DNA of 64,000 bases, from the IMG/VR virus record IMGVR_UViG_3300030103_005378, one strand, 5' to 3'. Below, piece after piece: positions 1-64,000 of the stretch. Within the stretch, counting starts at the first letter, position 1. Each line of letters opens with the position of its first letter. Position numbers and translations under genes: made by a program. The notes beneath the pieces are model-generated. The model was not told where the DNA came from. It searched no databases and worked only from the letters and a program-made list of their open reading frames with translations. The stretch is from an uncultured virus (IMG/VR IMGVR_UViG_3300030103_005378). Its lineage: Duplodnaviria; Heunggongvirae; Uroviricota; Caudoviricetes.

Positions 1-252
1 ATAGAATTATTAAATGATCAACAAAATCCTAAAGAAACATATCGTCCACTTCCATTTGATACTCTTAAAGGAGCTCTTCAAGAATGGTTATCACCTGAGG
101 AAGATGAAGAAGGAGAAATTTCATCTGAACCTGCTGTAGGATTTGATGATGAAAAACCTGAATCAAACTATAGTCTTTCTACTAAAAAGAAAGAAACCAA
201 AGCAGATAAGTTTGATGAAATGTTTGATAAAGAAGACGATTTACCATTTTAA
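1..252 (+). CDS. Partial CDS: acidic C-terminal part of a probable single-stranded DNA-binding protein (gp32/SSB-like)
   Basis: Open frame from base 1 ending ...KFDEMFDKEDDLPF-stop; acidic tail with SSB-like DDLPF end; directly upstream of RecA/UvsX. Confidence 0.6.
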   Translation: MELLNDQQNPKETYRPLPFDTLKGALQEWLSPEEDEEGEISSEPAVGFDDEKPESNYSLSTKKKETKADKFDEMFDKEDDLPF

Positions 253-262
253 ATAAAGTTAT

Positions 263-1339
263 ATGCCAAGAAAAAGAAAATCACTGTCTGAAGCAGTAGA
301 TAAGGAACTAAAATCTAGTTTTAATTTAAATAGTTTTAAAAATAAAAAAGGTTTAGCATCTAATGTTAAATTTAAAGCACAAGACTGGATACCACTTTCA
401 CCGGCATTTCAAGAAGTTACATCAGTACCAGGAATACCTTTAGGGCATATTGTTTTACTTAGAGGACATTCAGATACAGGAAAAACTACCGCGCTACTTG
501 AAGCAGCAGTTGCTGCTCAAAAGCGTGGTATACTACCTGTTTTCATCATCACAGAAATGAAATGGTCATGGGAACATGCTAAAATGATGGGTTTTGAAGT
601 TAATGAAATATTTGATGAAGAAACAGGTGAGCTAATTGATTATGAAGGTCAATTTCTTTATGTTGATAGAGAAACTATTAACACAATTGAAGATGTTGCT
701 GCATTTATTCTAGATTTAATGGATGAACAAAAGAAAGGTAATTTACCATATGATCTTTTATTTTTATGGGATTCAATTGGTTCTGTACCTTGTGAAATGT
801 CTGTTAAATCAAACAAAAACAACAATGAATGGAATGCAGGTGCTATGTCAACTCAATTCGGAAATAATGTTAACCAGCGTATTACATTATCACGTAAAGA
901 AAGCTCAAAATACACGAATACTTTAGTTTGTGTTAATAAAGTTTGGGCAGCTAAACCTGTTGTACCTATGGGACAACCTAAATTAATGAATAAAGGTGGT
1001 TTTGCAATGTGGTTTGATGCTACATTTGTAGTAACATTTGGAAATATTGCAGATTCTGGAACATCCAAGCTAAAAGCTATCAAAGATGGTAAACAAGTAG
1101 AATTTGCTAAACGAACCAATTTACAGATTGATAAAAATCACATTAATGGTATACAATCTAGAGGAAGAATTATTATGACCCCTCATGGATTTATTACAGA
1201 CACAGATAAAGATTTAAAGAAATACAAAGAATCACAAGTAGAAGAGTGGAGACGTGTGTTAGGTGGAGGAGACTTTAATATAATTGAAGAAAATTCCGAT
1301 ACTTCACAAGTTGAAGCCTTTGTTACTGAACCAGAATAA
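263..1339 (+). CDS. RecA/UvsX-like recombinase
   Basis: Walker A GHSDTGKTT, Walker B FLWDS, KGG motif, 358 aa; replication cluster context. Confidence 0.85.
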   Translation: MPRKRKSLSEAVDKELKSSFNLNSFKNKKGLASNVKFKAQDWIPLSPAFQEVTSVPGIPLGHIVLLRGHSDTGKTTALLEAAVAAQKRGILPVFIITEMKWSWEHAKMMGFEVNEIFDEETGELIDYEGQFLYVDRETINTIEDVAAFILDLMDEQKKGNLPYDLLFLWDSIGSVPCEMSVKSNKNNNEWNAGAMSTQFGNNVNQRITLSRKESSKYTNTLVCVNKVWAAKPVVPMGQPKLMNKGGFAMWFDATFVVTFGNIADSGTSKLKAIKDGKQVEFAKRTNLQIDKNHINGIQSRGRIIMTPHGFITDTDKDLKKYKESQVEEWRRVLGGGDFNIIEENSDTSQVEAFVTEPE

Positions 1340-1346
1340 AAGTTAT

Positions 1347-2375
1347 ATGAAAAAAGACCTTCTAAACCTCCTTGATAATATTCAAGAAAACGGACAAGAA
1401 TTGCCAACAACCGAACGATATATGCTCATCGACGGCTTAAATTTGTTTTTCAGAAATTTTAGTGTTATAAGAGCTGTCAACCCCGATGGGGCACATATTG
1501 GAGGTTTAGGGGGATTTTTTCGATCACTTGGTTTTTTGATTAAACATATCCAACCAACTCAAGTATATGTTGTGTTTGATGGGGTTGGGTCTTCTAATAA
1601 TAGAAAAAACATTATCCCTGAATATAAATCTAATAGGAATGTAAATAGAATTACTAATTGGGATATATTTGATAACATAGAAGAAGAAGACCAAGCTAAA
1701 GTTGACCAAATCACCAGAATAATTCAGTACCTAAAAACCCTTCCAGTAAAAACTATATCAATTGATAAAGTAGAAGCAGATGATATTATAGCTTATTTAG
1801 CTCAAACATTACCTACTAAACCTGATGATAGGGCTTTTATAGTATCTAGTGATAAAGATTATCTTCAATTAGTTGATGAAAACACTGTTGTTTATAGACC
1901 AATTGAAAAAGAGTTTTATGTAAGTCAAACTGTAAAGGATAAATTTAAAGTTACACCTCACAATTTTTTACTATATAAATTATTAATGGGAGATAACTCT
2001 GATGGAATACCAGGTATTAAAGGATTAGGACTTAAAAAATTATATAAATTATTTCCTGAACTTACAGAAAAAAATATGTCTTTTGATGATCTATTAGATT
2101 TATGTGAAGAAAAATTAAAAGATCATGTAATATATGCTCGTGTTTTACACGATATAGAATTATTAGAAAATAAATATAAGGTTATGGATCTGTCAAATCC
2201 TATGATGGATGATAAGGATAAAATGTTTATAGATAAGTTTGTAGAAAATGAACCTTTAAACTATTTACCTTCACAATTTGTAGAAATGTATCAACAAGAC
2301 CAACTTGGAGGTTTAATAAGAAATGTTGATATATGGATTAAAGAAGTTTTTGAAAATTTGTTGGAAGACAAATAA
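1347..2375 (+). CDS. 5'-3' exonuclease / RNase H (FEN/PolA N-terminal type)
   Basis: Motifs LIDGLN, VVFDG, EYKSNR, EADD, SSDKD, GDNSDGIPGIKGLG; start at ATG 1347. Confidence 0.92.
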   Translation: MKKDLLNLLDNIQENGQELPTTERYMLIDGLNLFFRNFSVIRAVNPDGAHIGGLGGFFRSLGFLIKHIQPTQVYVVFDGVGSSNNRKNIIPEYKSNRNVNRITNWDIFDNIEEEDQAKVDQITRIIQYLKTLPVKTISIDKVEADDIIAYLAQTLPTKPDDRAFIVSSDKDYLQLVDENTVVYRPIEKEFYVSQTVKDKFKVTPHNFLLYKLLMGDNSDGIPGIKGLGLKKLYKLFPELTEKNMSFDDLLDLCEEKLKDHVIYARVLHDIELLENKYKVMDLSNPMMDDKDKMFIDKFVENEPLNYLPSQFVEMYQQDQLGGLIRNVDIWIKEVFENLLEDK

Positions 2376-2408
2376 ATTATTGTTACATTTAAATAAAAGT
2401 TATAAAAA

Positions 2409-3770
2409 ATGACGTTAAAATCAATTGACGAATATGGACCAGTCTTTCAAATGAAAGTAATTTCTTCCCTGTTAACACATAAGAATTTTTTACAAAATAT
2501 AAATGATGTTTTAGATAGTGAATATTTCACCAACCCAGCACATAAATGGGTTATAAATGAAATATTAGATTATTATGAAAAATATCATACTACTATTTCA
2601 ATGGATATTTTAAAAGTTGAAATGAAAAAAGTAGAGAATGAAGTACTTCAAGTTTCAATTAGAGAACAACTTCGTGAAGCATATAAAGCAGATATTGATG
2701 ATTTAGCTTATGTTCAAGAAGAATTCTCTGCATTTTGTAAAAACCAACAACTTAAAAAAGCATTATTAAATAGTGTTGATTTACTTAAAGCAGGGGATTA
2801 TGATTCTATAAAATTTATGATTGAAGCAGCTATGAAAGCTGGTCAAGATAAAAATATAGGACATGAATATAGAAAAGATGTAGAGTCTAGATATAGAGAA
2901 GATCATAGAACAATTGTCCCAACTCCTTGGGAACCTATAAACCAATTAATACAAGGTGGTTTAGGTAATGGTGACTTAGGATTAATATTTGGTAACCCAG
3001 GTGGTGGTAAATCTTGGACATTAGTTGCTTTGGGTGGGTTTGCTGTTAAAATGGGATATAATGTAATCCATTATACACTAGAATTAAGTGAATCTTATAC
3101 AGGTAGACGATATGATGCTTTCTTTACTAGTGTACCTGTAGATACATTAGAAAAACATAAAACTAAAGTAGAAGAAACAGTACCCGAACTCCCAGGCGAA
3201 TTAATAATTAAAGAATATCCTATGGGTAAAACTACTATGTCTACAATAGAAGCGCATATTAAAAAAGTTACTGATTTAGGAATCAAACCTGATCTAATTC
3301 TTATTGATTATATTGATTTACTTTCAACAAAAAAGAAAACAGTTGATCGTAAAGGTGAAATTGATGATATTTATACTAGTACAAAGGGATTGGCAAGACA
3401 ACTAAATATACCGATATGGTCGGTTTCCCAAGTAAATAGAGCAGGCGCTAAAGATAATGTCATAGAAGGTGACAAAGCAGCTGGTAGCTACGATAAAATG
3501 ATGATAACAGATCTGTCAATCTCTCTATCACGGAAAAAAGAAGATAAAGTTAACGGAACAGGAAGATTTCACATTATGAAAAACCGATATGGGATGGATG
3601 GCCTTACCTATCAAGTAAATGTAGACACAACTATTGGAAAAATAGAGATTGGAGATGTCTATGATGATGAAGCTGATACCGTTGTATTACCAAATTCTTC
3701 AAGTCATGATAATTTTGACAATTTAGATCGTCAAATGTTAAAAAGAAAGTTCTTTGAATTAAATTCATAA
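2409..3770 (+). CDS. Replicative DnaB/gp41-like helicase
   Basis: GNPGGGKS, YTLEL, ILIDYIDL, SQVNR, KNRYG motifs. Confidence 0.92.
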   Translation: MTLKSIDEYGPVFQMKVISSLLTHKNFLQNINDVLDSEYFTNPAHKWVINEILDYYEKYHTTISMDILKVEMKKVENEVLQVSIREQLREAYKADIDDLAYVQEEFSAFCKNQQLKKALLNSVDLLKAGDYDSIKFMIEAAMKAGQDKNIGHEYRKDVESRYREDHRTIVPTPWEPINQLIQGGLGNGDLGLIFGNPGGGKSWTLVALGGFAVKMGYNVIHYTLELSESYTGRRYDAFFTSVPVDTLEKHKTKVEETVPELPGELIIKEYPMGKTTMSTIEAHIKKVTDLGIKPDLILIDYIDLLSTKKKTVDRKGEIDDIYTSTKGLARQLNIPIWSVSQVNRAGAKDNVIEGDKAAGSYDKMMITDLSISLSRKKEDKVNGTGRFHIMKNRYGMDGLTYQVNVDTTIGKIEIGDVYDDEADTVVLPNSSSHDNFDNLDRQMLKRKFFELNS

Positions 3771-3791
3771 CCTAAAAATTTTATTAAAAAA

Positions 3792-4781
3792 ATGTCTAAA
3801 AAAACAAACTTACTACAAGAAAGAATAGTCTATAAACCTTTTGAATACCCCCAAGCCTTTGACTATTGGCTAAAACAACAACAAGCTCATTGGATACACA
3901 CAGAAGTACCTATGATGTCAGATGTAAATGACTGGAAACAAAATCTTACAGAAACTGAAAAAAATATAATAGGTTCAATTTTAAAAGGGTTTGCACAAAC
4001 TGAAACCGTTGTAAATGATTATTGGACAGGATTAGTTACAAAATGGTTTAGAAAACCTGAAATTATAGCAATGGCCACAACTTTTGGTGCTATGGAAACT
4101 ATTCACGCTGAAGCTTATTCTTTATTGAATGAAGAATTAGGATTAGATGATTTTAGTGAATTTTTAGAAGATGAAACCACAATGGCTAAAATAGAAACAT
4201 TAATGGATGTTAGAGATTCATTTAATGGAGAAGTAGATTGGCATGAAAGAGCTAAATCGTTAGCTGTATTTTCTGCATTTACAGAAGGTGTAAATTTATT
4301 TTCTTCATTTGCTGTTTTACTTTCATTTAAAATGAGAAACAAATTAAAAGGTGTAGGACAAATTGTTGAATGGAGTATTAGAGATGAATCAATGCACTCA
4401 GAAGCAGGGTGTTGGTTATTTAGAACATTATTAGAAGAAAACCCACATTTAAAAACACCTGAATTAGAAGCATCAATTAATGAAGCTGCATTACTTTCTC
4501 TTCAACTTGAATTAGATTTTATAGATAAAGTTTATGAATTAGGTGATCTTGAAGGATGTTCAAAATATGACCTACAAAATTTTATTAAAAATAGAGTCAA
4601 TACAAAACTATCAGACTTAGGATATAGACCCATTATATTAGATGTTGATATGACTTCAGTTAAAAACATGAAATGGTTTGATTCATTAAGTGCTGGAAAG
4701 CAACATACAGACTTTTTTGCTAATAGAGTAACAAATTATAGTAAAGGACACTTAGAGTGGGATTCCACTTCAATATTTTAA
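3792..4781 (+). CDS. nrdB: Ribonucleotide reductase class I beta subunit
   Basis: YKPFEYP, ETIHAEAY, EGVNLFSSF, RDESMH di-metal ligands, DFFANRVTNY tail. Confidence 0.95.
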   Translation: MSKKTNLLQERIVYKPFEYPQAFDYWLKQQQAHWIHTEVPMMSDVNDWKQNLTETEKNIIGSILKGFAQTETVVNDYWTGLVTKWFRKPEIIAMATTFGAMETIHAEAYSLLNEELGLDDFSEFLEDETTMAKIETLMDVRDSFNGEVDWHERAKSLAVFSAFTEGVNLFSSFAVLLSFKMRNKLKGVGQIVEWSIRDESMHSEAGCWLFRTLLEENPHLKTPELEASINEAALLSLQLELDFIDKVYELGDLEGCSKYDLQNFIKNRVNTKLSDLGYRPIILDVDMTSVKNMKWFDSLSAGKQHTDFFANRVTNYSKGHLEWDSTSIF

Positions 4782-4786
4782 AAGTT

Positions 4787-6496
4787 ATGGATAACAATTT
4801 AATTGCAGATTATACACAATGGGAAAAAGGTAAAGATTACCCTGAATTTTTAGATGAAGTAGCTTTGTCTACAATCTCAAAGGGATATCTCCTCCCAGGT
4901 GAAACACCTAAAAAAGCATATAGAAGAGTAGCTAATGCAGTTGCTGATAGATTAGAACGACCTGATTTAGCAGGAAAGTTTTTTAAATATATTTGGAATG
5001 GGTGGATTGGTTTAGCTTCCCCTGTCTTATCAAATACTGGAACAGATAGAGGTTTACCTATCTCATGTTTTGGAATTGATACTCCTGACTCAGTTAGAGG
5101 TATTGGTTTAACAAATGCTGAACTAATGAGATTAACTTCTTATGGTGGGGGTGTTGGTATTTCTTTATCTAAAATTAGAGGAAGAGGTGCTTCAATTAGA
5201 GGAAATGGTAAAAGTGAAGGTGTAGTACCTTGGGCTAAAATTTATGATTCAACCATTATAGCAACCAACCAAGGATCAGTAAGAAGAGGAGCAGCATCTG
5301 TTAATCTAAATATTAACCACCCAGATATTAAAGAATTTTTACAAATTCGTAGACCTAAAGGTGACCCAAATAGACAGTGTTTAAATTTACACCAATGTGT
5401 AGTTGTTGATGATACCTTTATGAGAAAATTAAATGATCGAGATCAAGAAGCAATGGATTTATGGTTAGAAATTTTAAAGTCACGGGTTGAAACAGGTGAA
5501 CCTTATATAATGTTTGAAGATAACATTAATAAAGATAATCCTATGGCATATTTAATGAATAATTTAAACGTGTCTATGACTAATATTTGTTCTGAAATAA
5601 CACTACACACAGACGAAGAGCATTCATTTATATGTTGTTTATCTTCATTAAATTTAGCTAAATACGATGAATGGAAAGATACTGATGTAGTTGAAACTGC
5701 TGTTTACTTTTTAGATGGTGTAATGCAAGAATTTATAGATAAAACTAGTGGACAAGAATCTATGAAGCGTACACATAGACATGCTTCAAAAGGCAGAGCA
5801 TTAGGTTTAGGAGTAATGGGTTGGCATACCTTTTTACAAAAGAAAAATTTACCTTTTAATTCAATTGCTTCTACAGCTTGGACACACACCATTTTTAGTA
5901 ATATAAAACTTAAAGCAGAAGCAGCAAGTAGACAATTAGCCCAAGAATACGGTGAACCTTTATGGTGTAAAGGTACTGGAATGAGAAATACTCATGTTTT
6001 AGCTATTGCCCCTACTGTCTCCAATTCTAGAATTAGCAACTGCTCAGCTGGTATTGAGCCTTATCCTGCTAATATGTACACATTTAATGGTGCTAAAGGC
6101 ACATTTATTGTTAAAAATCCAGATTTACAAAATCTTCTAAGAGAAAAAGGTCATGATATAGATAAAGTATGGGATCAAATTTTAGCAGATGATGGGTCTG
6201 TTCAAAATTTACCAAGTGAAGTATTAAATGAAGATGATAAAGAAGTATTTTTAACTTTTGCAGAAATTAATCAATTAGGTTTAGTTCAGCAAGCTGCTAT
6301 TAGACAAAAATATATAGATCAAACTCAATCTCTTAATTTATGTTTTTCACCAACTGACTCACCTAGATGGATAAATCAAGTTCATATAGAAGCATGGAAA
6401 TTAGGAATAAAAACCCTTTATTACCTAAGAACAGACTCAGTAATTAAAGGAGATTTAGGATCAAGAATTGCAGATTGTGTAAGTTGTGACGGTTAA
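4787..6496 (+). CDS. nrdA: Ribonucleotide reductase class I alpha subunit (short, no evident ATP cone)
   Basis: SPVLSN, PISCF, GGGVG, TNICSEI, CCLSSLNL, AIAPTVS, KTLYY, C-terminal CVSCDG. Confidence 0.95.
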   Translation: MDNNLIADYTQWEKGKDYPEFLDEVALSTISKGYLLPGETPKKAYRRVANAVADRLERPDLAGKFFKYIWNGWIGLASPVLSNTGTDRGLPISCFGIDTPDSVRGIGLTNAELMRLTSYGGGVGISLSKIRGRGASIRGNGKSEGVVPWAKIYDSTIIATNQGSVRRGAASVNLNINHPDIKEFLQIRRPKGDPNRQCLNLHQCVVVDDTFMRKLNDRDQEAMDLWLEILKSRVETGEPYIMFEDNINKDNPMAYLMNNLNVSMTNICSEITLHTDEEHSFICCLSSLNLAKYDEWKDTDVVETAVYFLDGVMQEFIDKTSGQESMKRTHRHASKGRALGLGVMGWHTFLQKKNLPFNSIASTAWTHTIFSNIKLKAEAASRQLAQEYGEPLWCKGTGMRNTHVLAIAPTVSNSRISNCSAGIEPYPANMYTFNGAKGTFIVKNPDLQNLLREKGHDIDKVWDQILADDGSVQNLPSEVLNEDDKEVFLTFAEINQLGLVQQAAIRQKYIDQTQSLNLCFSPTDSPRWINQVHIEAWKLGIKTLYYLRTDSVIKGDLGSRIADCVSCDG

Positions 6497-6520
6497 CAAT
6501 ATTTATTAACAAACAACACT

Positions 6521-6766
6521 ATGAAGTTTGTAAAAGATATTTTTAAAGAAGACCTAAACGACAGTAAATATTCCTCTAAAAAAACAATGGGTATTATTTC
6601 TGGGATTCTTGTTTGTATTGCCTTTATAGGTGATGGTTTTCATTTTTTTTCAATAAATGAAAGATTATTTGACTCAATGCTTATCTTCTCAGCCACTATG
6701 TTGGGTGTTTCAACAATTAAAGCCTTTGCTAACTCTAAAACAAATAAAACAGACTCCAATGGATAA
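6521..6766 (+). CDS. Putative holin-like two-TM membrane protein
   Basis: Two hydrophobic segments; overlaps start of amidase. Confidence 0.45.
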   Translation: MKFVKDIFKEDLNDSKYSSKKTMGIISGILVCIAFIGDGFHFFSINERLFDSMLIFSATMLGVSTIKAFANSKTNKTDSNG

Positions 6767-7463
6767 AACAATAAAATGTCCTAATTGTGGGACAGAATAT
6801 GATCTTACTGTTACCCAAAATAACCCAACACCTAAATCAAATTATCTTTGGATATTTGATAATGGGCATGGTGGTATTATAGATGGGGTATACCAAACAC
6901 CAGGCAAAAGATCACCTGTGTGGCCTGATGGGACTCAATTATTTGAAGGAGAATTTAATAGAGCAATTGTAAATCGTTTAGTTAAAATGTGCAATGAAGC
7001 AGGAATCGAATATATTAATTTAGTTGACACTCAAGAAGATATAAGCCTTTCAGAACGTGTTAAAACAGCCAACCAAATAGCAAAATCTTCATCACAAAAA
7101 TGCATATATGTAAGTGTACATGCTAATGGATTTAGTAGTGAGTCTGCTAATGGGTGGTCAGTGTATACTTCAGTAGGTGAAACTAAATCGGATGATATAG
7201 CTACTATATTATTTGAAAAAGCACTTAGAGAGTTTCCAGGAGAATATATGAGAAAAGATACGTATTCAGATGGAGATGTAGATCAAGAATCTAATTTTTA
7301 CGTTCTTATTAATACTTCAATGCCTGCAATACTTTCTGAAAATTTTTTTATGACTAATTCAGATAACTGTCACAAGTATCTTTTATCAGAAGAAGGTAGA
7401 GATAGAATAGCTAAAGTTCATTTCCAAATGATTCAAGAAGTTGAATCTAGTAAAATAGTATAA
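6759..7463 (+). CDS. N-acetylmuramoyl-L-alanine amidase (Amidase_3), endolysin candidate, with N-terminal CxxC
   Basis: DNGHGG, E, SVHAN, FYVL...PAILSE zinc amidase motifs. Confidence 0.9.
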   Translation: MDKTIKCPNCGTEYDLTVTQNNPTPKSNYLWIFDNGHGGIIDGVYQTPGKRSPVWPDGTQLFEGEFNRAIVNRLVKMCNEAGIEYINLVDTQEDISLSERVKTANQIAKSSSQKCIYVSVHANGFSSESANGWSVYTSVGETKSDDIATILFEKALREFPGEYMRKDTYSDGDVDQESNFYVLINTSMPAILSENFFMTNSDNCHKYLLSEEGRDRIAKVHFQMIQEVESSKIV

Positions 7464-7482
7464 ACCCCCAAAAATCAATATA

Positions 7483-7638
7483 ATGAATAAAATCAAATCA
7501 ATCGTAAACTCATCATGGTTCCGAGCTGCTTTAGCAGGTGGAGTTGGTGTTGCATTATTGTTAAAAGGTGCTGTATTATATGCAGGTATTGCATTCGGTA
7601 TTGGAGTAAGAGAATTCTTACTTGCTTTTAAATCATAA
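7483..7638 (+). CDS. 51-aa hydrophobic membrane peptide (not in ORF track)
   Basis: MNKIKSIVNSSWFRAALAGGVGVALLLKGAVLYAGIAFGIGVREFLLAFKS, followed by a hairpin. Confidence 0.6.
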   Translation: MNKIKSIVNSSWFRAALAGGVGVALLLKGAVLYAGIAFGIGVREFLLAFKS

Positions 7639-7656
7639 TTTTATTTAAAAATATTT

Positions 7657-7682
7657 GGAGCCCCAAGAGGGGCTCCTTATTT
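7657..7682 (+). terminator. Intrinsic terminator-like hairpin
   Basis: GGAGCCCC-AAGA-GGGGCTCC then TTATTT. Confidence 0.65.
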
Positions 7683-7690
7683 TACACGCT

Positions 7691-8713
7691 ATGAAACGAT
7701 TTTTCCCAATATTAATTTTAGTAGCTGCTTTAAGTTTAGCAACAGTAGCGGCATATTATAGTGTTTTTGGTATTAGTAAGTTATTTGCATCACAAGCAAC
7801 AGCAGTTATTATAATGGCTGGCATACTTGAAGCATCTAAACTGATTACTGCTTCATATTTAGAAAGATTCTGGAAGACTATCCATTGGCTTAAAAAAACA
7901 TACCTTATTACAGCTTTAATTGCATTGATGGCTATAACCTCACTTGGAATTTACGGATTTTTAGTTTCTGCATATCAAGAAACATCCTATAAAATGCAAG
8001 CAGTAGATAAACAAGTTGAAGTTCAAGTAAAAAAACGAGATAGATATAAACAACAAATAAAAAACATATCAAAAGAACAACAAGATATAAATACTCAAAT
8101 TATTCAATTAAGTGAAAGTTTAGGTAATAATGTTATTCAATATACTAATAGTGAAGGGCAACTTATAACTACTCAATCATCTTCAACTCGTAGAATTATA
8201 CAACAACAATTAGATTCTCAAACTGCTAGAAGAGATAGTATAGCTTTAAAACAAGATGCTTTAAATGATAGTGTAACCCAACTTGATTTAAATATATTAG
8301 ACCTAGAAACTAACTCAGATGTTGCTGCTGAAATTGGACCTTTAAAATATGTTGCTAATATTACAGGAAAAGATACTGACCAAGTAGTAAATTGGTTTAT
8401 ATTAGTTTTTATATTTGTTTTTGATCCCTTAGCTGTTATGTTACTTATTTCTGCAAATAATTTATTTTTAAAAAATAAACCTAAAGTTAACTTATATAAA
8501 GAAAAAAAAAGAACATTAGTTAAAAAACAACCAACCCCTAAAATCATTTTACCTTCATCTCCCCCTCTAATTTCAAAAGAAAAACAACAATATTTAGATG
8601 AAATCCAAAAAATCCAAAAACAAGGAGCATCTAGTAAAAAATCAGGGATTGCTATACAAAATTTACAACAAAAAATAAAAGAAATAGACGAAGATAACAC
8701 TAAAACTTATTAA
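7691..8713 (+). CDS. Membrane protein with three N-terminal TM helices, long coiled coil and a further TM
   Basis: Hydropathy pattern, Q/K-rich heptads, EIGPLKY and FDPLA motifs. Confidence 0.65.
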   Translation: MKRFFPILILVAALSLATVAAYYSVFGISKLFASQATAVIIMAGILEASKLITASYLERFWKTIHWLKKTYLITALIALMAITSLGIYGFLVSAYQETSYKMQAVDKQVEVQVKKRDRYKQQIKNISKEQQDINTQIIQLSESLGNNVIQYTNSEGQLITTQSSSTRRIIQQQLDSQTARRDSIALKQDALNDSVTQLDLNILDLETNSDVAAEIGPLKYVANITGKDTDQVVNWFILVFIFVFDPLAVMLLISANNLFLKNKPKVNLYKEKKRTLVKKQPTPKIILPSSPPLISKEKQQYLDEIQKIQKQGASSKKSGIAIQNLQQKIKEIDEDNTKTY

Positions 8714-8754
8714 GGTTACGTGTTTTTTTAAAGGTTATTAATTATATTTAGGTT

Positions 8755-9549
8755 ATGAAAAAAGTAAAAATATCTCACGAAGTACCATTTTGTTTATTAA
8801 GTAAAAGTCTTGAATTTAATGACTATGATTATTGTTTACCTCATTTATTAGATCAAAATGAAGAGTATAGAACATTTTTTAATAATGTTAAAAGTATAGG
8901 TAGATATGTTGTAATGGATAATTCACTACATGAATTAGGAGAAGCATATAATACAGATCGTTTACTACATTGGATTAAAGAAATTAAACCTGATGAATTT
9001 ATAGTACCTGATGTTTGGGAAGATTATAGCGAATCAGTTAGAAATGCTAAAATATGGTCTCAAATTGAATTACCTGAAGGAGTTACTAAGGTTGCAGTAG
9101 TACAAGCTAAAACACAACATTATGCAGCGTTATGTACTCAAATGTATAAAGATTTAGGATATAAAAAAATAGCATATTCATACGGTGCTTCATATTATAA
9201 TGATGTTTGCCCCCACCCAAATAAAGATTTTGGTAAAGCAATTGGTAGATATATGGTTATAAACAATTTAATAAAAGATGGAATATTATCCCCAACAGAT
9301 AGAGTACATTTATTAGGCACTGCTTCCCCAATTGAATTTGGATTATATAAAAACATGAAATGTATTGAATCAATAGATACATCAAACCCAGTAATGGCGG
9401 GCATTGAACAAAAAATGTATTTTGATTTAGGTTTACCTCATAAACCAGAGGCAAATATGAATAATTTTCAAGATATAGAAGAAAAGGATGCTAATTTAGA
9501 GTTTATAGAGTATAATGTTAAAAAGTTTCGTGAAATAAACGGATTATAG
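8755..9549 (+). CDS. TGT-fold DpdA-like 7-deazaguanine transglycosylase candidate
   Basis: VMDNS, IVPDV, VAVVQ, VHLLG, SIDTSNP motifs resemble the TGT/DpdA barrel; queCDE nearby. Confidence 0.6.
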   Translation: MKKVKISHEVPFCLLSKSLEFNDYDYCLPHLLDQNEEYRTFFNNVKSIGRYVVMDNSLHELGEAYNTDRLLHWIKEIKPDEFIVPDVWEDYSESVRNAKIWSQIELPEGVTKVAVVQAKTQHYAALCTQMYKDLGYKKIAYSYGASYYNDVCPHPNKDFGKAIGRYMVINNLIKDGILSPTDRVHLLGTASPIEFGLYKNMKCIESIDTSNPVMAGIEQKMYFDLGLPHKPEANMNNFQDIEEKDANLEFIEYNVKKFREINGL

Positions 9550-9550
9550 C

Positions 9551-9580
9551 TTGGAGATTACAAGTTTTTTTCTTATATTA
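9551..9580 (+). promoter_or_regulatory. Bacteroidota-type promoter (TTG-N20-TATATT) upstream of the cassette array
   Basis: Same fixed spacing at 2361, 7655, 15253, 20149, 28933, 32616, 33808, 37081, 42035, 45365, 48254. Confidence 0.65.
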
Positions 9581-9596
9581 CTACAAATTAAAGGTT

Positions 9597-10103
9597 ATGT
9601 TATACAATACGTCTGATGAAAAAACTGTAAAACAAAAAATAAAACAGTTACAACCCTTAAATTATAATCAATTCTTTTGGTGGAGACGATATACAACAAA
9701 AACCCCACCATTACCAAAAAAATCAACATTTTTAGATCGTATTAAAAACGGTGAATATGAATTTTCACATTATTACTGGCAGTGGAAATTAACTGAGATA
9801 GAACTTAATGAAGTATTTAAATCTTATGGTAATGATCATCAAAGATTAATTGAATCAAACCAAGTCGATTTAGCTCGAAGAAAACGATTAATTGAAGATT
9901 TTGAAAAAGATGAAACTGCTAAATTAGAAGCACTACAAAAAGGTTTTTTACGAGAATTTGTTATGACAAAAGATGAGTATGAAGAGCATATTATAAATTT
10001 TGATGGTACAACAGAAGAATTTTATATGTATTGTTTAAAAACATTTGATCGCTCTGGTAGATCAATAGAAAGAAGAGGTAGACCACCAAAACAAAGAAGA
10101 TGA
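9597..10103 (+). CDS. Hypothetical protein with C-terminal AT-hook-like RRGRPPK
   Basis: 168-aa ORF after promoter and AAGGTTATG start. Confidence 0.7.
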   Translation: MLYNTSDEKTVKQKIKQLQPLNYNQFFWWRRYTTKTPPLPKKSTFLDRIKNGEYEFSHYYWQWKLTEIELNEVFKSYGNDHQRLIESNQVDLARRKRLIEDFEKDETAKLEALQKGFLREFVMTKDEYEEHIINFDGTTEEFYMYCLKTFDRSGRSIERRGRPPKQRR

Positions 10104-10216
10104 GACACGAAGATTACGTTAGAGATATGAACTGGGCTTTATCAAAAGGAATTACTATTGGTATTTTTATAGGAATTGTCATAAGTATTTTATTATATTC
10201 AATAACTAAATTATAA
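10100..10216 (+). CDS. Cassette ORF, 38 aa, single TM
   Basis: MRHEELRRDMNWALSKGITIGIFIGIVISILLYSITKL; starts and stops in junction repeats. Confidence 0.65.
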   Translation: MRHEDYVRDMNWALSKGITIGIFIGIVISILLYSITKL

Positions 10217-10228
10217 ACTAAAACAAAG

Positions 10229-10474
10229 ATGAGTAACAAAACAATAGCAATTATAAACTTCAATCAATATGATGGTAAGTATAATACTAAGTCTTATATG
10301 TATTTTGAAACTAAACTACATGCTGAAAGATACTTGATGGGAAACGGTTATCAGACCGATGATATTTTTGGATGGAAAAAGGATTACCTTTATTCAGCTA
10401 AAATCCATATGGAAACATTACATCTAGGTGATGGTGAGCATATTATTGATACTAAACAAAAACAAAGAAGATGA
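10229..10474 (+). CDS. Cassette ORF, 81 aa hypothetical
   Basis: Bounded by junction repeats. Confidence 0.7.
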   Translation: MSNKTIAIINFNQYDGKYNTKSYMYFETKLHAERYLMGNGYQTDDIFGWKKDYLYSAKIHMETLHLGDGEHIIDTKQKQRR

Positions 10475-10677
10475 GAAGTAGAGAAGAAATATATGAAAAA
10501 TTAATAGAAATGAATAAACATAAAGATGAATTATCTCATTTCTTAAATAATCCACCAAATGGGGGTTTGTGGGGCATATCTGAAAAACATCATCAATTCG
10601 AAACACAATGTAGTATGGTTGATTTACTGGAATGGGTGTTGAATATTAAAAACCAAAACAAAGATGAGAAGAATTGA
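10471..10677 (+). CDS. Cassette ORF, 68 aa hypothetical
   Basis: Bounded by junction repeats; ends NQNKDEKN. Confidence 0.7.
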   Translation: MRSREEIYEKLIEMNKHKDELSHFLNNPPNGGLWGISEKHHQFETQCSMVDLLEWVLNIKNQNKDEKN

Positions 10678-10792
10678 TATTGGATTAATACTTAAATTGG
10701 TTTTTATTATTACCATTATATGGTTCTTGTTTTACATTGGAAAAGACAAAAATGTGAATTACAAAGGCAAAGGTTATTATGAAACTAGATAA
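10664..10792 (+). CDS. Cassette ORF, 42 aa, single TM
   Basis: MRRIDIGLILKLVFIITIIWFLFYIGKDKNVNYKGKGYYETR. Confidence 0.65.
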   Translation: MRRIDIGLILKLVFIITIIWFLFYIGKDKNVNYKGKGYYETR

Positions 10793-10804
10793 ACCCAAAC
10801 AAAG

Positions 10805-10966
10805 ATGAGTAAAATAACAGTACATACACCAGAAGATTTTAGTTCGTATACTAAAGAAATGAAAGAAACTATAATAAAGTCCATTAAAGAAGAGTATGGC
10901 GGTAAGGTTAAAATATTACCCTATATCCCTAAATCTATCAGAACACTTAAACCAAAACAAAGATGA
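10805..10966 (+). CDS. Cassette ORF, 53 aa
   Basis: MSKITVHTPED...TLKPKQR. Confidence 0.65.
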   Translation: MSKITVHTPEDFSSYTKEMKETIIKSIKEEYGGKVKILPYIPKSIRTLKPKQR

Positions 10967-11115
10967 AAGAAGTAAATTACAAATGGGTTCATAAAAAGGG
11001 ATGGGTGGTTGAATCTGAAGATGAAACACTAAAAATGGTGGTGGAAGAAACACTAAAAGAAGTTGATAGAACAATAAATTTTCAAGAATACTTAAACCAA
11101 AACAAAGATGAGTAA
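10963..11115 (+). CDS. Cassette ORF, 50 aa
   Basis: MKEVNYKWVHKKGW...YLNQNKDE. Confidence 0.65.
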   Translation: MKEVNYKWVHKKGWVVESEDETLKMVVEETLKEVDRTINFQEYLNQNKDE

Positions 11116-11365
11116 AGAGATTAACATACAGTTAGAAACCATTGAGGTTAAGGGTGAGGTGATACCATTACAACATGAATGGAAAGTTTGTGAAAATAAT
11201 AAAGAATGGTACGGTAGATTACCCAGAAAGAAGAAGAAACAATTAAAGAAACGAATGGGTGAAGAATCTTTTGTTAGTTGGTGGAATGGACTTGATGTAT
11301 ATTATCATCCTGATGTTGAAGAAGAATTAACAAAGTTACTTATAAATAAACCAAAACAAAGATGA
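11108..11365 (+). CDS. Cassette ORF, 85 aa
   Basis: MSK start, KPKQR end. Confidence 0.7.
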   Translation: MSKEINIQLETIEVKGEVIPLQHEWKVCENNKEWYGRLPRKKKKQLKKRMGEESFVSWWNGLDVYYHPDVEEELTKLLINKPKQR

Positions 11366-11559
11366 GTAAAGAAGAAGATAAGAAATTAGTCAGTAAGTTA
11401 CTAAAGGAAGCTAATGAAATTCATAAGAACAGAAAACCTAAGGCTAACTTTTTAGTACTTACTGATAAACAGATTCAAGATATGGCAGACACACAAGGGA
11501 TAACCTTTGATGAGATGTCAAGAGATATTGAAGAATACTTAAAACCAAAACAAAGATGA
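11362..11559 (+). CDS. Cassette ORF, 65 aa
   Basis: MSK start, KPKQR end. Confidence 0.7.
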   Translation: MSKEEDKKLVSKLLKEANEIHKNRKPKANFLVLTDKQIQDMADTQGITFDEMSRDIEEYLKPKQR

Positions 11560-11852
11560 GTAAACAATATAATGTAAAGTATGAAGTAGGGCAAGATGTC
11601 TATGTATTAAGAGATAAAAAGATAAGTAAAAATAGGATAGACAAGATTAGAGTTACCGAACAACAACCTTATACTAAGGGTAATTTAGATGGAACTTTTA
11701 CTGAAATGTCGGGTATTGAAATAGATTATCTTATAGAAACAAAAAGAGATTTCATACATCCACATACAAAAAGTACCCAAAGTTCATACGATTGGTATAG
11801 TCAAGAAGATGTCTTTACTAATAAGGATGAATTGATTGCACAAATTGTATAA
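11556..11852 (+). CDS. Cassette ORF, 98 aa
   Basis: MSK start; stop is the first TAA of the next repeat. Confidence 0.7.
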   Translation: MSKQYNVKYEVGQDVYVLRDKKISKNRIDKIRVTEQQPYTKGNLDGTFTEMSGIEIDYLIETKRDFIHPHTKSTQSSYDWYSQEDVFTNKDELIAQIV

Positions 11853-11864
11853 ACCAAAACAAAA

Positions 11865-12035
11865 ATGAGTAAAGAAATTTCAAGAAAAGAATTTGAAGAA
11901 TTAGTTATTAACTATACTAAAAATATATGTAATGACATTATTAAAAATGGGTTTAATGGTATTGAAGGATGGGTAAGAGAACTTATATCATCTGAGTTTA
12001 TTATTAAAAAAATAAAAAACATAGAAGATGAGTAA
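11865..12035 (+). CDS. Cassette ORF, 56 aa
   Basis: MSKEISRKEFEE...KNIEDE. Confidence 0.65.
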   Translation: MSKEISRKEFEELVINYTKNICNDIIKNGFNGIEGWVRELISSEFIIKKIKNIEDE

Positions 12036-12120
12036 AGAAGAAAATACAGGTTGTTTTGAAGCATGGTTAGGTATAGTAATCTTTTCCATAATAATGATAT
12101 TAATAATGATGATAGAATGA
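12028..12120 (+). CDS. Cassette ORF, 30 aa, single TM
   Basis: MSKEENTGCFEAWLGIVIFSIIMILIMMIE; ATGA overlap with next ORF. Confidence 0.55.
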   Translation: MSKEENTGCFEAWLGIVIFSIIMILIMMIE

Positions 12121-12302
12121 CTGAAAAAGATTTAAATAAAAAAATTGAATTTGAAAAATTCCGTGAAGAATGGAAAGAAAATTGGTATGATTATTATCGT
12201 TTATTAGACATAGATTTTGAAGCATTTATGTTAATGAAAGGATTAACAATAGAAGAATTTAAACATTTAAATAACGAAGAATTATGGAAAAACATGTTGT
12301 AG
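12117..12302 (+). CDS. Hypothetical protein
   Basis: MTEKDLNKKIEFEK..., coupled by ATGA overlap. Confidence 0.6.
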   Translation: MTEKDLNKKIEFEKFREEWKENWYDYYRLLDIDFEAFMLMKGLTIEEFKHLNNEELWKNML

Positions 12303-13150
12303 TTTCCCTATCTGGAGGAATGGATTCCAGTACATTGTTGTTACGTTGTCTTAAAGAATATGACACGGTAACAGCTATTTCATTTGATTATGGACAAAAA
12401 CATAGAGTTGAGTTAGAACGCGCTCAATCATTAGTAGATTATATTAATAATGAGGTAATGATTAATATTGGAGTACATGGGGATTCACATCCTGGTGTTA
12501 AATATAGAGTAATTAAGCTAGATGGTTTAGTTGATTTACTTGATTCTGCTTTAGTGGATGGTGGAGATGAAGTACCCGAAGGTCATTATGCTGAAGATAA
12601 TATGAAAGCAACTGTTGTACCTAATAGAAATAAAATATTTGCCTCTATTACACAAGCAGTAGCATTATCTAGAGCAAACCAAACAGGTGAAGGTTGTGAT
12701 ATTGCACTTGGTATCCATGCAGGTGATCATGCTATTTACCCAGATTGCAGACAAGAGTTTAGAGATGCAGACGATGCAGCTTTTAGAATAGGCAATTGGG
12801 ATGCTGATAAAGTAGGTTACTTTACACCTTATCTTGAAGGTGATAAATTTACTATCTTACAAGATGGAGAAAAACTATGTAAATATTTAGGTTTTGATTT
12901 TGATGAAGTTTATTCTCGTACAAATACAAGTTACAAACCAATCCAAATTATATCTACTTCAGGTGATAATTGGTTTTCAGATTACAAATCAGCTAGTTCA
13001 GTTGAACGAGTAGAAGCATTTATTAAATTGGGAAGACCTGATCCTGTAAGATATGCTGATGAAACAGGCCCTGTAAAATGGGAAACAGCAAGAATATATG
13101 TTGAACAAGTACTTTCAGAGTATGAAAAAGAACAATTAAATATAAAATAA
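12284..13150 (+). CDS. queC: 7-cyano-7-deazaguanine synthase
   Basis: SLSGGMDS, FDYGQKH, TVVPNRN, YPDCR motifs. Confidence 0.93.
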   Translation: MEKHVVVSLSGGMDSSTLLLRCLKEYDTVTAISFDYGQKHRVELERAQSLVDYINNEVMINIGVHGDSHPGVKYRVIKLDGLVDLLDSALVDGGDEVPEGHYAEDNMKATVVPNRNKIFASITQAVALSRANQTGEGCDIALGIHAGDHAIYPDCRQEFRDADDAAFRIGNWDADKVGYFTPYLEGDKFTILQDGEKLCKYLGFDFDEVYSRTNTSYKPIQIISTSGDNWFSDYKSASSVERVEAFIKLGRPDPVRYADETGPVKWETARIYVEQVLSEYEKEQLNIK

Positions 13151-13611
13151 TGAAACATCAATCAACTAAAATATTTGACGGATTTAGTACAGTATTCCGT
13201 CAATGGAGAGCAAAAGAAACACATTGTAGTTATTTACATGGGTATGGAGTATCATTTAAAGTAACTTTTGAAGGGTTACTTGACCATAGAAATTGGGTTT
13301 GGGACTTTGGAGGAATGAAACGAGCTAAAACCCAAATAGATGGTATGTCCCCTAAAGACTGGATGGATTACATGTTTGATCACACATTAATTGCTGCAAA
13401 CGACGACCCCGAATTGGATTCATTTAGAATGATGGATGCACAAAATTTAATCCAATTAAGAGTAATAGATGCTACTGGTGCAGAAAAATTTGCTGAGTAT
13501 ATCTACAATAAACTTAATATGTTTGTTGAGGAAGAAACAGATGGACGAGTAAGAGTAGTACAAGTTGAATTTATGGAACATGGAAAAAATACAGCAATTT
13601 ATGGAGAATAA
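13150..13611 (+). CDS. queD: 6-carboxy-5,6,7,8-tetrahydropterin synthase
   Basis: HCSYLHGY, WVWDFG, FDHT, GAEKFA motifs. Confidence 0.9.
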   Translation: MKHQSTKIFDGFSTVFRQWRAKETHCSYLHGYGVSFKVTFEGLLDHRNWVWDFGGMKRAKTQIDGMSPKDWMDYMFDHTLIAANDDPELDSFRMMDAQNLIQLRVIDATGAEKFAEYIYNKLNMFVEEETDGRVRVVQVEFMEHGKNTAIYGE

Positions 13612-13673
13612 TTATTGGATATCAACAGTTACTTATAACAACATAAAAATTAAATATATTTTAATAAAATAGT

Positions 13674-14459
13674 ATGGAAAAACCATTAGGAAGAATAAAA
13701 GATTTTGATAAAAGATTACCTATACTAGAATTATATAGGTGTGTTCAATCTGAAGGTAGCCGATTTGGAAGACCTACCATTGCAGTTAGAACAACTGGGT
13801 GCACTCACAGGTGTTACTTTGGAGAAGAAGGAGGGTGGTGTGATTCTTGGTACACAAGCATCCACCCAGAAAAAGGAACATTTAATTTTAATGATATTAT
13901 TAAAATATATGATGAAAACCCCCATGTAAAAGAAATGATGTTAACAGGTGGTTCTCCTACAATGCATCCTAAATTAGTAAATGAGTTAACTCATTTTGCA
14001 AATCAAAGAGGCATTCTTATTACTATTGAAACTGAAGGTTCTCATTTTCTTAAAACTGATTTTCCATTAGGTTTGATTTCTCTATCTCCTAAATTTTCTA
14101 ATTCTGTTCCTAAATTAGGTGCTTTAACACCTAATGGAAAAGAAACAGATGAAAGAATGATTAAGCAACATAATAAATTAAGACTAAATTATAGTGCTAT
14201 TAGAAAAACATTAGACTACCACACTGATTATCATTATAAACCAGTTTGGGATGGTACTGATGAGTGTTTAAAAGAAATAGAGGACTTTAGAATTAAAATG
14301 GAAATACCAAAACATAAAACATTTATAATGCCTGCGGGTGATACAAGAAAAGAATTAATTAAAATGTATCCTTTAGTATTTGATTTATGTGCTGAATATG
14401 GCTATAATTTAACAGGTAGAGACCATATAATAGCATTTGACACAGAAAGAGGAGTGTAA
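13674..14459 (+). CDS. queE: 7-carboxy-7-deazaguanine synthase (radical SAM)
   Basis: VQSEG, RTTGCTHRC...WCDS, LTGGSP, IETEG, SLSPK. Confidence 0.9.
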   Translation: MEKPLGRIKDFDKRLPILELYRCVQSEGSRFGRPTIAVRTTGCTHRCYFGEEGGWCDSWYTSIHPEKGTFNFNDIIKIYDENPHVKEMMLTGGSPTMHPKLVNELTHFANQRGILITIETEGSHFLKTDFPLGLISLSPKFSNSVPKLGALTPNGKETDERMIKQHNKLRLNYSAIRKTLDYHTDYHYKPVWDGTDECLKEIEDFRIKMEIPKHKTFIMPAGDTRKELIKMYPLVFDLCAEYGYNLTGRDHIIAFDTERGV

Positions 14460-14470
14460 AAATATAAGGC

Positions 14471-14854
14471 ATGTTTGAGTATAATGCAACAGTAATAAAA
14501 GTAGTTGATGGTGATACTATTGACGCTATGGTAGATTTAGGGTTTAGTACTTTTAAAAAAATAAGAATTAGATTACATGGTATGGATGCCCCTGAATCCC
14601 GTACAAGAGATTTAGAAGAAAAGAAAAAAGGTTTAGCTGCAAAAAATAGAGTTATAGAAATTTTGAAAAAAAATGAAAATAGGTTTATTTTAAGATCTTT
14701 TGGAGTAGGTAAATTTGGTAGATGTTTAGGAGAAATTCAATTAATAGATTTTTATAAAGATCAATCACTTAAACATGAACCCCCTTCTCCTACATTACAA
14801 GAAGTATTAATAGCTGAAGGTCACGGAATAAAATATTATGGTGGAAAAAGATAA
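14471..14854 (+). CDS. Thermonuclease (SNase-like)
   Basis: VVDGDT, IRLHGMDAPE, KFGRCLG. Confidence 0.88.
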   Translation: MFEYNATVIKVVDGDTIDAMVDLGFSTFKKIRIRLHGMDAPESRTRDLEEKKKGLAAKNRVIEILKKNENRFILRSFGVGKFGRCLGEIQLIDFYKDQSLKHEPPSPTLQEVLIAEGHGIKYYGGKR

Positions 14855-15266
14855 AATAAAAAAAATATACATAAGTTGGAAAGAGGTAGAAGAACTAGTT
14901 GATACCTTACATAAAAACATTTTAGAATCAGGTAAAGAATTTACTCATATATGTGGAATACCTAGAGGAGGGCTTACTCCTGCTATTATGTTATCTCATA
15001 AAATGAGAATACCTTATCATTCTTTATCTGAAAGACATCCTCATAATGAAACATTATTTGTAGATGATATTTGTGATAGTGGAGAAACTCTCCAAAATTT
15101 GTATGAATATTACACTGCTGTTCTCCATTACAAACCTCATACTTCAAAGTATGAACCTCGTTACTATGCTTGTAAATTTGAAAGTAATGATTGGATTGTT
15201 TATCCTTGGGAAAATAAAGATTCAAAACCTATACAAGATTATAAAGTAATGGTTGGAAAAAACTAA
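14838..15266 (+). CDS. Type I phosphoribosyltransferase (purine PRT-like)
   Basis: GIPRGGL, FVDDICDSGETL PRPP loop, WIVYPWE. Confidence 0.88.
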   Translation: MVEKDKIKKIYISWKEVEELVDTLHKNILESGKEFTHICGIPRGGLTPAIMLSHKMRIPYHSLSERHPHNETLFVDDICDSGETLQNLYEYYTAVLHYKPHTSKYEPRYYACKFESNDWIVYPWENKDSKPIQDYKVMVGKN

Positions 15267-15300
15267 AAAATTTTTTATATTTACATTAAAAATAGATTAT

Positions 15301-16338
15301 ATGTTAAAAAACAAAACAAAAAAGAAATTTATTAAAAAGTATGAATGGGTAGGAGACGTTAAATCTTATAAATCTCCCCCTGAAAATGATTACTCAATTA
15401 AATATGATGAACCTAATAGAGAATATGATGTAGATTATAGCCCTACTAAAGAAGATATTGAAACATTCCCAGATTTACAGAATGGCCCTTCTTCACTTAT
15501 TCAAGGTTCTCCTGTTGAGATTCAACAAGTTGGAATTCATAACTTTAGATTACCTTTAAAATATAAAACAAGAGATAATGGTATTTTAGAATTAGAAACT
15601 AAAGTAACAGGAACTGTATCACTTGAAGCTCATAAAAAAGGAATTAATATGTCTCGTATTATGAGATCATTTTATGAATTTAAAAATGATACTTTTAGTA
15701 TAGATAAATTAGAAACTGTTTTGTCTGCTTACCAAGATAAATTGAAATCATTTGATTCTAAAATATCACTTAAATTTTCATACCCTATAATCCAAAAGTC
15801 ACTAAGATCTGATAATGCTGGATATCAATATTATGATGTTACTTTAGAAGGTGATTTAAATAAACAAGGTGAACTAAGAAAAATTATTCACTTTGACTTT
15901 GTATACTCATCAGCTTGTCCTTGCTCTTATGAATTAGCTGAGTTTGCTAGAAAATATAGAAATAAAGCAACAGTATCCCATTCACAAAGATCTGTAACTA
16001 GAGTATCTGTAGAATTTGATGATATGGTTTGGATTGAGGACTTACAAGAAATGTGTATTGAAGCACTTCAAACAGAAACCCAAGTAATGGTTAAACGAGA
16101 AGATGAAATGGCGTTTGCAGAACTAAATGGTTCATATCTAAAATTTGTTGAAGATGCTGCTAGACTATTATATGAACAATTAATAGAAGATAAAAGAATT
16201 AAAGATTTTAGAGTGGTATGTTCACACCAAGAATCACTCCATTCTCATGATGCTATTTCAGTTATGTTAGCTCCTGATAGTAACTTTAGTAGTGATGTAC
16301 CTCATGAGCTATGGTCAAGTTTAATTCACATTTCTTAA
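15301..16338 (+). CDS. folE2: GTP cyclohydrolase IB (FolE2)
   Basis: PDLQ, KGINMSR, SACPCS, SHSQRS, VKREDE, KFVEDAAR, ESLHSHD. Confidence 0.9.
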   Translation: MLKNKTKKKFIKKYEWVGDVKSYKSPPENDYSIKYDEPNREYDVDYSPTKEDIETFPDLQNGPSSLIQGSPVEIQQVGIHNFRLPLKYKTRDNGILELETKVTGTVSLEAHKKGINMSRIMRSFYEFKNDTFSIDKLETVLSAYQDKLKSFDSKISLKFSYPIIQKSLRSDNAGYQYYDVTLEGDLNKQGELRKIIHFDFVYSSACPCSYELAEFARKYRNKATVSHSQRSVTRVSVEFDDMVWIEDLQEMCIEALQTETQVMVKREDEMAFAELNGSYLKFVEDAARLLYEQLIEDKRIKDFRVVCSHQESLHSHDAISVMLAPDSNFSSDVPHELWSSLIHIS

Positions 16339-16354
16339 AACTAAATATAAAATT

Positions 16355-16954
16355 ATGAATAAAGGAAAAAATGTAGTAGATTTAATTCCTACTCACGACC
16401 CCCAAACCGGAGAACTAAATCCGTACTATGAAAGACTAACAGAAGAAGTAAATCCTTTACAACCAGAACCACAACCAAATTATATACCATTTGTAAGTGA
16501 GGTAGAAGAATTTAATCACACAATGGGTAAACCAAATAACTATGAACCTACAATCCCAGAAAAAAAGGAATGGCAGTTTGTATATGACTTCATCCTTGAA
16601 GAGCTCGAAGAATATAAAGAAGCCTGTGAAACAGGAAACATTGTTGAAGTTCTTGATGCTTTATGTGACATTGCCTACGTTTCCCTGGGCAACGGCACTA
16701 TGTTACATGGTCTTAAAGACCAAATATGGCCAGCGTATCAAGAAGTACAAGCATCGAATATGTCAAAAGCTTGTTCTAGTGAAGAAGAGGCACAAGAGAC
16801 CGTTAGAGTACGTGCCGAAGAGCAAAAGGAAGCATGTCACTATGAAAAGGTTGAAGACTATTATATCGTCTATAGAACACGTGATAGAAAAGTAATGAAA
16901 AATATAAACTACTTTAGACCAAATTTAAAACAATTTTTAAACTTAAAAAAATAA
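16355..16954 (+). CDS. MazG/PRA-PH-like NTP pyrophosphohydrolase
   Basis: EELEEY...EVLDALCDIAYV...EVQASNMSK. Confidence 0.8.
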   Translation: MNKGKNVVDLIPTHDPQTGELNPYYERLTEEVNPLQPEPQPNYIPFVSEVEEFNHTMGKPNNYEPTIPEKKEWQFVYDFILEELEEYKEACETGNIVEVLDALCDIAYVSLGNGTMLHGLKDQIWPAYQEVQASNMSKACSSEEEAQETVRVRAEEQKEACHYEKVEDYYIVYRTRDRKVMKNINYFRPNLKQFLNLKK

Positions 16955-16959
16955 AAATA

Positions 16960-17175
16960 ATGAATAAAGAAAATTTAAAACAACTATCAAATAGTTTAAG
17001 AACACATTTGAATAATATTCCAAGAACTGTAATATCTAGAATACCACATAGTACTTTAATAGGGATTGTTGATAGTTTAGATAAAGAAATTGAATTGATT
17101 AAAGAACCATCTTTAAATACAAAATCAACAACAAAGAAAACAACTACTAAAAAGAAATCTACCTCAAGTAAGTAG
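16960..17175 (+). CDS. Hypothetical protein with basic K/T-rich tail
   Basis: 71-aa ORF between MazG-like gene and polymerase. Confidence 0.6.
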   Translation: MNKENLKQLSNSLRTHLNNIPRTVISRIPHSTLIGIVDSLDKEIELIKEPSLNTKSTTKKTTTKKKSTSSK

Positions 17176-17178
17176 AAT

Positions 17179-18954
17179 ATGTACAAAAAGTGTTTTGCTG
17201 AATATAAAAGTTATAATAAATATTTAATCCACCTATGGACTGATGAGGGCTATTCAACTAGTGAATGGTCCTCTCCTGCTTATGTTGAATGTAGTGAAAG
17301 TGAAGCAAAGTACAAAGGTCTAAATGGTGAACCATTAAAAAAGATATATAAATGGAAAAGAGACACACCAGGTCTTCATTTTCATGATATGTCACCTTAT
17401 CAAAATTTCTTAATTGATAAGTATGGAATTAATGATGAACCTTCAACTACTCATAAAGAGATATTTTTTGATATTGAGATTGAAATGGGAGATGCTTTAA
17501 CTCCTGAATATATTCAATCTGCACCTAAAAAGGTTACTTCAATTGCTTGGTATTTTAAACAAGAAGATGAATGGAAAATCATTATTCTTGATCCAAAACA
17601 ACAAATCCAACCAACAGTAAATGGGAATAAAGAAATAATCCCTGTTTACAATGAAGAAGTATTACTATCTAAATTCCTCACTTACATGAGAGAACTAGAC
17701 CCAGATATCCTTGTAGGTTATAATAGTGATTATTTTGATATTCCTTACTTGTACTATAGAATTAAAAATGTACTAGGTGAAGAAATGGTTGAGTATTTAT
17801 CTCCTATTTTAAAAGTAAAAGAAAAACGTAGTTTTAAAACAAATGAGATATATGATTCAAACCAACCAATAGAGATAGCGGGGGTTGAGTCACTTGATTA
17901 TATGCGTTTACATAAAAAATATAGTTGGGAAGATGAACCAAGTTGGAAGTTAGATGCATTAGGTGAAAAGTATGCTGGTTTAAATAAAATAGAATATAAT
18001 GGTTCTTTAGATAGACTATTTGAAGAAGATATTGAAACATTTATAGAATATAACTTTCGTGATGTTGAAATTTTAGTTGAATTAGACAAAAAATTAGAAT
18101 ATCTAGCATTAACTAAAAACTTATCCCATAAAGGAAAACACAACTATGGAGAAGTATACCACAATACAGTTACACAAGATGGAGCCATTTCAGCTTATCT
18201 ATTATCTGAAGGTATAATACCACCTAGAAAAGAACCAAACCCTAAAAAGAAAAAAGGATATGCAGGTGGTTATCTGTTTTGTCCTAAAGCAGGTGTATAC
18301 AAATATATGTTTGATGAAGATTTAACTTCACTATATCCTTGTATTATTATGTCTTTAAATATAGGTAAAGAAACAATGGTAGGTAGAATTATAAGTCAAA
18401 CTTTACCTGAAAACCTAAAATATAGACCTTATATGGTTACTGATAAGGAGACAAAATCAACATATTATTCCCCTTCTAGAAATAACTATTTAGGTTTAAA
18501 TGATTTAAAGAAAAAAGACCCACAAGAAGAACTTACTATTGAAAATGCTAAAGGTAAACGCACTCAAATTGAAGTAGGTAATTTAATTAACTTAATTGAG
18601 GATATGGAAATGGCTGTTTCTGCAAATGGTACATTTTTTAGAACAGATAAACAATCAGTACTTTCAATTATTTTGAATAAATGGTTTGATGAAAGGGTAA
18701 AATATAAAAATGCTATGAAAAAAGCATATAAATCAGGTAATTCTGAATTAGGTGCTTCGTTTCATTTAAAGCAATATACAATGAAAATTTTGCTGAATAG
18801 TTTGTATGGTGCAACTGCCTTACCTACATTTAGATACGCGATGAATGAAGCAATATTGAGCGAAGCAATTACATTAAGTGGATGGAGAATCATTCAGGAA
18901 TCAGCTTTAGCAGCAAATAGACATATTAATAAACTAATGAAAACAGAAATATAA
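17179..18954 (+). CDS. Family B DNA polymerase, N-terminal part (3'-5' exonuclease, motifs A and B)
   Basis: FFDIEIE, GYNSDYFD, YNFRDV, DLTSLYP, KILLNSLYG; ends before motif C. Confidence 0.92.
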   Translation: MYKKCFAEYKSYNKYLIHLWTDEGYSTSEWSSPAYVECSESEAKYKGLNGEPLKKIYKWKRDTPGLHFHDMSPYQNFLIDKYGINDEPSTTHKEIFFDIEIEMGDALTPEYIQSAPKKVTSIAWYFKQEDEWKIIILDPKQQIQPTVNGNKEIIPVYNEEVLLSKFLTYMRELDPDILVGYNSDYFDIPYLYYRIKNVLGEEMVEYLSPILKVKEKRSFKTNEIYDSNQPIEIAGVESLDYMRLHKKYSWEDEPSWKLDALGEKYAGLNKIEYNGSLDRLFEEDIETFIEYNFRDVEILVELDKKLEYLALTKNLSHKGKHNYGEVYHNTVTQDGAISAYLLSEGIIPPRKEPNPKKKKGYAGGYLFCPKAGVYKYMFDEDLTSLYPCIIMSLNIGKETMVGRIISQTLPENLKYRPYMVTDKETKSTYYSPSRNNYLGLNDLKKKDPQEELTIENAKGKRTQIEVGNLINLIEDMEMAVSANGTFFRTDKQSVLSIILNKWFDERVKYKNAMKKAYKSGNSELGASFHLKQYTMKILLNSLYGATALPTFRYAMNEAILSEAITLSGWRIIQESALAANRHINKLMKTEI

Positions 18955-19217
18955 TGGCACTTTCCCCACAATCAATAAGAAAAAATGTTCAAGTTAAATT
19001 TGATAATGTTATAGTAGATAAACAAACTATAATAAAAAGAAGTGAATCTTGGACAGAAAAACAAGAAATATTATTTAAAAAATTCCTTAAACAAGGAGGC
19101 AAATGTAAAATACAAGGTGTTAAAATAGAAGTAGTTCCACCTCATGAAGTGCTTACCTCAAAAGGAGAAAAACCAAGTGGTAAAATGGTAGCACCTGGAA
19201 TTGATCAAAGATTTTAA
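18954..19217 (+). CDS. 87-aa hypothetical protein between the two polymerase halves
   Basis: TAATG overlap with upstream half; stop immediately before downstream half. Confidence 0.65.
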   Translation: MALSPQSIRKNVQVKFDNVIVDKQTIIKRSESWTEKQEILFKKFLKQGGKCKIQGVKIEVVPPHEVLTSKGEKPSGKMVAPGIDQRF

Positions 19218-19218
19218 A

Positions 19219-20151
19219 ATGAAGCATATAGAAGACGTACCGTGGATGATTTGTGATGAAGGTGATGTAAACTACTGTGCTTATGTAGACACAGATAGCA
19301 ACTACTTTCATGCTGAACCTATCCTAAAACACTTCTATCCTGATTTTGATAAAATGTCTGATGAAGATAAGGATGAAAAACTTGAAAAGGTAGCCCTTAA
19401 ATATCAAGATATTATCACAGATTCTTATAATACACTAGCTAAAGAATGTTTTAATGTCCCTACTCATAGACTTGAAATGAAGACTGAATGTGTAATCAGA
19501 TCAGCTTATTTTAGAAAAACTAGAAGATATGCTCAATGGATTACTAAACAAGAAGGTATAGTAAAAGAATCACTTGATATAAAAGGTCTTGAGTTTAAAA
19601 AAGCAAATTTTCCACCTGTATTAGGTAAGTTTTTTAAAGATATTTTAATTGATGTTTTGAAGGGTTCTACACAAACTGATGTAGATCAAAAAGTTAAAGA
19701 ATTCAAAAACCAAATCTTAAATGGAGATATCCCTTTAGTTAAATTAGGCAACCCAACAGGAGTAAAAACATTAAACAAGTATATGGGTCGTAAACCTAAA
19801 GCAGGTGAAATGTTTACCCAAATGATTAAAGGTGCCCCTGTAAGTGCTAAAGCTGCTGCTGTATATAACGATTTAATTAGATTTTGGAAATTAAACACTA
19901 AACATTCTTATATAGCACAAGGTGATAAAATTAAATTCATTTACCTAAAACCAAACCCATACCAGATAGATACATTAGGGTTTTTAGATTTTGATTTACC
20001 ACCTAAAATAGAGGAGTTTATGGAAAAATATGCTGATAGACAAAAAATATTTGATGCTATATTACTAAATAAGTTAGAGGGTTTTTATGATGATTTAGGT
20101 TGGTCATTAAATTTAAATCCATATAAAGACAAGTTTTTCAATTTTAGTTAG
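19219..20151 (+). CDS. Family B DNA polymerase, C-terminal part (motif C, thumb)
   Basis: YVDTDSNY, LEMKTE, RRYA, IKGLE, GDKIKFIY. Confidence 0.92.
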   Translation: MKHIEDVPWMICDEGDVNYCAYVDTDSNYFHAEPILKHFYPDFDKMSDEDKDEKLEKVALKYQDIITDSYNTLAKECFNVPTHRLEMKTECVIRSAYFRKTRRYAQWITKQEGIVKESLDIKGLEFKKANFPPVLGKFFKDILIDVLKGSTQTDVDQKVKEFKNQILNGDIPLVKLGNPTGVKTLNKYMGRKPKAGEMFTQMIKGAPVSAKAAAVYNDLIRFWKLNTKHSYIAQGDKIKFIYLKPNPYQIDTLGFLDFDLPPKIEEFMEKYADRQKIFDAILLNKLEGFYDDLGWSLNLNPYKDKFFNFS

Positions 20152-20183
20152 GTTATTTAATAAAAAATTATTATATTTAAAAT

Positions 20184-20918
20184 ATGGTTAATAAATTAGT
20201 TTTACAAAGTGTTATAAACAAATATTATCTTGGTGAGATAGAGTCTGTTAAATGGAATATACAAGATAAAAAATTAAATATAGACTTTATGTCTATAAAT
20301 AAAGAAGTAATAGGAAATGTTACTCATACTGATATAAATGTTGAAGATAGTAATTTAGCTATTTTTGACACTAAAAAACTACTTAGTTTAGTAAATATAA
20401 CTTCAGGTGATCTTTTAATTAATTTTGAAAAAACAAAAGCTGTTTACACTAAAATGTTTTTAGCTGATAGTGATTTTAATTTAACATATGCTTTATCTGA
20501 TCCTTTACTTATAGCCAAACCAGGTACAGTAGATGAACCTAAATGGGATATGGTTTTACCACTTGAAAAAGAACAAGTAGATAATTTAGTTAAAGCAAAA
20601 TCTGCTTTAGCGGGTATAGGAAACATGACTATATCCCCAGATACAGATTTAGATGGAGATGATTTATGTGTAGTTACTTTTGGAGATGAACAAGGTCATA
20701 ACAATAAAATTACTTATAATCTAACAGGAGAAATAAGACAAGCAGATGTAAGCATTCCTTTTAATTCAGATATGTTTAAAACTATTTTAAATGTAAATAA
20801 AGATCTAGAGGAAGGAACTTTATGTTTAAGTTATCAAGGTTTACTTAAATTAGAATTTAAATCTGAAAATACCACAAGCACTTATTACATGATTCGTAAA
20901 GAAGAAAGTGCTTTTTAA
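20184..20918 (+). CDS. Putative sliding clamp (gp45/PCNA-like)
   Basis: 244 aa acidic beta-rich protein after PolB, AIFD..KLL motif, C-terminal YY; clamp loader in window. Confidence 0.55.
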   Translation: MVNKLVLQSVINKYYLGEIESVKWNIQDKKLNIDFMSINKEVIGNVTHTDINVEDSNLAIFDTKKLLSLVNITSGDLLINFEKTKAVYTKMFLADSDFNLTYALSDPLLIAKPGTVDEPKWDMVLPLEKEQVDNLVKAKSALAGIGNMTISPDTDLDGDDLCVVTFGDEQGHNNKITYNLTGEIRQADVSIPFNSDMFKTILNVNKDLEEGTLCLSYQGLLKLEFKSENTTSTYYMIRKEESAF

Positions 20919-21005
20919 TATGTATTAACAAATAACATTGTAGCTAGAGCACAAGTTATGTTTTTATAAACCCGAGCAGCTAAGGCGCTCACAATAATTA
21001 ATGAT

Positions 21006-21431
21006 ATGAGTACATTAGAATTTTATGAAAGGCAACATAGTCCTTTCGATATTTTATTCCGCAATTTTTTTAATGCGCAAGACCAATTTGCACCTGCATT
21101 AAATTCCAAACAACCACATCCACTAAATATTTTTTATAATAGTAAAGGCCTCAATTTTGAGATTGCTTGTACTGGTTTAACTAAGAAAGATATTATAATA
21201 GATATTGAAGATGATGTATTAAAAATTAGTTATGAAAAAAATGACAAAAATGAAAACGTTCCTGAAGGAACAATTTATCATGGTTTGTCTAAAAAATCTT
21301 TTAACCTAGGGTATAAAATAGCTCCCAAATTTGATTTAGCTCAAACAGAAGCTAAACTAGAAAATGGATTGCTTGAAGTATTTATTCCTTTAGCTGAAAG
21401 TTCAAAACCAAAATCAATTAAAATTAAGTAA
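21006..21431 (+). CDS. Small heat shock protein Hsp20
   Basis: IACTGLTKKDI, AKLENGLLEV, PKSIKIK. Confidence 0.92.
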   Translation: MSTLEFYERQHSPFDILFRNFFNAQDQFAPALNSKQPHPLNIFYNSKGLNFEIACTGLTKKDIIIDIEDDVLKISYEKNDKNENVPEGTIYHGLSKKSFNLGYKIAPKFDLAQTEAKLENGLLEVFIPLAESSKPKSIKIK

Positions 21432-21502
21432 GTTTTATTAAAAAAAGCGTGCTCTAGCGCAATTTTATTTGTACATTTATACGAACAAATTTAAATTTAG
21501 TT

Positions 21503-21855
21503 ATGCCAAAAACTACAAAAAGAGGACGTCCCTCAAAAGACACACAAACACAAAATTTATCTTATTGTATTATAAAAGATCCACTAATGGAACCCTTTTA
21601 TATTTCTAAAGATGCAACAAACTTTACTGTGATAGAAAAATCAATTTCTACTCGTGGGTTTGCTGGAAGAAAAGCAACAGGTAAAGAAGTTGAAAAAACT
21701 GTAGGTTATTATTCAAGTTTTAGAAATGCCTTAAACAGAATAGCAAAAGAAAAATTTTACAACAACCCAGGAGAATATAGTTCAATCCAAGACTATATTA
21801 GTTCTTGGGAAGAAGTAAGAAACGGATTAGAAACATTATTAAACAAAGTAGAATT

Positions 21856-21859
<4 letters not shown>
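21503..21859 (+). CDS. Hypothetical protein with N-terminal AT-hook-like KRGRPSK
   Basis: 118-aa ORF overlapping groES start. Confidence 0.7.
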
Positions 21860-23794
<1,935 letters not shown>

Positions 23795-23795
23795 T

Positions 23796-24059
23796 ATGGA
23801 AACACAAGTAGTAGAAATAAATGAATTAATTGCAACACGAGTACCACCTGGAGACAGGTGGGTACTTGTTAATGATGAAAAAGAAATAATTCATGAATCA
23901 ATAACTGATGCTTTAGAAGCATGGTTTGATAAAAACCAAGAAAAAGTTGAATTTCGTTTAGCACCTTTAGATAGTAAATTATTTGCTATAAGAAGTGAAG
24001 AAGAGGAAATACTTCCTGAACCAACTAAAAGATATAATATTTACGGGGATCCAATGTAA
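23796..24059 (+). CDS. Hypothetical protein
   Basis: 87-aa ORF coupled to groEL. Confidence 0.7.
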   Translation: METQVVEINELIATRVPPGDRWVLVNDEKEIIHESITDALEAWFDKNQEKVEFRLAPLDSKLFAIRSEEEEILPEPTKRYNIYGDPM

Positions 24060-24074
24060 TTGGTCCCCTTTTTT
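24045..24074 (+). terminator. Intrinsic terminator
   Basis: GGGGAtCCAAT-GTA-ATTGGTCCCC then T6. Confidence 0.75.
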
Positions 24075-24076
24075 AT

Positions 24077-24086
24077 ATATTTATAA
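24077..24086 (+). promoter_or_regulatory. Putative late promoter ATATTTATAA
   Basis: Same motif shortly upstream of starts at 6499 (ATATTTATTA), 31088, 44860, 46532. Confidence 0.5.
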
Positions 24087-24098
24087 CAAAATAATCAA

Positions 24099-24362
24099 AT
24101 GGACAATTTTAATCTAAAAAAATATTTAGCTGAAAATAAACTTGAGGAACAGTATATAGGCCAATTTGAAAGTAGAGCAGCAGAAAACTTAGCAATAGCT
24201 CAAGCAAAATTTTCAAATGCTATTCTTGCTCTTAAATCAGACGATATTCGTACAGCAGAAAAAGCAGAAAACGCATATTTAGCAATAGCTCATCATTTAA
24301 AAACTCATTTTAAAGAAAAATACCCTGATTATAGGCCACACCCAACTATTGCCCAAATATGA
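24099..24362 (+). CDS. Leader-array protein, leader A
   Basis: MDNFNLKKYLAENKLEE. Confidence 0.75.
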   Translation: MDNFNLKKYLAENKLEEQYIGQFESRAAENLAIAQAKFSNAILALKSDDIRTAEKAENAYLAIAHHLKTHFKEKYPDYRPHPTIAQI

Positions 24363-25312
24363 AATTAACAGATATTTTAAGAGAGGTAGAGGGTGAAGAA
24401 GATGGAATGAAGCAACTTAAGGTTCAATACGACCTTGCTATCCAACCTACAGATATACCAGCTGCATTAGACGCTTTAGATAATATAGACAACTATGGTA
24501 TCTATGCTCAAAACCTACGTGACCCAAAAGCTATACAAAAAGCATTTGGACCTTCTGTTCCTGCTCAAAAAACAAGAGCAGCTTGGAATGATTGGACAGA
24601 AAGATCTAATGATGCAAAAGGGTTTAAACTTATTGATATCAAAAAACGAGCTCCCGAAGATTATGAAAAAGCAATGGAGCAAGCAAAAGCAGGATTTGAA
24701 GAATGGCAAACTGCAGGAAATGAAGGTGAAATAGAAGATTATTTATATACATTAGAGGGAAAACAACTCCCAAAAGATTTTATTGGTAGATATGGTAAAA
24801 ATTATTTCCCATTAAAAACACCAGCTAACTTAAAAAAGTATGCTGGTAGATTAGAAAAAGATGTTCATTTTAATGTAAAAGATGGTAAAATTATTTTCCC
24901 ATTAGAAAACAGCCCTTACAAACCAAAACCATACCTTCAAAAAGTAATGAAAACAATAATGGATAACTCAGGTTTAGAGTATGAAATTGTTGATGTTGAA
25001 AAAACAGACGATGCAGGTGAGGTAATTAAAAAACCTGAAAAAAAAGTTGTTCCACCACTTTCTGCTATGGCTGATTCTTTAGATAAAGTAGAAAAAATTA
25101 GAAAACAATTTCAAAAAGAAATTGGAGATGTTCCATCTGCAAATTATAAAACTGAACCAGTTGAGGTAGATGGTAAAAGAAAATATAAACTAGTTGTAAC
25201 AGGTATTTCACCTGATCAAAGACAAAAACTATTAATTAAAAAGGCGTCATTAAAAGAAGGTATAGAATTTGATTTAGATCTATATTTAATGCAAAAAAGA
25301 GCAGGATTATGA
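24359..25312 (+). CDS. Leader-array protein, 317 aa, leader C
   Basis: MKLTDILRE start; MQKRAGL end. Confidence 0.75.
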   Translation: MKLTDILREVEGEEDGMKQLKVQYDLAIQPTDIPAALDALDNIDNYGIYAQNLRDPKAIQKAFGPSVPAQKTRAAWNDWTERSNDAKGFKLIDIKKRAPEDYEKAMEQAKAGFEEWQTAGNEGEIEDYLYTLEGKQLPKDFIGRYGKNYFPLKTPANLKKYAGRLEKDVHFNVKDGKIIFPLENSPYKPKPYLQKVMKTIMDNSGLEYEIVDVEKTDDAGEVIKKPEKKVVPPLSAMADSLDKVEKIRKQFQKEIGDVPSANYKTEPVEVDGKRKYKLVVTGISPDQRQKLLIKKASLKEGIEFDLDLYLMQKRAGL

Positions 25313-25584
25313 AAGAATTTAATTTAAAAAAATACTTAGCTGAAAATAAGCTATTAAATGAGGAAACAGAAATCTTCAAACCTGGAATATACAGAGTACT
25401 AAAATATAGTATAGATCGTTATGAATCCTATGGAGATTTTCTTGAACTTACCAGAGAAGCAACTTTAGAAGAAATACGAGCGGTTATTGGAAAAGAAATG
25501 GGTCTACCAGAAAGTGCTTATTGGGTAATTGAATTAGGTGATACTGTATCAAAAAATGACTTGCCAACAATATATAAAATGTAA
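25309..25584 (+). CDS. Leader-array protein, leader A
   Basis: MKEFNLKKYLAENKLLNE. Confidence 0.75.
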   Translation: MKEFNLKKYLAENKLLNEETEIFKPGIYRVLKYSIDRYESYGDFLELTREATLEEIRAVIGKEMGLPESAYWVIELGDTVSKNDLPTIYKM

Positions 25585-25595
25585 ATTTAATTAAA

Positions 25596-25802
25596 ATGAA
25601 AGAATTTAATTTAAAAAAATACTTAGCTGAAAATAAGCTAGTGAAAGAAGAAAATTTTGATGAAGAATTAGAAAAAATTGATGGAATTGTTAAAGCAGTA
25701 AAAGATTTAGGTGATATTTTATCTAAAGATGGTAAAGTTGCTTTAGCATCAAAACTAGAGCCAATAGCAAAAACTTTAAAATATAGAGGAGGATACTATT
25801 AA
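25596..25802 (+). CDS. Leader-array protein, leader A
   Basis: MKEFNLKKYLAENKLVKE. Confidence 0.75.
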   Translation: MKEFNLKKYLAENKLVKEENFDEELEKIDGIVKAVKDLGDILSKDGKVALASKLEPIAKTLKYRGGYY

Positions 25803-26353
25803 TGAAACCATCAGAACTAAAACAACTTATTAAAGAAGAAGTACATAATGCTTTAAATGAATATGATCCTAACCAAGACCCCGAAAATAAAGGATCAGAA
25901 GCATATAAAAGAAAATCATGGAAGGCTCAGTTTGGTTCAATGGATGGGTTTGACAAGGCACACCCTGAATATTCCAACAGATACACTGATAAAGAAATGT
26001 TACAAAGAACTACAGCAAACCAATTTCCAGACAATTTTACTATATTAGATATAATTGAAAGATATAAAGAATATGTAGTAGGACATTTACGTAGTGAAGG
26101 AGAACTAAATGAAGTGAATGAGATTGAAGCTAATCCAATGCACCGAAATTATGTATCTGGAGTATCAGTAGAATTATATAATCCACTAAGAAAATCCATA
26201 GTAAAAGCATTAGATGATGTTTTTATGACTGCAGTAAAAAATGATCAATCTGAAGAGGAATTAGATAGAAGTTTAAAAACAGTTACAGACGTAATAAATA
26301 ACATATTATTAGGTACTATAAGGAACAAAAAGAAATATTATAAATTTGATTAA
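25802..26353 (+). CDS. Leader-array protein, leader B
   Basis: MKPSELKQLIKEEVHNALNE. Confidence 0.75.
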   Translation: MKPSELKQLIKEEVHNALNEYDPNQDPENKGSEAYKRKSWKAQFGSMDGFDKAHPEYSNRYTDKEMLQRTTANQFPDNFTILDIIERYKEYVVGHLRSEGELNEVNEIEANPMHRNYVSGVSVELYNPLRKSIVKALDDVFMTAVKNDQSEEELDRSLKTVTDVINNILLGTIRNKKKYYKFD

Positions 26354-26354
26354 A

Positions 26355-26591
26355 ATGGAAAACTTTAATTTAAAAAAATATTTAGCTGAAAATAAGCTAT
26401 TAAATGAAAACTTTTATAATAAACCTAATACCTTTAAAGATGCATTTGATCGATCTATTGAACAGTTAAATAACATTTTAAATTCAAATGTTAGAGAATA
26501 CATGTTTGATGAAAAAGAAAATATACAACTTTATAGTAAAGAAATTAAAGCAATTATTTCAAAATTAAAAGAAATTAGTAACAATATATAA
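26355..26591 (+). CDS. Leader-array protein, leader A
   Basis: MENFNLKKYLAENKLLNE. Confidence 0.75.
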   Translation: MENFNLKKYLAENKLLNENFYNKPNTFKDAFDRSIEQLNNILNSNVREYMFDEKENIQLYSKEIKAIISKLKEISNNI

Positions 26592-26597
26592 AATAAA

Positions 26598-26837
26598 ATG
26601 AAAAACTTTGACTTAAAAAAATATTTAGCTGAAAATAAGCTATTAAATGAAGATACCCAATTCCCAGATACCTCATTAACAAATGCTCTTAAAATTCATT
26701 TTCAAGTAGCATATGAAAAGGGGTTAGAAGCACAACCTGGTGATGATTATGATTCTTTTGATGAAAAATACTGGAAAAATAATGAGTTGGATATTAAGGA
26801 TACAATAAGAAAATATTTTCGATTTTCACAAAAATAA
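26598..26837 (+). CDS. Leader-array protein, leader A
   Basis: MKNFDLKKYLAENKLLNE. Confidence 0.75.
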   Translation: MKNFDLKKYLAENKLLNEDTQFPDTSLTNALKIHFQVAYEKGLEAQPGDDYDSFDEKYWKNNELDIKDTIRKYFRFSQK

Positions 26838-26838
26838 G

Positions 26839-27324
26839 ATGAAACACTCCGAATTAAAACAACTCATCAAAGAGGAAATACGTAGCGCATTAAATGAAGC
26901 CACCTACAAAAATTTTTCAGGTGATAAAATTGTAAAATACGTTGAACGAAATAAACCTGATGCTGAAGATATGGAAGTTATTAAACGATACTTCCCAAAC
27001 GCAGTTAGTAGTATGAAAGAAGCTACATTGAACTTGATGACACCTGAAAAAACAACATCTCCAATGTTTTCACATATTCAATATAACCAATTTGAAGGGA
27101 ACTATCCACAAGACCCTCACCCCGATAAAGAAGGTGAAGGAAAAGAATTTGGTGTATATCAAATACAATATTACAATAACAAACCTCCTAGATTCAACCC
27201 AAAAGTAACTGAACTTTCATTTACCTCTCAACAACCACATTACAAAATGGGAGTAATTCTTGTAATGACAGATGAATATTTAAAAGATTTAAAACAACTG
27301 AAGATTACAAAAAGCGTATCATGA
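26839..27324 (+). CDS. Leader-array protein, leader B
   Basis: MKHSELKQLIKEEIRSALNE. Confidence 0.75.
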   Translation: MKHSELKQLIKEEIRSALNEATYKNFSGDKIVKYVERNKPDAEDMEVIKRYFPNAVSSMKEATLNLMTPEKTTSPMFSHIQYNQFEGNYPQDPHPDKEGEGKEFGVYQIQYYNNKPPRFNPKVTELSFTSQQPHYKMGVILVMTDEYLKDLKQLKITKSVS

Positions 27325-27653
27325 AACACTCACAACTAAAAAAACTTATTAAAGAAGAAATATCTAATGCTTCAACAATTGATTTAGCAGGTAAAATTAG
27401 AACTTTAGTATATTCAACTCCCTTTTGGAAGTTTAGAGATGCTATAAATATGGTTCTAAAATCACATTATAATAAAAAAGTACAATTAGCTGAAAATAAG
27501 CTATTAAATGAATCGCTTGAGCTTACTCCTATAGAGAGAAGAAAATTAATTTATTTTCTAGAAATGAAGGTTGAAGAAATGCAAAATAAGGGAGATAATT
27601 TCTTTTCTGATGAGATAGAAATTTTTAACAGCATTTTAAATAAAATAAGATGA
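27321..27653 (+). CDS. Leader-array protein, leader B plus internal leader A remnant
   Basis: MKHSQLKKLIKEEI...QLAENKLLNE. Confidence 0.75.
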   Translation: MKHSQLKKLIKEEISNASTIDLAGKIRTLVYSTPFWKFRDAINMVLKSHYNKKVQLAENKLLNESLELTPIERRKLIYFLEMKVEEMQNKGDNFFSDEIEIFNSILNKIR

Positions 27654-28261
27654 AACACTCACAACTAAAAAAACTTATTAAAGAGGAAATACGTAGCGTA
27701 TTAAATGAAGGTAAACATTTATCTAAGATGTTGGGTGTAGCAAATTTAAAATTTGGTGTTGATGGTAACTTGTATTTTATTATAGGTAGTGATTCATATG
27801 GTGGAGACGCATACCTTAAAATTAGTAAAAAAGATTTACCTAAATTCTTTAAAATGGTAAGAGATGCAGAAGCTCAAGTTAATTCTCTTCCAATTGATGA
27901 AGTTCGTACTGATAGTAAAGTATGGAACGATGCTTCTGCTTTAGCTAAAGAACTAGAAGAAAAGGGTATAGCAATAAAAGCATACGTTGAAGGAACTTCA
28001 AGTGGGGCATTAGGTCATACACAACTTTATGTAGCTACTGATGGTATGACACGTGATGAATTTAAACAAGCTATAGAACAAAATTATAAAAAAACACCAT
28101 TGTCAACATCACTTTCATCTGAATATTATTATTCACCTAAACATAAATTATATTTCTTTTTCTACCGTGAGGGTGGAAATCGTGGATTCCATTCAGGTTT
28201 AGATAAAATGGTTGATTATGACTATAAGTTACTTTTAAAGAGAAGACTTCCAAAAAGATAA
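27650..28261 (+). CDS. Leader-array protein, leader B
   Basis: MKHSQLKKLIKEEIRSVLNE. Confidence 0.75.
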   Translation: MKHSQLKKLIKEEIRSVLNEGKHLSKMLGVANLKFGVDGNLYFIIGSDSYGGDAYLKISKKDLPKFFKMVRDAEAQVNSLPIDEVRTDSKVWNDASALAKELEEKGIAIKAYVEGTSSGALGHTQLYVATDGMTRDEFKQAIEQNYKKTPLSTSLSSEYYYSPKHKLYFFFYREGGNRGFHSGLDKMVDYDYKLLLKRRLPKR

Positions 28262-28263
28262 AA

Positions 28264-28929
28264 ATGAAACATTCCCAACTAAAACAACTTATCAAAGAGG
28301 AAATATCTAAGGTATTAGAACTTCGTACAATAGATTATAAACCAAAAGATGATTTAGTCCACTTGTATTTAATGACCTACAGTGATAAAGTAGGGGAACC
28401 ATATTTTGAAAAAAAATATAAAAAATTTAGAAATGACGTTGAATCCCTTCTTCAATCTTTTGACGCTGCAGTAGAAAATGATCATGGGATTAGTGATAAA
28501 AATCTTAAAATACTAGTTAATAGAAAAGATAAAATTAAAGTTAAAAATATTTTAACTAAACTTTCTAATAGGTATGGATTTGAAAGTGAATTAGAAATAG
28601 ATACTTTAGAGGAAATACATAGCGCAATTAATGAAAATAAACTTGGTACTCCTGAAGAATTAAAAAGTTTTCTATATTCAAAACAATCAAAAATAGTTAA
28701 GGATATAAAAGATTATATAAAATTTAAAAAAGTTGATATTGCTACATATAGAGGTTTTACTGAAGAAGACATTAAACAATGGATAAGAGATGATGCTGGT
28801 ACATACACCCCAAGAGAATTTCTTATAACAACTGATGATATCCTTAGAAGGGGAATCGATGAATATATGTTTCATCCTGTTTATGATGAATTTGTAGAAA
28901 CAACTTATAATCAATATTTTAAAAAATAA
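28264..28929 (+). CDS. Leader-array protein, leader B plus internal leader B remnant
   Basis: MKHSQLKQLIKEEISKVLE...EEIHSAINE. Confidence 0.75.
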   Translation: MKHSQLKQLIKEEISKVLELRTIDYKPKDDLVHLYLMTYSDKVGEPYFEKKYKKFRNDVESLLQSFDAAVENDHGISDKNLKILVNRKDKIKVKNILTKLSNRYGFESELEIDTLEEIHSAINENKLGTPEELKSFLYSKQSKIVKDIKDYIKFKKVDIATYRGFTEEDIKQWIRDDAGTYTPREFLITTDDILRRGIDEYMFHPVYDEFVETTYNQYFKK

Positions 28930-28980
28930 AACTTGCCTATTGGTAAAAGTTTTTGTATAATTAGGTTATAAAAATAAGTT

Positions 28981-29971
28981 ATGAAAGACAACACTTTGTT
29001 AGTTGAAAAATACCGTCCTACTGTTTTACAAGATTATGTAGGAAATGAACAAGTCAAAGAGACAATTCAAAAATATCTTGACCAAAACGACATCCAAAAC
29101 TTTATATTCTATGGACCTGCTGGAACAGGTAAAACTACACTAGCTAAACTTATAGTTAAAAATCTAAACTGTGACCATCTTTATATTAACGCAAGTGATG
29201 AAAATGGAATTGATACAATCAGAGAAAAAGTAAAAGGATTCGCTTCTGCTGCTTCTTGGAATGGTATAAAAGTAGTTATCTTAGATGAAGCAGATTTTAT
29301 TACTATAAATGGACAAGCAGCACTTAGAAACGTAATTGAAACATTTTCTCGTTCAACTCGCTTTATATTAACGTGTAATTTTGTTGAGAGAATTATTGAT
29401 CCAATACAATCACGTTGTCAAGTACTTAAAATTGTTCCACCATCAAAATCANNNNNNNNNNCAATCTCGTTTATCCCAATTAAAAGTCTTAGGTTGCATT
29501 GCATTTACCCAATCCAATCCACCATCAAAATCAGTTATTGCAAAACATTTAGCAGATGTAATGGAAAAAGAAAGTATTTCACATGATGTTAAAGAAGTAG
29601 CTACTATAGTAAATAAAAACTATCCTGATGTTAGAAAAATGTTGAATACAATCCAATTATCTAACCAAGATGGTAAACTTAAAATAAATGAATCAGTTTT
29701 AGCTTCAAACAATTATACTAAAGAAGTACTAAAAGAACTTACCCAAACAAAAAACTGGATTAAAATAAGACAAATTATAGCAGATAGTGGTGTAAAAGAT
29801 TTTGAAGAACTATACCGCTTACTATTTGAACATATTTCAGTATATGCTAAAGATAAGGAAGGATCAGTAACTATAATACTAAATGAACATCTTTTTCAAG
29901 CAAATTTCCGAATTGATAAAGAGATTAATATAATGTCGGCAATAGCCAAAATAATAGAAACAATTAAATAA
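28981..29971 (+). CDS. Clamp loader AAA+ subunit (RFC small subunit/gp44-like), interrupted by an assembly gap
   Basis: VEKYRP, GPAGTGKT, INASDE, ILDEAD, IQSRC; halves join through CCACCATCAAAATCA duplicated across the gap at 29452-29461. Confidence 0.9.
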
Positions 29972-29981
29972 ATAATAAATA

Positions 29982-30236
29982 ATGCAAAATCAAGCACCCC
30001 CACAACAACCAAACATTGACCTAACAAACACTACAGCAGTAGAGGGATTCGATGGAGGTAAATTATTTGGACAAGCGGTAGTAATTCGTAAAGTATCCAA
30101 ATTTGTAACAGGAACAGATGAAGATATGCTTATGCCTATCCCTGTATTTTATGATTTAGAATCAAAGAAAATTCTTAAAGATTCTATTCCACCTGAAATT
30201 AGAGAAGAATATAAAGATATGACTATTGAAGACTAG
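29982..30236 (+). CDS. Hypothetical protein
   Basis: 84-aa ORF between clamp loader genes. Confidence 0.7.
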   Translation: MQNQAPPQQPNIDLTNTTAVEGFDGGKLFGQAVVIRKVSKFVTGTDEDMLMPIPVFYDLESKKILKDSIPPEIREEYKDMTIED

Positions 30237-30684
30237 TAGATACCCTAGACCAGGCAGAAAGCAGATAAAAAATATATGGGGGTGGTTAAATGAAATCACT
30301 CTATATAAAACACCTGCTAATTGTTTTACTGATGAATCATGGGATTGTTTTAACTCCTATATGATTCATCGGTTTGTGTCTATGAATGTAAATTACGTTG
30401 AATTGACTAATCATGTCCAAACTATACCTTACGATAATAAAATACAAACCTATAATATTTATAGAGAAATGATTCCAAAAAAGAAGGTTTTCTTAAAGTA
30501 TATAAAAAGTAAGAAAAAATCCCCTAATCCACAACTTGTAGAAATTTTAAGTGACTATTTTCAATGTGGTAAATTTACAGCTGCTAGATACTTAGAAGTT
30601 TTAAAAAAGAAAGAAACCCTAAATATACTCCATACTATGGGTGTTGATGAAAAAGAATCTAAAAAACTATTAAAAAGTGGGTAA
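30226..30684 (+). CDS. Putative clamp loader small subunit (gp62-like); start uncertain
   Basis: FNSYMIHRFVSM resembles the gp62-family core; adjacent to gp44-like gene. Confidence 0.5.
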   Translation: MKTSRYPRPGRKQIKNIWGWLNEITLYKTPANCFTDESWDCFNSYMIHRFVSMNVNYVELTNHVQTIPYDNKIQTYNIYREMIPKKKVFLKYIKSKKKSPNPQLVEILSDYFQCGKFTAARYLEVLKKKETLNILHTMGVDEKESKKLLKSG

Positions 30685-30878
30685 AAAACTAAAAATAGGA
30701 GATAAAGTACATTGTACATTTTTAGGAGAAAGCTATACAGGAGAAATAATAGAAATTAAATCTCCTAAAACCTATAACATTGAATTATTAGATAAAAGTC
30801 ATTTAGGTACAATTCTTCCTAATGTAGGTTGGTATGAAAAACCTAAAAAGAAAAAAGACACTTTACCTTGGTACATAC

Positions 30879-31088
30879 ATGAAAAAAAGAAAAATTGAAA
30901 AAACAGACTCAATAGTTGATTCAGTTATTGATCAATTTATTGAAAGAGCTAAATTTGGAAAAGAAAAATACAATACAGATTTAGATAGAACAGACTTAGG
31001 CATCCTAGATTGGATAGAACATGCTAAACAAGAACATATGGATGCTATACTTTATCTTGAAAAAATTGAAAGAACAATAAAAGGTTAA
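30879..31088 (+). CDS. Small helical phage protein, possibly MazG-like fold
   Basis: R..FG.EKY..DL.R.DL...W..HA..E.MD..LYL pattern. Confidence 0.45.
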   Translation: MKKRKIEKTDSIVDSVIDQFIERAKFGKEKYNTDLDRTDLGILDWIEHAKQEHMDAILYLEKIERTIKG

Positions 31089-31111
31089 TATTTATAATAA
31101 AATACTATAAA

Positions 31112-31498
31112 ATGTCAAAAGAATTAAATCGAATGCAAAAATTAGCAGGAGTGCCTGTTAATGAAGAAAAAGAAAACTTAAACGAACACTACATGGCTGG
31201 TGGAATCGTTGGAGTTGAAGCAATTACCCAAATCCCACCTCGTGAAAAATCAGATTATGAAATGGCTTTTGAGCATTTTATGAATGAAGGAGAAGAAAAA
31301 GAGGAAAAAGAAGTTAAAGAAGGTATGTATGAGGAAGATGATGTAAAAGAATCATACTATGAAGAAGATGATACAATGGAAGAAGCAGTAGGAATTGATG
31401 CTAGTGCAGAAGCTATTAGAGGAGAAGTTAGAAAAATGATTAAAAAACATTCTAATGATGCGGATTTAGGAGCTGCAGTAAGAGCAAAATTTGCATAA
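31112..31498 (+). CDS. Acidic putative prohead core/internal protein
   Basis: RMQKLAG motif, many [VLM]-x-E sites, preceded by ATATTTATAA. Confidence 0.45.
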   Translation: MSKELNRMQKLAGVPVNEEKENLNEHYMAGGIVGVEAITQIPPREKSDYEMAFEHFMNEGEEKEEKEVKEGMYEEDDVKESYYEEDDTMEEAVGIDASAEAIRGEVRKMIKKHSNDADLGAAVRAKFA

Positions 31499-31734
31499 TG
31501 AGAAACCCAAAAACTACAGTTGAATTATCAATCCCTTTACTCCTTCGAGTACTAGAATTTGCTAAAGATGATGCTTCATCTGATGAAGAACTCCGTAAAG
31601 TAGCAAATAATATGATTGAATTGAGTAGAGTTGCTGGTGAGTTAGGGATGATTGATTTTGAAGCTATAATGGGTGGAGAAGAAGCACTAGCTGAAAGAAA
31701 AAAAATGATGGTGAGAGCCGGAATCATAAAATAA
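31498..31734 (+). CDS. Hypothetical protein ending MMVRAGIIK
   Basis: Coupled to upstream ORF. Confidence 0.65.
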   Translation: MRNPKTTVELSIPLLLRVLEFAKDDASSDEELRKVANNMIELSRVAGELGMIDFEAIMGGEEALAERKKMMVRAGIIK

Positions 31735-31740
31735 AAAAAA

Positions 31741-31809
31741 ATGAAAGATTGTAACTGCCAAACATGTAAATGTAAAACTAGTTGTAGCTGTAACTGCTGT
31801 AATTGTTAA
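31741..31809 (+). CDS. 22-aa cysteine-rich metallothionein-like peptide (not in ORF track)
   Basis: MKDCNCQTCKCKTSCSCNCCNC, 9 Cys; fills the intergenic gap, A-rich start context. Confidence 0.65.
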   Translation: MKDCNCQTCKCKTSCSCNCCNC

Positions 31810-31811
31810 AA

Positions 31812-32234
31812 ATGAGAAAAGTAGTTATAGTTAGTGGATATTTTAACCCCATCCATAAAGGACACCTAGAACTTTTAAGAAAAGCTAAAGAATTTAGTGA
31901 TGATTATGTCATAGCTATAGTTAATTCTGACCTACAAAGAGAATTAAAGGGATCAAAAGAATTCCAAGAAGAAAATGAAAGATTAGAAATAGTAAGTTCT
32001 ATAAAATATGTTGGACATGCTTTAATTTCTATAGATGAAGACAGAACGCAAATAGAAACCCTAAAACATATCCATAATGAATATGGTAAAACATGGGAAT
32101 TATATTTTGCCAATGGAGGAGACCAAAACAACCAATCTATCCCAGAAAGTCCAATTTGCAATGAATTAGGGATAAAACTTTTAGATGGGCTTGGTGACAA
32201 GATACAATCTAGTAGTTGGCTATTAAAAAAATAA
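31812..32234 (+). CDS. Cytidylyltransferase-like (HxGH) nucleotidyltransferase
   Basis: SGYFNPIHKGH, VNSD, FANGGD, KIQSSSW. Confidence 0.88.
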   Translation: MRKVVIVSGYFNPIHKGHLELLRKAKEFSDDYVIAIVNSDLQRELKGSKEFQEENERLEIVSSIKYVGHALISIDEDRTQIETLKHIHNEYGKTWELYFANGGDQNNQSIPESPICNELGIKLLDGLGDKIQSSSWLLKK

Positions 32235-32240
32235 AACACT

Positions 32241-32585
32241 ATGGAAGAAAATGAAAGTAGACCTTGGGGTAAATACGAAATTCTCCTCTCAAATGAAAAA
32301 TGTAAAGTAAAACAAATAACTGTTATCCCAGGAGGTAGACTTAGTTACCAATATCATTTTAAAAGAAGTGAGGTGTGGACAGTTGTTTCTGGGGTTGCCA
32401 CTATAACTCTTGATGATGAAATACGTAATTATGAGTATGGAGAAACTGTTTTAATTCCTCAAGGTGTAAAACATAGAGTTGAAAATAAAGAAGAAAAAGA
32501 TTTAGTCTTTATAGAAGTCCAACACGGCTCGTATTTTGGAGAAGATGATATAGTAAGAATTGAAGACGATTATAATAGAAAATAA
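32241..32585 (+). CDS. Cupin, mannose-6-phosphate isomerase type II C-terminal-like
   Basis: RPWGKY, LSYQYH..RSEVW, HRVEN, IEVQHG.YFGEDDIVR. Confidence 0.9.
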   Translation: MEENESRPWGKYEILLSNEKCKVKQITVIPGGRLSYQYHFKRSEVWTVVSGVATITLDDEIRNYEYGETVLIPQGVKHRVENKEEKDLVFIEVQHGSYFGEDDIVRIEDDYNRK

Positions 32586-32610
32586 ACTAAACTCTTATAT
32601 AAATTAAATT

Positions 32611-32637
32611 AAAGCTTGTCTTTGACAGGCTTTTTTT
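32611..32637 (+). terminator. Terminator-like hairpin overlapping a promoter
   Basis: AAAGCTTGTC-TTT-GACAGGCTTT then T-run. Confidence 0.55.
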
Positions 32638-32650
32638 GTATTTTATAGTT

Positions 32651-33586
32651 ATGTCAAAGAAAAAACCCTCTATCCTCAAAGAGATTAGAGAGAAACAATT
32701 GCCTGAGATAAATTTTGCTTATCAAAAGGCAATTTCTTATTCTCAACTATCTATGTTTAATGAATGCCCTAAAAAATGGTCATTACAATATAGAGAAGGT
32801 CATAAACAATTCACCTCAAGTATCCATACTGTATTTGGAACCGCTTTGCACGAAGTATTACAACATTACCTTACAGTAATGTATGATAAAAGCTATGCTG
32901 AAGCAGATCGAATAAATACCTCTGAAATGTTAGAGGAAACTCTTAGAGAAGAATATATCAAACAATACAAATCCAATAATAAACAACATTTCTCATCCCC
33001 AGAAGAGCTAAGAGAGTTTTATGAAGATGGAGTTGAAATAATTAGAGAATTTGCTAAAAGAAAGAAAAAATATTTTTCAAAACGTGGTTGGCATTTAGTT
33101 GGATGTGAAGTACCTGTTAAAGTAACACCTCATAAATATAAACCTAACCTATTATTACAGGGATATTTAGATGTTGTAATGTATCATGAACCAACCCAAA
33201 CATTTAAAATTATAGATATTAAAACAAGCAAATCTGGTTGGAATAAAACAATGAAATCAGATGAAAATAAACAACTTCAATTGGTGTTGTATAAAAAATA
33301 TTTTGCTGAACTATATAATGTTCCCGTTGAAAAAATAGAGGTTGAGTTTTTTATCGTTAAACGTAAACTATACGAAAGTAAAGAATTTGTAATTAGAAGA
33401 ATCCAAACATTCACACCCCCCTCAGGTAAAGTTAAGATGAATAGAGTTCAAAAATCCCTTAATAATTTTATAAATGAAGCATTTGGTCAAGATGGGTATT
33501 TAGATAAAGATCATCAACCAACTCCACATAAAAACTGTCATTGGTGTCCTTTTAACAAAACTCACTTATGTTCTGCGACTTACTAA
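32651..33586 (+). CDS. PD-(D/E)XK nuclease (Cas4/RecB-like)
   Basis: ISYSQL..CP, FGTALHE, GYLDV, IIDIKT, QL.LY, CHWCPF...C. Confidence 0.85.
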   Translation: MSKKKPSILKEIREKQLPEINFAYQKAISYSQLSMFNECPKKWSLQYREGHKQFTSSIHTVFGTALHEVLQHYLTVMYDKSYAEADRINTSEMLEETLREEYIKQYKSNNKQHFSSPEELREFYEDGVEIIREFAKRKKKYFSKRGWHLVGCEVPVKVTPHKYKPNLLLQGYLDVVMYHEPTQTFKIIDIKTSKSGWNKTMKSDENKQLQLVLYKKYFAELYNVPVEKIEVEFFIVKRKLYESKEFVIRRIQTFTPPSGKVKMNRVQKSLNNFINEAFGQDGYLDKDHQPTPHKNCHWCPFNKTHLCSATY

Positions 33587-33630
33587 AATACTCATATATG
33601 TATATCCAACAATATTAAAATAAGAATATA

Positions 33631-33819
33631 ATGTCAAAAGATCAACAATTAACTAGTGTAAAAATTGATAAAACACTGTTTGAAACATTTAAAGTAGAAT
33701 GTATTAAGAGAAAGTTTTCATTTCAAAAATTATCCGAAAGAGCAATCCATTTATATTTAACGGATGAAGAATTTAGAAAACAAATTCATAACCACACAAA
33801 TTTAAGCTTGGAAGATTAA
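33631..33819 (+). CDS. Small putative ribbon-helix-helix DNA-binding protein
   Basis: LTSVKID strand followed by two helices. Confidence 0.45.
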   Translation: MSKDQQLTSVKIDKTLFETFKVECIKRKFSFQKLSERAIHLYLTDEEFRKQIHNHTNLSLED

Positions 33820-33855
33820 AATCTAAGTTTTATATTTAAAAAATAAAAAAGTTAT

Positions 33856-35295
33856 ATGAAAGAAAAATTTGGTTATCTCCCTCAAAATGAGAGAAAAAAA
33901 ATCCTATTAATTTGCGATGATATTAGAGTCCACTCAGGAGTAGCAACAGTTGCTCGTGAAATGGTAATTAATACTTGCCAACACTTTAATTGGGTTAATG
34001 TAGCAGGAGCTATAAAACACCCTGAAAAAGGTAAAAGATTTGATTTATCTTCCGATACAAATAAAAATGCAGAAATAGAAGATTCCTCAGTATTTTTATA
34101 TCCTGTAGATGGTTATGGAGATGGGAATTTAGTTAGACAATTAATGGCTACTGAAAAGCCTGATGCTATAATGATTATTACTGATCCAAGATATTTTGAG
34201 TGGTTGTTTGCTATGGAAAATGAAATTAGACAAGAGGTTCCAATTATTTATTTGAATATTTGGGATGATTATCCAACTCCTCTTTATAATAAATCATTTT
34301 ACGAGTCATGTGATGCACTTTTAGCTATTTCCAAACAAACAAAGCTTATAAATGAACTTGTTTTAGGAGATAAAGCAAAAAATAAAGTAATAGAATATGT
34401 TCCACATGGTTTAAATCATAACATTTATTACCCACTTGAAAATGAATCTGATCTAAAAGAATTTGAACAATTTAAATCACATATCTTTGGTGGGAAAGAA
34501 AAAGATTTTGTTTTATTTTTCAATTCAAGAAACATTAGAAGAAAACAAATCCCAGATACAATGCTTGCGTTTAGATACTTTTTAGATAAATTACCTAAAG
34601 AAAAAGCAGAAAAGTGTTCTTTAATTCTCCATACTGAAATAGTAAGTGAGCATGGAACTAATCTTGAGGAAGTAAGAAAAATTTTATTTAAAGATTACCC
34701 TGAAGCAATTTTATTCTCTACTAGTAAGTTAGGAAATAAAGAGTTAAATTTTATGTATAATTTAGCTGATGCTCAAATATTATTAACTTCAAATGAAGGT
34801 TGGGGATTAACATTAACCGAAGCAATATTAGCAGGTACTCCAATTATAGCTAATGTAACTGGTGGAATGCAAGACCAAATGGGATTTGAAGATGAAGATG
34901 GGAATTGGTATGAACCAACCCCTGAAATACCTTCAAATCATACTGGAAGATATCAAAAACATGGAAGTTGGTCATTCCCAGTATTCCCAACAAATAGATC
35001 TTTACAAGGTTCTCCTAAAACCCCTTATATTTGGGATGATAGGTGCAAACCTGAAGATGCAACTATCCAAATTGAAAATTTATATTATATGGGTAGAGAT
35101 GAAAGAAAACGTTTAGGTAAAGAAGGTAGAGAGTGGGCTGTAGAAAAAGCAGGACTTACAAGTGAAGCTATGGCAGAACGCGCAATTAATGCGATAGATA
35201 AATTATTTAACACGTGGACTCCACGCGAAAAATATGAGCTAATCAATGTAAATGAAGTTGAAGAAGATACAATTAATCACGAATTATTATACTAA
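33856..35295 (+). CDS. Glycosyltransferase, GT-B/GT4-like
   Basis: SGVATV, VPHG, RNIRRK, SNEGWGLTLTEA. Confidence 0.85.
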   Translation: MKEKFGYLPQNERKKILLICDDIRVHSGVATVAREMVINTCQHFNWVNVAGAIKHPEKGKRFDLSSDTNKNAEIEDSSVFLYPVDGYGDGNLVRQLMATEKPDAIMIITDPRYFEWLFAMENEIRQEVPIIYLNIWDDYPTPLYNKSFYESCDALLAISKQTKLINELVLGDKAKNKVIEYVPHGLNHNIYYPLENESDLKEFEQFKSHIFGGKEKDFVLFFNSRNIRRKQIPDTMLAFRYFLDKLPKEKAEKCSLILHTEIVSEHGTNLEEVRKILFKDYPEAILFSTSKLGNKELNFMYNLADAQILLTSNEGWGLTLTEAILAGTPIIANVTGGMQDQMGFEDEDGNWYEPTPEIPSNHTGRYQKHGSWSFPVFPTNRSLQGSPKTPYIWDDRCKPEDATIQIENLYYMGRDERKRLGKEGREWAVEKAGLTSEAMAERAINAIDKLFNTWTPREKYELINVNEVEEDTINHELLY

Positions 35296-35301
35296 AAAGT
35301 T

Positions 35302-36618
35302 ATGAGCAAACCAGTATTTGTAATAAGCTGTCCTATTGATACTTACTCTGGATATGGAGCAAGATCAAGAGATATAGTTAAAGCAGTTGTAGAATTAGAA
35401 AAATATGATGTAAAAATTCTACCTCAAAGATGGGGAAACACCCCATTTGGTTTTATTAAAAATAATCCTGAATGGGATTTCCTAGAACCACTTTTATTAA
35501 CCACCCCTCAATTACCATCCCAACCAGAGATTTGGGCACAAATAACAGTTCCAAATGAATTTCAAAAAGTAGGTAAATATAATATTGGAATTACAGCAGG
35601 GATTGAAACAACTATAGCACCTGCTGAATGGGTTGAAGGTTGTAGAAGAATGGATTTAATTTTAGGTTCTTCTAAACATACAATTGATGTTTTAAAGAAT
35701 AGTAAATTTGAAAAAAGAGATAAACAAACAAACCAACCTGTAGGGCATATTATATGGGAAGGTGAAAGTGAAATAATGTTTGAAGGAGTAAACACAGATG
35801 TTTATAAACCAATACAATCAACATTTGATTTATCTAATGTAAAAGAATCATTTGCATATTTGTTTGTAGGACATTGGATTCAAGGAGATATAGGTGAAGA
35901 TAGAAAAAATGTTGGGTTAATGATAAAAGCGTTTTTTGAAACATTTAAAAATAAATCAAAGAAACCTGCTCTTATTTTAAAAACATCTCAAGTTGGATCC
36001 TCTTATATGGATAGAGATACTATAATTGAAAAAATTAAAGCAATTAAAGCTACTTGTAAATCAAAGAATTTACCAAATGTATATTTACTACATGGTGAGT
36101 TTACTGATGAGGAAATGAATGAGATATACAACCATTCAAAAGTTAAAGCGATGGTTAATTTAACTAAAGGTGAAGGATTTGGTAGACCACTACTTGAATT
36201 TTCTTTAACCAACAAACCAATTTTAACAACAAATTGGAGTGGGCATACAGATTATCTTAATCCTAACTTTACAACAATGATGAGTGGAACTTTAAAAGAA
36301 GTTCACCCTTCAGCAGCAAACAATATGTTATTAAAAGAAGCACAATGGTTTAATGTTGATACCGGTCAAGTAGGGCACTATTTTAAAGACATTTTTACAA
36401 ATTATAAAAGATATAAAGATTTAGCAAAACGACAAGGCTTTCATTCTAGATCAAAGTTTTCATTTGAAGCAATGAAAGAAAAAATAGATAAAGTACTCAC
36501 AGAAAGATTACCTGAATTCCCAAAACAAGTAGAATTAAAATTACCTAAATTAAAAAAAATAAAAAAGGATAAACCAGAACTACCAAAATTGCAATTACCA
36601 AAACTAAAAAAAGTATGA
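35302..36618 (+). CDS. Glycosyltransferase, GT-B/GT4-like
   Basis: SGYG, EGV, DRKN, KGEGFGRPLLE, TNWSGH. Confidence 0.85.
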   Translation: MSKPVFVISCPIDTYSGYGARSRDIVKAVVELEKYDVKILPQRWGNTPFGFIKNNPEWDFLEPLLLTTPQLPSQPEIWAQITVPNEFQKVGKYNIGITAGIETTIAPAEWVEGCRRMDLILGSSKHTIDVLKNSKFEKRDKQTNQPVGHIIWEGESEIMFEGVNTDVYKPIQSTFDLSNVKESFAYLFVGHWIQGDIGEDRKNVGLMIKAFFETFKNKSKKPALILKTSQVGSSYMDRDTIIEKIKAIKATCKSKNLPNVYLLHGEFTDEEMNEIYNHSKVKAMVNLTKGEGFGRPLLEFSLTNKPILTTNWSGHTDYLNPNFTTMMSGTLKEVHPSAANNMLLKEAQWFNVDTGQVGHYFKDIFTNYKRYKDLAKRQGFHSRSKFSFEAMKEKIDKVLTERLPEFPKQVELKLPKLKKIKKDKPELPKLQLPKLKKV

Positions 36619-37079
36619 CACACGAAGAAATAATTAACTGCCCAAAATCAGGAGGAGATTTATGTTATAAAACTCAAGTAACACCTGACATTACTAACTA
36701 CTTAAGTTTGAGTTGTGGGTTTTGGACAAACAGTTTGATGAAAGAAGGTGAAGATTTTTATAATCATCAAATGGAGGTTTTACCTGAATTATATAAAGAT
36801 TTAGCTTGGGAAGACCCAAAAACAAAACTCGTATGGATTCCAAATACTATTAACCAAAAAGGTATAGGAATGATATTTGCTAATGGATCTAATTCAAGTC
36901 AATGGGGGTGGGCAGCAGTTAAAGCTGTTAAAGTTTCTGAAGAAGATAAAGAAAAATACCCTATACCTGGTAAAGAAGGTGAATTCATGGAATATAGAAT
37001 GGACATGGATAATATAAAATACTTCCCAGAAAGAGAATACATAGATGCATTATCCCATATTGGAATCCTACCAGAATAG
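36615..37079 (+). CDS. Hypothetical protein
   Basis: 154-aa ORF coupled to GT. Confidence 0.7.
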   Translation: MTHEEIINCPKSGGDLCYKTQVTPDITNYLSLSCGFWTNSLMKEGEDFYNHQMEVLPELYKDLAWEDPKTKLVWIPNTINQKGIGMIFANGSNSSQWGWAAVKAVKVSEEDKEKYPIPGKEGEFMEYRMDMDNIKYFPEREYIDALSHIGILPE

Positions 37080-37388
37080 GTAGGTATCTTAATAAATGTT
37101 TTGTATATTTTAGTATATTAAAAAATTAAAAGTTATGACAAGATTAACAGTACACTTAGAAGAACCAGTATTTTTTGAAGTAAATCAAGTAAATGTTGGC
37201 ACAAAAGAGAACGTTGTTCTTAAACCTAAGAAGAAAAAATGTATCCAAACCACTTTATCCTTTAAAAACATTTCTGAAAACGAAGCAGGTAGAATTATCT
37301 CTGATATTCGTAAAAATCATGGAATTGCAAAGTGGACTGAAGGAGAAAAAAAGGGACAAGAAATGGTTTACATAGTAAAATAAAAGTT

Positions 37389-37715
37389 ATGCTTATAGAA
37401 ACCCAAAGTTTATATGATTATTTAGGTAGACCAGCAGGAAAAGATTTAGGAACAAAAGTACATGCTGCTGCTGTTTCTAAGGGTGTTTATGTTGGGAAAA
37501 AAGATATAGAAACATCCCTAGTACCAGCAGGATATGTTTGTATGTACCCAACTTCATTTTTAGATGAATATTTTAATAAAAAACCTGCGGCACAAGTAGC
37601 TTTAGAAGATAAAATTAGATTATTAGAAGATAGAGTTAAATTATTAGAAGATAAAATAGATCTGTTACTTCCTCATTTTAAATCAAATAATAAAGTAGAT
37701 GATTTACCATTTTAA
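37389..37715 (+). CDS. Hypothetical protein with short coiled coil and SSB-like DDLPF terminus
   Basis: LEDKIRLLEDRVKLLEDKI heptads; ends VDDLPF. Confidence 0.7.
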   Translation: MLIETQSLYDYLGRPAGKDLGTKVHAAAVSKGVYVGKKDIETSLVPAGYVCMYPTSFLDEYFNKKPAAQVALEDKIRLLEDRVKLLEDKIDLLLPHFKSNNKVDDLPF

Positions 37716-37903
37716 ATAAAAGTTATGACAGAAAAAGAAACAAAGTTATTAAAAGTAGATAAAGCTATAGAAGTTACAAACATTGAAATTAGTATAGGAC
37801 AAATAACAAAAACAAATGAGTATTACATAAGAATATGCAAAGCCCATTATTTTAATTTTGGTGAAGCATTAGCACTATTAAATGATTTAGAAAACCATGC
37901 TCA

Positions 37904-38560
37904 ATGAAAATAAGTTACGCTATAACAGTATGTAATGAATTTGTAGAAATACAAAATTTAGTCAATTTTTTAATCCGAAACAAACGACCCCAAGATGAAA
38001 TAGTTGTACAACAAGACAAAGCATGTAAAAAATCTGCATCCCATACCCCATTAACCCCTGAAATGGAAGTTAATTTATATTGTGGTAATTTAGATAGAGA
38101 AGGACAAATTAAATTTATATGTGATTTTGCATTGGATGGACATTTTGCTAATTTTAAAAACAACATATCAAAATATTGCTCAGGAGATTATATTTACCAA
38201 ATTGATGCAGATGAGATGCCTTCACTTTATATGATAGAAGCCCTACCAGAAGTATTAGAAAACAACAATGTTGATGTGATTTTAGTTCCAAGAATTAATA
38301 CTGTTGAAGGGTTAACACAAGAACATGTTAATAAATGGGGTTGGATGGTAAATAATAAGGGTTGGGTTAATTTCCCTGATTACCAATGGAGAGTTTATAA
38401 AAATGTTAAAAATATTAAGTGGACACGAAAAATCCATGAATTTCTTGAAGGTTATAAAACAGTAGCTTGCCTTCCAACAGAAGAAGAATGGTGTTTAAAA
38501 CATCCTAAAACACTCACAAAACAAGAAAAACAAAATGAATTTTATAATACATTAATATAA
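37904..38560 (+). CDS. Glycosyltransferase family 2-like
   Basis: ISYAITVCNE, QIDADE, PDYQWR, IHE. Confidence 0.82.
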   Translation: MKISYAITVCNEFVEIQNLVNFLIRNKRPQDEIVVQQDKACKKSASHTPLTPEMEVNLYCGNLDREGQIKFICDFALDGHFANFKNNISKYCSGDYIYQIDADEMPSLYMIEALPEVLENNNVDVILVPRINTVEGLTQEHVNKWGWMVNNKGWVNFPDYQWRVYKNVKNIKWTRKIHEFLEGYKTVACLPTEEEWCLKHPKTLTKQEKQNEFYNTLI

Positions 38561-39174
38561 TGCGTAGATTTGATATTATAAATACTTTTATAAAAAAGAA
38601 TAACTTTGTAAATTATTTAGAAATTGGAGTTTTTAATGGTGAATGTATTGAAGCAGTAAATATTCCTCATAAAGATGGAGTAGACCCAGGAGCTGAAGGT
38701 GTAGTACACCCCAAAGTAAACTATCCAGTTACATCAGATGATTTTTTTGAATTAATTAAAGACCATCCTGATATTAAATATGATATAGTATTCATTGATG
38801 GTTTACATCATAGTACTCAAGTTATTAAAGATATTAATAATAGTCTAAAACATAGTATTGACACAGGTGTAATTGCTATGCATGATTGTAATCCACCAAC
38901 TAAAGCACATGCTCAAATTCCAAGAAATGGGCAAATAAATTGGAATGGAGATGTTTATAAAGCCTTTTTACAATCCAGAATAAATAATCCACAACATAAA
39001 CATTTTGTGGTAGATGATGATTGGGGTGTAGGTGTTATTTTAAAAAATCAAAAAGATTTTGAAATAGATAAAAATGAATTACAACAAGGTATTGATTCAT
39101 GGGAATATTTTAATACTAATAGAACTAAATTATTAACTTTAATATCACCAGATGAATTTAAAGCAACTTATTAA
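38560..39174 (+). CDS. Class I SAM-dependent methyltransferase-like
   Basis: YLEIGV, GVDP, TSDDFF, FIDGLH, MHD. Confidence 0.82.
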   Translation: MRRFDIINTFIKKNNFVNYLEIGVFNGECIEAVNIPHKDGVDPGAEGVVHPKVNYPVTSDDFFELIKDHPDIKYDIVFIDGLHHSTQVIKDINNSLKHSIDTGVIAMHDCNPPTKAHAQIPRNGQINWNGDVYKAFLQSRINNPQHKHFVVDDDWGVGVILKNQKDFEIDKNELQQGIDSWEYFNTNRTKLLTLISPDEFKATY

Positions 39175-39943
39175 TAAAACATATTATGGTACTATAGGGT
39201 ATATTTCTAATGAAGATGATCTTGAGACATTAGAACAATATATATTATATAATTTAGAGGTATTAGAAGAATTTAAAAATATAATAGTAGCGACAAACTA
39301 TAGTTGCAATTTACAAGACCAAAATAACGAAGTATGGAAAAAATATTTTCCAGATTGTATTATATTAGATTCTAAAATTAACAGAGGACATAACTTTGGA
39401 ACTGCTGATTTAGATAATTTACTAGTTGATTATTGTAAAGTAAATAATATAACATGGTTATGTAAATCATCTAATGATATTATATTAAATTATGAAATCT
39501 TCTTTAAAGAAATACCAGAAGCTGATTTTTATTATTTAGGTAGTATAGGTTATGGAGGAATGATTAAGTATAATTTTAATTTTGAGGATATTATTAAAAA
39601 TGATTTTTTTCCTCAAACTAATTTTTATTTTATAAACATTTCTAAAATTGATTATTTAAATGATAAAGAATATTTAAATGAGACTTATAAAGCAATTTCA
39701 AAAATAAAAAATTATAATGGCAAAATCTGGGAGTATTTTAATGGGTGGACCTGTGAGAGATTTTTAAGAAAATGTGTTCTAAGAAATGATTTAACAAAAC
39801 ACCATTTAATATCACCTAAATCATATAAAATCTTATTAAAAGAAATAAAAGATAAACAAATACATGACTGTAGTCATAAAAATATGATGATTGATGGTGT
39901 ATGTCATTATCAATTTCCAAACCAAACAATAACACAAATATGA
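39152..39943 (+). CDS. Hypothetical, possibly GT-A fold
   Basis: 263-aa ORF in glyco cluster with NRGH..G motif. Confidence 0.5.
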   Translation: MNLKQLINKTYYGTIGYISNEDDLETLEQYILYNLEVLEEFKNIIVATNYSCNLQDQNNEVWKKYFPDCIILDSKINRGHNFGTADLDNLLVDYCKVNNITWLCKSSNDIILNYEIFFKEIPEADFYYLGSIGYGGMIKYNFNFEDIIKNDFFPQTNFYFINISKIDYLNDKEYLNETYKAISKIKNYNGKIWEYFNGWTCERFLRKCVLRNDLTKHHLISPKSYKILLKEIKDKQIHDCSHKNMMIDGVCHYQFPNQTITQI

Positions 39944-40464
39944 GTGAAGTACCAAGTAAACCATGGATGCATGATTCTGAAATTAATTTAATAATTGCAT
40001 TTTTAAATAAAGAACAAAGTATGTTAGAATGGGGCTGTGGTGGCAGTACTATGCTTTTTTCTAAATATGTTAAAAAATATTATTCCATTGAACATAATAA
40101 AGAATGGTATGATAAAGTTAATGATAAAATTAAAGAAGATAAAATCAAAAATATACAAAATTATCATATACCAACAGAAGATGGTGGGTCTGATTTTCCA
40201 AGTACTCCTGATAGATACAAAACCTATATAGAATATCCGTCACAAATAAAGAAAAAATATGATAGAATATTAATAGATGGTAGGGCTAGACAGTTTTGTG
40301 CTGAGTATTGTTTACCATATCTTAAAGAAGATGGATTAGTATTTTTTCATGACTTCTGGATGCCAGATCGTGAAAGATATAGGCGCATAGCTTTAAAATA
40401 TTTTAATGAAGTAGCTTCAATAGTTCATTCAACTCAAACATTAGCTATTTTACAACCTAAATAA
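39940..40464 (+). CDS. Class I SAM-dependent methyltransferase-like
   Basis: LEWGCGGST, SIEH, ILIDGRAR, FHD. Confidence 0.8.
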   Translation: MSEVPSKPWMHDSEINLIIAFLNKEQSMLEWGCGGSTMLFSKYVKKYYSIEHNKEWYDKVNDKIKEDKIKNIQNYHIPTEDGGSDFPSTPDRYKTYIEYPSQIKKKYDRILIDGRARQFCAEYCLPYLKEDGLVFFHDFWMPDRERYRRIALKYFNEVASIVHSTQTLAILQPK

Positions 40465-40470
40465 TCAAAA

Positions 40471-41715
40471 ATGAAAATATCAATTATCCAACCAAGTAGA
40501 AATAATCTTAAATACCTTAAATGGTCATATGATTCAATTCGTAAAAACCAAGGTGACCATGAAGTAGAAATTTGTGTAGCAGATGACTTTAGTGATAAGG
40601 ATAATACTTGGGAATGGTGTAAAGAAATGATGGAAAAAGACCCATTATTTAAGGCAATTAGAAATGAAGGACCAACTCGTTTAGGTCATACAATACTATA
40701 CGATCGTTTAGTTAATGAAGTAGCAACACATGATATTTGTATGATTTACCATGCTGATATGTACTTATGTCCAGGTGCGTTAGATGCGATTGAAAAACAT
40801 TTAAAGGAAAAAACAATCGTATCACTTACTAGAATCGAACCACCATTACATCCACCTGGCCCTGAAAAAATATTATTAGATTGTGGTATTGAACCTGAAG
40901 AGTTTGATGAAAGAAAACTATTAGACAGGGTTAAGTTTATGCATGAAAAAATAGGCCAACCCCTGAATGCTAATACCTCTTCAATGCCAGAAACTACAGA
41001 AGGTATATTTGCACCTTGGGCATTTTGGAAAAAAGATTTTCAAGAAATAGGAGGTCATGACCCTATATTTGCTCCACAATCAAAAGAAGATACAGATATA
41101 TTCAATCGTTTTCATTTAAATGGAATTAAGTTTATTCAAACATGGGAAGGATTTGTTTATCATATGACTTGTAGAGGGAGTAGATTTGCCGATGGAGCAA
41201 AACGAAACCCTGATGGTCAAGTGTTTATGAAAAATAGAGAAACAGATGAATGGTTAGCTCAAAACCAAAAATCAACTAGAGAATTTATTCGTAAATGGGG
41301 GCATTTTTGTAAACATGATGCTTTAATGAAACCAATTGTACCACCTAAATATGAAGTAGGTATTGTAGTTGAAAATTGCTATATACAATTAATACAAGCA
41401 TTAGAACCATGGTGTGATTATCTTTACGTTGATTTAGAAGAATTTGTTTTATACAGTGAAGAAGAACAAAAATATAGTTCATTTAATATAGATGAAAGAG
41501 TTAAAGGATTTGATCCAAATAAACATGTTATTAAAGATAATATTACTGTTAAAATAAATGGCAATAAATTTACTCAACAAGATATGCAAATAATACAACA
41601 ATTGTCTGAAATAATTCAGGATAGTGGAGAGATAGGTGAATTTGAATTAGGTAATTTAAAAATTCAAATCAACGATTTAACGACATACGAAAACAACTTA
41701 ATTATATGCGATTAA
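40471..41715 (+). CDS. Glycosyltransferase family 2
   Basis: ISIIQPSRNN, VADDFSD, HADM, IGGHD, EDTD. Confidence 0.82.
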   Translation: MKISIIQPSRNNLKYLKWSYDSIRKNQGDHEVEICVADDFSDKDNTWEWCKEMMEKDPLFKAIRNEGPTRLGHTILYDRLVNEVATHDICMIYHADMYLCPGALDAIEKHLKEKTIVSLTRIEPPLHPPGPEKILLDCGIEPEEFDERKLLDRVKFMHEKIGQPLNANTSSMPETTEGIFAPWAFWKKDFQEIGGHDPIFAPQSKEDTDIFNRFHLNGIKFIQTWEGFVYHMTCRGSRFADGAKRNPDGQVFMKNRETDEWLAQNQKSTREFIRKWGHFCKHDALMKPIVPPKYEVGIVVENCYIQLIQALEPWCDYLYVDLEEFVLYSEEEQKYSSFNIDERVKGFDPNKHVIKDNITVKINGNKFTQQDMQIIQQLSEIIQDSGEIGEFELGNLKIQINDLTTYENNLIICD

Positions 41716-42044
41716 TATTTGGAATATTATTTTTTCTAGGAGCACATTTAGTAACATGGTTTCAATTAAATGGTCAATTCATTTGGAATTGGTTTGAAAA
41801 AAATACCTTTATACTTGCATTATTTGGTATACCCATTTCTTACTTATATATCTATGGAACAAAATATACAGTACAACACTTTGACGGTACATTATGGCCA
41901 GCTCGTTTTATAGGGTTTGGTGTAGGAATACTAGTTTATGCTTTATTTGTAGGAATATTTTTTAAAGAAGGTATAACATTAAAAACTTTAACTTCTCTTT
42001 TACTATCTCTTTCTTTAATATTTATACAGGTATTTTGGAAATAA
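41706..42044 (+). CDS. Four-TM small membrane protein (DMT/SMR-like)
   Basis: Four hydrophobic segments in 112 aa. Confidence 0.5.
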   Translation: MRLIFGILFFLGAHLVTWFQLNGQFIWNWFEKNTFILALFGIPISYLYIYGTKYTVQHFDGTLWPARFIGFGVGILVYALFVGIFFKEGITLKTLTSLLLSLSLIFIQVFWK

Positions 42045-42462
42045 GGAATACTTTTTATATATTGTATTATCTTAAAAAAGTTTGTTATGAGTGAAGAAAG
42101 ATTTGAGAAAGTAGTTAAAAAACTTGGAAAAGGAATTAATCTAAAAAAAAATAAAAGAACTATCAAAAATAAAGAAGATAAATTTTTATTAGAACTAATT
42201 GAAAGACTTTGTGAGATAGAATCTTTAACAATGGGGGTTAGTAAAGCAGGAGTAAATTTATTTGCGTATGAAGAAAAATATTTATTTATTATTAAAGACC
42301 TAATTGTTAAACTTTATGGGGAGAAGAAAAGTGAAATTATCTTATGGTGGGTATTTGAAAGTATAACCCCAGATGACAAAATATTACCAATTGAGGATGA
42401 AGATGGAAAAGAACATATTATTGAAAATCCTCGACAATTAGTAAAATTTTTAAAACGGTACG

Positions 42463-42705
42463 ATGAAAAATGAAATGTGTGTAAAATGTAAGAAACCTAT
42501 TAACCCATTAAGGTTAAAGGCTTTACCTGGAACAAAAGTTTGTGTTAATTGTTCTACAACTGGAGCAAAAAGTGGTGTTCCTGTAATGTTTGGGTCAAAA
42601 GATCATACTTGGACAGATTTAGTGATTATGGAAGAGGATGAATTCAAGGCATTTAAACAAAGAGAAAAGAAAAAAGGAAAGGGATTTGATAAACTAAACG
42701 ATTAA
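42463..42705 (+). CDS. TraR/DksA-type C4 zinc finger protein
   Basis: CVKCKKPINPLRLKALPGTKVCVNC. Confidence 0.7.
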   Translation: MKNEMCVKCKKPINPLRLKALPGTKVCVNCSTTGAKSGVPVMFGSKDHTWTDLVIMEEDEFKAFKQREKKKGKGFDKLND

Positions 42706-42708
42706 AAA

Positions 42709-43350
42709 ATGGCAATTCACACATTTGGAGATAGTCACGCAGGAGAATCGCTTCAATCAGATATAAACATAGGATTTAGCGACAAATGTAAAAGGAATGG
42801 ATGGCCTGAAGGTGTTAAGCATCATCATATGGGTGCTATTATTTGCAATAGTTTTGGAACTAAAGGACTTGAATTGGTAGATGTGAGTAAATTTGACCTA
42901 GAAGATGGAGATAGTCTAGTTTTTAGTTTTGGAGAAATAGACTGTAGGTGTCATGTTTACAAACACGTTAATAAATCTCAAACATACAAAGACGTTATTG
43001 ATAGACTAATCAACAACTACTTTAATGCTATAAAAGTAAATTTAGATAGACTAAAAGTAAACCTAAAAAACATTTGTGTATATAATGTGCCGCCACCCTC
43101 AAGAGAAAGTGATTGCCCAGAAATAGATACTCCTTACGTGGGAAGTGATGAGGAAAGGAAATTAGCATATTTATATTTCAATAAATTACTAAATGAGAAA
43201 TGCCTAGAAAATGGGTACATATTTATTAACATTTATGATAAGTACACCGATAAAGATGGATTTATAATAAGAGATATAACTGATGGGTGGGTCCATATTG
43301 CAGATGGAGTACATTTACATGAATTTTTAAAAAAACATAATATAAAATAA
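42709..43350 (+). CDS. SGNH hydrolase-like protein
   Basis: FGDSH, FGEIDCR, DGWVH. Confidence 0.6.
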   Translation: MAIHTFGDSHAGESLQSDINIGFSDKCKRNGWPEGVKHHHMGAIICNSFGTKGLELVDVSKFDLEDGDSLVFSFGEIDCRCHVYKHVNKSQTYKDVIDRLINNYFNAIKVNLDRLKVNLKNICVYNVPPPSRESDCPEIDTPYVGSDEERKLAYLYFNKLLNEKCLENGYIFINIYDKYTDKDGFIIRDITDGWVHIADGVHLHEFLKKHNIK

Positions 43351-43830
43351 ATGAAAAAGATATTACTACTAATTTTATTAATACCTGGATTATTATACTC
43401 ACAAAACAAATCCTTTTATATAGAAGCTAATGCTGGTGTAAGTACTACAGTAAACTATGAAGATGAAGTTATAGACATTGTAGATATGAGTGTAACCTAT
43501 GAAAATAATGATAAATTTATGGGTTCATTATCGATAGGTACTAATATACCTATGGGGGACTATAGTTTGATAGATATACAACTAGGTTTATCTTATCCTT
43601 ATATTATAACTGGAAAAGTGGGTGTTGGTTCTTATTATGGTAAAAAGGAACAAATAGCTATTATATTAGGTATTAGACCTTATCCATTGATGGGCTACGC
43701 TCAATTAAATATTAGACCTAACACTGGTTTACACTTTGTATTTTGTGGTGAAATAGGTACGGGGGGAGATATTTCTTTAGGTACTAGAAGTATATTTAAT
43801 GTAGGTTTAAGACTCCCAATTAAAAAATAA
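43351..43830 (+). CDS. Signal-peptide protein, possible small outer-membrane beta-barrel
   Basis: MKKILLLILLIPGLLYSQ signal; alternating beta pattern. Confidence 0.5.
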   Translation: MKKILLLILLIPGLLYSQNKSFYIEANAGVSTTVNYEDEVIDIVDMSVTYENNDKFMGSLSIGTNIPMGDYSLIDIQLGLSYPYIITGKVGVGSYYGKKEQIAIILGIRPYPLMGYAQLNIRPNTGLHFVFCGEIGTGGDISLGTRSIFNVGLRLPIKK

Positions 43831-43833
43831 ACC

Positions 43834-44214
43834 ATGCCAAAAAAACCAGACCAAGTAGTAGATAACCCTAGTATAACACCTTACACTACAAATGTGGGTG
43901 CACCTGCTATACAAAAAGAAGATATTGAAGTGTGGAAGCAACGAAGTGTTATTAAGGTAAATCACCAATTTAAAACTAGGTTTGAAGAATTAAAAAACCA
44001 ATACAGACAACTTATTGAAGAAATAGATTGGAATGATTTAGTTTATAATTCAAAATATTCTTTTGAACCTATAATAGGAGAGACATATTACCTTTATTGT
44101 AATATTAAAGAAGAAGTATTCCTATCATTAATATCACCAAATGAATGGGATAAACAATGTATTGGAGCTTTTAAATTAGATAGTGATCAAAAATGGATGA
44201 AAACTAATGGCTAA
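43834..44214 (+). CDS. DUF2452-like protein
   Basis: PY.TNVGAP, FEPIIGETYYLY, FLSLISPNEW. Confidence 0.6.
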   Translation: MPKKPDQVVDNPSITPYTTNVGAPAIQKEDIEVWKQRSVIKVNHQFKTRFEELKNQYRQLIEEIDWNDLVYNSKYSFEPIIGETYYLYCNIKEEVFLSLISPNEWDKQCIGAFKLDSDQKWMKTNG

Positions 44215-44860
44215 ACCAAAACCCATATCAAAAGAAATGTGTTTAGCAGCAATGGCTAAAACCAAATCAGTATTAGCAGCTGCTAGATATTTAAATTGTT
44301 CATATCAACATTTAAAACCTTATATGCAATCATATAAAGATGATGAAACAGGTTTATCTTTATTTGAATTACATAAAAATCAAAGTGGAAAAGGTATACC
44401 AAAATTTATGAGTGATACTCCATTTGGTAGAAAAGCACCTGCGATTGATGATATAGTAAATGGTAGAGCAGATGCTTCATCTTTTAATTTGGAAAAAGTT
44501 AAATTTAAAATGATTGAAGCTGGGTATTTACTAGAACAGTGTTATCATTGTGGTTATGATGAAAAGCGAGATATAGATGGTAAATTACCACTATTAATGT
44601 TTTTTAAAGATGGAAATAAAAATAATTTCCAAGATGGTAATGCCCAAATGTCTTGTTATAATTGTTATTTTTTAAATATTGGTAAAGTATTTAATGAAAA
44701 AGATATTGAAAAACTAGAAGGACATTCAGTTGTATACAATACAACAGATGCTTCAGATTTCCAATTAGATGATTACCACAAAAAGAAATTAGATGAATTA
44801 GGGGAATGGGAAGATAAAGTAGATAAAGATCCTTATTCACTTGTTTCAAGAAAGAAATAA
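44207..44860 (+). CDS. HTH plus degenerate HNH/zinc-binding protein
   Basis: N-terminal AAARYL helix; CYHCG...DGNKNN...CYNC. Confidence 0.55.
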   Translation: MAKPKPISKEMCLAAMAKTKSVLAAARYLNCSYQHLKPYMQSYKDDETGLSLFELHKNQSGKGIPKFMSDTPFGRKAPAIDDIVNGRADASSFNLEKVKFKMIEAGYLLEQCYHCGYDEKRDIDGKLPLLMFFKDGNKNNFQDGNAQMSCYNCYFLNIGKVFNEKDIEKLEGHSVVYNTTDASDFQLDDYHKKKLDELGEWEDKVDKDPYSLVSRKK

Positions 44861-45031
44861 TATTTATAATTGGAATGAAAAAGAAAAAACATAATAAATT
44901 AGTAAGTGATTATTCTAAACAAAGATCTAATCATTTAGAAAAATTAGCTACTAAAATGTTAAAGAATGAAGAAATTTCAACTAAACTCAAAAAAATGGAG
45001 ATTGATCCAAAGTTTTTAAATTTATTTTAAA

Positions 45032-45376
45032 ATGGAATTAATGGCAACAGAAATTAGTGTGTTTGATACAGAAGAGTTTGAAAAATTAATAGCAGAAAAA
45101 GATATTAGAATTGCTAATGCCTTAGTTGATACAGTACTGAGTAACCTTAAAGGAAAAAAGAAACACCATCATGCTTTATCTGTACTAGTAGTTCAGGAAC
45201 AGACAATGTATGATATTACAATAGATAGAGTAGAATTTTCAACTACACTTAAAAACCATTTATCTATTTTTGAGGAGAAAGAAATGTATGAGAGATGTGC
45301 TGAAATTGTAAAAGCAATAAAGTATCTAGAAAACAAACCTAAAAGAGGACGTCCAAAAAAGAATTTGGATAAGTAA
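45032..45376 (+). CDS. Hypothetical with UVR-like helix and AT-hook-like KRGRPKK
   Basis: EMYERCAEI; KRGRPKK. Confidence 0.6.
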   Translation: MELMATEISVFDTEEFEKLIAEKDIRIANALVDTVLSNLKGKKKHHHALSVLVVQEQTMYDITIDRVEFSTTLKNHLSIFEEKEMYERCAEIVKAIKYLENKPKRGRPKKNLDK

Positions 45377-45410
45377 AAATTTTTTCGTATGTTTTTATAA
45401 AATTAAGGTT

Positions 45411-45839
45411 ATGCCATTATTTGAGTTTTCAAATTTAAACAAGTACGGAAATTTAAGAACTAGATTAGTATATAGAGAAAGTTCTCAATTTAAATTTTAT
45501 CCAAAAGGATTAGGAAGGTTTGTAGGTGTAAAGCGTTTTAAATATGACTACATACATGAATATATTTCACCTTCTTTACTTAATGTAGGAGATAAAAAAT
45601 ACCTTGTACCTGATTGGAAAGAAGTAGATCCAAATACTACACTAGATGATATTAATTGGATTAAACCTACCAAACCAGAACCAAAAGTAGAACCAAATTT
45701 ATTTAAATTTAAATCAAGTTCTAGTGATACAGTTTATACAGTAAGAAAAATAATGGATAGTTACAAATGTAATTGTCCTGGATATTGGAGATCCAAAACT
45801 AGAGAATGTAAACATATTAAAGAATTAAAAAATAAATAG
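45411..45839 (+). CDS. SWIM-type zinc finger protein
   Basis: YTV...CNCPG...CKH. Confidence 0.65.
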   Translation: MPLFEFSNLNKYGNLRTRLVYRESSQFKFYPKGLGRFVGVKRFKYDYIHEYISPSLLNVGDKKYLVPDWKEVDPNTTLDDINWIKPTKPEPKVEPNLFKFKSSSSDTVYTVRKIMDSYKCNCPGYWRSKTRECKHIKELKNK

Positions 45840-45960
45840 TTATAACAAATGAGTAAAAACCCACCAAGACAAAGAATTGAAGCATTAAAAGATTGGTTAA
45901 CAACAATTGAAGCATTTAAATTAAAAAAGAAAAAAAAGAAAAAGAGATAAGAGGATTTTA

Positions 45961-46044
45961 GCTCGAGTGGTGGAATTGGTAGACACGCCGGACTTAAAAT
46001 CCTGTGGGCATTAGCCCGTGAGGGTTCAAATCCCTCCTCGAGTA
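45961..46044 (+). tRNA. tRNA-Leu(TAA)
   Basis: GCTCGAG/CTCGAGT acceptor, CT-TAA-AA loop, long variable arm, GTTCAAATC; no encoded CCA. Confidence 0.93.
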
Positions 46045-46053
46045 CAAACATTT

Positions 46054-46138
46054 GAAACATCTGTTCTCCCTCCTTTTACTCTCAGATGTTTCTTTCCCCC
46101 TAATAAACCTAAAGATATTTTTGGGATTTTATTAGGGG
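46054..46138 (+). ncRNA. Candidate two-hairpin small RNA within tRNA cluster
   Basis: GAAACATCTG/CAGATGTTTC and CCCCTAATAAA/TTTATTAGGGG stems. Confidence 0.4.
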
Positions 46139-46142
46139 ACAT

Positions 46143-46214
46143 GGCCCATTCGTCTAGTGGTTAGGACGCTAGGTTTTCATCCTAGAAACAGGAGTTCGAT
46201 TCTCCTATGGGCTA
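46143..46214 (+). tRNA. tRNA-Glu(TTC)
   Basis: CTAGG-TT-TTC-AT-CCTAG arm, GTTCGATTC. Confidence 0.93.
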
Positions 46215-46218
46215 CAAA

Positions 46219-46292
46219 GGACTGGTAGTTCAGTTGGTTAGAATACCTGCCTGTCACGCAGGGGGTCGCGAGTTCGAGTCCCGTCCAGTCCG
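46219..46292 (+). tRNA. tRNA-Asp(GTC)
   Basis: CCTGC-CT-GTC-AC-GCAGG arm; GGACTGG/CCAGTCC acceptor. Confidence 0.93.
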
Positions 46293-46296
46293 CTTT

Positions 46297-46369
46297 TGTC
46301 CTATGGTGTAATTGGCAACACGTCTGGTTTTGGTCCAGAAGAGTCGAGGTTCGAGCCCTTGTGGGACAA
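46297..46369 (+). tRNA. tRNA-Gln(TTG)
   Basis: TCTGG-TT-TTG-GT-CCAGA arm; TGTCCTA/TGGGACA acceptor. Confidence 0.92.
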
Positions 46370-46737
46370 CAATTAATAAAAATAAAAATTATGAAAATAA
46401 AAGTAGAAATAACCTCATTAGAAACACTTATTTCTAAATTAGAAAAGAAGTATAATGATGAAAACAGTAAACCATTAAGTGATACTATTACCCACCTTAA
46501 ATCAGCTCTCCGAAGTATAAAAAAAGTTTAAATATTTATAACTATGAAACGATTTAAAAAACACTCAATTCACATACTACAAATTTTATTTATGTTAGTA
46601 ATGTGTATATTATACCCATTTTGGTGGGCTAATGGATACTTAGACACAACCTATTTAAAAATAGCTACTGGAATTGCTGCTTATGGTGGGTTTATAGCTT
46701 CTTTAGTTTGGTATCTCCAATATAGAAAAGATAACTA

Positions 46738-47121
46738 GTGGAATATATTGGATTAGTTTGCTTTATTTTATCAGGAGTAAGTGAAGGTGTAATGGATACC
46801 CTCCAATTTCACTTTTATAATTCTGTTTTTTACTCTAAAAACCCACAATTATTTTGGAATCCAGAGATTTCATGGAAAAATAAATATAAAAATGGAGACC
46901 CAAAACAAGGCCCTAAATTTCTCTTTTCAACTACATTGCTAGTAGGTTTAACAGATGCTTGGCATTTTTTCAAACTATTAAGAAACTTGTTTATATTTAT
47001 GGGTGTACTATTTTTAGCACTTCCTATTAATAGTTTTTGGATTTGCATTTTATGGGTTGCCTTAGCAAGAATTGTATTTGGTCTCTCATTTACCATTTCC
47101 TATAGAAAAATGGGGGTATAG
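46738..47121 (+). CDS. Membrane protein
   Basis: 127 aa with TM segments; stop codon lies inside tRNA-Ala. Confidence 0.65.
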   Translation: MEYIGLVCFILSGVSEGVMDTLQFHFYNSVFYSKNPQLFWNPEISWKNKYKNGDPKQGPKFLFSTTLLVGLTDAWHFFKLLRNLFIFMGVLFLALPINSFWICILWVALARIVFGLSFTISYRKMGV

Positions 47122-47188
47122 CTCAGCTGGCTAGAGCGCCTGCCTTGCACGCAGGAGGTCGTGGGTTCGACTCCCTCTACCTCCACCA
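47112..47188 (+). tRNA. tRNA-Ala(TGC) with encoded CCA
   Basis: CCTGC-CT-TGC-AC-GCAGG arm; GGGGGTA/TACCTCC-A-CCA. Confidence 0.93.
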
Positions 47189-47571
47189 TTTTTTAATTAA
47201 ATTAATTTAAAAAGGAATGGGGATTTTATCTTTTTTTTCTTATATTACCTTAAAATAAAAGTTATGTATATAATAGGAACATCACTTATAGGATTATCAT
47301 TTTTAATCAGAGCAATTAAATTTAGAAAATTTTTAAAAAGTATTACTAAAGTATGTCATATTTATGATTGGAAACATGTTGATGAAAATGGTGATCTTTT
47401 ATTAGAAATTATTAAAGATAATTATTGGGAAAAAGCAGAGTGGTCAGCTTATAATTTTTTATATTTAAAAGGCCCAAGTCCACTAAGGATGTTTTTTTCA
47501 TTTAAAACTTTAGAATTAAGAAGTTTTTATGATGAAAAAATCATTAAAAAAGTGAAAGAAAAAGTAGTAAA

Positions 47572-48246
47572 ATGAAATTATTAGAGATTTATCTTAAAGA
47601 GGTTTTAGTAAATGAAGTATGGGGTGAAATAGAAGAGTCACTTCAAATTGATGAAGCCATAACAGGTAAATTATCTTCCCTTCTAAAACAAGCAGATGAA
47701 CTTATATTTGAACCATTTGGTATTACAAAAGATGATCACAAAAAATATTTAGTATCTGGATCAGGTAGATTGTATTTATACCCTGCAATTAGAAAAGCAT
47801 TTAAATTAATTGAACCAGGTGATTTAGACCTAGTAATTCCAGGAGAACAAGAATGGGCTAATTTAAAAAAATATCTCCAAAAGAATGGTACTTGGGAAAA
47901 ACACAAATCAAATTATAAAAAGGGTATCTACAGACCTTCAAATGAAATAGAAGCATTTAAAGCTTGGAACCCACCAGGTATAAGTGTTGGATCAACAGAT
48001 CAAATACTAGCAAATAGTAGTGTAGTAGATGGTTATAGTTTTATGAGTTTTAGAGATATAGTTGATTATAAAATGAAACTTTCTAGACCTAAAGAAGAAG
48101 CAATTACTAAATTTCTTCTAAAATACAGAAACGAAACCACCCCAGAAGCTAAAGAGGAAATAATTGATGGTATTCTTAAATTAGTTGGACAAGAAGATAC
48201 AGAAGGGAATGAACAAGCAGTAAGAGATTTATTTGCTACTGATTAA
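47572..48246 (+). CDS. Putative Pol-beta superfamily nucleotidyltransferase with leader-like N-terminus
   Basis: VSGSG...PGDLDLV (GS/DxD); MKLLEIYLKEVLVNE start. Confidence 0.5.
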   Translation: MKLLEIYLKEVLVNEVWGEIEESLQIDEAITGKLSSLLKQADELIFEPFGITKDDHKKYLVSGSGRLYLYPAIRKAFKLIEPGDLDLVIPGEQEWANLKKYLQKNGTWEKHKSNYKKGIYRPSNEIEAFKAWNPPGISVGSTDQILANSSVVDGYSFMSFRDIVDYKMKLSRPKEEAITKFLLKYRNETTPEAKEEIIDGILKLVGQEDTEGNEQAVRDLFATD

Positions 48247-49350
48247 TTTTTCTTTGGAAATCTAAGGATTTTTTCATATATTTTAATAAATAAAAATTTT
48301 TAAAAAATGAAAAAATTAGAAAAATATTATCCTTTACTTCTAGCATTCATCAGTTTCCTATTCTCAGTTAGTTTATGGTTTGGAGGTTATAAAGACGAAG
48401 GAATGTTTGTTGGTATATGGGTACCTTCAATATTAGCGTGTGGATGTTTTATTAACACATTAAAGAAACAATAATGGACATATTAATATTTAGCGTTGGA
48501 TTTGTAATATTCGCTACTTATATGTTTTTTCTGTTGAGAATGATTAATAGATNNNNNNNNNNGTTTGGAGGTTATAAAGACGAAGGAATGTTCGTTGGTA
48601 TATGGGTACCTTCAATTTTGGGATTAGCAACCTTTTTCAATACATTAAAAAAGTAAAGTTATGAATATATTAATATTTAGTATTGGTTTCTTTATATTTG
48701 TAACATATATGTTTTTTCTGTTAAGAATGGTTAATAGATCACATAAATCCCAAGAAAAAGCACAAAATAAATATAAAAGACAAATTAAAAAACTTGGATC
48801 AATGGGTGCAGGTAACTATAACACAGAATCCCAGGAGAAATTTTGGTATGGCATTGAAGAGAAGAGAAAGAAATTTCCATATAGTAAAAGATAGATGGGA
48901 TTTATAATATTTTTTGTTGGTTCTGTAATATTTGTTTCTTACATACTTTTTTATGGATTTTTTGAAAAACAAGAAAAAAATAAAAATAAAAAAATAAAAG
49001 ATGATGACAGTATAGATTATGATGGTCATGGTAATTGGGGTAGATTCCCACCAAAAAAATATGAAAAAAAGAAAAGAAAAATTAAAATATAGCTTTAAAA
49101 CATTGGAGTACTATCCTGCTAAAGATCATTGCCATTATAGTGGATTACCATCTCCTTCAGCTTATGTAGAAGACAAAAAACATGATAAAAAACTTGATAA
49201 AAAAAATTCTAATTTGGAAAATAATTAAAAATTTAGGAAAAAACAAAAATAGAATATTATGAATGGAATAGAATATGTAGTAGTTGTATTTGGTATAATG
49301 TTACTAGTTATAGGTTTTATAGCAAATAGATGGTGGAAGAAAAATAGAAG

Positions 49351-50124
49351 ATGAATAAATTAATTTTTTTATTATTACCTCTTTTTAGTTATAATCAATC
49401 CCCAATAGGGATAGAAACATCATACCTAGACCCTGATAAAACTAGTTACCCTAAAGGTGAGAAAGTTCTAGCTTGTTACCAAATGGAAGGATGGACAGGA
49501 GGTAGTACTTGTAAATTAGAAAGTCTAGAAGTAGAATTAGGAGAAGGATGGGAAAATTTAACTCCACTTAACCCACCCCAAAACTGTAGTATTACAACAG
49601 AAGGAGATTGGGTGTGGGTGAATAATGGGTGGCATTTTGAATTTGGCCCTAGTAATAATAACCCCTCAGATGATATAGGGGATTGGGATTTTTTTGGGGA
49701 TTGTATTCGTTCATTTTGCTTTGAAATTCAAGTTAAAGATAGTTGTGAAGAATTAGATTTATCAATTATTGTAACATCTAGGGGAGATAACATAAATAGT
49801 GTTTGCAATTCATATCACTATTTATTATATGATGGTTACATTGAAGTCGGACCTGAATGTGAAATTGGGTTATATATTCCAAATTCTTTTACACCCAATG
49901 GAGATGGGTCTAATGATATATTACAACCTATAGGGAATGGGATTGAAAAATTTGATTTCAAAATATACAATAGATGGAATGAAATAGTATTTGAAAATAA
50001 CAACATAAATGAAGGTTGGGATGGAAATAATTCTCCAATTGGAGTTTATTTTTATAGAGTAATATACACTAATGTTCTAGGAGAAACATTACAAGTACAC
50101 GGACATATAAATTTAATAAAATAA
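49351..50124 (+). CDS. Secreted protein with T9SS type B (CHU_C / gliding-associated) C-terminal domain
   Basis: Signal peptide; YIPNSFTPNGDGSND...KIYNRW...GWDG...GVYFY. Confidence 0.85.
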   Translation: MNKLIFLLLPLFSYNQSPIGIETSYLDPDKTSYPKGEKVLACYQMEGWTGGSTCKLESLEVELGEGWENLTPLNPPQNCSITTEGDWVWVNNGWHFEFGPSNNNPSDDIGDWDFFGDCIRSFCFEIQVKDSCEELDLSIIVTSRGDNINSVCNSYHYLLYDGYIEVGPECEIGLYIPNSFTPNGDGSNDILQPIGNGIEKFDFKIYNRWNEIVFENNNINEGWDGNNSPIGVYFYRVIYTNVLGETLQVHGHINLIK

Positions 50125-51535
50125 TAAATATGAGCCCAATAGAATATGCAGTAGTAACTTTTAGTATTCTATTATTAATAGCAGCAGTAATACTAGATAA
50201 TTGGAAAAAGGAATGAGTATAGCGATGGTATTTATAGTATTATTTGGAGTGTTATTAGTGGCTAATACCTTAGATGATGAGTAAAGGAAGACCAGAAGAA
50301 AAAAAAATTACCACAGTTGTTGTTTATAAAAAACCAACAGGAAAAAAATACTGGATGTTAATTACAGAAAATGGAGTGGATGAGGTTATAAATTCTAGAA
50401 AAAGAAATCCTTTATTACCAAGTAATTATGAAATAATAGAAATAGGGATTGGTAAATCGTTTATTGAACAATACAAAAAAGAATATAATATTAAATGAAA
50501 CAATTTTATAGAAATGGTGGTGAATGTTATTTTGTCCATAGAGACATTAGAATTTCCCACTTTACAGATAAAGAAGGAGTATTAAATATGGAGAATGTTA
50601 AAATATGGAGAGATGGGCTATATGGAGTTGATCATGTTTTACGAACTGATTCTCATTTTTTATTTGTAGAAACAATTAAAGATGCGGAAATAATTCCTAA
50701 CTAAATATGAAACAACTGTTTAAATCATTAGTTAGAGATAGAAAATTAACCCCAACAGAAAGATTAGCTACTAGAATAGGATATATGGGAACAGGATTTT
50801 TAATTGCAGCTCAATGGACTGTTGAGCCTGCGTTGTATATTATGGGGTTTATTTGTGTGTTGGTACAAGTTGCAGTACGAAAACAGTGGAATTTAGTTAT
50901 TCTTAATGTAAATGGGTTAACAGCTTGGCTAAAACATTTTTTCTTTTAATAATAGAGGAATATTTTTTTAAATTTTATTTTTGTATATTTCATTCAAATA
51001 AAAAAGAATGAAATTAGTTTTAAATAAAAAAGAAATTGAAAAACCTGTCAAAAAATTCATTGTATTAAATGAATACTGCCAGGTTTTTTGTGGTCTTAAA
51101 CATGGTTTACCTGCATTTAGCGATAATATTGATGATGCTAAACCATTAGAAAACCAACGTCAAGTTGAAATGATCCAACGTGGGACTTTATTTAAATTAG
51201 AAAAAAGTTATCTTTAAAGGAATAGAGTTTTAAAAATTAGTTTTGTATATTTGAGGTATGAAAAAATTAGGAGAATTGTTAGGAGGCTTATTTACATTTT
51301 ATCTAGCGTATGTATTTTTAGTATGGTATATAAAAGGACATTTTGGAAAATATTTTATTTTCTTTTGGTTAAATACAATTCTAGCTATTGGAATATATTA
51401 TGACCATAAACAAAACCCAACTTGGCCACAGCATCCAAATTTTTATGAAAACAAATAAATTTTTAATTAAGGAATAGAGTTTTAAAATAAGAGTTCGTAT
51501 AATATAGTATAAATTTAAAAAAAATAAAATAAGTT

Positions 51536-52357
51536 ATGAAAGTTACACAAAGAGTTGTTAAAACAGGTAAAAGAGGTCGTCCAAGAAAAGTTCAAAATTT
51601 GACCCCGGTCCCATCATTAATTGATTTTGACCAAATTACAAAATTAAATAAATTAGATATTGATCCTAAAATGTTAGAATCAATGAGAACAGGTTTACGT
51701 AATGTAGATCAACTATTTTCATTTGAAGGTGGTATACCATGTGCATCAAACATAATGGCAATAGGTGACCCAGGTGTAGGTAAAACATCAATTATGTTAG
51801 ATTTGGTTGCTGCTGTTCAAAATAAAGGTAGAAAATGTTTATTTATTTCTGCTGAAATGGGTAGAAAACAAATGTTTAAATATACAAAACGTTTTCCTCA
51901 ATTTGGATTAGTTGATACATTATTTACATCTGATTTCATGAGTTTTAATATGAAAGATGTTATTGAGCAATCATTAGATCGTGGTTATGATTTAGTATTA
52001 ATTGATTCAATTGCTGAAGTGATTGAAGGTGTTCGTGATGACAATGGTTGGGATAGAAAAACCGCTGAAGGATGGTTAGTTGAAACTTGTGTTAGAAATA
52101 ACAAAGGTGAAAATAAGGAAGATAAATATACTTCATTCCTATTAATTCAACAAGTTACTAAATCAGGTGAGTTTGTAGGTTCAAATAAATTAAAGCACAT
52201 GACTGATGCATTGCTTGAAATGCGACGTGAATCTGATCGTGATGGTGGTGGTGCTTATATGTCATTTCAGAAAAACCGTAATGGTAGAGCTGAGGATAGA
52301 ATGAATTTCTTCCTAACAAACAATAAAATTGAATATTCAGTAATTGTAAGTGAATAA
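51536..52357 (+). CDS. RadA/Sms-like RecA-family ATPase
   Basis: GDPGVGKT, FISAEM, LIDS, QVTKSGEFVGS..LKHMTD, KNRNG. Confidence 0.8.
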   Translation: MKVTQRVVKTGKRGRPRKVQNLTPVPSLIDFDQITKLNKLDIDPKMLESMRTGLRNVDQLFSFEGGIPCASNIMAIGDPGVGKTSIMLDLVAAVQNKGRKCLFISAEMGRKQMFKYTKRFPQFGLVDTLFTSDFMSFNMKDVIEQSLDRGYDLVLIDSIAEVIEGVRDDNGWDRKTAEGWLVETCVRNNKGENKEDKYTSFLLIQQVTKSGEFVGSNKLKHMTDALLEMRRESDRDGGGAYMSFQKNRNGRAEDRMNFFLTNNKIEYSVIVSE

Positions 52358-53687
52358 TATGAAATTAGACCCAATTATAGAGGCAAGTAACCTATCCCTC
52401 GAATCAAAACATTTAATAAATCGTTTATTAAAGATAGAGTTCGGGGGGAATTGGGATTTACTCTTAAAAGATATGGAAGAACATGCTGTAAGTGATGAAG
52501 AATATGAACTAGCAGCAGAAATTAGAGATTATTTAAAAAAATATAGTGAAAATGGCTAAAAAAGAAAAAAATATTATAGAAAAAAAGTGGTTAACAATCA
52601 AAACCAAATCAAAAGAAGATAATTACGATTTAGAAGAACTAGACCATTTAACCTGTGATTTAATAGCACATCTAGCTCAATTAACAGATAAAGGTATAAC
52701 TGATATAGATGGAACATCTATTAATATGTACAAAGATAGAGTATGGTGGGTTGTAGAAAAAATAGGATTATTACCTGAATATAAAGATGAGGATGATGTT
52801 GAAGAAGAAATAATTGATGATTGGGAATCATATGAAGAAGATGATTTTGATCTAGAAGAGGAAGAATTATCTGTTGGTAGTATGAAAAAATTAAAGGAAT
52901 GGGATTTTAAATAAAATTTTAGTATAATACAATTATAAAAAATGGTTACATTATATATATTTTTATATTTTTCTGTATTCATGTTAACTGGATGGGTCAT
53001 TAAATATATAAGAAAAAGGAGAAAAAAATGATAAGAAAAAAACAACCACAAAAANNNNNNNNNNGAGGATGATGTTGAAGGAGAAATAATTGATGATTGG
53101 GAATCATATGAAGAAGATGATTTTGATCTAGAAGAAGCAGCACATAAAGCATTTTATTCAGAAAATCTTTAATTAAGGAATAGAATTTTAAATAAAGTTT
53201 TTGTATATTATAATTATAAAAAAATAAGTTATGAAAAAGTATAACCAGTTATCAATGCATGAAAAGATACAAATTAAACAATATGCTATTAGTATACATG
53301 GTAAAAGGTGGCATACATCAAAACCTAACTTTATTAGTAAATTAAATGAGTTACAAATCCATACAATTTTAAATTAAAAAAAATAAAAAAATAAGTTATG
53401 AAAAAGTATATTGGTAAAACTATTGAATTATTCCCTGGTGATTCTCAGGAAAAGATAGGTATTGTGAAAGATGTTTTTGATGATGGTATAGAGGTAGTAA
53501 TTACACGATTAGGTGATGTACCCTTTAAATCCAATTTAAAGATTGGGGATGTTATGTACTATCCAACATCAAAGTTAATATTTAAATTAAAATAAAAAAT
53601 GACTACATTATTAGTAATAAGTTGGGTATTTGCTACATTCATGTTAACTGGATGGGTCATTAAATATATAAGAAAAAGAAGAAAAAA

Positions 53688-53912
53688 ATGATAAGAAAAA
53701 AACAACCACAAAGAAAAGTAATAATTGACCTAACTGGTCCAGATGGTAATGCATTTGTATTAATGGGTTATGCAAGACGATTTGCTAGACAGTTAGGATA
53801 TTCAAAAGAAGATCAAGATCAACTCCTAGAATTAATGACATCAGGAGATTATGAAAATCTACTAGAAGTGTTTGATGATCATTTTGGTTCATTTGTAATA
53901 CTAGAAAGATGA
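53688..53912 (+). CDS. Conserved-looking small phage protein
   Basis: IDLTGPDGNAF.LMG...SGDYE.LL motif. Confidence 0.6.
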   Translation: MIRKKQPQRKVIIDLTGPDGNAFVLMGYARRFARQLGYSKEDQDQLLELMTSGDYENLLEVFDDHFGSFVILER

Positions 53913-54218
53913 GTAATTGCTACCCAGATCAAAGAAGAGGAATAACACCTAGAGAAGTAGTAATTGATAAACTAGATAATGTTATAGGAAGGAAATTTTC
54001 AACAAATATTTCCCCAACTACAAAAGCTAGATTATTATATTATGAAGGTGACAAAGCATATTATGAAATACTAGAATATGATAAATGGCCTAAATATAAT
54101 ATGTGTGCTGGTGAAGTATTTTATTTACCTACTCATTTGGCTGTTACAATGACTCCATTAGAGGAATAGAATTTTAAATAAGGTTTTTGTATATTACAAT
54201 TATAAAAAAATAAGAATT

Positions 54219-54755
54219 ATGAGAAGATGGTTAGAAGATAAGTATTGGCAACAAATTAAAGAGCTAGAATGGTCTAGAGATGGTAATTATAGAAGAATTG
54301 AACAACAATTAATAGATAATTTCACCCCCTCAGAAATAAAACAACTTGATGTGTTTGTTCGCAGCAAAGTAAATGAATTAGGTCAACGATTCCATGATGA
54401 CTGGCTAGGAAACCCAGGTATAGATGTTAGTGAAGATAGTTGGGGGGATTTACGAAGTGAGGTTGTAGGTAGAGGAAAAGAATTCTATGAAAATATTACA
54501 GTAGCAAAACTTCAAGAAATGGCTAATAATAATGATTACAATGAAAGTTTTTCATATTGTTTTCATATTACATTTTATAATGAAAAAAGTGAAGAGGAAA
54601 AAAGAAACCAATTTCAACTAAATAAACCAAAACGAATTGAGGAGTTTATAGAAAAAATAGATGGGTTATATGATGAATATCATGCTGAACTTCATCAAGG
54701 TGGGGTTTTTCACTATTTAGAAGGAGCAATAAGAGAAGCTAGAAAATTAAAATAA
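54219..54755 (+). CDS. DUF4240-like protein
   Basis: YWQQI, SEDSWGDLRSEVVGRGKEFYE. Confidence 0.45.
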   Translation: MRRWLEDKYWQQIKELEWSRDGNYRRIEQQLIDNFTPSEIKQLDVFVRSKVNELGQRFHDDWLGNPGIDVSEDSWGDLRSEVVGRGKEFYENITVAKLQEMANNNDYNESFSYCFHITFYNEKSEEEKRNQFQLNKPKRIEEFIEKIDGLYDEYHAELHQGGVFHYLEGAIREARKLK

Positions 54756-55163
54756 TAAATTATGAGTACAACATTCGGAGTAAAAGTAAAAGATGATTAT
54801 GTTGAAGTAGCATTTCGAAGCAATGGGATGAGATTTATAAACGCTCTAGCCCACTTACTACCAGATGATACACCAGTAATTCCATTAGATAACACAGCAC
54901 AAGGTGTTCACACAATAGGTGATGTTAAGAGAGAAGTTGAAAACACAGACCCAAATGCTAAATATTGGAGAACAGTTGCAATAAAATAATAAGTTATGAA
55001 TGAATGTAAAAATTGCCACGAAACAGAGTTATATGGAGATGAAATATGCCCTGATTGTGGGAGAGAAGGTTAAATATAGTTTCTCCTGTACAAGAGGAAT
55101 TGGCTTTACAGGAGATTTTTCGTATAATACAGTATAAATTTAAAAAAAAATAAAATAAAAGTT

Positions 55164-55994
55164 ATGTTTACAGATCAAAATTCAAAAGAGTTAAAGTTTT
55201 TAAGTAATGATGAAATTAGAGAGATAGCACCAGCAGTGTTTACTGAAACGCCTGCCTCTAATGTTTCAAAACATTACACACATATCCCAACAGCACAAGT
55301 GCTAGAAGATATGAGCAAATTAGGTTGGGGAGTAGTAGATGCCCAACAAGTTAAAGCACGTAAGAATACCACTAAGGGATTCCAGAAACACCTATTAACG
55401 TTTCGAAATCCTGATGTTGTTATTAATGGTGCAGATGGAGATACAGTATTTCCACAAATCCTATTGACAAATAGTCATGATGGTAAAAATGCATTTACAT
55501 TTACAGCTGGTTTATTTCGACTAGTATGTTCAAATGGATTAGTTATTGCTGATGAAAAGTTTGAGGACGTTAAAATGCGTCACATGGGTTATACATTTGA
55601 AAATTTGCAAGTGCAAATTAAAGAAATGGTTGAGCGTTTGCCACTAACAGTTGATTCAATGAATAAAATGAAAGCAATTGAGTTAGATAAAAAGCAAATG
55701 AAAGAATTAGCTCAAAAATCACTTACAACTCGATTCACTGAGGATCAATTGAAAGTAGCAAAAATTAATTTAGATGAAATAATCAACCCAGTTCGTGATG
55801 AAGATAAAGGTAATGATTTATGGAGTGTATTTAATGTAATACAGGAAAAAATTATTACAGGTGATTTTTCATACCTATCAGGTGCTAGATCACGTAAAGC
55901 ACGAGAAGTTAAAAACTTTAAACAAGACATGGATATCAACAAGAAATTATTTGCAATGGCAAATGAGTTGGTACCACAAGAAATCGCTTCATAA
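55164..55994 (+). CDS. DUF932/DUF945-family protein
   Basis: SKHYTHIPT, LTNSHDG, GLFRLVCSNGL, LWSVFNVIQE. Confidence 0.8.
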   Translation: MFTDQNSKELKFLSNDEIREIAPAVFTETPASNVSKHYTHIPTAQVLEDMSKLGWGVVDAQQVKARKNTTKGFQKHLLTFRNPDVVINGADGDTVFPQILLTNSHDGKNAFTFTAGLFRLVCSNGLVIADEKFEDVKMRHMGYTFENLQVQIKEMVERLPLTVDSMNKMKAIELDKKQMKELAQKSLTTRFTEDQLKVAKINLDEIINPVRDEDKGNDLWSVFNVIQEKIITGDFSYLSGARSRKAREVKNFKQDMDINKKLFAMANELVPQEIAS

Positions 55995-56005
55995 CCGATT
56001 CTTTT

Positions 56006-56043
56006 CCACCAAGGGGCTCAAAACGAGCCCTAGGTGGTTTTTA
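56006..56043 (+). terminator. Intrinsic terminator
   Basis: CCACC..GGGCTC-AAAAC-GAGCCC..GGTGG then T-run. Confidence 0.7.
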
Positions 56044-59000
56044 ATTTAGGAATAAAGGTTATAAAATATTTTTTGTATATTACAATTATAAAAATAAAGG
56101 TTATGAAAGAAGTATTTATAAAAATCAAATATAAGTTAAAAAAACTAAGCCCAACTGGGAGAGAAATGTTTATAGAAGATTTACTAGATTTCATCAAAAA
56201 TTATTAAAATAAAAGTTATGAGTGAATTTAATCAATTATGTGTACTACAAGGCACAATCATGCCAGATGGCGGGGCTAAAGAATTAGAAAATTTCTTTAA
56301 AGAACAAATGGATGTTACCGTTAAATTTGAAACACAAGTAAAAACATTACCTGACACACCAGAGTGTACTGAAACAGGTGGTAGAAATGATATATTTTTC
56401 TATATTGCAGATGATGATGTAGGTAAATTTGCAGTACCACGTTTACAAATGGGTATCCGTTGGTGGGAAGATGTTTTAGGAAACGGAGCTAGTAATTTAT
56501 ACACAGAAGAATTTCTAGAAAAATATAAAAAAGGTTGGTAAGATGAAAAGAAATGCAACAAATGTAATTGACTGGATTGAACATTGGGACAATTTTGATT
56601 ATGGATTATATTTAGCAATATTAAAAGCAAAACAACAATGAAACACACATATAAACAAATAGACAAAGATGGTACAGTTGAATGTACCAAATGTGGATTA
56701 AGAAACTCAGAACCTACTAAAGAGGATTCAATAAAATGTGAAAAATGAAAGAATTAAAACGACGATTAAAATATTTCGCAGAAACACTTAAAGACCATAA
56801 AGAATATGTTGATTATAATTCTACAGGTCATTTAGAACAATCATTAATTAGAACAAAAGAACAAACAATGAATGAAATAGGTGATATGCTTCTAGAAATT
56901 TTAGAATTAGATAATATAACTTTCCAATCTTGGTTAACTCAGGAAGAGGATGAATAAAATTATTTTCGTATATTACAGTATATTTAAAGAAAAGTTATGA
57001 AAAGAGAAAAAGGTTATAAGAGAAAAATTGTATTTCACTCAAATCGCTTACACGAAGCATTAAACGCAGCACCGTCTGAGTATAATAGTGAAAATATAAA
57101 AAAATCACTAGAAAGTTTAAATTATTTTGTAGAACGTCAATTAGAAGTAAATAAAAGTTATGAATAAAGAAGCAGAAACAATAACATTCAAAATGGAATT
57201 TGGAATGAGAGAAGAAATGTCATCACTTATTCTATTGTTACGAGATGGTAACTATGAAGGACAAAATTTCGCATCAGAAAGATTAATGCAAATAGCAGAT
57301 CAAATTGATGAATTTAATAAAGAACAAGATGATGAGTAAAAATATTGAATTAGAAGTTAAATTAAGAGAGGATTGGAATAAATGGCAATCCAAAGCACAC
57401 CCCGAAGATAGAATGTCGTTTATTGAATACGCTGAAGATTTAGGGGTATATAAAGGGCATAAAATTGAAATAAACTATTTAGATGACTTTGATCAGATTA
57501 AATTCTTAATGTTCACTAAGGAATAAGTATGCAACTAAAATTAGAATTCCCAGAAGATCCAGAAGTACATTATAGAATTGAGGCTAATGTAGTAAAAGTT
57601 AGTTTCTATCCTGATTCTTGTGAAATTAAAGAGGAAAGATTAAGTCATGTTACTAAAGGATTTTCAAATTCAACCCCAGGTGAAAGTGCATACTGGGTAG
57701 ATGAAGAAAAAGCACTAGAATATTTAAGAAAGATAAAACATTATATTAAAGAGGAATAAGGTTATTAAACTTAATTTCGTATATTATATTAAATAAAAAA
57801 GGTTATGACAAAGGAATTTAGTAAAGAATTAGCAAGAATACAAAGAGATAGCTTTGTAGAAAGACAAATACAATTATATGCTGATTATCTCCCAAAGCGA
57901 TTCAAAGAAATACAAGAAGAATCAGAAAAATTAGATTGGAGAGATAGAAACACATATGAAGCAGGTTGTTTTAAAAATCTATTAGAAACAGCAATTGAAC
58001 AAATTACAGCAGTAAATAAAAATCTTGAGGAAAGAAGAAATGAACAATAAAATAAAATTAACAGAAGCACTTCCACACATTAAGCACATTGCTAAATGTT
58101 ACGGGTTGAAATTAAATTTATTATCTGATTTTAAAATAGCTAGAGTGATTTGGGCTAGAAGTTTAAATTAGGGAATAGAAGATATAACTATATTTTCGTA
58201 TATTTCAGTATAAATAAAGAAAAAAATTATGAAAGCAAAGGATTTATTTAAAACAATAATAGAAAATGAAATAGATATTTCATTTGAAATAGCTCAACAT
58301 TGGTACACATATCAAAACCTTAGTGCAAAGAAGGGATATGAAAAGATAGCTAAAATACAATTCCTAGATTGTGTTAAGGTAGAAATAGAAAAAAGTCTAT
58401 TCATACAAAAGGATTGGTATTTAGAATGGCTAGAGGGACAATTTGAGAATGATCTCCCAAATGTAAGTAGTGGTAGTACCATGACAGCATTATTAGATGT
58501 GGATAATGTATTTAACCAATTTGAACCATCAATCATGGAGGTTGATGAAGAACTAGTTAATGAATTGTATGGTGAAATAATCAACTACCAGCACAAATTA
58601 ATAGGTAATTTGAGAGTTGAGAGAGGAATAGATTTATATTAATCTTTTTCGTATATTACATCAAAATTAAAAAGGTTATGACAATTAAGGAAATTAAAGA
58701 ACAGTTACAATTTAAAAAAGTAGTATTCAACGTTAAAGGACATAAAGATTATCAAGAAGGACCTGATGGTAAATATGGTGATTACCCAACTAAGTTTAGA
58801 ACACATGGTAGTGAAGGGAAACGTGGAACGGGTGCAATATTTAAAGGTTTTTCAGATGGAATGAATGTAACTAAGTTTGGTCCTACTTGTGTTACGTTAT
58901 ACACTTATGATATGTTAGGTAAAAAAACAGTAGGCAAAATAAAATATGCTGATGTAACAATACTAGAAGGTGAAACAGATTAAAGTAACACAGAAAGAAA

Positions 59001-59430
59001 TTAATGACGCAACGCGTCCAAGTATTCAAAAGAATAAAAAGAAGTATACTAGAAAAAAGAAACATAAAAATGGAGAAGAATAATTTATATATAACTGATT
59101 TGTGTGTGGGACATAGATCAATCTATTATCAAACACCTGAAGTACCTGATAGGGCTATTGGGGATGATATTAAAGAATTACTAGAAGATAAGTATGTTCA
59201 CAACGTTAGTATGAGATTTATTTACGTTGATTGTGATGGAATAGAATGTAAGGGTGAAGTTACAGTTAATGGAATAGATGATTATGAAGATTTTGAAATG
59301 TATGATGAGGATTTTCATGAAAAAACACAATTAACAGAAGAAAATATAATTGATTTATTTGAATTTGATTAAGGAATATTTTTCTAGAAAAAAAGTTCGT
59401 ATATTATAGTATATTTAAAAAAAGAAAGTT

Positions 59431-59961
59431 ATGTTAAGTGAAAAAGTATTTAAAAGCGGTTATGATGTTACAAGTAAATCAAAACTAGCAGGTGGTGAAA
59501 AAAATGATTGTTTTGTTAGGGCTTGTTCTAATGCATTTGATGTTAGTTATGAAGCAGCACATGAATTTGTAGCGGAACGATTTAATAGAAAAAACGGTAA
59601 AGGAACTAAAATGTGTAATCTTAGAATGAAAGATTTACAAAATGAAGTTATTGAATTCCAACCTGAAGGACAATTAAGTTTATTTAGTGATAATGGTGGA
59701 AAACGAATTAAAGTAAAACACATTGGTGATACACCTAAAACAGGTGGACGATTAATTAATAAGGACTATACACATAAAAAAGTAGCATATACAGTTAAAA
59801 CATTTATGCAACGATTTAGAAAAGGAACTTATATATTGCTAGTTAATAAACATGCCTTAGTATGTAAAGGTGGTGTAATATTTGATAATGGTGATATGCA
59901 GTTTGGTGGTTATAGACGACCTGTTGAATCAGCATTTAAAATAGAGGAAGAGCTTAATTAA
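59431..59961 (+). CDS. Hypothetical protein with NDC.VRA and HA motifs (possible Cys/His fold)
   Basis: NDCFVRACS...KHAL. Confidence 0.5.
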   Translation: MLSEKVFKSGYDVTSKSKLAGGEKNDCFVRACSNAFDVSYEAAHEFVAERFNRKNGKGTKMCNLRMKDLQNEVIEFQPEGQLSLFSDNGGKRIKVKHIGDTPKTGGRLINKDYTHKKVAYTVKTFMQRFRKGTYILLVNKHALVCKGGVIFDNGDMQFGGYRRPVESAFKIEEELN

Positions 59962-60674
59962 AAGCTCTTTTGTATATTATAGTATAAATAGAGAAAAAAA
60001 GGAAAAAAGTTATGAAAATTAGAAGTAAAACATTATTAGTAACAGTTGTTAATGAAATTAAAATTGGAAAAAACGATGCAATAGAAGCAACTGTAGAGCA
60101 TCAAATAATTGCCTATGATAAAAAAGATGGATCAGTTGGGATAGATACGGAATTTATTGATATCTATGATGTTAAATTTTTAGGAATGCCCATTGATACA
60201 GGATATGAAGCATATAGAGGATTTAAAAAGCAAATGCTAGAATTAGGAGTTAATGTTGAAGAGTTAGTAGATGAAGCTGTTAAAGGAATTGTTTCTAAAA
60301 AGGAAGAATTTGATGTTAAAAAAATGTTTATAAATTCAAATAGTAAATAAAGAAAGTTATGAGTAAATATCAAGAGTTATTACAAAACCCATTTTATATG
60401 AATGGTAAAACAGTTAAGGAAAATGCTAAAGAAGTAATATTCTATGTAGTGAGTTGTATGTGTGATAATAAATACACACTACGATTCAGAAAGAATGATA
60501 ATGATGAGTTTAAAATGAGTGGGATGGGATTTGCTTTAAGTAATTTCCAATTCGAGTTTAAACCATTTGAAATAGAATGGATAGCAGATGAAGGTGATTG
60601 GATTGGAGTAAAAAACATGATTAACACGGGAACTATTAAGGTTGAAAAAGTAATAAGCAGATAAAAATAAAAAT

Positions 60675-61382
60675 ATGATAGCTTACGTATTTGATGTAGA
60701 TGGAACTTTAACACCTAGTAGATTACCAATTGATAAAGAATTTGAAAAGTTTTTTAGTGAGTGGATGAAAGGAAAAAAGGTGTTTTTTGTAACAGGTTCC
60801 AACAGTGATAAAACTATTGAACAAGTAGGATTAAATATATGGAAAAATGTAACAGCCTCACTCCAATCATGTGGTAATCAAATATTTGTTAATGGGGATG
60901 AAATTTACAAAAATGAATGGAAACCTAATTCACAACTGATTAAACTATTAGAAGGGTTTCTAGTTAGTTCTAGTTATGAAAAAAGAACTTCAAACCACAT
61001 TGAAGAAAGAGTAGGATTATTAAATTTTTCTGTTATTGGAAGGGATTGTACCCAAGAAGAAAGAGAAGCTTATTATGAATGGGATAAAAATTCTAATGAA
61101 AGAATTCAAATGGTTGAAAAAATCATGAACACATTCCCAGAACTAGAAGTTTCAGTTGGGGGACAAATTTCAATAGACATATATCCCAAAGGAGCTAGTA
61201 AAGGCCAAGCTAAAGATTGGATATTAAATTACCTAAATGAAGATGTTAATATTCACTTCTACGGTGATAAAACTGAAATTGGAGGTAATGATTATGACTT
61301 AGCTAAAGTATTAAAGGGAGATAAACATAAAGTATTTCAAGTTAATGATTGGAAAGAAACATATAAACTCTTAAAAAAGTAG
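60675..61382 (+). CDS. HAD-IIB phosphomannomutase-like (eukaryotic PMM type)
   Basis: FDVDGTLT, VTGS, IEER.GLLNFS.IGR, GGQISIDIYP, FYGDKT..GGNDY. Confidence 0.85.
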   Translation: MIAYVFDVDGTLTPSRLPIDKEFEKFFSEWMKGKKVFFVTGSNSDKTIEQVGLNIWKNVTASLQSCGNQIFVNGDEIYKNEWKPNSQLIKLLEGFLVSSSYEKRTSNHIEERVGLLNFSVIGRDCTQEEREAYYEWDKNSNERIQMVEKIMNTFPELEVSVGGQISIDIYPKGASKGQAKDWILNYLNEDVNIHFYGDKTEIGGNDYDLAKVLKGDKHKVFQVNDWKETYKLLKK

Positions 61383-62750
61383 GAATATTTTTCTAGAAAA
61401 AAAGTTCGTATATTATACTATATTTAGAGAGAGAAATTATGACAAAAAAAGAAATACATAGAGAAATTAGAAGTAGATTCTACGAAGTAGTAAACGAAAA
61501 ATTTCCACAATACGATATTGATAGTGATGGATATGGTAGAATGCAATTAGTAAATGGAAGAAATATAATAGAATATCACATGTCAAGACACACATTATGT
61601 GGATATAGTGACAATTCAAAACAATGTCATGATGATGAGCTAGAAATGGAGGAGCTACTAAATGAAATAGTTGGACAATACGAGATCTAGCTTTTTACTA
61701 TACACTACCCAGCAAACGAATACGTATATACTAGGGGAATAGTTTAATTTACTAGAAGTTCGTATATTACATGTATGAAAAAAGAGATAAAAAAGAAATT
61801 ATGGCCTTACTACATTAAGGAAAAACTAAATATAAGTTTTGAAAGTTATTATCAAAGGAATAAAGATAAGGTAATGATAAGTTCGTTTAATAGGAAGTTA
61901 ATTTGGAAAAAATAGATAAGGAATAGTTTAATTAACTAGAAGTTCGTATATTATAGTATAAATAAAGAGAAAAATTATGAAGATTACAGATATTTTAGAT
62001 GCAAAATTAAATTTAGGGATGGATCACATGGATTTAGAACATGACCAAAAATGTATTATAGAGGAGTTAAAACAATTACATAGGGAAATGGAGGAAGATG
62101 CAGAACCAGAGGGTGGACATATATGTGATCAATATGCAGATGCTATTCATAAAAAAGAACGTGAATTAGAAAAAATTACTAGAAAGATGCAGGTAATAAG
62201 TGATAAAATTGATGAATTAGAAAATTTAATATAATGGAAATGTTATTACTTAGGATATTAATGTATTTCATGGTTTTTTCTCTTGGTTTAGTAATAGTTT
62301 TAGGTATTATAGGAGTAGGAGTGTACATAGAAAATTTTATTAGTGATATAAAAAGGAAAAATAAATAAAATGGAACATAGAATAAACATAAACGGAGAGT
62401 GGTACGTGAAGGAAAATACCCAGAAAAAAGAAACATACAAATTAGGTGATACATTTAGTTTAAACTTTGATTATGAGGGAATGCTGAATTGTGGGTTATT
62501 AGCAGGGGTAACTACGAGTGTAAATAATTTAGAGAAATTACTAGATAGTTTTGAGGACGTGAATTACCATAGGGAAGCAGCACCATTATATGACTTGATT
62601 GAACACATTAAGTATCAAAACGAGTATGGATCAAATGAGGTAACAAGAGAAAACATAGATGAATCGTTACGTGCATTTAAAAAGGAATGTGAGGATACAC
62701 TGAAAAACATAATTGGTTCAACATTGAGAATTGATGAAGAATAAACAAAA

Positions 62751-63433
62751 TAAAACGTGGATTACCAATGATTATTACCAAAACATCTATTACAATGATT
62801 ATTACCAAAAATCGTTGATTACCACGGAAAGTGAATTACCAATGTGTGGAATGAATGATAAGGTGTGGAAAACGATTATTACCAAAGAAAATGATTATTA
62901 CAAGAATATTATATAGTGTGTGGAAAGTGTATTACAATGTGTTGGGGATAGTTTTAACACTACCCTAACCCATCCATTGCCCAGACACGTCCTTTTAACG
63001 TACTTCCAAAAGTATATACAAAACCACGTGAAACACACGGTAAAACGTGGATTACCACAAGGTTTATTACAATGTTTATTACAATGTTTATTACCAGAGG
63101 AAGAGGATTATTAAAAGGTAATTCGTATGTTACCGTATATTTAAAAAAAGGTTATGAAAGAAAATGATATTTTAAAAGATTATATTAAATCACTAGGTTT
63201 AACTTACAACATTAAAGAATCTATATCGATACTGAAACAAGAGGTTGCCACGTATGGTTATGTACCTATTGAATATTTAAATCAGGAAGATAGATGTTCA
63301 TGGATGAATTAAAATAGTTTATTACCCTACTAGAACGGGGATTACAATGTTTGCTAGCGGGTTACTGAGTAATGCAAGAGGTAACGGGATGGTTTTCAGG
63401 TTTGTACCCAACCAAACAAACCTATATTACCCA
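62751..63433 (+). repeat. Largely noncoding region with clustered same-strand ATTAC[C/A]A iterons
   Basis: 14 ATTACMA copies (62761-63341), 17-bp TAAAACGTGGATTACCA at 62751 and 63041, 12-bp tandem TTTATTACAATG at 63063-63096. Confidence 0.7.
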
Positions 63434-64000
63434 GGAAGTTTATTATAAAAAGATTATTCGTATATTATAGTATATTAAAAAGATATTATGAAAAGAGTTG
63501 AAATAAAAGGTACTGACAATAGAGATATTTACACTACAGATGTTATACTAGAAAACAACACAGTGGTAGAAATAAATCCTATTAACTTATTTGAAAATGT
63601 AATATTAAATAGGGATGAAAGTAAAGAATTGGAATTAATGTTTAATAAATTGGTTAAAAAATTAAAGGAATAGTTTAATTTACTAGAAATTTGTATATTG
63701 TATTATAATTAAAAAGATAAAATAAAATGGGAAGAAAATTTAGAGTTATTGAAGATGTATGTACAGGAATTGTTGATTACAGAATTGATGAAGAAATGTT
63801 TGTAGGTGATGAATGGAAAGATTGTTTTAGTGATGTATTTTATAAAGGAGATGTTTATGAAGTAATGAATGATCATATTATGAATGAATTTAAATCTGAT
63901 GAAGATGGTGAAATGATTGAACCTGAATTAATGTGTATTAAAGGAAAAAATAAAATTAGTATGGAAGAAGTATTAGATATGAATACTAGTGAAGATGATT

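What the first reader, a model, noticed from the sequence alone, without database searches (positions are those of the whole stretch)
10084..12120. Mini-gene cassette array joined by a repeat that stops all three frames and restarts translation
Seen: about 11 unrelated 30-98 aa ORFs are each separated by TAAACCAAAACAAAGATGAGTAAA. The repeat reads TAA in one frame, KPKQR-TGA in the second and NQNKDE-TAA in the third, and supplies an A-rich ATG (mostly MSK). All three exits are used: first TAA at 10216, 10792, 11852; TGA at 10103, 10474, 10966, 11365, 11559; third frame at 11115, 12035 and variant 10677. Spacing is irregular (about 130-310 bp) and the spacers are coding. One promoter (9551) heads the array, which sits between the DpdA-like gene and queC. 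Inference: an integron-like plug-in system with no integrase, where any DNA between two repeats is expressed and terminated, and cassettes are gained, lost or shuffled by recombination at the repeat.
Basis: partly seen in the sequence, partly recalled or inferred. Interest (0 to 1): 0.88.

Follow-up and report, generated by a model that had tools for sequence, protein, structure and literature searches.

The report
Shuffled phage mini-genes, one universal joint
A large uncultured marine phage strings eleven unrelated tiny genes together with one 24-letter joint that ends the previous gene in any reading frame and starts the next, and related and unrelated phages have swapped, gained and lost these genes exactly at that joint.

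Summary
Eleven unrelated 30-98 aa ORFs (10100-12120) are joined by TAAACCAAAACAAAGATGAGTAAA or close variants: 8 copies with up to 3 mismatches against 0 expected. All three stop exits are used.

The motif is not this phage's ordinary start context. Ten of 11 copies in the 156-kb record lie in the array. It is missing from cultured phages and nearly missing from 185,579 cellular genomes.

The same motif forms arrays in many uncultured viral contigs.

- **Same locus, close relatives:** they carry quite different cassette sets, and homology breaks inside the first and last motif copies.
- **Distant phage:** one with only about 31% PolB identity shares six or seven cassettes at 96-98% DNA identity, in another order. 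Each match is bounded by the motif.
- **No integrase** lies near the arrays.

Best reading: a Shine-Dalgarno-free stop/restart translation joint whose identical sequence also serves as the crossover point for homologous recombination. Expression, restart and the recombination route are inferred. It is a translational counterpart of T4 PeSL cassettes and of the old boundary-sequence model, so a new variant of a known kind.

The parts
9597..10103 (+). g168, the 168-aa gene that heads the chain. Its last codons (..PPKQRR) are the first joint.
   Evidence: It has no Pfam or PHROG family. It is 97% identical in G007 and G008. In more distant relatives its homologue lies upstream of the DpdA-like gene.
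10082..10108 (+). Joint J1, a variant: ACCAAAACAAAG + AAG + ATGA.
   Evidence: It is the left breakpoint of homology with G007 (window 10100) and G008 (window 10095).
10100..10216 (+). Cassette c38, a 38-aa protein with one hydrophobic helix.
   Evidence: It matches G002 374892-375047 at 96% nucleotide identity.
10214..10237 (+). Joint J2.
   Evidence: 2 mismatches.
10229..10474 (+). Cassette c81.
   Evidence: It matches G002 91251-91509 at 98% nucleotide identity.
10453..10479 (+). Joint J3, a variant with an AAG insertion.
10471..10677 (+). Cassette c68.
   Evidence: It is 90% identical to G003 and 85% to G004.
10649..10672 (+). Joint J4. It lacks the T of the first TAA.
   Evidence: 3 mismatches.
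10664..10792 (+). Cassette c42, a small membrane-like protein.
   Evidence: It is 97% identical to G002 and 94% to G003. It is followed by three different cassettes in three contigs.
10790..10813 (+). Joint J5.
   Evidence: 1 mismatch.
10805..10966 (+). Cassette c53.
   Evidence: No homologue was found in the loci fetched.
10948..10971 (+). Joint J6.
   Evidence: 3 mismatches, all after the ATGA.
10963..11115 (+). Cassette c50.
   Evidence: It matches G002 92000-92171 at 98%.
11093..11116 (+). Joint J7, an exact copy.
11108..11365 (+). Cassette c85.
   Evidence: It matches G002 90370-90676 at 96%.
11347..11370 (+). Joint J8, an exact copy.
11362..11559 (+). Cassette c65.
   Evidence: It has homologues at 61-65% aa identity in L033, L066 and L079.
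11541..11564 (+). Joint J9.
   Evidence: 1 mismatch.
11556..11852 (+). Cassette c98.
   Evidence: It matches phrog_25586, of unknown function, at E 5e-5. G002 has two copies at 96-97%. The listing shows its 3' end followed by four different cassettes.
11850..11873 (+). Joint J10.
   Evidence: 1 mismatch.
11865..12035 (+). Cassette c56.
   Evidence: No homologue was found in the loci fetched.
12010..12036 (+). Joint J11, degenerate here. Contigs of other samples show a canonical copy before c30.
   Evidence: One search shows loose ends at 12025 reading (T)AAACCAAAACA. It is the right breakpoint of homology with G008 (12017) and G007 (12025).
12028..12120 (+). Cassette c30, a small membrane-like protein and the last cassette.
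   Evidence: It is 93% identical (aa) in G008 and 90-91% (nucleotide) in G002.
12117..12302 (+). g61, a backbone gene and not a cassette. It is joined by a plain ATGA overlap without the motif.
   Evidence: It is conserved before queC in most of the 80 relatives.
8755..9549 (+). Left backbone gene, called 'DpdA-like' on a lead only.
   Evidence: It was used to fetch 80 syntenic loci.
12284..13150 (+). queC, the right backbone gene.
   Evidence: phrog_1550, E 1e-41.

Best explanation
The 24-nt sequence T-TAAACCAAAACAAAG-ATGA-GTAAA is a portable translation joint.

**In the mRNA.** It stops an upstream reading frame in any of the three frames: TAA at -15, TGA in ATGA, TAA at +5. It also offers an unstructured, A-rich start site without a Shine-Dalgarno sequence, of the type that Bacteroidia ribosomes use. 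Each mini-gene in a polycistronic message is therefore ended and the next one started within 15 nt. This is termination-reinitiation or direct initiation.

**In the DNA.** Every cassette is flanked by the same 24 nt in the same orientation. These copies can therefore serve as short homologies at which general recombination swaps, deletes or inserts whole cassettes. The enzymes could be the phage's own RecA-like proteins and nucleases, or those of the host, acting during co-infection. No frame is broken and no integrase is needed.

**What is shown.** The joint, its three-frame use, its restriction to arrays, its spread over many uncultured marine phages, and cassette turnover and exchange with end points in the joint.

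**What is inferred.** Translation restart, transcription as one unit, the Bacteroidota host, and homologous recombination as the route.
For: **The joint is selected at the nucleotide level.**
- In 293 unique copies from viral contigs, information content is confined to -16..+8, and A at +3 (ATGA) occurs in 97%.
- Of 304 copies, TGA at +1 is present in 297, a stop at -15 in 231 and a stop at +5 in 172. All three are present in 132.
- Upstream ORFs of 25 aa or more leave by +1 in 58 copies, by -15 in 54 and by +5 in 68.
- Stops are kept in frames that the upstream ORF does not use: -15 in 47/58 and 53/68, +5 in 32/54 and 29/58.

**It fits a Bacteroidia translation start.**
- The motif has A at -3, -6, -12 and -13, the positive determinants measured in Flavobacterium johnsoniae (PMC6847099, section 15 read).
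- Predicted unpaired probability over -16..+8 is 0.71, against 0.55 for the region.
- A window protein carries a CHU_C type IX secretion domain, and queC is 80% identical to that of a Flavobacterium phage.
- No conserved promoter box lies upstream of the motif, and no terminator-like site lies at a joint.

**Cassettes turn over at one locus.**
- Of 80 loci with the DpdA-like gene, 68 also hold queC. None of the 68 has a copy with up to 3 mismatches between the two genes.
- G001, G007 and G008 have respectively 11, about 7 and 2 cassettes there, sharing only c30. Homology ends at window 10095-10100 and 12017-12025, inside joints J1 and J11.

**Cassettes are exchanged between distant phages.**
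- G001 against G002 as whole records gives 34 HSPs covering 7.4% of G001, and PolB identity is about 31-32%.
- Of 9 HSPs of at least 95% identity and 70 nt, 7 are single cassettes running from joint to joint. The other two are a tRNA and a repeat-rich 404-nt piece.
- G007 cassettes also have homologues in G002 at 87% and 94% aa.

**Cassettes assort independently.**
- 19 of 19 upstream families seen at two or more unique joints are followed by different downstream families.
- 18 of 20 downstream families are preceded by different upstream families.
- Of 171 ends of 88 inter-contig HSPs, 97 lie within 20 nt of a joint ATG, against 5.9% for random places. 78 of the 88 HSPs hold no internal joint.

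**Independent samples.** Contigs of three other marine studies run on into unlike sequence at the joints. Two join c38 to c98 and c68 to c65 through a joint.

**Enzymes.** No integrase or transposase was found near the arrays. The phage encodes two RecA-like proteins, a 5'-3' exonuclease and a PD-(D/E)XK nuclease.
Against: - Nothing here shows translation, restart or a single transcript. The RNA-library contigs were contigs only, and most matched nothing but the motif.
- The host is unknown. No cultured phage has the motif, so the link to Bacteroidia initiation rests on one domain and one gene.
- The other genes of the same phage prefer a different start context, with G at -3 in 31%. The motif is therefore not simply the best start for this host.
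- The invariant C at -5, -10 and -11 and G at -1 are not explained by the published A determinants. They hint at a sequence-specific reader.
- Mosaicism does not need the motif. G001 against G008 has 55 unaligned blocks of 150 nt or more, and only one is the array. A 486-nt gene without the motif is 90% identical to G002. Intervals between queC, queD and queE vary among relatives without the motif.
- 74 of 171 HSP ends are not within 20 nt of a recognised joint.
- The crossover cannot be placed inside 24 identical bases, so homologous recombination and selection for intact genes cannot be told apart at a single joint.
- All comparison sequences are metagenome assemblies.
Confidence: 0.64

Rival explanations
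1. The motif is above all the operator of a sequence-specific trans-acting factor that controls all cassettes together. Candidates are a translational repressor of the T4 RegA type, an RNA-binding protein or small RNA, or an endoribonuclease site. Its use as a crossover point would be a by-product.
For: C at -5, -10 and -11 and G at -1 are conserved at 87-96%, which the need for unpaired adenines does not explain. The motif is absent from cellular genomes and is not the phage's general start context. That is what a class-specific regulatory site looks like. The T4 RegA comparison is recalled and was not read here.
Against: No Pfam RegA (PF01818) match was found in G001-G005, but the search had no positive control, so it is inconclusive. 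No antisense copy of the core exists in the 156-kb record: 0 forward against 11 reverse hits. No protein is conserved next to arrays across contigs; the best family is a DNA ligase in 4 contig groups. The phages that carry the motif are very distant from one another, with PolB of 31% identity and both PolA and PolB types. A shared phage-encoded factor would therefore have to travel as well.
Confidence: 0.13
2. The breaks lie at gene borders only because illegitimate recombination happens everywhere and selection keeps products with intact genes. On this view the motif plays no part in recombination and is shared only because it is a good start site.
For: Mosaic blocks without the motif are common. 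There are 55 unaligned blocks between G001 and G008. A motif-free gene is shared with G002 at 90%. Insertions lie between the que genes in relatives. An earlier finding of this scan (e1-6094492) reported equal shuffling at unchained gene starts, and part of that finding later fell.
Against: Seven of the 9 most similar segments (95% or more) between two phages that share only 7.4% of their DNA are cassettes flanked by the joint on both sides. The unit shared is one cassette in 78 of 88 HSPs. No adjacency is conserved in 19 of 19 families. Exact 16-24-nt identity is kept across lineages with 31% PolB identity. Under this rival that identity would need convergent selection on every base.
Confidence: 0.1
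3. A dedicated, motif-specific recombination or homing machinery moves the cassettes, perhaps through circular intermediates. That would be a true integron-like or PeSL-mini-circle-like system.
For: Turnover is very fast relative to sequence change. Six cassettes at 96-98% identity have all changed neighbours. All copies in an array point the same way, which would allow excision as circles. PeSL mini-circles give a precedent (PMC2839356, abstract read).
Against: No integrase, transposase or conserved neighbouring enzyme was found among 73 flanking proteins of arrays or 34 window proteins. The one NUMOD/HNH-like endonuclease occurs in a single contig. The motif has no inverted repeat or hairpin. 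No circle junction was seen, but only contigs could be laid.
Confidence: 0.07
4. Each joint is a compact promoter for a phage-specific RNA polymerase or sigma factor, so that each cassette is its own transcription unit, nearly leaderless.
For: A conserved block of about 24 nt ending at the start of the gene resembles single-block phage promoters in size. This comparison is recalled.
Against: The conserved block includes the ATG and the following codons, and it contains stops for all three incoming frames. No terminators lie between cassettes. Upstream ORFs overlap the block. A 621-nt contig from an RNA library runs across a cassette into unlike flanks (record 13), which is a weak hint of read-through.
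Confidence: 0.04
5. The different orders are artefacts of metagenome assembly through a short repeat.
For: All relatives are assembled contigs, and the repeat recurs every 130-300 nt.
Against: The repeat (24 nt) is shorter than usual final k-mers and than reads. Each adjacency in a contig must therefore exist in reads. This argument is reasoned, not tested. One array was assembled with identical spacing in two records, L033 and L066. Four runs hold 97% of the window's array words. Alternative adjacencies recur in contigs of three other studies.
Confidence: 0.02

Closest known systems
PeSL (promoter-early stem-loop) cassettes in hyperplastic regions of T4-type phages (Arbiol et al. 2010, PMC2839356; Comeau et al. 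2014, PMC4122927; abstracts read)
   Same: A short regulatory sequence repeats between small non-essential ORFan genes. Insertions, deletions and replacements between related phages end in the repeat. It is proposed to act through homologous recombination without a site-specific recombinase.
   Different: A PeSL is a transcriptional unit border: a sigma-70-like promoter plus a terminator hairpin. This joint has neither. It is a translational border of 24 nt that includes the start codon and stops in three frames. It is shared almost unchanged by phages with only about 31% PolB identity. Mini-circles were not seen or testable here.
Start-Associated Sequences (SAS) of cluster K mycobacteriophages (Pope et al. 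2011, PMC3203893; passages of section 15 read)
   Same: A short asymmetric conserved sequence lies directly before start codons of non-structural genes of different families. It is nearly always in one orientation and is absent from the host genome. A role in translation initiation is suspected but unproven.
   Different: SAS contains the Shine-Dalgarno core AGGAG, lies 3-7 bp before the start and is scattered over half the genome. This motif has no SD, includes the ATG, supplies stops in three frames and sits in one tight array. SAS was not linked to cassette exchange.
Short conserved boundary sequences ('linker' model) of phage mosaicism, as summarised in PMC3029335 (two passages read)
   Same: Homologous recombination at short sequences shared at module borders joins otherwise unrelated genes.
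   Different: That paper notes that such sequences cannot be found at most mosaic borders. Here the boundary sequence is explicit, identical and present at every border of the array, and it also has a translational function.
Integrons (definition recalled, not read here)
   Same: They hold an array of promoterless, single-gene cassettes in one orientation. Cassettes are gained, lost and reordered at a recurring site and drawn from a pool shared across genomes.
   Different: No IntI integrase was found and there is no folded attC site. No Pc promoter could be shown. The recurring site here is a translation joint, not a recombinase substrate.
SD-independent, adenine-dependent translation initiation of Bacteroidia (Baez et al. 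2019, PMC6847099; abstract and section 15 read)
   Same: The motif has A at -3, -6, -12 and -13 and a weakly structured start region.
   Different: The published signal is a loose preference. This is a fixed 24-mer with invariant C and G positions, used by one class of phage genes only.

Membership tests
Integron | An adjacent IntI tyrosine recombinase gene | tested here: not met
   No integrase family was found among 34 window proteins or 73 representative proteins within about 4 kb of arrays in other contigs.
Integron | attC sites: imperfect inverted repeats that fold as hairpins (definition recalled) | tested here: not met
   The conserved block is 24 nt with no symmetry. It is predicted to be mostly unpaired, 0.71.
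Integron | One promoter (Pc) drives promoterless cassettes | tested here: inconclusive
   The sigma-70-type scan found 33 sites against 30.9 expected. The site at 9552 scores 9 of 12. No RNA 5' ends are available.
Integron | Cassettes gained, lost and reordered at the recurring site | tested here: met
PeSL cassettes of T4-type phages | The repeat contains a sigma-70-like early promoter | tested here: not met
   No conserved positions lie upstream of -16 in 293 copies. The promoter scan was at chance level.
PeSL cassettes of T4-type phages | The repeat contains a stem-loop terminator | tested here: not met
   One terminator-like site was found in 8500-13500, inside c81 and not at a joint. The joints are predicted unpaired.
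PeSL cassettes of T4-type phages | The repeat lies between small ORFan genes of a variable region | tested here: met
   Ten of 11 cassettes have no PHROG family. Of the 100 longest cassette-family representatives, 92 have no Pfam family.
PeSL cassettes of T4-type phages | Indels and replacements between relatives end in the repeat | tested here: met
PeSL cassettes of T4-type phages | Excised mini-circles | not testable with these tools
   Only assembled contigs could be laid. No circle junction with adequate flanks was seen.
Start-Associated Sequences (cluster K) | A short asymmetric sequence directly before start codons, in one orientation | tested here: met
Start-Associated Sequences (cluster K) | Contains the Shine-Dalgarno core | tested here: not met
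   No GGAG or AGGA occurs in the motif.
Start-Associated Sequences (cluster K) | Absent from the host genome | tested here: inconclusive
   The host is unknown. The 23-mer occurs in only 3 contigs of 185,579 species genomes. All three contigs have low GC and two carry further copies, so they look like phage contigs.
Boundary-sequence (linker) recombination | An identical short sequence on both sides of the exchanged module in both partners | tested here: met
   Seven cassette HSPs between G001 and G002 run from joint to joint.
Boundary-sequence (linker) recombination | The exchange is carried out by general homologous recombination | not testable with these tools
   Only the enzymes are seen: RecA-like proteins, a 5'-3' exonuclease and a PD-(D/E)XK nuclease.
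Bacteroidia SD-less start site | Adenines at -3, -6, -12 and -13 and low structure | tested here: met
   Motif positions compared with PMC6847099 section 15. Unpaired probability.
Bacteroidia SD-less start site | The host is a member of Bacteroidota | tested here: inconclusive
   A CHU_C type IX secretion domain, E 4.8e-14, and queC 80% identical to Flavobacterium phage immuto. No cultured relative carries the motif.

The most novel reading that the evidence does not exclude
The joint is more than a passive homology. It would be the 'socket' of an integrase-free gene-cassette exchange network among unrelated marine (probably Bacteroidota) phages. Cassettes would behave as semi-autonomous elements that carry their own universal stop/start sequence. 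They would move as units, possibly as circles or with the help of a motif-reading factor, and would be expressible at once in any frame context. This would be a translational counterpart of the integron, shared across phage families.
Probability: 0.2. Interest if true: 0.85.

Novelty: new variant of a known kind. Interest (0 to 1): 0.7.

Why it matters
How phage genomes become mosaics is an old open question: recombination at short shared boundary sequences, or random breakage followed by selection. Such boundary sequences are usually not found at mosaic borders (PMC3029335).

Here the boundary sequence is explicit, 24 nt long and identical at hundreds of gene borders. It is shared by very distant uncultured phages, and nearly identical mini-genes lie between its copies in different orders. 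That makes the boundary-sequence model directly testable.

It also points to a compact, frame-independent stop/restart element for organisms that do not use Shine-Dalgarno sequences. Finally, it marks a large pool of fast-moving small phage genes, about 200 families in the sample fetched and 92 of the 100 longest without any known family. These are likely host-takeover or defence-related factors.

Tried and rejected
- **Own assembly.** It is not held, so the nearest record G001 was used instead.
- **Promoter and terminator scan.** It gave chance-level results. I only looked at the 47-nt gap 9550-9596 by eye and saw no TAnnTTTG.
- **Rfam.** It returned only a chance snoRNA match at E 0.24.
- **PHROGs and Pfam on cassettes.** Almost nothing was found.
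- **RegA family PF01818.** No hit, but no positive control either, so this says nothing.
- **QueC and g168 in G002-G006.** No hits. I used this only to show that the flanks differ. The tool warns that an empty answer proves little.
- **Conserved array-adjacent protein.** None was found.
- **Circle or back-joints in public runs.** Only contigs were available. The many joints in the RNA library X16 have sides under 30 nt and are motif-only matches. Two 'backward' joints had low depth. None is evidence. Parts of the stretch without cover in some runs are not interpreted.
- **Motif conservation against ORF divergence.** The test is partly circular because both members were chosen for having the motif, so I do not lean on it.
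- **Earlier notes of this scan.** Searches by sequence and by place found nothing.
- **Array as an outstanding hotspot between G001 and G008.** Rejected: it is one of 55 unaligned blocks.
- **Not used.** Structure prediction, complex prediction and the large protein searches. They would not have changed the reading.

Full report
**1. What is in the window**

Reading 9400-12600 and listing ORFs confirms a gap-free chain on the + strand. It starts with g168 (9597-10103). Eleven small ORFs follow: c38, c81, c68, c42, c53, c50, c85, c65, c98, c56 and c30 (10100-12120). Then come g61 (12117-12302) and queC (12284-13150).

The 24-mer TAAACCAAAACAAAGATGAGTAAA occurs 8 times with up to 3 mismatches, all on the + strand, against 0 in 100 shuffles. 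Three more joints are variants. Two have an AAG insertion before the ATG (ATG at 10100 and at 10471). One is degenerate (ATG at 12028).

The 8 cassettes that could be clustered belong to 8 different families. Three of the 11 (c38, c42, c30) are little more than one hydrophobic helix.

**2. It is not an ordinary start context, and it is not in cells**

The window's own assembly is not held. The nearest virus record, G001, is 156,273 bp and estimated 96% complete. In it, 10 of 11 hits of the 13-mer core (up to 1 mismatch) lie in the array.

Eighty-four other + strand ORFs of 80 aa or more in the window use another context, often ..AAAAGTT-ATG. The string AAAGTTATG occurs 16 times against 2.08 expected. 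The array joints score only at the 5th-44th percentile of that generic profile.

- The 23-mer occurs in 3 contigs of 185,579 species genomes. All three have 24-34% GC, one of them labelled Microbacteriaceae, and two carry further motif-like copies. They look like phage contigs binned with cells.
- Among 50,697 GenBank phage records the best matches are chance-level partial hits with E of 0.1 or more.
- The nearest named phage, Flavobacterium phage immuto (queC 80% identical), has no copy with up to 2 mismatches.
- The string is not in the searched literature: 0 papers.

**3. The motif is a family feature of uncultured marine phages**

By my count these come from 113 contigs. They merge into 69 groups when loci sharing a 50-mer are joined. 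Of these groups, 28 have 2 or more copies and 20 have 3 or more.

In five long contigs the copies cluster tightly:

| Record | Copies | Where |
|---|---|---|
| G002 | 21 | two regions |
| G003 | 11 | one main region |
| G004 | 24 | 23 in the first 5.5 kb |
| G005 | 12 | one main region |
| G006 | 19 | two divergent arrays |

The reversed-pattern control gave 0 in all five.

In 293 unique relaxed copies the information content is confined to -16..+8. A at +3 is present in 97%, although the search did not require it. Nothing is conserved further upstream.

Of 304 copies, 297 keep TGA at +1, 231 keep a stop at -15 and 172 keep a stop at +5. All three are present in 132. Upstream ORFs of 25 aa or more exit at +1 in 58 copies, at -15 in 54 and at +5 in 68. 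In a further 82 copies the upstream ORF is short or cut. The stops are also kept where the upstream ORF does not use them.

The ORFs that follow the motif have a median length of 58 aa.

**4. Cassettes are exchanged at the joint**

(a) Same locus, related phages. Eighty loci encode a relative of the left backbone gene at 55-95% aa identity. Sixty-eight of them also hold queC. In none of those 68 does a copy with up to 3 mismatches lie between the two genes. The usual order is backbone gene, g61, queC, queD, queE.

| Record | Backbone identity to the window | Cassettes at the locus | Where homology to the window breaks |
|---|---|---|---|
| G007 | 95% over window 9116-10100 | about 7 other cassettes after g168 | stops at 10100, resumes at 12025 |
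| G008 | 96% over window 8700-10095 | one 99-aa cassette and c30 | stops at 10095, resumes at 12017 |
| G009 | 87% | no g168; two small ORFs with a degenerate joint | not applicable |

Both breakpoints fall inside joints J1 and J11.

(b) Distant phages. G001 and G002 share only 7.4% of G001 in 34 HSPs. Their PolB proteins match at 31-32% over parts.

Nine HSPs reach 95% identity over 70 nt or more:
- Seven are single cassettes running from joint to joint: c38, c81, c42, c50, c85 and c98 twice.
- One is a tRNA.
- One is a repeat-rich 404-nt piece of a large ORF.

The order in G002 is c85-c98-c42-c81-x-c50, with a second array 285 kb away. The window order is c38-c81-c68-c42-c53-c50-c85-c65-c98-c56-c30. 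G003, G004 and G005 share c68, c42 and c65 at 77-94%. Two G007 cassettes recur in G002.

(c) Independent assortment.
- All 19 upstream families seen at 2 or more unique joints have different downstream partners.
- 18 of 20 downstream families have different upstream partners. Identical contexts had been merged before this count.
- 97 of 171 ends of 88 inter-contig HSPs lie within 20 nt of a joint ATG, against 5.9% for random places.
- 78 of the 88 HSPs contain no internal joint.

(d) Other samples. Twenty runs of 11 marine studies hold part of the stretch. In contigs of three non-source studies the loose ends fall at the joints (10216, 10229, 10474, 10947, 11346-11376, 11561-11565, 11869, 12025, 12118-12125). 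Two contigs join c38 to c98 and c68 to c65 through a joint. I laid these at 90% likeness, so they may come from relatives.

**5. What tempers this**

Mosaicism in this phage group does not need the motif.
- G001 and G008 align over only 63.8% at 85.7% identity, with 55 unaligned blocks of 150 nt or more. The array is one of them.
- A 159-aa gene without the motif (window 43351-43830) is 90% identical to G002.
- Spacings among the que genes vary in relatives.
- 74 of 171 HSP ends are not near a recognised joint.
- An earlier finding of this scan on another phage reported equal shuffling at unchained starts, and part of it later fell.

The well-supported claim is therefore narrower. The most recent and most far-reaching exchanges are of joint-flanked single cassettes. 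I do not claim that the joint is the only route.

**6. What the cassettes are**

They are ORFans. Ten of 11 have no PHROG. Of the 100 longest representatives of about 200 families, 92 have no Pfam family. The exceptions include thymidylate synthase and spore photoproduct lyase, so the joint also precedes some ordinary genes. Thirty-eight of 200 families have a membrane-like segment.

Diverged pairs give dN/dS of 0.2-0.9, pooled 0.50. The five nearly identical G001-G002 pairs show 0 synonymous and 11 non-synonymous changes, which is not significant by my own rough binomial estimate.

**7. How it most likely works**

*Translation.* The motif has A at -3, -6, -12 and -13, the determinants measured in F. 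johnsoniae (PMC6847099, section 15). It is predicted to be unpaired, 0.71 against 0.55. All three exits place the terminating ribosome within 15 nt of the next AUG. There is no conserved promoter box and no terminator at the joints. A Bacteroidota host is suggested by a CHU_C domain protein and the Flavobacterium-phage-like queC.

*Recombination.* No integrase or transposase lies near the arrays. The phage has two RecA-like proteins, a 5'-3' exonuclease and a PD-(D/E)XK nuclease.

Restart, single-transcript expression and the recombination route are all inferences. The invariant C and G positions are not explained by the adenine rule and leave room for a specific reader.

**8. Comparison with what is known, and novelty**

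The system works like PeSL cassettes and like the boundary-sequence model. It lacks the PeSL promoter and hairpin. It resembles SAS in position and in being foreign to cells, but it has no SD and forms arrays. It is not an integron.

Earlier notes of this scan describe similar stop-start linkers in other phages. These are leads and not evidence.

I rate it a new variant of a known kind: a Shine-Dalgarno-free, three-frame translational joint shared across deep phage lineages.

Noticed in passing
window, e.g. 4781, 35296, 37129, 37383, 47258, 55158, 59425: A second start-associated motif, AAAGTTATG, often extended to AAATAAAAGTTATG. It occurs 16 times against 2.08 expected, 14 of them on the + strand, directly at starts of non-array genes. 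It may mark another expression class.
   Followed up: partly
window 43351-43830: A 159-aa ORF without the joint is 90% identical in DNA to G002 on the opposite strand. It is 81% identical to a second G002 copy lying just before G002's first array (88784-89271). It looks like a mobile gene of another kind.
   Followed up: no
window 45961-47188: A cluster of five tRNA genes (Leu, Glu, Asp, Gln, Ala). tRNA-Glu and tRNA-Asp are 94-97% identical to copies in G002.
   Followed up: no
window 26839-28929: Four consecutive ORFs (161, 110, 203 and 221 aa) all begin ATGAAACA(C/T)TC, that is MKHS. They look like a tandem paralogue family (listing). None of those scanned has a Pfam family.
   Followed up: no
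window 17179-20151: The family B DNA polymerase appears split into two ORFs (17179-18954 and 19201-20151), both hitting PolB models, with an 87-aa ORF between them.
   Followed up: no
window 9597-10103 and loci L156-L228: g168 lies downstream of the DpdA-like gene in G001, G007 and G008. In most more distant relatives its homologue (32-71% aa) lies upstream of that gene.
   Followed up: no
L229 (G007), reverse-complement positions 2125-2358: In G007 the c30 sequence is fused in frame to the preceding cassette as a 77-aa ORF ending MILIMMIE. Where the in-frame TAA of the joint is missing, two cassettes can become one protein.
   Followed up: partly
window 49351-50124: A phage protein with a CHU_C type IX secretion sorting domain (E 4.8e-14). 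This points to a Bacteroidota host.
   Followed up: no
G001 record end (reverse-complement 155722-156125): A 404-nt segment rich in GCTGCTGATGCTGAA-type repeats, within a large ORF running off the record. It is 97% identical to G002 196307-196710, which suggests domain-level exchange in a probable structural gene.
   Followed up: partly
L193 position 10397: In one distant relative a motif-like copy (up to 3 mismatches) sits at the start of queE, outside any array.
   Followed up: no
window versus G001 record: The window and the nearest held record are not letter-identical. The first 200 bases of the window were not found in the record. The offset between the two differs by 82 nt between the array and position about 43.3 kb.
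   Followed up: no
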